Positions 1 through 64,000 of a stretch of DNA of 64,000 nt are shown piece by piece. This DNA is from Nageia nagi (Eukaryota; Plantae; Pinophyta), in the NCBI GenBank assembly GCA_050084985.1, contig JBITNC010000001.1, positions 99,758,001 to 99,822,000 of the forward strand. The letters run 5' to 3'. The notes beneath the pieces are model-generated. The model was not told where the DNA came from, did no database searches, and saw only the letters and a list, made by a program, of their open reading frames with translations. The position numbers were made by a program, and so were the translations under genes. Each line of letters opens with the position of its first letter. Position 1 is the stretch's first letter.

Positions 1-24329: not shown

Positions 24330-27300
24330 CTGCAAAGAGCATGAGGGAATAAGTTAATGCAGTTCCGAGTCCCAAGTCCATTATAAGTTCCCTACAGAGA
24401 TATCTTCCTTGGTATAAGTTGGTAAAAAACATCAAATTTCACCAACAAAACACTTCCTACTAAAAGAACCTGTAAAAAGATTAAACACAAAGCTGAAAAA
24501 GAAGAGAACTACGATGATAATCAATGAAAACGTAGGAGAAATTTAGCATTAGATTCTGATATGTTGCTTGTGCAAACATTTACAGCAAAAATATTTCGCA
24601 ATATGGTGCCAGATGTAATGTTACCATTAAAGAGCATGATTATGAAAGCATTAAAATTCAAGTTATTATCTTCAGTGGAGGAAATCAGGCAAGGAAACTA
24701 CCTTTTCTGTAGATAAACTATCTATTTGATCATTTTTTTCCTTGAACTCTTCACTTTCAGATGATGAACCGACCACTTGATATACATTTTGTGCTTTGAC
24801 ATCTGCCTCAATTTCGTTTTGTGCATCTGCTTTCCTTCTGGCTTCCTCCAACTTTTTCTGTGTAAACCTATTTTGCACTAATGATTTTCATTAGTAAATA
24901 ATGCACTTACAAACTACTAGAATATTTGCACAAAATGGCATTAAAATTCATGTATACTCATGATTTAATCAACTGAAATAGACAATTCACCTTTCACCAC
25001 GACGTGCTTCTTTTGTATCAGCTATGGCCTTTGCTGATGAACGTTTTGCTTGCCCTGCAGTTATGATTCCATTACCATCTTCCCCAACAATAGGTTTTGC
25101 ACCCCCTAACTTCCGAAGCCATATTTGTTGTCCTGTGCTTAGAATGTTATTTGTAAACCTGAAAATAAATTACAAAAATGGACCTCATCGAAAACCCAAA
25201 AAATAACATGATTTTATTTGCTTCGCTAAATTTGAGTTATATTGCAAATCTAATATTTTGCATAATTTACTGTCCAAGATTGGATTTACAGGTTGTTACA
25301 AAAAACTACCGGTGTGCATTCACAATATTTTTCTAGTCCATAGGCATGACCAACACAAATATACTCGGTATAAATGTGTACATCACCACCTCTTCTAAGG
25401 AATTACTATAGCAGAGCCACAATATTGGTTTTTTTTATTATGGTGAGATAGTATAAATGAATAAAGTACAAGATCATTGATATTGCTATCAAATGGTATG
25501 TTTCAAAGTACTCCAGGAGAGGGCAGAATTCTGGTTTTGTACTTGACTTTTGTAATGTCCCAAAATTCTTTGTATTTCATTTTCATTGCAATTTCTAGAT
25601 CTAGGAGTACTTTACACTTTTGGCATTTATCAAAAGAAAAGAAAAAAAAAAATGTAAAGAATTGTATTTGGAATCATTATCCATGTTCAAGTCGGCAAAA
25701 CCACTTGGAAATCTAGTTTTCTCTTCCAAGGTTGGTCGGCTGGCTTTTATGGAGACATTTAGTGGCTATTTAAGCAAAAACATTTCTCATTTTCAATGGA
25801 TCATCCAATCAAATTCTGATATCTGCTTTTCTTGAGTTAGGGATGTGCCCTTCTCATCCTTCTTTGGCCTAGGGATGCGCCCAACAGCCTTAGAAGTGGC
25901 ATTTTGAAGAATTTGTGAGGAGACTCATATTTTGGATGCCCTAAATATTGTTACAGGAATGTTACAGAATTGTTACAGAAATAACAGTCTTATTACTTGC
26001 GTATTGAAGATTTGATCTCATATACTCATTGTTCTTGTTATCTACTCTTGAATGAATGATTCTATGGTCTCTTTCATGCGATTTAATTCCTATATTACTG
26101 CTGTTATAAGATCAGAATTCTGTCATCATTATTAAGTAATAAAAGTGCTGTTACAGTTGGAGTTTGGAGTCAAAGATAGCATGTAACAGATCTAGTTTTT
26201 ATGCCCAAAAATCTTGAGTAATAATTGGGATATTTCAGTGGTATCAGAGCTGGTCTCTTGCCAGCCTGTGAGGGAGTCTATGCACCATTACTACACAAGA
26301 AAAAGTAAGAAGGATTCGCAGCGAACAGCAGATCCAAACTTCGAAAAACAAGAAGTTGAAGAAATCAAAGGCATGGAAGAACCACCAAATGAGCTCAAGA
26401 CAATGGTAGACCTACTAACTCGGTCAAAAAAATAGATGGGCTCTCCAAACCCCAAACGCAGCCACAACAAGAGGAAACAGTTAGGACACTAGCGAATGAC
26501 CAAGGGAGTGAAAGATCAGTTCGTTATGGTCATCCTCCTTTGCCTAGACCTTCAAGACCCATGTTCGTAGCCAAAACAAGGAACTGATCAAGGTTTGGCA
26601 ACTGAAGAAATGGAGATATACTTCGCTGATTACCAAGGTAAGTCTACTGAATTTAAAGACTCAGTTTCTTTTGAGAGCTATCTAAGTATTTTGGGAAAGA
26701 AGATTGGTAGAAATAGCAAGTATTATGATAATAAGCATTTTCAAAAGATGCAAGTTCCTATGTTCAATGGCAAGAATATGACAGCTAGAGCATGGTTACA
26801 AAAGTTGCAAACCTACTTTACTCTTTGTCCTATAGCCGAAGAAGATGCAATCCAATTTGCCACTATTTACCTTGAAGAAGCTGCATATGATTGGTGGCAT
26901 CATGGCCTCACAACACAAGGACATGAAGAAATTATTACCTTTGATGAATTTAGTCAAAGAGTCTTGGATAGATTTGAAAAGAAAGATGAAGAAGAGTACT
27001 TTAGGGAGCTGGCCACACTACAACAAACAACAACTGTTGAAGCATATATTGAAGAATTTCAGAAGATTTCAGTTATGGTGACCAATATATCTGATAGAAG
27101 GGTGTCTTTTCTTTTCATTGAAGGCTTACTAGAACCACTAAAGGGTTTGGTTAAAGCTCATGAACCACCCACATTGCAAGATGCTTTTATAGCTCTTGAA
27201 TCATCTGCTTTTCCTAGATCAAGGCCTTCTACTCTACCACCTCCTAGAGCTAACATTGCAACCCCATTTCAAAGAAGAGATACATTCCAAAGGGGAGGAT

Positions 27301-30300
27301 CAGCTTTCCAAAGAAACCAGCCCATGGGAAGACCTACACCACATACAACTAGGGGTCCACCATCGCCACACCATGGAAGGAAATTGGATGATGAAAGAAA
27401 TGAACTTAGAAGGAAGAATCTTTGTTTCAGCTGCAAGAAGCCATGGGTACCTGGTCACCGTTGTTTAGGTAAGGGGCAAATTCATTATATTGAAGTTATT
27501 TTGATGATGAAGCATCCGATGATGAGAATGAACCTAGTAATGAATGCACAATGGAAGATTTCACCAATGAAGGGACTGTTGTTCCAAATACAGTCACCAA
27601 CACAGGAAACTTGGCTACCTTGAATAGTGCCAACCAATTTTACACCATCAAAGTACCCGGGAAAATTCTAGGGGAAAAAGTGATCACATTAATTGATGGT
27701 GGGGCAACCCATAACTTCATAGATGAGGAATTCGTGGCAAGAAAGAAACTAAAATCAGAACTCTTTGCTGGTTTTAATGTGGCTATGGAAATGGGAACCT
27801 TGTACCTTGCAACAAATATGTGACTAACTTGAAAATCGAGTTTGATGGGCATTCAATTGAAGAAGATTTTTATGTATTTCCATTGGGGGAGTACCTCAAA
27901 TAGTGTTGGGAGTACAATGGCTGTTTCCCTTGGGTGATTATACTACCAACCACCAAACATTGCAATTCAAATTCAAAAATAAAGGACGCGAGGTGGTGCT
28001 GCAAGGAGTCAAAGACCACATGACCCAAAAGGTGACAAATAAAAGAATGGAGAAGATCCTCAAAAAAGGAGAATTCGTATGGGCTATCCAAATCTTCACA
28101 TTAAAAGGTATGACTCATCCATCCACTCATTGTGTTTTTCATCATTCCGGCATTCAAACTTTACTAAGCAAGCATAGTAAAATTTTCAAAGAAGTTCCCA
28201 AAGGTTTGCCACCACATAGAGGTTTCCAACATGCCATTGAACTTGAACATGGATCCAAACCCATCATGATTAACCCCTATAGGCATCCAAAGATATATAA
28301 AGATGAAATTGAAAAGATCATAAATGAACTCTTAGCTCTAGGCCATATTCGTCCAAGTACAAGCCCATTTGCCTCATCCGTTGTATTGGCCAAAAAGAAA
28401 GATGGAACATTGAGAATGTGCATAGATTATAGAGCCCTTAATAAAAAAACCATCAAGAATAGATACCCCATTCCTAGGGTGGATGAGCTCATGGATGAAT
28501 TGCATGGAGCTATGTATTTTTCCAAGATTGACCTTAGATCCGGCTATCACCAAATTAGAGTCAATGAGGAGGATTTCACAAAACTGCCTTTAGGTGCCAC
28601 TATGGTCATTTCGAATTTTTGGTGATGCCCTTTGGTTTGACAAATGCTCCCGCCACTTTCCAATCAGCTATGAACCAAATATTCAGAGAATATTTGAGAA
28701 AATTTGTATTAGTATTTTTTGATGACATCCTTGTCTATAGCAATTCTTGGGAAGACCATTTGAAGCATTTGGAAACAGTCCTAAGAATCTTGGAGCAAGA
28801 AGAGTTCTATGCTAAGGAATCCAAATGTGAATTTGGGTTGACTGAAATTCTCTATTTGGGACACATAATCAGTAACAAAGGGGTACAAGTGGATGAACAC
28901 AAAATTGCAGCTATTCAAGAATGGCCCACACCAACCAACTTAACCCATTTGAGAGGATTCTTGGGTCTTTGCAGTTACTATAGAAGATTCATCAAGGGGT
29001 TTTCAGCCTTAGCAGCTCCATTGACCGAATTGACAAAAAAAGATGCATTTGCATGGAATGAGGAGGCCCACAAGGCTTTCACAAAATTGAAAGAGGTAAT
29101 GACCACTTGTCCACTACTTGCACTTCCAGATTGTTCCTTACCTTTCACTATTGATTGTGATGCGTCAGGCTTTGGGATAGGAGCTATTTCATGCAAAAAG
29201 GATAGCCAATTTGCTTTGAAAGTAGAAAACTCAAACCCAATGAAAAGGCTTTCAGTATTTATGACAAAGAAATGCTTGCCATTATGCATGCATTAGCCAA
29301 ATTTAAACAATACTTGGTATGTGGCAAGTTCATAGTAAGGACTGATCATAACAGTCTTAAATACTTTTTGGGACAGCAAGATTTGAATGAGAGACAACAA
29401 AAATGGGTAACTAAGCTTCAATCCTATGATTTTGACATTGAATTTGTAAAAGGGAAAAAGAACACAGCAGCTGATGCACTCTCAAGAACACCCTCCTTTC
29501 ACTCTACATCCATCATTATTGACGATTGGAAAGCTGCCATCATGGCTGAATATACCAAGAATGAATTAGCATCACGTCTCATAGATGGCCACTTGAAAGA
29601 TGATAGGTACAACATTAGAAAGGGACTGATTTTCTACAAAAACAGAATTTTTCTTGTGCCCAATTCAAAGTTAAAAGAGAAATTAATTGAGGCAATGCAT
29701 GACACACCAATGGCTGGTCATCCTGGCTTCTTTAAAACATATAGACAGCTGCGAGAAAGATTCACATGGAAGGGGTTGAAGGATGATGTTCTTAGACATG
29801 TAAGAGAATGTATTATTTGCCAAGAAAATAAGGGAGAGAATACATTACCAGCAGGATTGCTACAACCATTGCCCATTCCCACACAAAAATGGGAAAGTAT
29901 ATCCATGGACTTCATTTCTGGTTTGCCCAAAGTACAAGGTAAAGATTGCATCTATGTGGTAGTGGACAGATTGACCAAATTTGCACATTTCTATGCCATT
30001 TCCACCTCATACACAGCAGTTCAAGTGGCTGACTTGTTCTTCAAAGAAATCTTTAGACTCCATGGCATACCTAAAAATATTGTAAGTGATAGGGACAGCA
30101 AGTTCATGAGTTTGTTTTGGCAAGAATTGTTTAAATTGTGTGGTACAATACTAACCCCAAGTACAAGTTATCATCCCCAAACTGATGGACAAACAGAAAT
30201 AGTGAACAAATGGGTAGAAGGTTACCTAAGGAACTATGTTTCAGGGCAGCAACGTGCATGGATAAAATGGTTGCACTTAGGGGAGTTTTGCTACAATTCC

Positions 30301-33300
30301 TCATATCACATCTCCATTAAGATGTCTCCTTTTATGGCTTTGTATGGATATAATGCTCCTAACATTATTGACTTGTTGATCAATGATAGTAGGGTACCTA
30401 AAGCTAAAGACTTTGTGGAAGAAAATCAGAATATATTGAAGACCCTAAAAGATAACATCCAACTTGCACAAAACCAGCAGAAGAAATATGCTGATCAACA
30501 AAGAACAGAACGCCAATTTGAAGTTGGAGATATGGTCTACTTACGAATGCAGCCCTATAGACAGTCCACATTGAAGAAAAGTGGGAAGGAGAAGCTAAGA
30601 CCACGATTTTATGGCCCATATAAGGTCATACGCAAGGTGGGAGAAGTTGCATATGAGTTAGAGTTGCCACGCAATAGCAAGATCCACAATGTCTTTCATG
30701 TTTCATGCCTCAAAAAGGCCTTAGGACAGCATGTGGTTCCATCTACGGAGTTACCCCCACTTGATGAAGAAGGCAAGCTGATTCTTGAACCTGAAACCCT
30801 CTTGGAGACCAAGGAAAAAATCTTGAGGAATAGAGTCATCAAAGAGTACCTGATAAAATGGAAAGGCTTACCAGTTGAAGATGCTACATGGCAAGGGTCA
30901 GAGATCCTTATGCATCCAGCCTTGAATTGCTTGAGGACAAGCAATTTGGGAGGGGAGGATTTGTAATGTCCCAAAATTCTTTGTATTTCATTTTCATTGC
31001 AATTTCTAGATCTAGGAGTACTTTACACTTTTGGCATTTATCAAAAGAAAAGAAAAAAAAAAATGTAAAGAATTGTATTTGGAATCATTATCCATGTTCA
31101 AGTCGGCAAAACCACTTGGAAATCTAGTTTTCTCTTCCAAGGTTGGTCGGCTGGCTTTTATGGAGACATTTAGTGGCTATTTAAGCAAAAACATTTCTCA
31201 TTTTCAATGGATCATCCAATCAAATTCTGATATCTGCTTTTCTTGAGTTAGGGATGTGCCCTTCTCATCCTTCTTTGGCCTAGGGATGCGCCCAACAGCC
31301 TTAGAAGTGGCATTTTGAAGAATTTGTGAGGAGACTCATATTTTGGATGCCCTAAATATTGTTACAGGAATGTTACAGAATTGTTACAGAAATAACAGTC
31401 TTATTACTTGCGTATTGAAGATTTGATCTCATATACTCATTGTTCTTGTTATCTACTCTTGAATGAATGATTCTATGGTCTCTTTCATGCGATTTAATTC
31501 CTATATTACTGCTGTTATAAGATCAGAATTCTGTCATCATTATTAAGTAATAAAAGTGCTGTTACAGTTGGAGTTTGGAGTCAAAGATAGCATGTAACAG
31601 ATCTAGTTTTTATGCCCAAAAATCTTGAGTAATAATTGGGATATTTCAACTTTATAAGATAGTCTATACTAGTTCATTTATTGCTCATATTCAACTACAA
31701 AAGCTAGATACTCTGTGCACATGATGAGAGTTAATCGCAAGATAATAAACATAACTTTGCATGAAGCCACTTGATGAAAGCCACAATTATCTTATAGTTC
31801 ATAAAATCCTGTTATCTTTTCTACTGAATTTCACATCATTGAACCATCTCCCAATTCGAGCAGCACTTTTTCTTTTGATAAGTTAAAAAGAAATTTCAAT
31901 AATTATATGAGTCACAACTGAAGAGTTGTACAGAAAATTTAGATAAGGCTGTAGGCAGACGTTTGGGTCACCATTAAAACAACAAAATCCAGTTTAATAA
32001 TAAAAACAAATTGAACATTCAATAGATCTCATTTCAGACTATGCATCAATTGACTCGTTAAGGTTTTTCTACTCTTACACCCGTACATACGAAAAACAAG
32101 TCATATTTGCATATAAGAAGTGAGCAATATACATGAGAGAAGACAGCCTAATCCTGAGTGTCAAACTTTGTTCAGGTTCTGAACACCAACTGCCAGCATG
32201 TTCATCCACATAATATCTCTTTCATGGAGAACACTGTAGAAAAAACATGCCAAACTTGCTCTTGAATTGGATTTGGGTGGTTATCATGATCGAACTGGTA
32301 GACTAAATACAACAAACATGTGTGTCCAGTAAACAGCCTGTGAAAAAAGTTCCCAAGAGCAGGACCTGACTCTATAAACACAGCATCGTATCCAGCAATA
32401 TTAAATCAATTGCAACCAACAACTGGCCAAGTTCCTACCCCATGATTACAAAGCACATCATACAGCAGGAAAACACTTTTACAAGCCTTCAGTATGCTTT
32501 GATCTGCTAGTGATTCATGACAGGAATTAACAGCTTGGTTTGCTGACACAAATGAATACTTAGGGATAGCAAGTCCTGCAAAAGCCCAACAAGCTATAGG
32601 CATCAGGATGAGCTTTGGTATGCTTTGGATCTGCTACTGATTCATGACAGGTATGAACAGCTTAGTTTGTTGAGGCAAATGAATCCTAAGAAAGGGATAG
32701 TGAGTTCTGTGAAAGCCCATCAAGCTATTGTCATCTGGATGAATTCTGTAATGTAGATCCATTCTTCAGTATATTACAGTACCCTATCTCCTGGCATATT
32801 TATAGATACAGAAATAAATGAAGAATTGGCAAATCCCTTTTAGGCACTAAAGACTAATTTATTGTTGTATGTGGAAATTAGATAATTTGTAAGATCAGCG
32901 ACATAGATCAGTTGGGAAATAATACAATCCTCTAACTAAATAACTTGAAACCCAGCATAGTAATTGTTGGTATGTTTTTCTTTCCTCGCTCAAAACATGC
33001 ACAAGATTTGGAGGAAACAACGTTACTTGTTCCCGTCTGAGAGGATTGGTTACCCCAAGCGCTCAAATGGAATATGGTCTTGATGGCTCAGCAGTCAGAG
33101 ATGCATGTTGTTAACCGTATACAAGGGAAATACACGCCAGAGATTCCTTTCCATGAATGAGGAAGGACTGCAAATGTGGACGAAAGCAAAGAAAGATCAC
33201 AAAATGCAAGGATGAACACAAGGGTAAATGCGAGGGAATGTGTGGAAAGAAAAAGACCTATGAGGATATCACCAGTGATAGTGTCTCGACAGGTCATCTT

Positions 33301-36300
33301 CAGATTCATTAAGGTCGATATACTCACTATCAAGCCGGGCAGCAAATAGCAAATATGCTCAAATCACTACCCAACGAGAGTAGGAAGCTGTAAGGTCTTT
33401 ATGGAAGACTCAATGTAAAGGGGAAAAGATGAAGTGAGGGCACGAGTGTATAAGACTAACCGAATGATATAAAGATAAGTTATAGGCCTCATAATATATC
33501 CACGCACGTGAACTATGCAAAGAAGGATCAAACTCTTTCACAGGAATAATACATATGCAACCCAGAGAAATGAACCATTCATATATGCATAATCCCACAA
33601 ATGATATATCTCGCAGTAAGACTTTATGATTTTATTCCTCTAACAAGCACATTCATGATGATTTTCAATAATGAAACATGCATAGAACCCCTTATGCAGC
33701 AATCTTCTATGTAATGGAATGTTAATCTTATGACATGCAAAGGCTCAAAATGATTATACATGTAAACTCAATGGCCTCAATCTCAGAATGCAAGAACTCC
33801 AGTATGTGATGCTTTCATTATGTGCAAAAGTTCAATGCCAAATAGTACAAATAGCCTATGCATAAACTCATGTCAAAACTCCTTATCCAAAAACCTCTTA
33901 TGTTCAAAATCCTCCTCCTAAATGGCCCGAATGGGGTATAAATAGGCCACCAGAAGTGATGCCTTAAAGGCATCAAATCTAATACGGTGTGCACACACGC
34001 AACACACATACTGATACAAAATCAGATATCATCACTCAAAACTATTTAAGTGGCATTTAAAGCTGACAAAATATAAATGCCATAGCCGCAATGCATCTAC
34101 TCTACATCTAATCTATGCAACAAAAAATCAGATATGCAATAAGTATACTAAAAAGGTCTAACATCTAAACCGACGAGAGCAAAACCTCATCCCTGCACTA
34201 GTCAAAGCCATAAATGAGCCTGACAGATTTGATCTGGTGGGAGCAAAACCTCATCCCTACACCAATCAAATCAAAATAAATCAAAGTTTGATATAACCAC
34301 CGTAACCATATGCATTAAACAAAGAAAAAGATACTGCAGATAAGTCTAAAGGTGAGTTAGATTTAGGCCAAATCTGATTCAGCATGAGCGAAGTTCCACT
34401 CCTCGCTCATAAGACCATAGGACTTGTTAGAATTATAATGTTATTTAGGGCATTGTGCAATTAATATGCTTAGCATATTAATAATCACCTAAATTTGGTT
34501 ATTAGGTGATAATGAGGTTCATGCATGGTGGGTGAATAGTATTCTCCACCCAACTTAAAATAATATTGTTAGGTGGAATAGTGTCCCCACTAACAATTAA
34601 ATGTAATTCTATATTGTAACTTAGGGTTAACAAACCTATTGTGGTTATGTTAATTAACTACCTAAGGTTAGTTTTGAGTCCTATAGAAGGAGCTCATTTT
34701 GTGAAGATTTAAAACAAGAAGATGAAGATGGGAAGTTGTTAGTATAGATCTTAGTTAGTAAGGTCTTAAGCATGCAAACTATGCTTCATGCTAAGGAGAG
34801 TTATGGTTGAGATCCATATGAGTGTACATTGTTTGAAAGTATAGTGAAAAGGAGACCTAAAATGGAGTACTCCATGTGATAAAGGAACCACTATACATCT
34901 TGTGTTACTATGTGAGAATGCTTCTTGAGTTCTTAGTTTAGAATGATTGATTGCTATATGTAATGAAAGTCCTACAAGTGTTCTTGGGTTATGGAATCCC
35001 TCAATTCCATCAAATGGTATCAGAACCTCCTTGTGGGATCTCCTCCAAACTCCAACTTGGAAATTTGAGGTAACTCACCTCAAATTAAGGTATATCTATA
35101 CTCTTATCTTATTTCAAGTTTTATGTGAAACTTAAATAGTTAGTCCATTTCAATTTCTTATTTTGAAGTTGAATCTTGATGTTTATACTCACATGCTTTA
35201 TTTGAGAGTAATGGGCTCAAATTTAAGGTAAAATCATTACCTTAGTGACATGTTAGTAGTATTGCTTGTTTGCTAAATCTAACACATGTTATAAAGTTAG
35301 ATTCTTATGATTTTGAGATTAACATGTTTCAGTTCATGTTATGAATATTTTTTTGCCTATTTCATAATTTTTTTTAAATAATGCAAAATGTTTTTTGTGA
35401 AATATTTGGTATAAAACAAATCACAAATAGAAGTTGCAAAGTTTGTAATTTTTTTGTTGTCTACAATATATTTGCCAAATCATACGATAAGAATGCTCAA
35501 ATCTTGCAATTTTGTATGGTGCTCAAGTTTTTTTTTTTTTTTTTTGTTAAAAAGCAATTTGTTTTATTTTTTAGAAAACCTTGTTACTACTTGCTTTTAC
35601 AATTTAAAAAATAAAAAAGGGGAGGGCGGCTGTTCTTTGTTTTAACTACTATACAAAGTTTTAAAAAGTGTATTCTCAATAAAAAAAAAGAGGAATTTTT
35701 TGAGTAGGCCACCAACACTTTAAGCAATAAAAAAAAAACCATTTGATTGCCGCCCTCGCGGCACCCCCTTCGTTCCTCAACCCTTTGCACGACCTTTCGC
35801 TTATGAAGCGAATGCACTACCACTATGCTATGGAGGTAGGTATTAGTAGAAGTCGTGTTGACCTCTGCCACCACAACTGCGCCACAGGCCACCATTGCAT
35901 ACTAAATTGCCATGCGATCCTCTTCTCTCCTTCAACACCTACCTTCCCGGATTCGAACTCGTGGCCTCTAAAACACGGCACACCCTCAGAATTTGATCTT
36001 TTGAGTGTGCATCGATCTTACAGCGCAAAGGATTTCGAGAACTCTTGCTTTCTGGGAAGGAAAGATCGGAGGGGGAACTCTAGGGATTTTATGGAGCGTT
36101 TGATCCTGGCTCAGCATGATCGCTAGTGGCATGCTTAACACATGCAAGTCGGACGGGAAGTGGTGTTTCCAGTGGCGGAGGGGTGCATAACGTGTAAGAA
36201 CCTGCCCTTGCGAGGGGGACAACAACTGAAAACGGTTGCTAATACCCGATATGCTGAGGAGCAAAAGGAGGAATCCGTCCAAGGAGGGGTTCACGTCTGA

Positions 36301-36342
36301 TTAGCTAGTTGGTGAGGTAATGGCTTCCCAAGGCTACGCTCA

Positions 36343-36399
<57 letters not shown>

Positions 36400-39300
36400 G
36401 ACAAGAGGCGCTTCCCTCCTTTCCTCTTCAGCTGTGAGCTTGCGCTTATTTCCCCACCATGGAAGACTTTCCACCTAACTGGTTGCATTCATTAAATATA
36501 CATTTGGATTTCAAACGTTCGAACCCTGCGCACAATATCATTCTTTACATTTGCTTCCTTCAATTTGATTTTGAAAGGGTTTCACCGTATAGCTTCGTGG
36601 TGAAGGGGATAGAAGCCTTTCCTGGACTTTTCCACCAACTCCTCCATTGGCACTGCTCTCACTCTCACGCCATCACTCTGCTCAAACGCCATTCCTTCGT
36701 TGAACATACCAACTCTGTTCAAACACTTGCTCCACATTCAACCCAGGGTAGGTAACATGTTGAATTTTTTGAAGATACATGCCACGTCGTATTCTGGAAA
36801 TTGAAACAAAAAATTTAAATTGTCATCAAGGATGAAATGTTAAAATATATGAGCCATATGCGTTGGTTTGTCATTGCAAAAACAAGCGGGATTACTATCA
36901 CATTATTTTCAATCAAACTTCAGACACACGTCAATTAAATTGATGTACGGTAATGAGATCAATTTTTTTTAATTGTTATGATTTGAAGTTTGAAAAGTTG
37001 AGAATTGGAAAGATGGTTTAAATTTTAGTGTAACTGATAAAGATGGAGTTATAATCAATATTTAATTTATAACGTGAGTTGTTTTAAAAAGAATGATTTT
37101 TATAAAGCAACTGGCATAGATACCTTGTGTCAAAGTAATGGTTATCATAAAAAAAATAGTAGAGCTACTTTCATTCCAAGGTAACTATCTTTTCAACTCA
37201 AACCAAAACAATTGAAAGATTAAAATTGCATCAATTTAAAGATATGTGGCCGTTGTATTATTGACTGACTCCATATAATTGGTGAGCTAGTGACTTTAAT
37301 ACCTTTATTGCATTAAACTCTTACAAGCTATTATTTGGCATGCTCCCATTAATATTTGAACCTAACTTTTTTTTTTCCCATCTTCTTAATGCACTCAATC
37401 TTGTATTAACATCTTGTTTTTAAGTAAAAAGGGGGAAAAGCTTATGAGTTTTACTTAAATTTTAGATCCTCCTATTTGCATGTCTTTTAGTTTGTGATCA
37501 ATTCTTTATGTCAAAGTATGGAATGCCTATTACTTAGAATTTCTTAGATCACTTAAATTTATTTTTAAAAGACATGCTTAGCACTTAATTTTTTTTTAAG
37601 CTAATAATGCATACTTAGAACTTAATTTTAAGTTGAAGCAATGCATGATTATTACTTAAGTTATGATGCCTTTTTTATGCAAGTTATGAGTATAATGCAT
37701 TTGTTTTAATGCTTGAAGCTTAATTCTAAGGACTTAAGTTTTTTAATTAATGCTTAACACTTAGTTTTTAAGATGCATGAATGCGTTTATCCTCATGCAA
37801 AATATGGAATGGACTTGTGCAAAAATGTGTATACTTCAAAATTAAGTATTTTGTGCACTAGCCTTATTATGTTTTATGTGCATCATTGTTTAAGATGTCC
37901 TTAAATTGAAATTATTGTATTTGAAACCTTTTTGCTTATCTTGAGAATTTGAAAATTTATCCAATAAACAATTTGGTACAAGATAGAAACAAAAATAATA
38001 TTTAGTATTTTGCAAAGTTCCACTCATGCCCAAGTGGATAGCCAAAATAAGTAGAATCATTGGCATGATCGGAAGAATTGGAGTTAGAACTCTCAAGATC
38101 TGTGACAGGCGAACTAGGTATATTAAATAACGCAACACAAGTGATCAGGGAGAAACGACACCTGATGTCGAAAAATAGGTAGTACACCCATTGATCCCCT
38201 TCTCGCGTTAGTCGTGAAACATAAGTGGACTCCCAATGAAGATCTCGTCCCCATACTGTAAATGCAGCGGTATAGAGGTGATAGTACTCATGAGGGTGCA
38301 GCATTGCATGACCTGCATAGTGCAGAAAATGGAAGACAAAAGGTGTTCATGAACAATAAAGGATGATCTTCCATGTCCAGTTCGGACGACAGACAAAAGT
38401 GAGTATGAGGCGCAACTACTCGGCATCCTTCAAATGATGGATAAAGCAAATGGCCCATCAACGGAGACTTCAATGACCTTGTATGCAAACCAGGTTTTGT
38501 CGCACAGCAGTCTGCAACGTAATGCAAGCACGTTGTAAGACTCGCCCTTGAATGCGTCAATAAAGAACTTCTTGGAGAAGATCAACACGAAGACCTTGAA
38601 AAATGGTCATATCCATGATGAATGACAAGTGAGTCAACTCTCTCTGAGGGTTTCATACATAAGTGAAAATGATAGTGATCAACTAGAATACAATGAACTT
38701 ATAGAATTACAAACTAACTAGATCATAGATCATAAATGGAAACATCAAAATGGATCAACCATGCAAGCACAATAACCAATGTGACCTTGTCCTTTACTTT
38801 ATTAAAACACTAGAAAAGATTCCCACTGACAAGTCCAAGTGGGTGGCATTTACGGCTTGATTAATGCGTCTAGTGAATGGTCACCAGAATCCGAAGAATT
38901 AACATCATCTTCAAATATGTTAGAATCGGATGTGTCCAATCCTAAAAGATATTGATGTGAAAAAAGCGGAAAGTGATAAGAAAAAAAAATTCGGTGACAT
39001 TAAATACGATGTCCACCTCACCAAGCAACACGAAAAGAATACGTGGATGACCATTGTAGCCTATGCTGACGAACTGCCCATACTATAGTGAGTGGTTTGA
39101 AATACTCTTGTGGATGTAGGGAAGGCGGTCCAATGTAGCGTATGAATTGCAAAAGATAGCGATTGAACGGGGTATAAACCATTATACGCCATGTCCAATC
39201 AGGCCGACTAAGCAAATGAAATAATTGGTAAACATGATCCTCATGATTGAGATGAAAAATCATGCAAATACCATAATAATCGTCTGGGTACAATTGAAGA

Positions 39301-42300
39301 AATACTAGTCATTGCAATAAAACCTCAGACACGATCAATGCGCGATTTTCTAAAGCTGCATGAACACTACGATGCACTATGTTATCCTGGAGATTGCTCG
39401 ATAGGGCATGAAACTGAGACACATCCATGACGGATAACTAAAAATAAAATACTTTAGCTCAAATCATAAATGCAAAGCGTCGAATGACAAATCTTTGTTT
39501 GGTAAAGTTGACACAATAAGGGCCATGCATATTGATGCTAAACTTACTGCATTATCTCTTGATGACTATCCCACCATGATTGATTATCTCACTAAATTTA
39601 AGGAGTTGTACACACAATTGTTGGGTAGTGGCAAAAAGAAGAAAGAGAAAGAATGCATTTATCTGATTTTATCAAAATTGAAAGGCCCATTCCATGTATT
39701 TGCTTCTACATTCCTCTCTACAATGGATGCTATGGGTGATAAATTCACAATGCCTAAGAAGAATTTTGTGAACCTCTTACAAGGGAAGAGACTACAATTT
39801 CAACTCTTAAAGCATCTTCATCTAAGGCATTAACAGCATCTAAAGGCAAAGGTAAGCCCAAGCCTAAGCCTAAGTCCACAACACCAGAGTCAACTCCAAA
39901 AGCCCATGACTCCAAATCCAATCAAGACGAAGAGAAGCCTACTTGTTCTTATTGTGGGAAGCTTGGTCATGTCATTTGAAAAATGTTACAAAAAAGATAA
40001 AAGATGATAAAAAGAAGCAAAACTTTGAAACTTCTCATGTATCAGGTAAGGCTTTGAATGTTCATGGGAAGGGACATTCAGTTTCAGAGAGTTGGGTTAT
40101 GGATTCAGGTGCCTTTCATCACATGACTCCATCCAAAGAATCTTTTACATCTCTTTGTTCTACTTCTACTTCTAGTATTTAGGTTGGTGATTCCTCTCAC
40201 ATTTCTGCGAAGGGGAAAGGGAACATTCCTTTTGGAGGTGGTCGCATCCTTGATGTGCTTTTGGTTCCTGGTCTCTCCACAAACCTTTTATATGTGTATC
40301 AGATTTGTAATACTGGTGGTGGAAGGACTGTTTTATTCACACCTCATGATTTTGAAATTCATAGTTTGTTGAAGCCACAGTCACTTCTTGCACGAGGTGT
40401 TGTTGACCATTCCTTGAGACTCTATCAATTTGAGGGATTTGATGATACTGCTTAAGGTACTGGGTTGGTTGCTCATGCGAATTCTGTGAGTAGACTTTGG
40501 CATGAGAGGTTTGGGCACCTCAAATATAGATATTTGTAGCAGTTGCATTCTCATGACATGGTCACTGGATTGCCTAAGGTGTCTTGTTCTTATGGTGTTT
40601 GCCCTGGTTGTGCCCTTGGTAAGCAACATCAAGACCCTTTTCCAAAAGACAAAGCTCATCGTGCATCTTCTCTTTTGGAGTTGGTACATAGTGACTTGAT
40701 GATTTTTCCACACCCATCCTTCACAGGAGCTCGGTATGCACTAACTTTCATTGATGATTTCTCAAGACGTACTTGGGTGTATTTTCTCAAGTATAAGAGT
40801 GATGTCTTTGCTCACTCAAAGTCTTCAAGGCTTTGGTAGAGAATCAGTCTTCCAGTTGCATCAAGAAGCTTCCTACAGACAATGGAGGGGAGTACTTCAA
40901 CATAGAGTTTTCAGAGTTCCTTGAGAAGCATGGAATAATTCATCAGCATTCTGTCCCTCACACTCCACAACAGAATGGAGTTGCAGAAAGAAAGAACAGA
41001 ACACTAAAGGAGATGGCCAATTGTATGATGCATTCCAAAGACTTGCCTCCTATTTTTTGGGTTGAGGTAGTCAATTGTGCGAACTACATCCAAAATCGCA
41101 CTCTCCATTGGGCACTTGATCACATGACTCCTGAAGAGGCTTGGAATGGAACCAAGCCAAATGTGTCATGCAACAGAGTATTTGGAAGTGCTTGGGCTTT
41201 CATTTCGAAGACCAAGCGTAAGGCCTTGGATAAGAAGAGCAAGTCTCTCATCTTTGTTGGTTATAGTGAGGATATGAAGGCATATCAATTGATTGATCCT
41301 GACACCCATGATCTTTTTTCCCACACTCATGTTCAGTTTGATGAACGCCTTCCTGATCCTCCCTCTTCATCTCCTTCCTCGGTGTTACCTGACTCCCGTG
41401 ACAAATCTTCTGAGGTCTTTCATAAGGAGGATATTCCTAAGGTTGTTGCTCCCATAGCAACTATTGATCCTCCTACACCTCCACCACCTGATGTTGCTGC
41501 TACACGTCTTGTTGATGTTGCATCTTCTTTCATTGCTAGTAGTTGCATGCCCAAATGGGCTCGCTCCACACTTGAGGATGTATCACCTTTCATCCAGGAT
41601 CTCCCTCCTTCCTACTGCTATTCCACCGGTTCTAGTCTAGTTGATCAGGCACATTCAAATGATCCACAGACTTTTTCAAAGGTTCATGGTATACCGAAGT
41701 GGGATGATGCCATGGCGGCTGAGAATTCTTCCTTGTTGAAGAATAATACTTAGGAGCTTGTTTCTCTTCCCCATGGGAGGAAGTTGGTTCAATGTAAATG
41801 GGTGTACCGAAACAAGTATGCAATTGATGGTTCTATTGACAAGTATAAGGCTCATCTTGTTGCTAAGAGGTTCTCACAAGTTGAAGGGATTGACTACTTT
41901 GAGACCTTTGCCCTTGTGGCCAAGATGGATTCAGTTCGCCATGTACTTGCTCTTGCTGTTGTTTAGAGATGGTTAGTATTTCAGATGGATGTGAAAAGCA
42001 CCTTTTTGCATGATGATTTGCATGAGATCTATATGAAGCAACCTGCCAGTTTTGTCCAAGATTCTTCACTTGTTTGTAGGCTTAGAAAAACTCTCTATGG
42101 CCTCAAACAAGCTCCTCGGGCATGGTACGAGAAGATGAACTCTTTCCTTTTCTCCTTTGATTTTGTACGGTGTTCCTTTGATCCTACAGTCTATATTTGG
42201 AGACATGGAGCTAATACCACTATTTTGGTGTTGTGTGTTGATGACCTTCTTCTCACCGGCACCTCCTACTCTCACATTCAGAAAGTTCAGCAGGTTCTCT

Positions 42301-45300
42301 CTGAGAGATTTGAGATGGCAAACCTTGGACTTGCCCATTACTTTCTTGGTTTTCAGGTGACAGACAAATTTAGGGATTTCCATATCAGCAGAAATATGTC
42401 TTGGATCTTCTTCAATGGTTTAGGATGGTGGATTGCAATCCTTCTTAGACACCTTTTCAAAGTGGGGTGACTTTGACTTTTACTTGCACTTCACCACTAT
42501 GCGATGCTACTTTTTATTGCCAGTTGGTTAGGAGTCTTCTATACCTCACCTATACTTGACCAAATATTCCATATGTTGTTGGGCTTGTTTCTCGATTTGC
42601 ACAGACCCCTCATGAGTCTCATTGCTAGGCAGCCAAGAGGATTCTTCGATATGTGAGGGGCACTACCCACTTCAGTCTGCATTACACGAGAGGTGATCCA
42701 GTGTTGATTGGATATACAGATTCTAATTGGGTTGGTTCTTCTAATGATCGTCATTCCACTTTTGGCTATGTATTTTGTCTTGGTACTTCTCCCATCGCTT
42801 GGTCGTGCAAGAAACAGCAAGCTATTGCACTATCATCGATTGAGGCAGATTATAGATTAGTTGTTTATGCAAGTCAGGAGGCACTTTGGCTTTGACAGTT
42901 ATTGGAGGAGTTTGGCTACCCCTAGTCTCGGACCACAATTCTTTGGTGTGACAACCAGAGCACGATCCACATTTCGCGCAATCCTGTTGAGCATCAACGC
43001 ACCAAACACATTGAGATCCACATGCACTTCATCCATCAGCATATTCAGGATCGAATTCTCAACTTGGAGTACATACCCACAAAGCAGCAGACCGTGGACA
43101 TCTTCACTAAATCCTTTGCATCGCCTCGTTTCCTTGAGTTGCATGGCTTGCTTGGGGTGCAGGAAGTTGTCCTTGGGGGGTGTTGATGAGGACATCTTGG
43201 TCTCCATCCTCCTTCTGCTGTGAGATGTTTTTTTCCCCATGTGGTTTTTTCATCATCTTTCAATAGATTCTTTGCACATATTGTACATGAGTACTTGATC
43301 AGGCCTTGTTGCTGGGACTCATTTCTATGGATGTGCCATTTTACCTCCTTGTTCACTTAAGGGGGGGTGTTAGAGTATTAAGTTCACTTATGAGTATTTA
43401 ATTATTTCCTAGGTCTTATTTCTAGCTAGTTTGTTATGGTGATAACCACTTCTTTGTCACTTTGTGGATTTTCCCGTTCATGCATGATTGGCATACGTTT
43501 GTACTCTAGCTTGTATTTGCCCTATTTATTTGGGCTTAATTCTCATTTCATTTTGATCAGTTTTGATTAAGCTTCTTCCAAATTTGTGGTGTTGCGCATT
43601 TTCTACGTTCTTGGGTTGGCTCCTCGGATCACCACTTGTCACTGTGGGATTCCTGCCCTCCTACCAAATCCTACTTTTTGTTTGGGAGTTAACAAGTGGC
43701 TAACTAAAATTAAGATTGATGAGTTAGCATAACATGATTGGATGAAATCTCATTTATGGTGAAAATCCAGGTGTCTTTTCACCACATAAGCCACCACTCA
43801 ACCAATGATTGACCCTTTGCAAATTGCCATGTGCTCCTACAAGGACCAAACTGCATCACTAGAGTAATCTCAAGACAACACAGCACTTTGTCATGTGTCT
43901 CTTGATGGACCCATTCACATTGATGGCTCCTCAATCTACAAATTCCTCTTGGCTGACTTCTTGGGCTGCCAAGAAATTTAAACACGACTAGAGACCAGTC
44001 AAACACTGCAACAAGTTCTCACCACACCTTTGTGGGCCTTCCTTGAGGCACCATTTACAATGGTGTACTAACAACACTATTCCTTTGGGATGTTGCTTCT
44101 GTCCAATCCTTTGGTGGATCCTCCTCAGTTGACCAGTCGCATGATGACCTTGTTTATGAACAATTAGAGCAGAGCATCTTGCCTTTCAGCATCTAGTTAC
44201 AACACATAGTTGACTAGCTACGGCCAATTCCACCTCTAGGTGAGAAATAAGAAATCACTTTCATCACTCCTTGTCAACTCATTTACTTTGTGAAATGTCT
44301 GACGGGATACTTTGCACGAGATTCCATTTTCAAAATTTCAATTTCTTTCCAATTTTCACCAAATTTGACTCCTAAATTTGGAGGTTGAGTAAGTTTTTGC
44401 CAAAAGTGCAAAACAATATTCACTCCCCTCACCCCACCCCTAAAAAACAATTTTCACATGAAACCCATTGGAAATTCTTCCAAAAATGTCCCATTTGAAA
44501 AAACTCAAAGGGCCAAATCTCTCAAAGTTGACCGCTTCGAGCACCAATAATTAGAGGGAAAGCTCATCACAAATTAGTCCGTCTTTTGAAATGATCAGAT
44601 TTCCAAGATTCCTCCAAATACATTTGTAACAAGAGTTTCTCTAAAAAAATAAATAACTTCTATAAGAGAAATATAATGCAACACTTCAGGAAGAAAAATA
44701 CAGTAACTATGTTAGTTGTGCATGATTGTCTGTGTCCTAGGTTATGAACTATAAAGCCATTACCAGAGGAAAATAAAAAACAAAACTGCAACTTATATGA
44801 GCTTCGGACTTTATCAAATCTGTTTACATATGGAAAATGTAAAAACATAACAAACTGACATACTGCTGAGACTTAATAGCCAAGGAAGATATATTCAACC
44901 ACTTGGAAGAAAACGGTCCAGAAGAAGGCTTATACTGTTATACCATGCATTACAACAAGAACTTTACTTTGAACTTTAATAAAGGATTCTTGATATGACC
45001 ACAATTATTAATCATGTGCTGTGCTCTTAAACTATGGGCATTACATATTGCATTCAAATAACAATATTTCATTTCTGCTCCCATGATGCACACAAAAAAG
45101 TACTTAACACTAACCAGTAAATGCTCAGTCCAGAAGGCACAGAAAGAGAGAAATAACCAATAATGAGAGGAAGAAACTTTAGTATAATCTGTGTGTTCTT
45201 TTGACTTGGGTCATCAACCTGAAACAATAGCCCAAGACAGAATTACATAAATAAAACTCAATGAAGATAATACATGTTCTCTGTTCTGTACCAAATTTAG

Positions 45301-48300
45301 CACCAAAGAAATCCTCTTGGATAAGATCAAAATTTGAATTATGAACGAATTGATCATGCTGAAATATTATCTAACATTGAAATTACATACCTGAGGGGTC
45401 TGCATGATTTGCATTGATACATACTGAGAACCAACAAGTAGAACTGGCAAAACAAGATAAGCAAGGGTGTCTGACCAACCAAGTGGTGGATGACCATCCT
45501 GCAAATACCAAAACCAATTCTTTGAATCAGAGGATTTTAATCACATTCCACTTTTCTTTGTAAGCAAATACACAGATTACCCACTTCTAAGTTTTAATAT
45601 GGTAATTATTGGTAAAAAGTGGGAGACTTCACATCGTATGAAATACAAACAATATAGTGAACTGAATGTGCTTAAGGACAATTTTCAGCAGTCATATGTT
45701 TGTCCAAGGAAGGTGAATTGGTAAAGCAGGTAATTTCCATTGTCGAGGCCCAAGTTCAAATTCCAGCACTCTTGCTAGACATGTTACGGAGTTTAAGTAC
45801 CCTTCTCCAAAATTTAAAATGAGGTTTAACAATAAACCAAAAAAACTTTCAACAGTCATATCTTCCCCAATACTTCTTGAACACGACCCTATTCAGAAAC
45901 ATCAAATCTCTCATTAGCCAAGCAAATGTGAACCAAATCCGACTCCCTTGTAAGAAGAAAATCTTATGGAAAAAAAGAGAAAATCAAAGAAAGCTGTTTT
46001 CTAGTTATTAAGAACTACTTTCCTACTTTCCCAAATTATTGCTCTGATAACACTTACAGAAACAAAGTAAAAAAATGTTCAAATGTCAAAAGTCATGGGC
46101 ATGCATGTACAAAAATGATGGAGAAAGGTATACATATTACAAATAATTAATAAATCTAAAATACATTTATGCAGCATTACGCCTTACAATAATCTTGAAG
46201 GAACACTAGAGTCTAGAAGATCCCCAAATATAAGCATACGGTACAAAACAATATCAATATCCCAAATGGATATTTTTCTTATAGCGAATGTTTCTAAATA
46301 ACCCACTAGTCAATCTTCAGGGAGGTACTTGGACGTTAAGCTTGACTTGATGGTTAAGTATAATATTTTTTATTATTATTATTATATTATGAGTCATACC
46401 TTCTATTGAGGGAACCTTTTGTACCTCCTACTATGGTAACCTTCTAGATGAATTAGTTTATTTATATCTATAATACATATAAGCAATCAGTCGGCCAACT
46501 TGGACAAGGTTATGTTGCCACATGTCGGCTGCTCTAAAACCATAATTATATCATAATATGGTAGCATAGGCCTATTTCATTATGGCTTTTGTATAGCACT
46601 GACTTGTCAGCTGTTTAGTTCTGACATGCCTACGGTTATCCAATTTACTGAGGATGTGCATAGCCTTCTTACTAGCTTTTCAACCAAACATGATATCTCA
46701 ATCAGAGATCTGGTTCAAAACAGACTCTGAGTCCATACACTATTCCACAATGAAATGAATATATGTTCCTGTCAATAGAGTACAGTATGCATTATAATTC
46801 ATTATTATTTGGTTCTAGATTCGTTGTTTTGACTATTTATTCACCATACTATTTAGTCTTGTGATCTTCATTATCCGTATACTAACCCATGATTGCTGGT
46901 TCCTTAACCTTTATCGTTTAATAATTACACAAAATAAAAAGCAATGCAAGGTAGTGGACATCACTTGAACACGATTATGCTTGAGTAGTCCAATGACATA
47001 AAATACAAGCTTTGATATCATTCTTTCATTAATGTATGTTTGATTGTAGGACCAAAATGGATATTGTACTACTAAAGCTAATTCTTAGTCCAAACTAGTC
47101 AAGTAGGCTTAGTTCAGCTGCCATGTAGTAGTCCTTCGTTCACTGCAAGCCAGCTTATCAACTTGTTCAGCCTAATACAAGCATGTTAGCTCTGAACAAA
47201 CATTGTTTCTTGTTTATTTCCATTAGCATGATTGATATACAAGGGATCAAAATGGTTCATGGAAACACCCAAGTGTTGCTCACATTTAGTAAGCTTGATA
47301 GCTATGTAATCATGTTTACTATCGTTTGTGACTAAATGTTTCTGTTACCATGTTAAGAAACCAACTAACATATGAAAAGAGTACCAATGAGGCAAAAGTC
47401 ATTTGCTAAGAAAGTTATGAGCACTATAAGAAAATTAAAAAAACAAGTTTATGGCATTTCATGCTTTCATTAGTTGGATACTTAGGCAAGAGAGCTCTTG
47501 AATATAGAAAACTGAAAGACAATGAAAGTTGAAAATACAGAACATTGCCACCCAACAAGGGCATTGTAAAAATATCATTACAAATAAAACACTTGCAAGA
47601 AATGGTTGTCTTACCATCTTGATGTATCTTCCAGTAGTCCTAAAATGAAAATTTGTATGTTACGCATATATGTGTTTCAGAAACTACATGGGGCTTTGGA
47701 CTGTTATTCTTATAAGTAGAATCTGATTCAGCAATCTATATATATTTATTGACCTATGACTCTGGCTGACATCTCAGAAGTTTATGTGTCTTTGATATCA
47801 CAAATGTTTTCACCAAATATGTCCAGAAATAATATTCAATACATGTAACCAAAGGCAAGATCAGAACTCACTCATATGAGAAAAGTACACAGCCATTGAG
47901 GATGTGAGAAACTTTGCATCTAATAATGGTTTTGAATTATTAGGATTCAAACGAAACACTTGAATATAATATTATGAATTGCTGATAATCATGCACACAC
48001 CTAAATGACCAAATATATAAACCGTAGCTTTCAGCATTTTGGATCACTAGAGCATTTTATAGAACATGTCCATACAAACGACTCATCAAGGATAAACATT
48101 AAAAGATGTCTAGAGAAGAGAGTATTGGAATAGACCAAACCCTGGTACATTACATCTTATTACTCAAACTTTCAGAAAACTTTATATTCACCGCTATCCA
48201 TGACAGATAAGTCTGCCTTTCACCATTTGGTACCCCGCATAGACAATGTGAAAACGTTTAAAATTGGACATCTCCATCACAATATGAATAGTGTTATCAG

Positions 48301-51300
48301 ACTTCGCAAGTGATTGAAAAACTTGCTTAGTCCACGCTGACTTGTAATTGGCTTACCAATTTTTGGCAAATAAAAAATTGCAAACTCACGAGTCTTTAGC
48401 ACAATTATGCAAATTCACAAAATTCTCCCAATTTTTTAAAAAAAAACATTACTTTCATATTATTTATTTACTGAGATTTAGTTAAACTACAATATAACAA
48501 AGAAAAATATGCTTCTATATGACTAGTGCAATTTTGAAGAAGAGATAAATTGAACACAAAAGCAACGCACATTGACGAAACTATATTCTTGATCTAACAA
48601 ACTTTTCTTGACTGTAGATTCAAAATCTTATGTAATCTCATTGTTTAAAACCTCAAATTCCATAAATGTGAGATTTCGTTTACATATTTTTTAGAAGATG
48701 ATAGCTTTTTAACAATGAAATGTGATAAATTTCTGAGTCATTTATCACTGAGAAATTGTTTGTCTTCATAGATCATTGCTTGTCTAACTAATGATCTATA
48801 AAGACAAACAATTTCATTGAAATGACAAAATGATCTTAACATATTTAACTAATGATCTATAAAAACAAACAATTTCTCAGTCATTGAAATGATAAAATGA
48901 TCTTTACTGATGTGTGAAAACAATTTACAGCACACTTCATGTTCTGAATCAATACTGATCAATGTAATTACCACAAATGGGAAAAGCCATGAAATGGCAG
49001 TTCCACTTTGTCGGGCAGCAATCGTAATTGGTCCAGCTAAAGAGGGAACCCAAAAGAAACCTTCTGTCAAAAGGCCCTTCAATCAAAGACCATAAACGAA
49101 AGTTCAGAAAGAAAGTTTAAATAAACTGCACATATATTGTTTTCAAATTGATATTTTTCAATTCGCAATGGACCTTAAGGAAACATGTAAAGAAGACAGA
49201 TCCTTTCCATTTTTCCCTCATTAAACATACACTATTACCTCATTAGCCACATTAGACAGAGCCTGATACAGTCCAATCCAAACAGGCATTGTAGCAAGTG
49301 TAGGAAGACATCCTGTTTATATTACAATAAAAATCAATCAGAATGATATTAGTGAAAATTTGAAGTTAAAATCTGAGAAGTTTAGGTAAATGGATCAGCT
49401 TTAGTTGCTAAAATGATACAAAGTCCTCAAGATTTTTCATCTTTGCAAAGCTAAGTCTACAGTCTTGTGAATTACAAAACATCCTCATTATCTGCATCTG
49501 ACGATTACTGAACATTTAACTACAGCCCAAACAGAACTATATAAAACGGGAATATAATACAGCTAGTCTTGAGCATCACAAAGTAGAAAAAGATACATAC
49601 ATTTGAAGAGAACATGAATCAATATCCCTTAGACTGGAGTTGAATTTCTAAAGTATTGAAGTATACAAGAAGGGTTATGTCAGGTGAGCCATCACTGATC
49701 ATTAGGAGAAAATGTTGTACACATTCCATGTTTAAAAATAATCATCAAGCAGTTTTAAATAATCAAACTCAGACTTGTGTAAGTTCCAATGAAGCTATGA
49801 ATCAGGTACCCAACCCTTTTCTCGACTCTTTGATAGGAAAAATGCTGCCTTGGCGATTCTCAAGTTATTAAAATCATCTGTTGCTTAATCTGGAAGGGAA
49901 GAAATTTATTGACATGTTCCAGGAGACCAGATAGGTTGAAGGGAAGGAAAAATACTGTGATGAGGACAAGGCACACATGATACTGTTGGGATGCTTTTCT
50001 TTCCTGCGCGGGACACTCTAAATATCGCGGGTGGAACTTAGGAGATCCCATGCAACATAGTTGGGAATGCGTTACCAATTCCCCAGTTGAAAAGGACTAT
50101 GTAGCTCCAAGGCTCTTGTCGAAACACTTTGCCCGGAAACCCCAACGTCGTGACATTGTAAGGTTTGTTCGCCTGGTGTGTTTTCTGAATAGGGATAGAT
50201 TAATAAAAAAGGTGTGGTATCCCTCTTTGGAATCAGCCTCAATGGAATGGAATGAGAGGTATGTAGTTTGTTAACCAACGATGTTTTATTCTTTGATGTA
50301 TAGAGTTTGTTTGAAACTTTTGTGTGTGGATTTAACGATCATATTTGGTATGAAAGCATAAAGAAAGTGTAAAGGCAATGCTGTAAAAGGTGAAGGACGA
50401 CACCTTGGAGAAAGAAGGGATACTTGGTCAGGTATGAGGTTGAGGTTCATTGACAGGAAAGTGTCTAAGAGTTGATCTCTTCCGAATCGGTTAAAGACTC
50501 TTCATCCAACTTTGCAAGCAAACAACTTAACATTCGAATTGCTTCAAAGAGGAGAAAGAGGAACGTCAAATGGGTGGAAACGGAAAGTTTCAACATGGGT
50601 GGATCACGGTTTTGGATGGACTTAAAAAGATGTCATAGAAGTAGAAATCTAACATAGAATACCCAATCAACTTGCATGTTAAGGATCGAGCAACAAGCAT
50701 AGATAGGCTTCAAGCACTTTTAAAGTTTTTCAAAGATAACTTCCCTAAAGCTCATGAGCTTTCAAAGGAATAAAACGGAAGTACACAAAACCACTATGAG
50801 AGCCCCCAAAGAATCAATCAATAACACCAATGTGAAAAGTTTCAAACTCAAGTCTTTGCTTTAACCACTTTGTATTAATTTGAAAAAGAGTTGTGCAAGG
50901 ATACATCAATTTGCTACTCTCTTACAAAAGTTCTCTCTTCAATCTTGAAGTGTTTTGCTTCAAAATGAAGTCCTTCCAAAAATGAGACCCTTGGTCTCTT
51001 ACTTATAGAGTTTGGAAACCCTAAAAATGACTTTTGAAACCCTAGAAATGAGTTTCAAAACCCTAACCCTAATTGCGAAATTAAAAGCTAATTAAAAATG
51101 CTAAATAGAGATTACAAGTGGACTTAGTGGAAATCCACTAAGTTAGCCAAATATTTGGCTTACATATCAAAAACTTGCCAAAATAGACCCCTTTCTATTC
51201 TGGCGATTGTGGGAAGATGACTTGCACGTTTGTGGCGATTTTGGTTTTAAAGTCATCTCCCATGAACGCTTCTATGTTCCTGATGGCATAGTGGATTGTC

Positions 51301-54300
51301 TAGAGGGCTCCTTTGTTTAATAGCAGGTGCTCTAGGATAGCCTTATTGGTTTTGACCATTTCTTTGCTCCAATCAGCCAATCTCATCCCTCTTGTCATTT
51401 GTTTTCCTGTTTTCAGGCTGTGTGGATCCTCGGAACATATCTGCTCTGTGATAGTGGCGTGGATCATTGTCATCACTGTCATATACTCCTTAATGTTGTC
51501 GTTTTCCTCAAACAAGGGTACCTGGAATTCGTATTCCCTTACCTGTTCACTGATGACGGCTTTGAGTTGGGTTCTAGTGCATATGAAGTCGATGGAATTG
51601 GTTTTGATATAGAACAAGCAATCGTATAGTTAGAACCAATCTATACAAAAATCCAACGTGAAAGGATGATGGGTTGCCCTTCTCCTTAGGTCTAGCATTG
51701 TAGGGTACCCATTCTTCCATCTGATGATTAATTGGTCTATTTTCTCCGCTTGAGAATGCGACCCCTCCTCCTCAATATAAAAATTTACCATGCTTGAGTG
51801 GAGTACTTTGATGGCCTCAATAAGGTTCTTGGTCCATCTTTGTTTCAAGGCGGTGATTCCAATATTTAAGTCAACCTGCTTTTTGATGTCTTCAACTGTC
51901 AAATTAGCAACCCTGACTTCTTTGTCGATCATTTCCTACCTCGCCACTATCTTCTTCAGCTCCCGATTCTCTAACTTCAATAGCGTACTAGATTGCCTCA
52001 ATGCTCGGGCATTTGTGATGATGTTGTGCTCCATTCCCAAGGGGCCAACAATCTCTGCAGGGACCTCTTCTGTCTCAACGATGAGGGCAAAACTTTCCGG
52101 TACCAGCCTTGTTTTTCCTTGAGTAGATCTTGTTCTTGTAGGTGACTTTTCCTAGAGTGGTGATAAGAGTATCAGTCTACTGAAGTTCCTCATTTTCATC
52201 TTCGAAATCTTCTCCTTCGCAGGGATGATTTGAACTCAAACTAGCCATCACTGCAGCCATGTCGAAGCGGGGTTCCATAGGTTGTTTTCATTAGGGAACC
52301 ATCTTTCCGTCTTCGATGATCTCGACGTCATGCTCTACTTGTCTTCTTTTTCTCCTCTGTTCTTCATTTTCTCCCTCATCCTCTTGATTTCCATCATCTC
52401 CCCCTGAAGATGATGCCATTATCTTGGGTCTTGAAGTACCCTTCTAAGCTGATGTTGTTGTGGTCCTCCGAGATGGTGGCATTTGCGACGCCTATTTCTG
52501 AGGAGCAAATTTTGGGGTATTTGTTCCTGTTGCTTGTTGTACAATCATATCGACTGAGGGATTGCCTTCGCTAAGGATCTCTACTGAATGATCAATGTTG
52601 ACCCGCTCAAAGGCAGTATCTTGGTTTATCTCCATGTCAGTATTGATGACTCCAACAAAATCCATCTCTTCATCGATCTCTGACGAGTCACTCGGTCCAT
52701 ATTTATCGGAACTGGATGATGATGTGCAGGGGTTTTGATTCAGGCGCATACCACTCCGATTCAAACCTTGCATGAGATTTATCTTTTTCTACAAGTGTTT
52801 GAATGGTTGAGAGATCAGGCTTGCTCTTCTAAGGTCCAAGATTTCATTCCTCATACTCATGACAGTTGTTTCAATGGTTTGTTCGAGGATGCTATTGATA
52901 GCATACTGCCCGTTCTGTCCTTGAGCCAAGGTTACTAAAGGGGATATTATGGGAATAATATACCTGTGGCTCGGGGGTACGGTGACCTGTGCATTAGCTC
53001 TTAACCTGGTAGCTTCTTCGGCTTCATGCTGTTTTTATTCTTTTTTCAGCTCCTTGTGAATCCATCAAACCTGCAGGGCATCCTGAATGTTCCTGTACCT
53101 CTCGATGCTACCAAGGGACTGGTGTGGGTATGATGAGCTCCAAGTCTTCTGGAAGAATGCATCAATCACTCCATCAAGATCATAGTGATCCGCAACTACT
53201 TCTATCGGGAATTCATACAATGCTAGCTCTTGTTTGATCATTTCAATCTGTCACCAAGTGGTGCATTCATAATTCCCGATGACAATAGGTAATTGGTAAG
53301 TAGTCGCTGCATTCTTTGCCCATACCTTGTCGTGTATGTTTAGCAAGAGTCTTGAAAATTCCATAACGATGATAAGATCACTTGCATAACGAGTTAGCCT
53401 GTAAGGGGCTTCTTTGGAGCCATAGACCCTGAGGTAGGTGAACTCTATGTCATCTGCAAAGAAGTTCGCATGTCCCTTGATAGCGGCACTAGCCTCTTTG
53501 GATATTCTGAATACGTTGATTCTGCCTAAGATCTCTTCGTAAATTTTGCCTTCAAAACCATCGATCATCATCGTCCAGTTTCCAGTATTCCATTTATTAT
53601 GAGCATAAAACCGAGGGTAATTTTTCCACACTAGATGTGTAGGGTTGTACAGATACTAGGTATTGGCAATTGAAGTTACCCTTCCCTACCATGACGGAGT
53701 AGGAAAACTAGGTAGGAGTTCATATAGAATTTCTTGCTCTTTTGAATGTGTTTTAGTTGCTGAGCCAAGGAATCACTAATTACTCTGCTCCACCTAACAC
53801 CTATACCGCTACTGATTAGCTCTATAAACCCCGTGAATTCCGGCCAGAATTTGTTGTCATATTTCTGTCTGGTCACTCTGGAAAGCATGGATATTAGTCT
53901 GGAGACTACTAGATAGAACTCTCCTCTGTTTGGCGTTGCCAAGGCTCTCCCTATGAGATGCTTGTGGTCATCGGCCAACCAATCTTTGATCAAATCAGTT
54001 GGAGGTTTCAGACCCTTGTAGAACTTCAAGAAGTCTTGCATGTTGTATGATAGGCCTTCGCCCTTCCAAGCGAATGCCCTTTCTATTCCTTCCTTAGAGA
54101 AGTCCATGATTACCTCGTTTCTTCTATCAAGGAGTCTTCACTCTCGGATGTCGCAATGCTTTCCTAGCTCGTAGCATAGCTCAGGGAAGGGGGTGGCAAA
54201 TGGCACCATAGAAGCTAATAGTAGTAAGGAAGTTTTCAAGGTGTCCTTCACTATCGAAGCTAGATCCAATGTATGTATTTTCATTAAAGTTTTAATTGGA

Positions 54301-57300
54301 TCGAGGGAGTTACAATCTGTATCTCCAATCTCACTCAGTTGGTCAATGATTCTTGCAATGGGCATCATGGGCTCTAACGTATGTTCAAGAGTGATGGGAC
54401 TGTCCATCGTGAGCTTTTCTGCTTCCTATCTTTGATATTCTAAGCAACTAATGCCATCTTGTTCCTGTCTAAGAGAACAACACAGTGTTAGAGGAGTCTT
54501 GGGAAGCTTGTGGCACCTTCTAGGCAAGCTAAGAGAATGTTTCAAAAAATTGGGATTTTGGGCATTTTTTCTCTAAGTGTGCCATCATTGAAAAATGTCA
54601 AGGTTTGCAATTTTCAAAGCCTTCCGGTTGAGTTTAAGGTGACACAAAGGTAGCTGCCTCAAAGGGGAATGCCTTGGCAAAAAATTTGGATGATTGGAGA
54701 ATTTTCAAGTTTTTCTCAAAAAAAGTTGACTTTTTCAACAAGAAAAAGTGGTGAAATTTGGCAAAATTGGCGAATGGTGTTTCAAACTTTGAAATGGCCA
54801 AAATGGACTTCAAAAACAATTTTTGGAGTTTTCTAAAATTGTTTTGGATTTTTTTCAAGAAATGAGGATTTTGAGCACTCAGATCTTGGATCTTATGAAT
54901 TTTTTTGTGTTTTTTAGCTGAAAATAAAATTTGATCATATGGATAAAGGGGATCCATAAAAGTGATCAAACTTGAAATCTGAAAAAATAAATTTTCAAGT
55001 GTTTGAGGGTTTGAAAAATGGGTTTTTATGAAAAAATCCTCAAAACTTGGAAAAAATGGAGTTCATGTGGATGGAGGATGCTTGGATTTCGAATTTTAAT
55101 GGAGTTTGGGTAAACGGCCAAGATACTAAGTGTTTGAAAAGTCCTCCAAGGCTGGAAAAATGGCTTCTTTTCTCACTTGGCTCTCAAATTCTCAAAAAAT
55201 TGGGTAGCATAAGGGTGCGAAAATGAAAGGTGAGCAAAACATGTCACTTCCACATCAACCCTAGAGCTCAACACTCCCACTTTGGACTATTCTCTCTCAA
55301 ACCCAATGTTGGAAATCATGAGAAAACTTGGAAAAAAGTCAAAACCTGCACCTAGATGGGGGGGAAGGAGCAGATTTGGTGCAATGGGGGAGGTCTTGAA
55401 GCAAAGATGATGACCTTGGAATGCTCTACAACCTTCATGCTTCAGATATGGATTTTGAATTTTGAGATTTTTGAAGGAAAATCCAAATTTTTTTAGTTTT
55501 CTCAGCCCTTAAATCCTTTTTGGATGCAAAAGGTGGTTTTTAGGGGATTGTGTGAACCAAATTGCACAAATGATAGATCAAAATGGTGTAGAATCTACCT
55601 CATAGAAGTGAAAAATTGCAATTTTGGGCACTTTTAGGGATCAAGGAGGCTAGGTGCAAGTTTTAGGATGTTTAGGCAAGTTTTGAAAAACGAAAAAATG
55701 GGGGATAACTTGCAAAACCAGTGCCTACCTTTTAGGGGGGCAAAAATTAGTTTTTGAGCAAATTTGCAAGAGGCAAAGATGCTTGCATTTGGATTTTGAA
55801 CCCTACCTTTGTTTCCAATTTTGTTTTTGGGATTTTTGAAATTTCTTGGAAAATTTTGGAGCTCTCCCATTGGCTGATCCAAATTTTGGGATTTTGAGGG
55901 ACTAGATCAACTTTTTTCCAAAAACTTAAAACATGAAAGAGATACAAAATTGTATTTCTCATACTCCTAGGATAAAAAAATTTGATTTTTGGGCAAAAAA
56001 TGAGGGCTTGCAAGCAAGCCGCAGGGTTTAGGGGCTTTGGCATGTTTTTTGGAAATTTAGAAAATGGGGGAAACAAGCCAAAACCGCCACCTAGCATTTT
56101 GAGGGGTTAAACTTGATTTTTTCACAACATTGCAAGAGGCAATGTTGATCTCCTTTGAATTTTGCAACCTACCTCACTTTCATTTTTTGATTTGACCAAT
56201 TTTGGAAAATTTTGAGAAAATTTGGAGCCCTCTCATTGGTCAATCGAAATTTGATGATTGAGGAGGTAGATTTTATTTTTTTAGGAAAGTCAAATCATCA
56301 AACTTGTGTGGAATCCCATCCTATACCCCTTGAAGGTCAAAATTTTCAATTTTTTTCAAATTTGGGGCACAAGAAGGGTAGGCGCAGGTTGTAGGATGTT
56401 TGGGGTGTTTTGAAGATTTTAAAAAATGAGGGAAAACACCCAAAACCAGCGCCTAGCTCTAGGAGGTTAAAATTTGCTCAATTTTGAAAATTCCAAGAGG
56501 AAAGGTGTTTAATTTTTGATTTGCCACCCTACCTCATCTTTGGATTTTCATTTTTGCAATTTTGAAATTTTCAAAATTTTGGAGCATTCCTATTGGCTGT
56601 TCTTTTACTCATTTTCCTGTTTTTCTCACTTTCAGTAGAGCAAAACTCATCGAAATCGCAAACTTGAAAGACCAATTTGATGTAGAATCGCGATCTCTAC
56701 GCTCCTGAACTCTAAAATTGCCATTTCGGATCAATTTGGGCCTCCCAAAAGGTAGGCGCAGGTTTTGAAGAGAATAGGCCATTTTTCGAAATTTACTACA
56801 TGAGAGAAAACTTGCAAAACTCCCCTTTAACTTTTTGGAGGTCAAAAATCGAATTTTTTCGAAATCTCCAAGAGTAGAGTGGCCTTAATATGTCATTTGG
56901 CACCACACCTCTCGGATTTTCATTCCGAGCACTTTGGAAAAAACTTAATTTTCGGGCTCAAACCAAAGCTTTTCGAAGGCCAAAACACTCATTTCTTGAT
57001 CCTAGCACATAAGGGTATTGAAACTTGTTTTCCTCATTCATCTTGGGCTATACTATACATTCCCGACCTTCTCCATCTTTTATGGCCCAAACAGTGCATT
57101 TTCGGCATTTCCAAACTCTAAGTATGAATTTTGACCATTTCTGGCTTGTCCAAACTTTTCCGAGCTCGAACGGTGAAAAAACATTCATTTCCAACATTTT
57201 CGGTATTTCAAGCTCAAAGTCTATATTTTTGGCCTTTCCGGACTCAAGATATGCAAAAACACTCATTTCCGACCTTTTCGGGCATTTCCGGGCTCTTTGA

Positions 57301-60300
57301 GCTCAAACTTGCATTTTTGGTCATTTTCGAGCTTCTTGGGTTCAAATTGTGCAAAAACGCACATTTTTAGCATAGTGACCACTTCCGGGCTCAAAATTGA
57401 CAAAAACGCACTTTTTGGCTGTAGATGCCCTTTTCAGGCTCAATTTGTGCAAAAACAGGCATTTTCATCATCTTAACTGTATCCACTGCTCCTAGGCTCA
57501 AACTTGACGAAAAACACACCTTTTGTCGTCTTGGCGCCTTTGTTGCTCAAATTTGCCAAAATGATACCTTTTCTGCCCTGATGGCCATTCGTTCAAAACT
57601 CCATTGTCTGGATGCTATCGCAATCCAAAACTCCGTCCTCTGAGACACTACCTGAGACCGAGCCCTGACTTGGCCATTGGCTGCACTGAACTGTTTCCAT
57701 GACTCCGTGGCATGCTCGTGCATTGTTTGATCAATTTGCCGTTCTGGATATCCATATTGGTCGTAAGTTGATCATGCCTAGGCAATGTTGCTCATTGCCA
57801 TTTGAAAAAATTGGATCCCCAAAATGTTGCATCTTGGGGTGTGTTGTGCGGGCACAACAGATACATGTAAGAATTATTCATATATCAGCATGTATATAGT
57901 GTTGAAACTTAATTCCATTCCTGATAAATTTCAAATGTAAAGTTTGATCGCATCAAAATAAGGTTGACAAACATTGTATGCGTGAAAGGATCGAAAAAAA
58001 AGACATACAAAATACAAGGGGATTTTTTAACAGGGGTAAACACTGAAATATTTGTTTTTATCTTCGGTAGAAGTAATAAGCTCAAGCCTGAACAAGAAAA
58101 ATATATGTTATTTCCATTGACACTGTAGATAATCTTTGTACACATTGTCACAGTTTAAAACACAATTCCAATTGTGTTTCTTCATTAAAGAAGTCTATAA
58201 CCATTGTATACCATTTTTTTCATAGAAAAGGTTAAAGCTGAACAACTGCAAAGATACTGCACTATATAAGCAAGATAGTTCCAATCAGCCTCTTCAAGAA
58301 TTGAAGGAGAATAAAATAAGGGAGACAGTTGTTTTTGTATATTGTGTGTAGGGAAGAAAGAAAGAGATAAACCAACTGCATTAATGTCTAAATGGCAACA
58401 AACATGGACCCACGTTGAACAAGATTCAAAAAGATAACTTTGACTCTCATTAGCATTTAAATAATGAAACATATCTTCTATGATTGCGGAAGAAAAATTC
58501 AGAGTTTACAGAACATAAATCATTAATGACAGTAATCCTCTCCAGGCATATGTACAATGATGGCATATCAATTTTAATTGACTTCATATCTAACAAGTAA
58601 TAAAAAGTAGAATGCTTAGAATAAATATGAATTCTGTAATTATTGTTTACTAAAAATCAATACCAGGCAAGTAAATGAGAATTAATCACCTGCTAATGGA
58701 TTCACTCCAGCTTGCTTGTACAGTCGAGCAGTCTCAAGTTGTATCCTTTGCTGTATGACAATTACAAGAGACAAATCACAACCAATATTAACGATCATTG
58801 CTGACATCTTAAAGCCTCTAAACGAAACAAGCATATAACAAAATGCATCTTTTAGTTGGTTCAAAACTTCAAAGTAAAATATAACAAATCAAATTCCCTT
58901 TCTGACAATCATCCTAACTGTCCATTCAAACGAATCTCTATAAAGGGGAAACGTGCGACTGAATCAATGTCAGATAAATGAGATTTTGAAGTCTAGGAAC
59001 CAAAGTTTCTTATTGATGCAATAATCTAGCCTTACAAGAAATAATTTCACAACGGAACTATCTTAAGTAAATAGGTTCCTTGATCTAAACACTGTTACTT
59101 ATAATTTAAGTCTTCTTACATCAAAATTTAAGCTTTTAATCCAAAGCGAACCCCCAGCTCCCAAAGTCTTCTTACATCAAAATTTAAGCTTTTAATCCAA
59201 AGCAAACCCCCAGCTCCCAAAGTCTTCTTACATCAAAATTTAAGCTTTTAATCCAAAGCAAACTCCCAGCTCCCAAGAAAAATTAAAATATTTCTAACAA
59301 CAATTTTCTCAATTTTACAGTTAATGTTTAGAAATGTATTTCTAATGCCTTGGAAACCAAATAACATTTAGCAGTGATGACCACCCACAATCAGACAGGT
59401 AAAATGTAAATCAAAGTATGATTACCATGTTAAAGTACCATAAACACTTCAAGGAGAAAAACTACCTTTGATAGAATTCACATTCTAAATTATCACATGA
59501 GATGAATGAAGAACAAAATGTTCATAAAGGAAGCATAAAAAGAGATCAAAAAAGAGAAAAATTATTTAGATTAACATGGTCGACCTCTCTCATTTGAAAT
59601 GGAAGGTAAAATATATCTAGGAGTAAACCCAATAGTTTTCTTTCAATAGAAAAATGCACCAAATTTATCACCAAGTTATTGTGGAGCATTTATGATATTA
59701 GAAAGCAAAATAAAGTGACCTATAAGCTGGAATTTTCAACTCAATTTACGTACACCCATTATTACATGTTAATTTCTTAAATAACTCTTATAAGGATATA
59801 GCCAATTACTTCCCTGCTATGTCTAACTTGAAAAAGTAGAACAAAAAGCCATGACCCAATTAAGATACTGGAAGAAAGAACAAAAAAAGCAGAACTATCA
59901 TGTGAAGCTTCTGGAAAGGCATCATAGGAATGGATTCTAGCATTATTGTTCAACTGCAAAGTATTGATACAAATTATAATATATCACAATAATTTCCTTA
60001 GATAGAAAATTGAGACGAGAAGGAAAGCCAGATTATGGATAACAAGAAATTGATGTATCATTACAAATGGAGCAAAGGAAAACGGTATTTGGCCAAATTA
60101 ATTCAAATCTGTACAAGAAATTATCTCCCAGATCCATGTGAGAAATTCCAATCCATACAAGGAATTCAAGTCCATTCGTAAGAAGGACAACCTGCATTTC
60201 AAATCTGTACAAGCAATTTTGTACTGGAACCATACAAGAAATGCAATTCTGGACACAAGAGAAGAGAAACTGCATTTTAAAACCTTACAAGGAATTCAGA

Positions 60301-61358
60301 TTCCACATTTTAAAACTTTACAAGAAGATCCATATGAAAAATTCAGATACATACAGGTTCTTGTGATTAATGTATGCCTCTCTTACAGTAGGACAAGGTG
60401 TAGAGAAGGAACTAAGGGGATTGGGTGAAGTTCATAGTTATTTTAACTATTCTTCATCTGATTGATAAGAGTGTCTGGAAACATGGTTCTAACCTTGAAC
60501 GCTGAAGAGATTGTTTGTCAAACATTATTTCCATAGTTTGTAAAAGCATCTCCTCCCATTAATGTAAACCATATAGCAGAAGATACTAAACATCAACAAA
60601 CAATCCAAGGAGTTGACAAGTAGTTTAAGTTTAGCCAATTCGCTAAGCATTAAAATGATCTAGCCCTTAATTTCAAACAGCTCACTACAAAATTATCTAG
60701 CATCTCAAAGTTCAAAGCCGAATGATCCTTGTGTAGACCAAAAGAAAGGCAATCTAACTCATAGTCACAAAACGATCAGAGAAGCAAATTAACAGACCGT
60801 ATAGTCAGAATGTGGTCTCCAACAAACAATTCATTCATGAAGAGCATTTTCCAGCAGCATTCTCCATTAGAAAGTATTTAGGACAGAAAGAATCACTTTA
60901 ATTGATCTGTTTTCAAAGATTCATGACTCAGTCTCAAGCCAAGGCTGTTAAATACCATTTGTTTAGAAACAATTGTCCAAACATGAATGCATTAGAAAGT
61001 CATTTAACGGTTACTTACAGTGAGGTTTACTGATTCTAGAGGAAGAACTATTAAGAATTTAAGTAAATATAAAAAACAAGCACCTCTATGTTTCTTCTAG
61101 TTGTTTTCCATGGACAAAAAAATTATCAATAGCATCCTTTACAATCTCTAAAATTCTAAATAGAAGTAATTAAGCACTGAAAATTGGTTTAAAACAAACT
61201 CATCTGGCTACATATTCCTCCACTGGAAACACTGAACAAGCTAAAACAAGATACAATGAGTACAAAGTGGAATAAGAACAAACCTGATCACCTTCATATC
61301 GGTCCCTGATGGCTTTTATTTTGGGTTGAAGGTTCTGCATGGCCAATGTTGACTCAAC
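24231..61358 (-). CDS. ALB3: ALB3 (chloroplast thylakoid YidC/Oxa1/Alb3 membrane insertase), 5'-partial; join of exons 61358-61284, 58750-58690, 49312-49239, 49076-48972, 45498-45391, 45218-45115, 25158-24991, 24867-24702, 24329-24231
   Basis: Manual splicing gives 960 nt in one frame with GT-AG at every junction: [16 protein letters not shown]...[51 protein letters not shown]...[32 protein letters not shown]...AGQAKRS...[12 protein letters not shown]. This is collinear with Arabidopsis ALB3 as I recall it. The basic C-terminal cpSRP43-binding motifs (AKRS, SKRSKR) favour ALB3 over ALB4. N-terminal exons lie beyond 64000. Confidence 0.96.
24702..24867 (-). CDS. ALB3: ALB3 exon ([12 protein letters not shown]...DSLSTEK)
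   Basis: 166 nt; TAG acceptor and AAG|GTAG donor; charged stromal tail. Confidence 0.88.
24991..25158 (-). CDS. ALB3: ALB3 exon ([22 protein letters not shown]...AGQAKRS...RRGER)
   Basis: 168 nt; AG/GT. Confidence 0.93.
25551..31648 (+). mobile_element. Complete, very young Ty3/Gypsy chromovirus (Reina-like) in an ALB3 intron, antisense to the gene
   Basis: 687-bp LTRs at 25551-26237 and 30962-31648 with no difference found; perfect TSD ACTTT; PBS TGGTATCAGAGC at 26239-26250; PPT GGGAGGGGAGGA before 30962. Confidence 0.98.
26280..30966 (+). pseudogene. Gypsy gag-pol with chromodomain (frameshifted)
   Basis: Gag with [14 protein letters not shown]; protease [10 protein letters not shown]; [11 protein letters not shown]; RNase H DCDASG; integrase HHCC and DDE motifs; GPY/F; chromodomain [16 protein letters not shown]. 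Broken by several small frameshifts. Confidence 0.95.
32491..32750. repeat. Diverged tandem duplication, ~128-bp unit x2
   Basis: TATGCTTT(G)GATCTGCTA.TGATTCATGACAGG...AAAGCCCA.CAAGCTAT...GGATGA occurs twice. Confidence 0.8.
33028..34424. mobile_element. Probable truncated LTR fragment
   Basis: Abrupt TGTTCCC start; internal repeated GAGCAAAACCTCATCCCT with small hairpins; cut off by the LTR starting at 34425. No partner LTR or TSD found. Confidence 0.4.
34425..35026 (+). mobile_element. Orphan 5' LTR (34425-35012) with Met-tRNA PBS
   Basis: TGTTAG...CCATCA followed by AA and TGGTATCAGAAC (35015-35026); no matching second LTR in the window. Confidence 0.75.
36087..36410 (+). pseudogene. rrn16: Plastid 16S rRNA 5' fragment (NUPT)
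   Basis: GTTTGATCCTGGCTCAG, ACACATGCAAGTCGGACGGGAAGTGGTGTTTCCAGTGGCGGA (plastid-type short V1) and ACACTGGGACTGAGACACGGCCCAGACTCC; ~320 nt, mutated at conserved positions and truncated. Confidence 0.93.
38002..38616 (-). pseudogene. Unknown-family ORF, copy 1 (205 codons, in-frame stops, no frameshift)
   Basis: [21 protein letters not shown]...[10 protein letters not shown]...LHPHEYY...LHWESTY...Ser/Asp-rich tail; paralogous to 38850-39428. Confidence 0.7.
38850..39428 (-). pseudogene. Unknown-family ORF, copy 2 (193 codons, in-frame stops, no frameshift)
   Basis: [20 protein letters not shown]...[10 protein letters not shown]...LHPQEYF...LQWSSTY...Ser/Asp-rich tail. Confidence 0.7.
39495..43694 (+). 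mobile_element. 5'-truncated Ty1/Copia element (Copia-C) with 3' LTR at 43368-43694
   Basis: Starts mid-gag ([10 protein letters not shown]); [51 protein letters not shown]; PPT AAGGGGGGG then TGTTAG...TTAACA. Confidence 0.9.
43750..44250 (+). mobile_element. Highly decayed Gypsy integrase-tail fragment
   Basis: Residual [12 protein letters not shown]...GEK-like translation; no intact frame. Confidence 0.3.
45115..45218 (-). CDS. ALB3: ALB3 exon ([35 protein letters not shown])
   Basis: 104 nt; AG/GT; the split TG|G codon is completed by the exon at 25158. Confidence 0.95.
45391..45498 (-). CDS. ALB3: ALB3 exon ([36 protein letters not shown])
   Basis: 108 nt; AG/GT. Confidence 0.95.
48738..48905. 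repeat. Short direct duplication with an adjacent inverted copy
   Basis: AACTAATGATCTATAAA.ACAAACAATTTC occurs at 48787 and 48847; its reverse complement GAAATTGTTTGTCTTCATAGATCATT lies at ~48752. Confidence 0.65.
48972..49076 (-). CDS. ALB3: ALB3 exon ([35 protein letters not shown])
   Basis: 105 nt; AG/GT. Confidence 0.95.
49239..49312 (-). CDS. ALB3: ALB3 exon ([24 protein letters not shown])
   Basis: 74 nt; AG/GT. Confidence 0.95.
51300..54457 (-). pseudogene. Decayed ~1000-codon accessory ORF inside the giant LTR-like unit
   Basis: Consecutive minus-strand segments: 54407-54138, 54107-53676 ([28 protein letters not shown]), 53631-53251 ([16 protein letters not shown]), 52773-52492 (acidic), 51932-51630, 51617-51300. 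ATG at 54457 is preceded by a pyrimidine tract and AG. Confidence 0.75.
55640..57620. repeat. Degenerate sub-repeats inside the giant LTR-like unit (~365-bp period, then shorter GGCTCAAA-containing repeats)
   Basis: (G)GTAGGCGCAGGTT-like anchors at ~55650, 56015, 56377 and 56751; recurring GCTCAAA...AAAAAC at 57100-57600. Confidence 0.65.
58690..58750 (-). CDS. ALB3: ALB3 exon ([21 protein letters not shown])
   Basis: 61 nt; AG/GT; phase matches the next exon. Confidence 0.95.
59108..59275. repeat. Tandem repeat, 56-bp unit x3
   Basis: AAGTCTTCTTACATCAAAATTTAAGCTTTTAATCCAAAGC(G/A)AAC(C/T)CCCAGCTCCCA at 59108, 59164 and 59220. Confidence 0.95.
59520..60370 (+). mobile_element. Ancient Gypsy integrase/chromodomain remnant with possible LTR
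   Basis: RPLSFE...[26 protein letters not shown] and VHPLLHV remnants, followed by an internally repetitive TGTATCA... segment. Confidence 0.55.
61284..61358 (-). CDS. ALB3: ALB3 exon ([25 protein letters not shown])
   Basis: 75 nt; AG acceptor and GT donor; phase 0/0. Confidence 0.95.
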
Positions 61359-61923
61359 CTGTATAATTAAATTCAAAACAATACTCATTACAAATGAGCA
61401 CCAAAAGAAAAATATCTTCATCACTGTCAAAAAGGCAATGAAAAAAACTTGGCAGTTAAAAACATAACACAAGTATATGCACTGCTTCCGACTTCCAAGC
61501 ATTTATCAACCTTCAATTCTATTATTATGCATCTTTCCTGTAGCATGTTATACTTTCAGAGTCATCTAAACTTAAAAGCGAATCTAGGATATTCAATTTC
61601 TAAAATTCATGTTGATGTTGGTCTTTACCTTTCTGTTCACAAACAAATCTTCAAATTTGTATTTCATCCAAGAACCCATAGGTCCATCCATGATTTCTGA
61701 AGAAATGGGTCAGGTCTTGACATCTATTGATGACATAGTTCCAAGCATAATGGATGAACCTTAAGGAGGATTTTGTTTTGCAAAAGAAGGTTCGTAATAT
61801 GAGAAGGGGTCAGCAAGAGATTTGGTTAGTTGGGTTGCAAGGCCAGTTGCCTAAGAGAGCCAAATGGTATGATAAAACTAAGGTGGAGGAATTATTTCCT
61901 CATCTTATTAAAAAGTAAGCCAT

Positions 61924-62736
61924 TGTAGAACCAAATGCCTTTTCACTGGGGAGGTGTGATCAGGAGATCAGATTCTAGGAGTGAAAATCATTGCCAAGGG
62001 TCTTCATGCTCAATATCTGGTATAGTAAGCATAATGTCAATGCTACAGGTAGTGGTAGCACTAGGCTTGGTGATGCATTTGGTGTCAGGATTTTGAGAGA
62101 TTGAAGGGTTCAGTATTGGATGCATTTTGGAGGATTCTAGGTGTGTTTTAACATGAACTAGGCCTAGAAACAGTCTTCTACACAACTAACCCGATTTGGG
62201 AAGACCGACCTGGTGTTTGATCGGAGTATCTACCCGACTATCAGCGCTAGTGTTGCAGGCAACGTCAACACTAGGGCACAATGCGTGTTTCAAGGGAGTT
62301 GTATTGTTTATTAGCCATTTTGTAGTCGTTTAAAGAGTTGGAAGCCATTAGCAACTGAAGGGGCATCAGTTTTGATCTATATACTACCTTGAGCACTTCA
62401 TAGAAGGTTGTTGATTCATTGTAGATGAATTGATAGGATTTGAGAGTGGTTGTAAGGGTTTATGAATCCATGACTGATCATCTTGAAGCCATTAAAATTG
62501 CAGACCTGATACAATTGGTTGAGGAGTTTAAAAGGCTTAGAAGTTTGGAGTTGACGTTGTTAAAGGCAATTGTAATTATGCCTTGTCTTTATAATCTATT
62601 TCCATTCACTTAATTGATAAATACGAACTGGTTGAAGTGGATGTACTTCAATATTGAGGGTAACCACTACAAACACTTATGTCATCTTGTATGTGTGTTT
62701 GCAATATCTTTTACTTTGTTTCATTTCCTTTCTACA
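61924..62736. mobile_element. Solo LTR (813 bp)
   Basis: TGTAGAA...TTCTACA 7-bp inverted termini; TSD GCCAT/GCAAT; internal CTATATA. Confidence 0.75.
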
Positions 62737-63651
62737 GCAATATGCAATATATATAATGGATGATATAAGAAATTAATAAGCATAAGAAATCTATATTTGA
62801 GGATCCTAGTAAGCCATAGGCTTCAAGTGATTACATATCAAATACGCCTAGCACTCTAGCACCACAAAGCCAAAATACACATTCCTTGTTCCCAGTCCTT
62901 GGCAACCCTTGGGGTTCAATCAAATTGTTCAAGAATGTTTGCACATCAATTTTAACAACATCCCTATCATCTTCAAGATTATCATTTTCAAAATTATCTC
63001 CAGAATCATCTATGTAGGTTGCAACTATAGTTCGCCCTCCATTAGCACAAGTTGCCTGCCAACAAGCTTCCAATCCTCCATAATCTACATAAGCTCTATA
63101 TTTCTCCCCTTGTCAATTTGCAAAATCCTAATAGTTAAATCTCTATACTACATTTAGCTATTAATCTATTTTTATTCCATGGACATAGTAGTATCTTAAT
63201 ATACTATTCTCTTTTTTGTGTTCATAAATCAGTGCACTCAATTCTACATGAGTTTTTTTCTGCAAAAACGTTTTTCACCAAAACCCTAGGTTTCGTCGAT
63301 ATTTTTCTTAAATACAATGAACCTTAGACACCCTAAAACCTTTTCCCAAATTGTAGGTTTTTAGTGAAACCAATATCTTGGAAAAACCCTTATGAAAAAT
63401 CATCTAAAATCCAAAAAAAAACTACCTAATCCAAAGCCTTGTCAAAACCTTAGATTTGACCTTAGCGTATCATGGGTTTATGATTTCATATGAATCTAAT
63501 TGAACAATTTTTCAAAGCTAGTGTTATGGAAGAGAAATACTAATTTTTCTTACAACATAATCAAATTACTTAGAACAATCAAACACACAGAACAACTAGA
63601 ATAGTCAAAATGTTCAAAGTCCAACTCCACCCACTTCTAGGGTAAGTATAA

Positions 63652-64000
63652 TCAAAAACAACAAATTTAAGAAAACTATTGGATCTAGATAGGATTGAGA
63701 TAAAATCTATGACAATTGAGAATGATCCACATTGTTCTTACAAAAATCTCAACCAAACTCCTCTTTCCCTAGAAATACAAAATGCTTCTCTTCCTCAAGG
63801 TTACAAACCTCCAACATTTGAAATGTTTAATGTAAAAGGATTTCCAAAGCAACATCTATTATTATTTCAAGAATGCAATGTGAAATTTGGAAATGATGAC
63901 AAACAAATGGCTAGATTCTTCCCTAGGAGTTTAAAAGGTGTAACATTTGATTGGTTTTACAAGCTTATTCATAGATCTCTCCATAGTTTTGAAAAACTAG
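63652..64000 (+). mobile_element. Ty3/Gypsy (Tat/Ogre-type) gag fragment running off the window
   Basis: Open frame TPLSLEIQNASLPQGYKPPTFEMFNVKGFPKQHL...RFFPRSLKGVTFDWFYKL...SFEKL, a Retrotrans_gag-like pattern. Confidence 0.8.

Follow-up and report, generated by a model that had tools for sequence, protein, structure and literature searches.

A repeated 7.9-kb unit in Nageia nagi, probably the solo LTR of a giant retrotransposon, carries a once-functional gene of about 1,090 codons

Our analysis of a 64,000-nucleotide stretch of Nageia nagi DNA (contig JBITNC010000001.1, positions 99,758,001 to 99,822,000 of the forward strand; hereafter the window, with positions counted from its first letter) centred on a 7,876-bp minus-strand unit at 49984..57859. 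Its best explanation, one in which we place somewhat more trust than doubt, is a giant retrotransposon's solo LTR, the U3 of which would have taken up a selected accessory gene of ~1,090 codons, with a probable promoter of its own and a protein weakly predicted to be VANC/PMD-like. Re-reading of the sequence bore out the termini given in a preliminary description of the locus: the unit starts with TGTTG at 49984, ends with CAACA at 57859 and lies between two copies of GATAC (49979..49983 and 57860..57864), giving TG...CA ends and a 5-bp target-site duplication, within the 4–6 bp of LTR retrotransposons. Since seven TGTTG/CAACA pairs with a perfect 5-bp duplication and a spacing of 1–15 kb occur within the window, chance could account for the end motifs alone; that the ends are real follows from contig depth, which starts and stops there in four of four public runs, and from three other copies that begin at the same base. 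In these runs every bin from 50002 to 57924 was covered, with a summed depth of 132–6,063 (depth here is not copy number), and bins lying wholly outside the unit had 0–1.4. The three copies (L002, L008 and L010; 82–92% identity) were the true matches among 10 loci from a metagenome scan, the other seven being chance 21-mer matches that we dropped; scans of viral contigs gave one chance match and otherwise none, and scans of prokaryote genomes gave no match. The left flanks of L002, L008 and L010 were mutually unrelated, and the loose contig ends were mixed both at 49984 (9, 20, 8 and 9 contigs in the four runs, agreement 0.39–0.48) and behind 57859 (19 contigs in run X1, agreement 0.44). Mixed loose ends and unrelated flanks show that there are many insertion sites. 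The unit is real, repeated and cleanly inserted, with integrase-type ends and independent insertion sites.

At this locus the unit sits between two exons (near 58708 and 49313) of an ALB3/Oxa1-family gene, to which a weak Pfam match to PF02096 at 61200–61502 also belongs; its ORF is on the same strand as the host gene, and the insertion is intronic. Host intron sequence also contains 56 nt in three tandem copies at 98% identity (59108–59276). In the flank of L010 (L010:1–1353) we noted reading frames resembling host-gene exons, presumably those of a sulfite-oxidase-like gene, and this copy too seems to be intronic. By eye, the five bases beside the ends often read G/C, three A/T, G/C, as GATAC does (loose ends at 49984 and 57859, and the L010 flank), hinting at a possible target-site preference that L002 and L008 do not fit. 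Elsewhere in the window there are a young chromovirus-like Gypsy element (25549–31259) whose two 300-nt LTRs are identical and whose gag-pol frames are long, nested Copia-like elements (2931–12987) in which the LTR pairs share 89% and 97% identity, and a GC-richer stretch, perhaps an organellar insertion (35730–36300), whose frames we take to be a 16S rRNA fragment. A 20/22 match to the unit's left end at 32965–32986 opens another LTR-like sequence, with no PBS adjoining. Copy L002 is itself interrupted (L002:5002–6688) by another LTR-like sequence with a similar TGTTGTGCC end at its start, a telo-box and a TATA-like motif only ~900 bp in, and no long ORF; beyond the similar end this insert has no alignable similarity to the unit, of which it may be a short-LTR relative.

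Self-comparison of the unit (blastn, word size 7) found no repeat between its two ends, and a dot plot, the check proposed earlier for two diverged terminal repeats, largely excluded a pair of diverged LTRs within it. The repeats it does contain are degenerate, internal and limited to its right third, in units of about 360 bp at 55577–56924 and about 49/98 bp at 57174–57525; we infer that these minus-strand tandem repeats (55577..57525) are candidate enhancer or protein-binding arrays. At the putative U3 end, the first 18 nt (57842..57859, minus strand) fold into a perfect hairpin of 8 bp. The three frame segments of the ORF matched no Pfam family, gag/pol included, no terminal inverted repeat extended beyond 5–7 bp, and no internal PBS or PPT stood out within the unit next to a TG/CA boundary, which agrees with the earlier report that the locus lacks a second LTR, PBS, PPT and gag/pol.

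The ORF, first described as a decayed frame of ~1000 codons, is present on the minus strand with a corrected extent of ~54457–51195, about 1,087 codons split over three frame segments and interrupted by 17 stops. Segment A (53676..54457) is the conserved N-terminal domain, predicted to be globular, with a weak VANC21/Transposase_32-like resemblance; segment B (52090..53676) holds the rest of the conserved region, a predicted long helix and then an S/T/D/E-rich low-complexity stretch with an RRKRR motif; and segment C (51195..52090) is a conserved C-terminal region for which no family was found. The internal frameshifts near 53683 and 52090 are absent from the other copies covering them, whose breaks lie elsewhere. 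The ATG at 54457 is where it had been placed; as a start it is putative, being out of frame with the conserved domain and followed by a stop after five codons. On the question raised earlier of whether dN/dS is ~1 across copies, we obtained 0.26 for the window copy against L002 (95% CI 0.21–0.32; 988 codons) and 0.24 for L002 against L010 (601 codons), compared with 0.67–1.23 in controls for these two pairs (shifted frames and non-coding DNA); the window copy against L010 gave 0.38, which was not clear of its controls (0.46–0.73). Between the window copy and L002 all four ORF parts were below 0.45 (0.30 in segment A, 0.19 and 0.41 in segment B, and 0.18 in segment C). The first two pairs show that the ORF was under purifying selection in the past and that the gene was once functional. 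L010 is missing 594 bp of the ORF and L008 nearly all of it (51414–54417); the window copy is dead, with a broken ORF and without the upstream TATA described below. An Env-like membrane protein was rejected, as we found no transmembrane helix in the three segments (best 19-residue hydropathy 1.38).

The N-terminal domain has 34 relatives at 26–83% identity, a range that, taken from sequence comparison, shows an old domain. All 10 of the 34 representatives that we looked up were singletons on 1.0–2.8-kb contigs, and word-index protein searches, which are weak evidence on this point, found no full-length or longer relatives. Atlas leads for the domain were PF20167 and PF03078 (0.84 and 0.82), families of Athila extra ORFs (PMC11728184, excerpt); neither of these, nor PF04195 or PF10536, gave a Pfam match on the three segments or the 34 aligned members, and an Atlas search of the C-terminal region gave no usable match. 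DUF7405 matched three of the 34 domain members (best E-value 1.6e-4) and not the window protein. PDB sequence searches with two profiles returned nothing under E 0.6, and Foldseek searches against viral models and PDB gave no match at E 0.001, the second comparison set being without VANC21. As a weak fold match, VANC21 ranked first of 48,161 for both domain models, and among the best 50 of 48,161 for each model it alone aligned 180–194 domain residues. These models weakly suggest that the protein is a VANC/PMD-like chromatin factor, VANC being structurally homologous to the PMD protein MAIN (PMC13547354, excerpt). The preliminary description had guessed at anti-silencing, to which the VANC21 fold match lends weak structural support, and we would put an anti-silencing or chromatin role of the protein at a little below an even chance.

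The main promoter-like module (50980..51075, minus strand) has three telo-boxes (51065, 51044 and 51023) and a TATA at 51008, followed 25 nt later by an initiator-like motif, and lies about 1 kb from the unit's left end; its TATA-like motif is kept in L002, L008 and L010. One strand thus reads repeats, promoter and a tail of about 1 kb, and the U3-R-U5 layout of an LTR is likewise repeats, promoter, then tail. The last 1.1 kb diverge by 0.12–0.15 between the window copy and L002 vs 0.42 at ORF synonymous sites, as would be expected of cis-acting R/U5 sequence, and we place the putative R/U5 at 49984..50980 (minus strand) by this low divergence between copies. Motifs and conservation together fit a putative U3-R-U5 layout with a candidate Pol II promoter. 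A further promoter-like module was located upstream of the ORF (55170..55270, minus strand) by comparison with L008, in which a 48-bp piece with a TATA and an initiator-like motif precedes the ATG by ~790 nt; this piece is absent from the window copy (gap near 55243), which keeps a telo-box-like motif there. TATA-to-CA spacing is identical in both modules. After the upstream module, a donor-like GT near 55170 is seen by eye in both the window copy and L008, and from it an A/T-rich stretch extends to a putative splice-acceptor-like site (54465..54479, minus strand) 8 nt ahead of the ATG, of which L008 keeps the second AG and not the first. The positions given earlier for this site, the ATG, the telo-boxes and the TATA thus hold, with the TATA at 51008. 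We infer that the gene had its own promoter with a 5' UTR intron, the upstream module having been seen in one copy, L008; granted that the unit is a solo LTR, such a promoter seems fairly likely.

Retroviral nef and MMTV sag also overlap or lie in U3, like the unit's ORF; they are far shorter and belong to animal viruses, whereas the gene here has ~1,090 codons and likely its own promoter. By analogy with them it had been suggested that the protein could be made from a spliced transcript reading into the 3' LTR; on this route the full element alone would make it, from a 5' LTR transcript spliced to the acceptor in the 3' LTR, and solo LTRs would be silent cassettes. The acceptor-like site just before the ATG stood up, the window copy has no upstream TATA, and Bagy2 has spliced env-like messages (PMC7264820, excerpt). 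However, L008 makes a spliced transcript from the 5' LTR unnecessary: upstream of the ORF it has a TATA/initiator-like module, and this module and the donor-like GT in both copies account for the acceptor, which would close a 5' UTR intron; we consider the spliced route unlikely.

That the unit is the solo LTR of a giant retrotransposon we consider likely from the features described. Of the original proposal of a giant solo LTR with its own gene, the repeated unit, the integrase-type ends, the absence of a second LTR and the selected ORF were all upheld, and no copy flanking PBS-gag-pol-PPT was seen. None of the three extra left flanks gave sign of a direct pair around PBS-gag-pol-PPT, none of the four left flanks read (window, L002, L008 and L010) has a PBS, and none appears in the majority line of loose ends at 49984. 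Pinaceae have one solo LTR per 4–7.5 complete elements (PMC5751070, excerpt), and at such ratios 0/3 paired flanks would arise with a chance near 0.17, which is mild evidence against; the last 48 bases carry just 2–7% of the inner depth, so a shared PBS junction could have escaped notice. The four unrelated flanks without a PBS, the mixed loose ends at both termini and the stop in contig depth at both termini could also come from a 7.9-kb unit that is itself mobile, without LTRs or transposase, having minimal TG..CA ends and moved as DNA by another element's integrase-like enzyme while keeping a helper gene. This we think improbable: there is no terminal inverted repeat beyond 5–7 bp, an LTR would account for the promoter's place 1 kb from one end, and the low terminal depth leaves room for a missed PBS junction. 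We rejected a Ginger/GingerRoot DNA transposon, since GingerRoot has 100–150-bp TIRs and a 6-bp duplication and Ginger a duplication of 4 or 6 bp (PMC6839031, excerpt), whereas the unit has no long TIRs, a 5-bp duplication and no transposase that we could find.

We hold it very unlikely that the unit is a degenerate, LARD-like non-autonomous retroelement, or what a deletion has left of a full element, whose two LTRs are short and diverged and whose extra ORF is internal, as it is in ordinary Athila/Tat elements. Reverse transcription remakes identical LTRs, so a family of elements with two unlike LTRs could not spread, and the unit's ends are dissimilar at word size 7, yet its copies are 82–92% identical. 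No internal PBS or PPT stood out beside a TG/CA boundary to mark such LTRs, against which must be set that the two promoter-like modules could derive from two former LTRs and that extra ORFs are normally internal (PMC6317226, excerpt). Highly improbable, too, is a solo LTR on the plus strand with U3 at the left and the gene antisense inside, for which the L008 left flank, ending in six G beside the TG, would supply a PPT-like run; that flank, however, resembles further nested elements and in part matches the Gypsy element end at 30924–30978, no loose-end majority ends in a G run, and the telo-box/TATA module and the repeats fit the minus strand.

Athila elements resemble the unit in having a large accessory ORF of a plant LTR element, their 3' extra ORFs belonging to PF03078 (ATHILA ORF-1) and PF20167 (Transposase_32), and in their 5-bp duplication (PMC6317226, excerpt). 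In Athila this ORF lies between pol and the 3' LTR (PMC6317226, PMC11728184 and PMC7264820, excerpts), whereas the ORF here is enclosed by the two ends of one unit; it differs further in having no Pfam match and no transmembrane helix. Ogre (Tat) LTRs are very long, at 1.9–6.5 kb (PMC6431247, excerpt), like this unit, but the unit reaches 7.9 kb; Ogre extra ORFs carry a plant mobile domain (PMC6317226, excerpt) and are internal, the ORF here being between the unit's two ends. Ogre is described as an angiosperm lineage (PMC6317226, excerpt), and the unit contains no RT by which to place its family. The best, weak fold match of the N-terminal domain is to VANC21 of VANDAL21 (PDB 9lnk/9lnj), a near system together with the PMD proteins MAIN/MAIL. 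The motifs bound by VANC lie in the tandem repeats of the element that encodes it (PMC5735166, excerpt), and this unit has tandem repeats too, here beside the gene; MAIL proteins are motif binders that counteract silencing (10.1101/2024.09.27.615353, excerpt). In the literature compared, plant LTRs run up to about 5 kb, or 6.5 kb in Ogre (PMC6317226 and PMC6431247, excerpts), and the extra ORFs of plant elements are internal (PMC6317226 and PMC7264820, excerpts). Searching by title or abstract start, with subscription literature mostly outside the search, we found no published description of a plant LTR with a large gene inside.

If the unit is a solo LTR, a full element with two such LTRs would have been inserted by integrase (TG..CA, 5-bp duplication), and LTR-LTR recombination would then have left one LTR at the locus. 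The gene may at first have been, like that of Athila-type elements, an extra ORF ahead of the 3' LTR, and a shift of plus-strand priming to a point upstream may then have brought it into U3. Transcription would begin at the upstream module, pass through an A/T-rich 5' UTR intron ending at 54465 and terminate at the LTR's own poly(A) site; with its own upstream promoter and poly(A) site, the gene could make protein from both LTRs and from fresh solo LTRs. The protein would bind the family's own U3 repeats and hold off silencing, as VANC does for VANDAL transposons.

In its fullest form, this would be a high-copy family with 7.9-kb LTRs, each with an entire, separately promoted VANC-like anti-silencing gene and the repeat arrays that its protein binds, a picture we regard as possible and on balance doubtful. 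If true, an LTR length of 7.9 kb exceeds the plant LTR lengths in the literature compared, every insertion carries two gene copies, and LTR-LTR recombination, the host's main route of retrotransposon deletion, leaves one working gene copy. LTRs are described as non-coding, and extra ORFs as internal, in the plant literature compared; if a 7.9-kb LTR does hold a selected gene of 1,090 codons, solo LTRs become protein-coding units. Such an LTR would be overlooked or wrongly split by pipelines with an upper limit on LTR length, and missed giant LTRs bear on the solo-to-intact ratios used to explain giant gymnosperm genomes. The VANC-like reading, if true, would give a testable function to retrotransposon accessory genes whose role the literature calls unknown.
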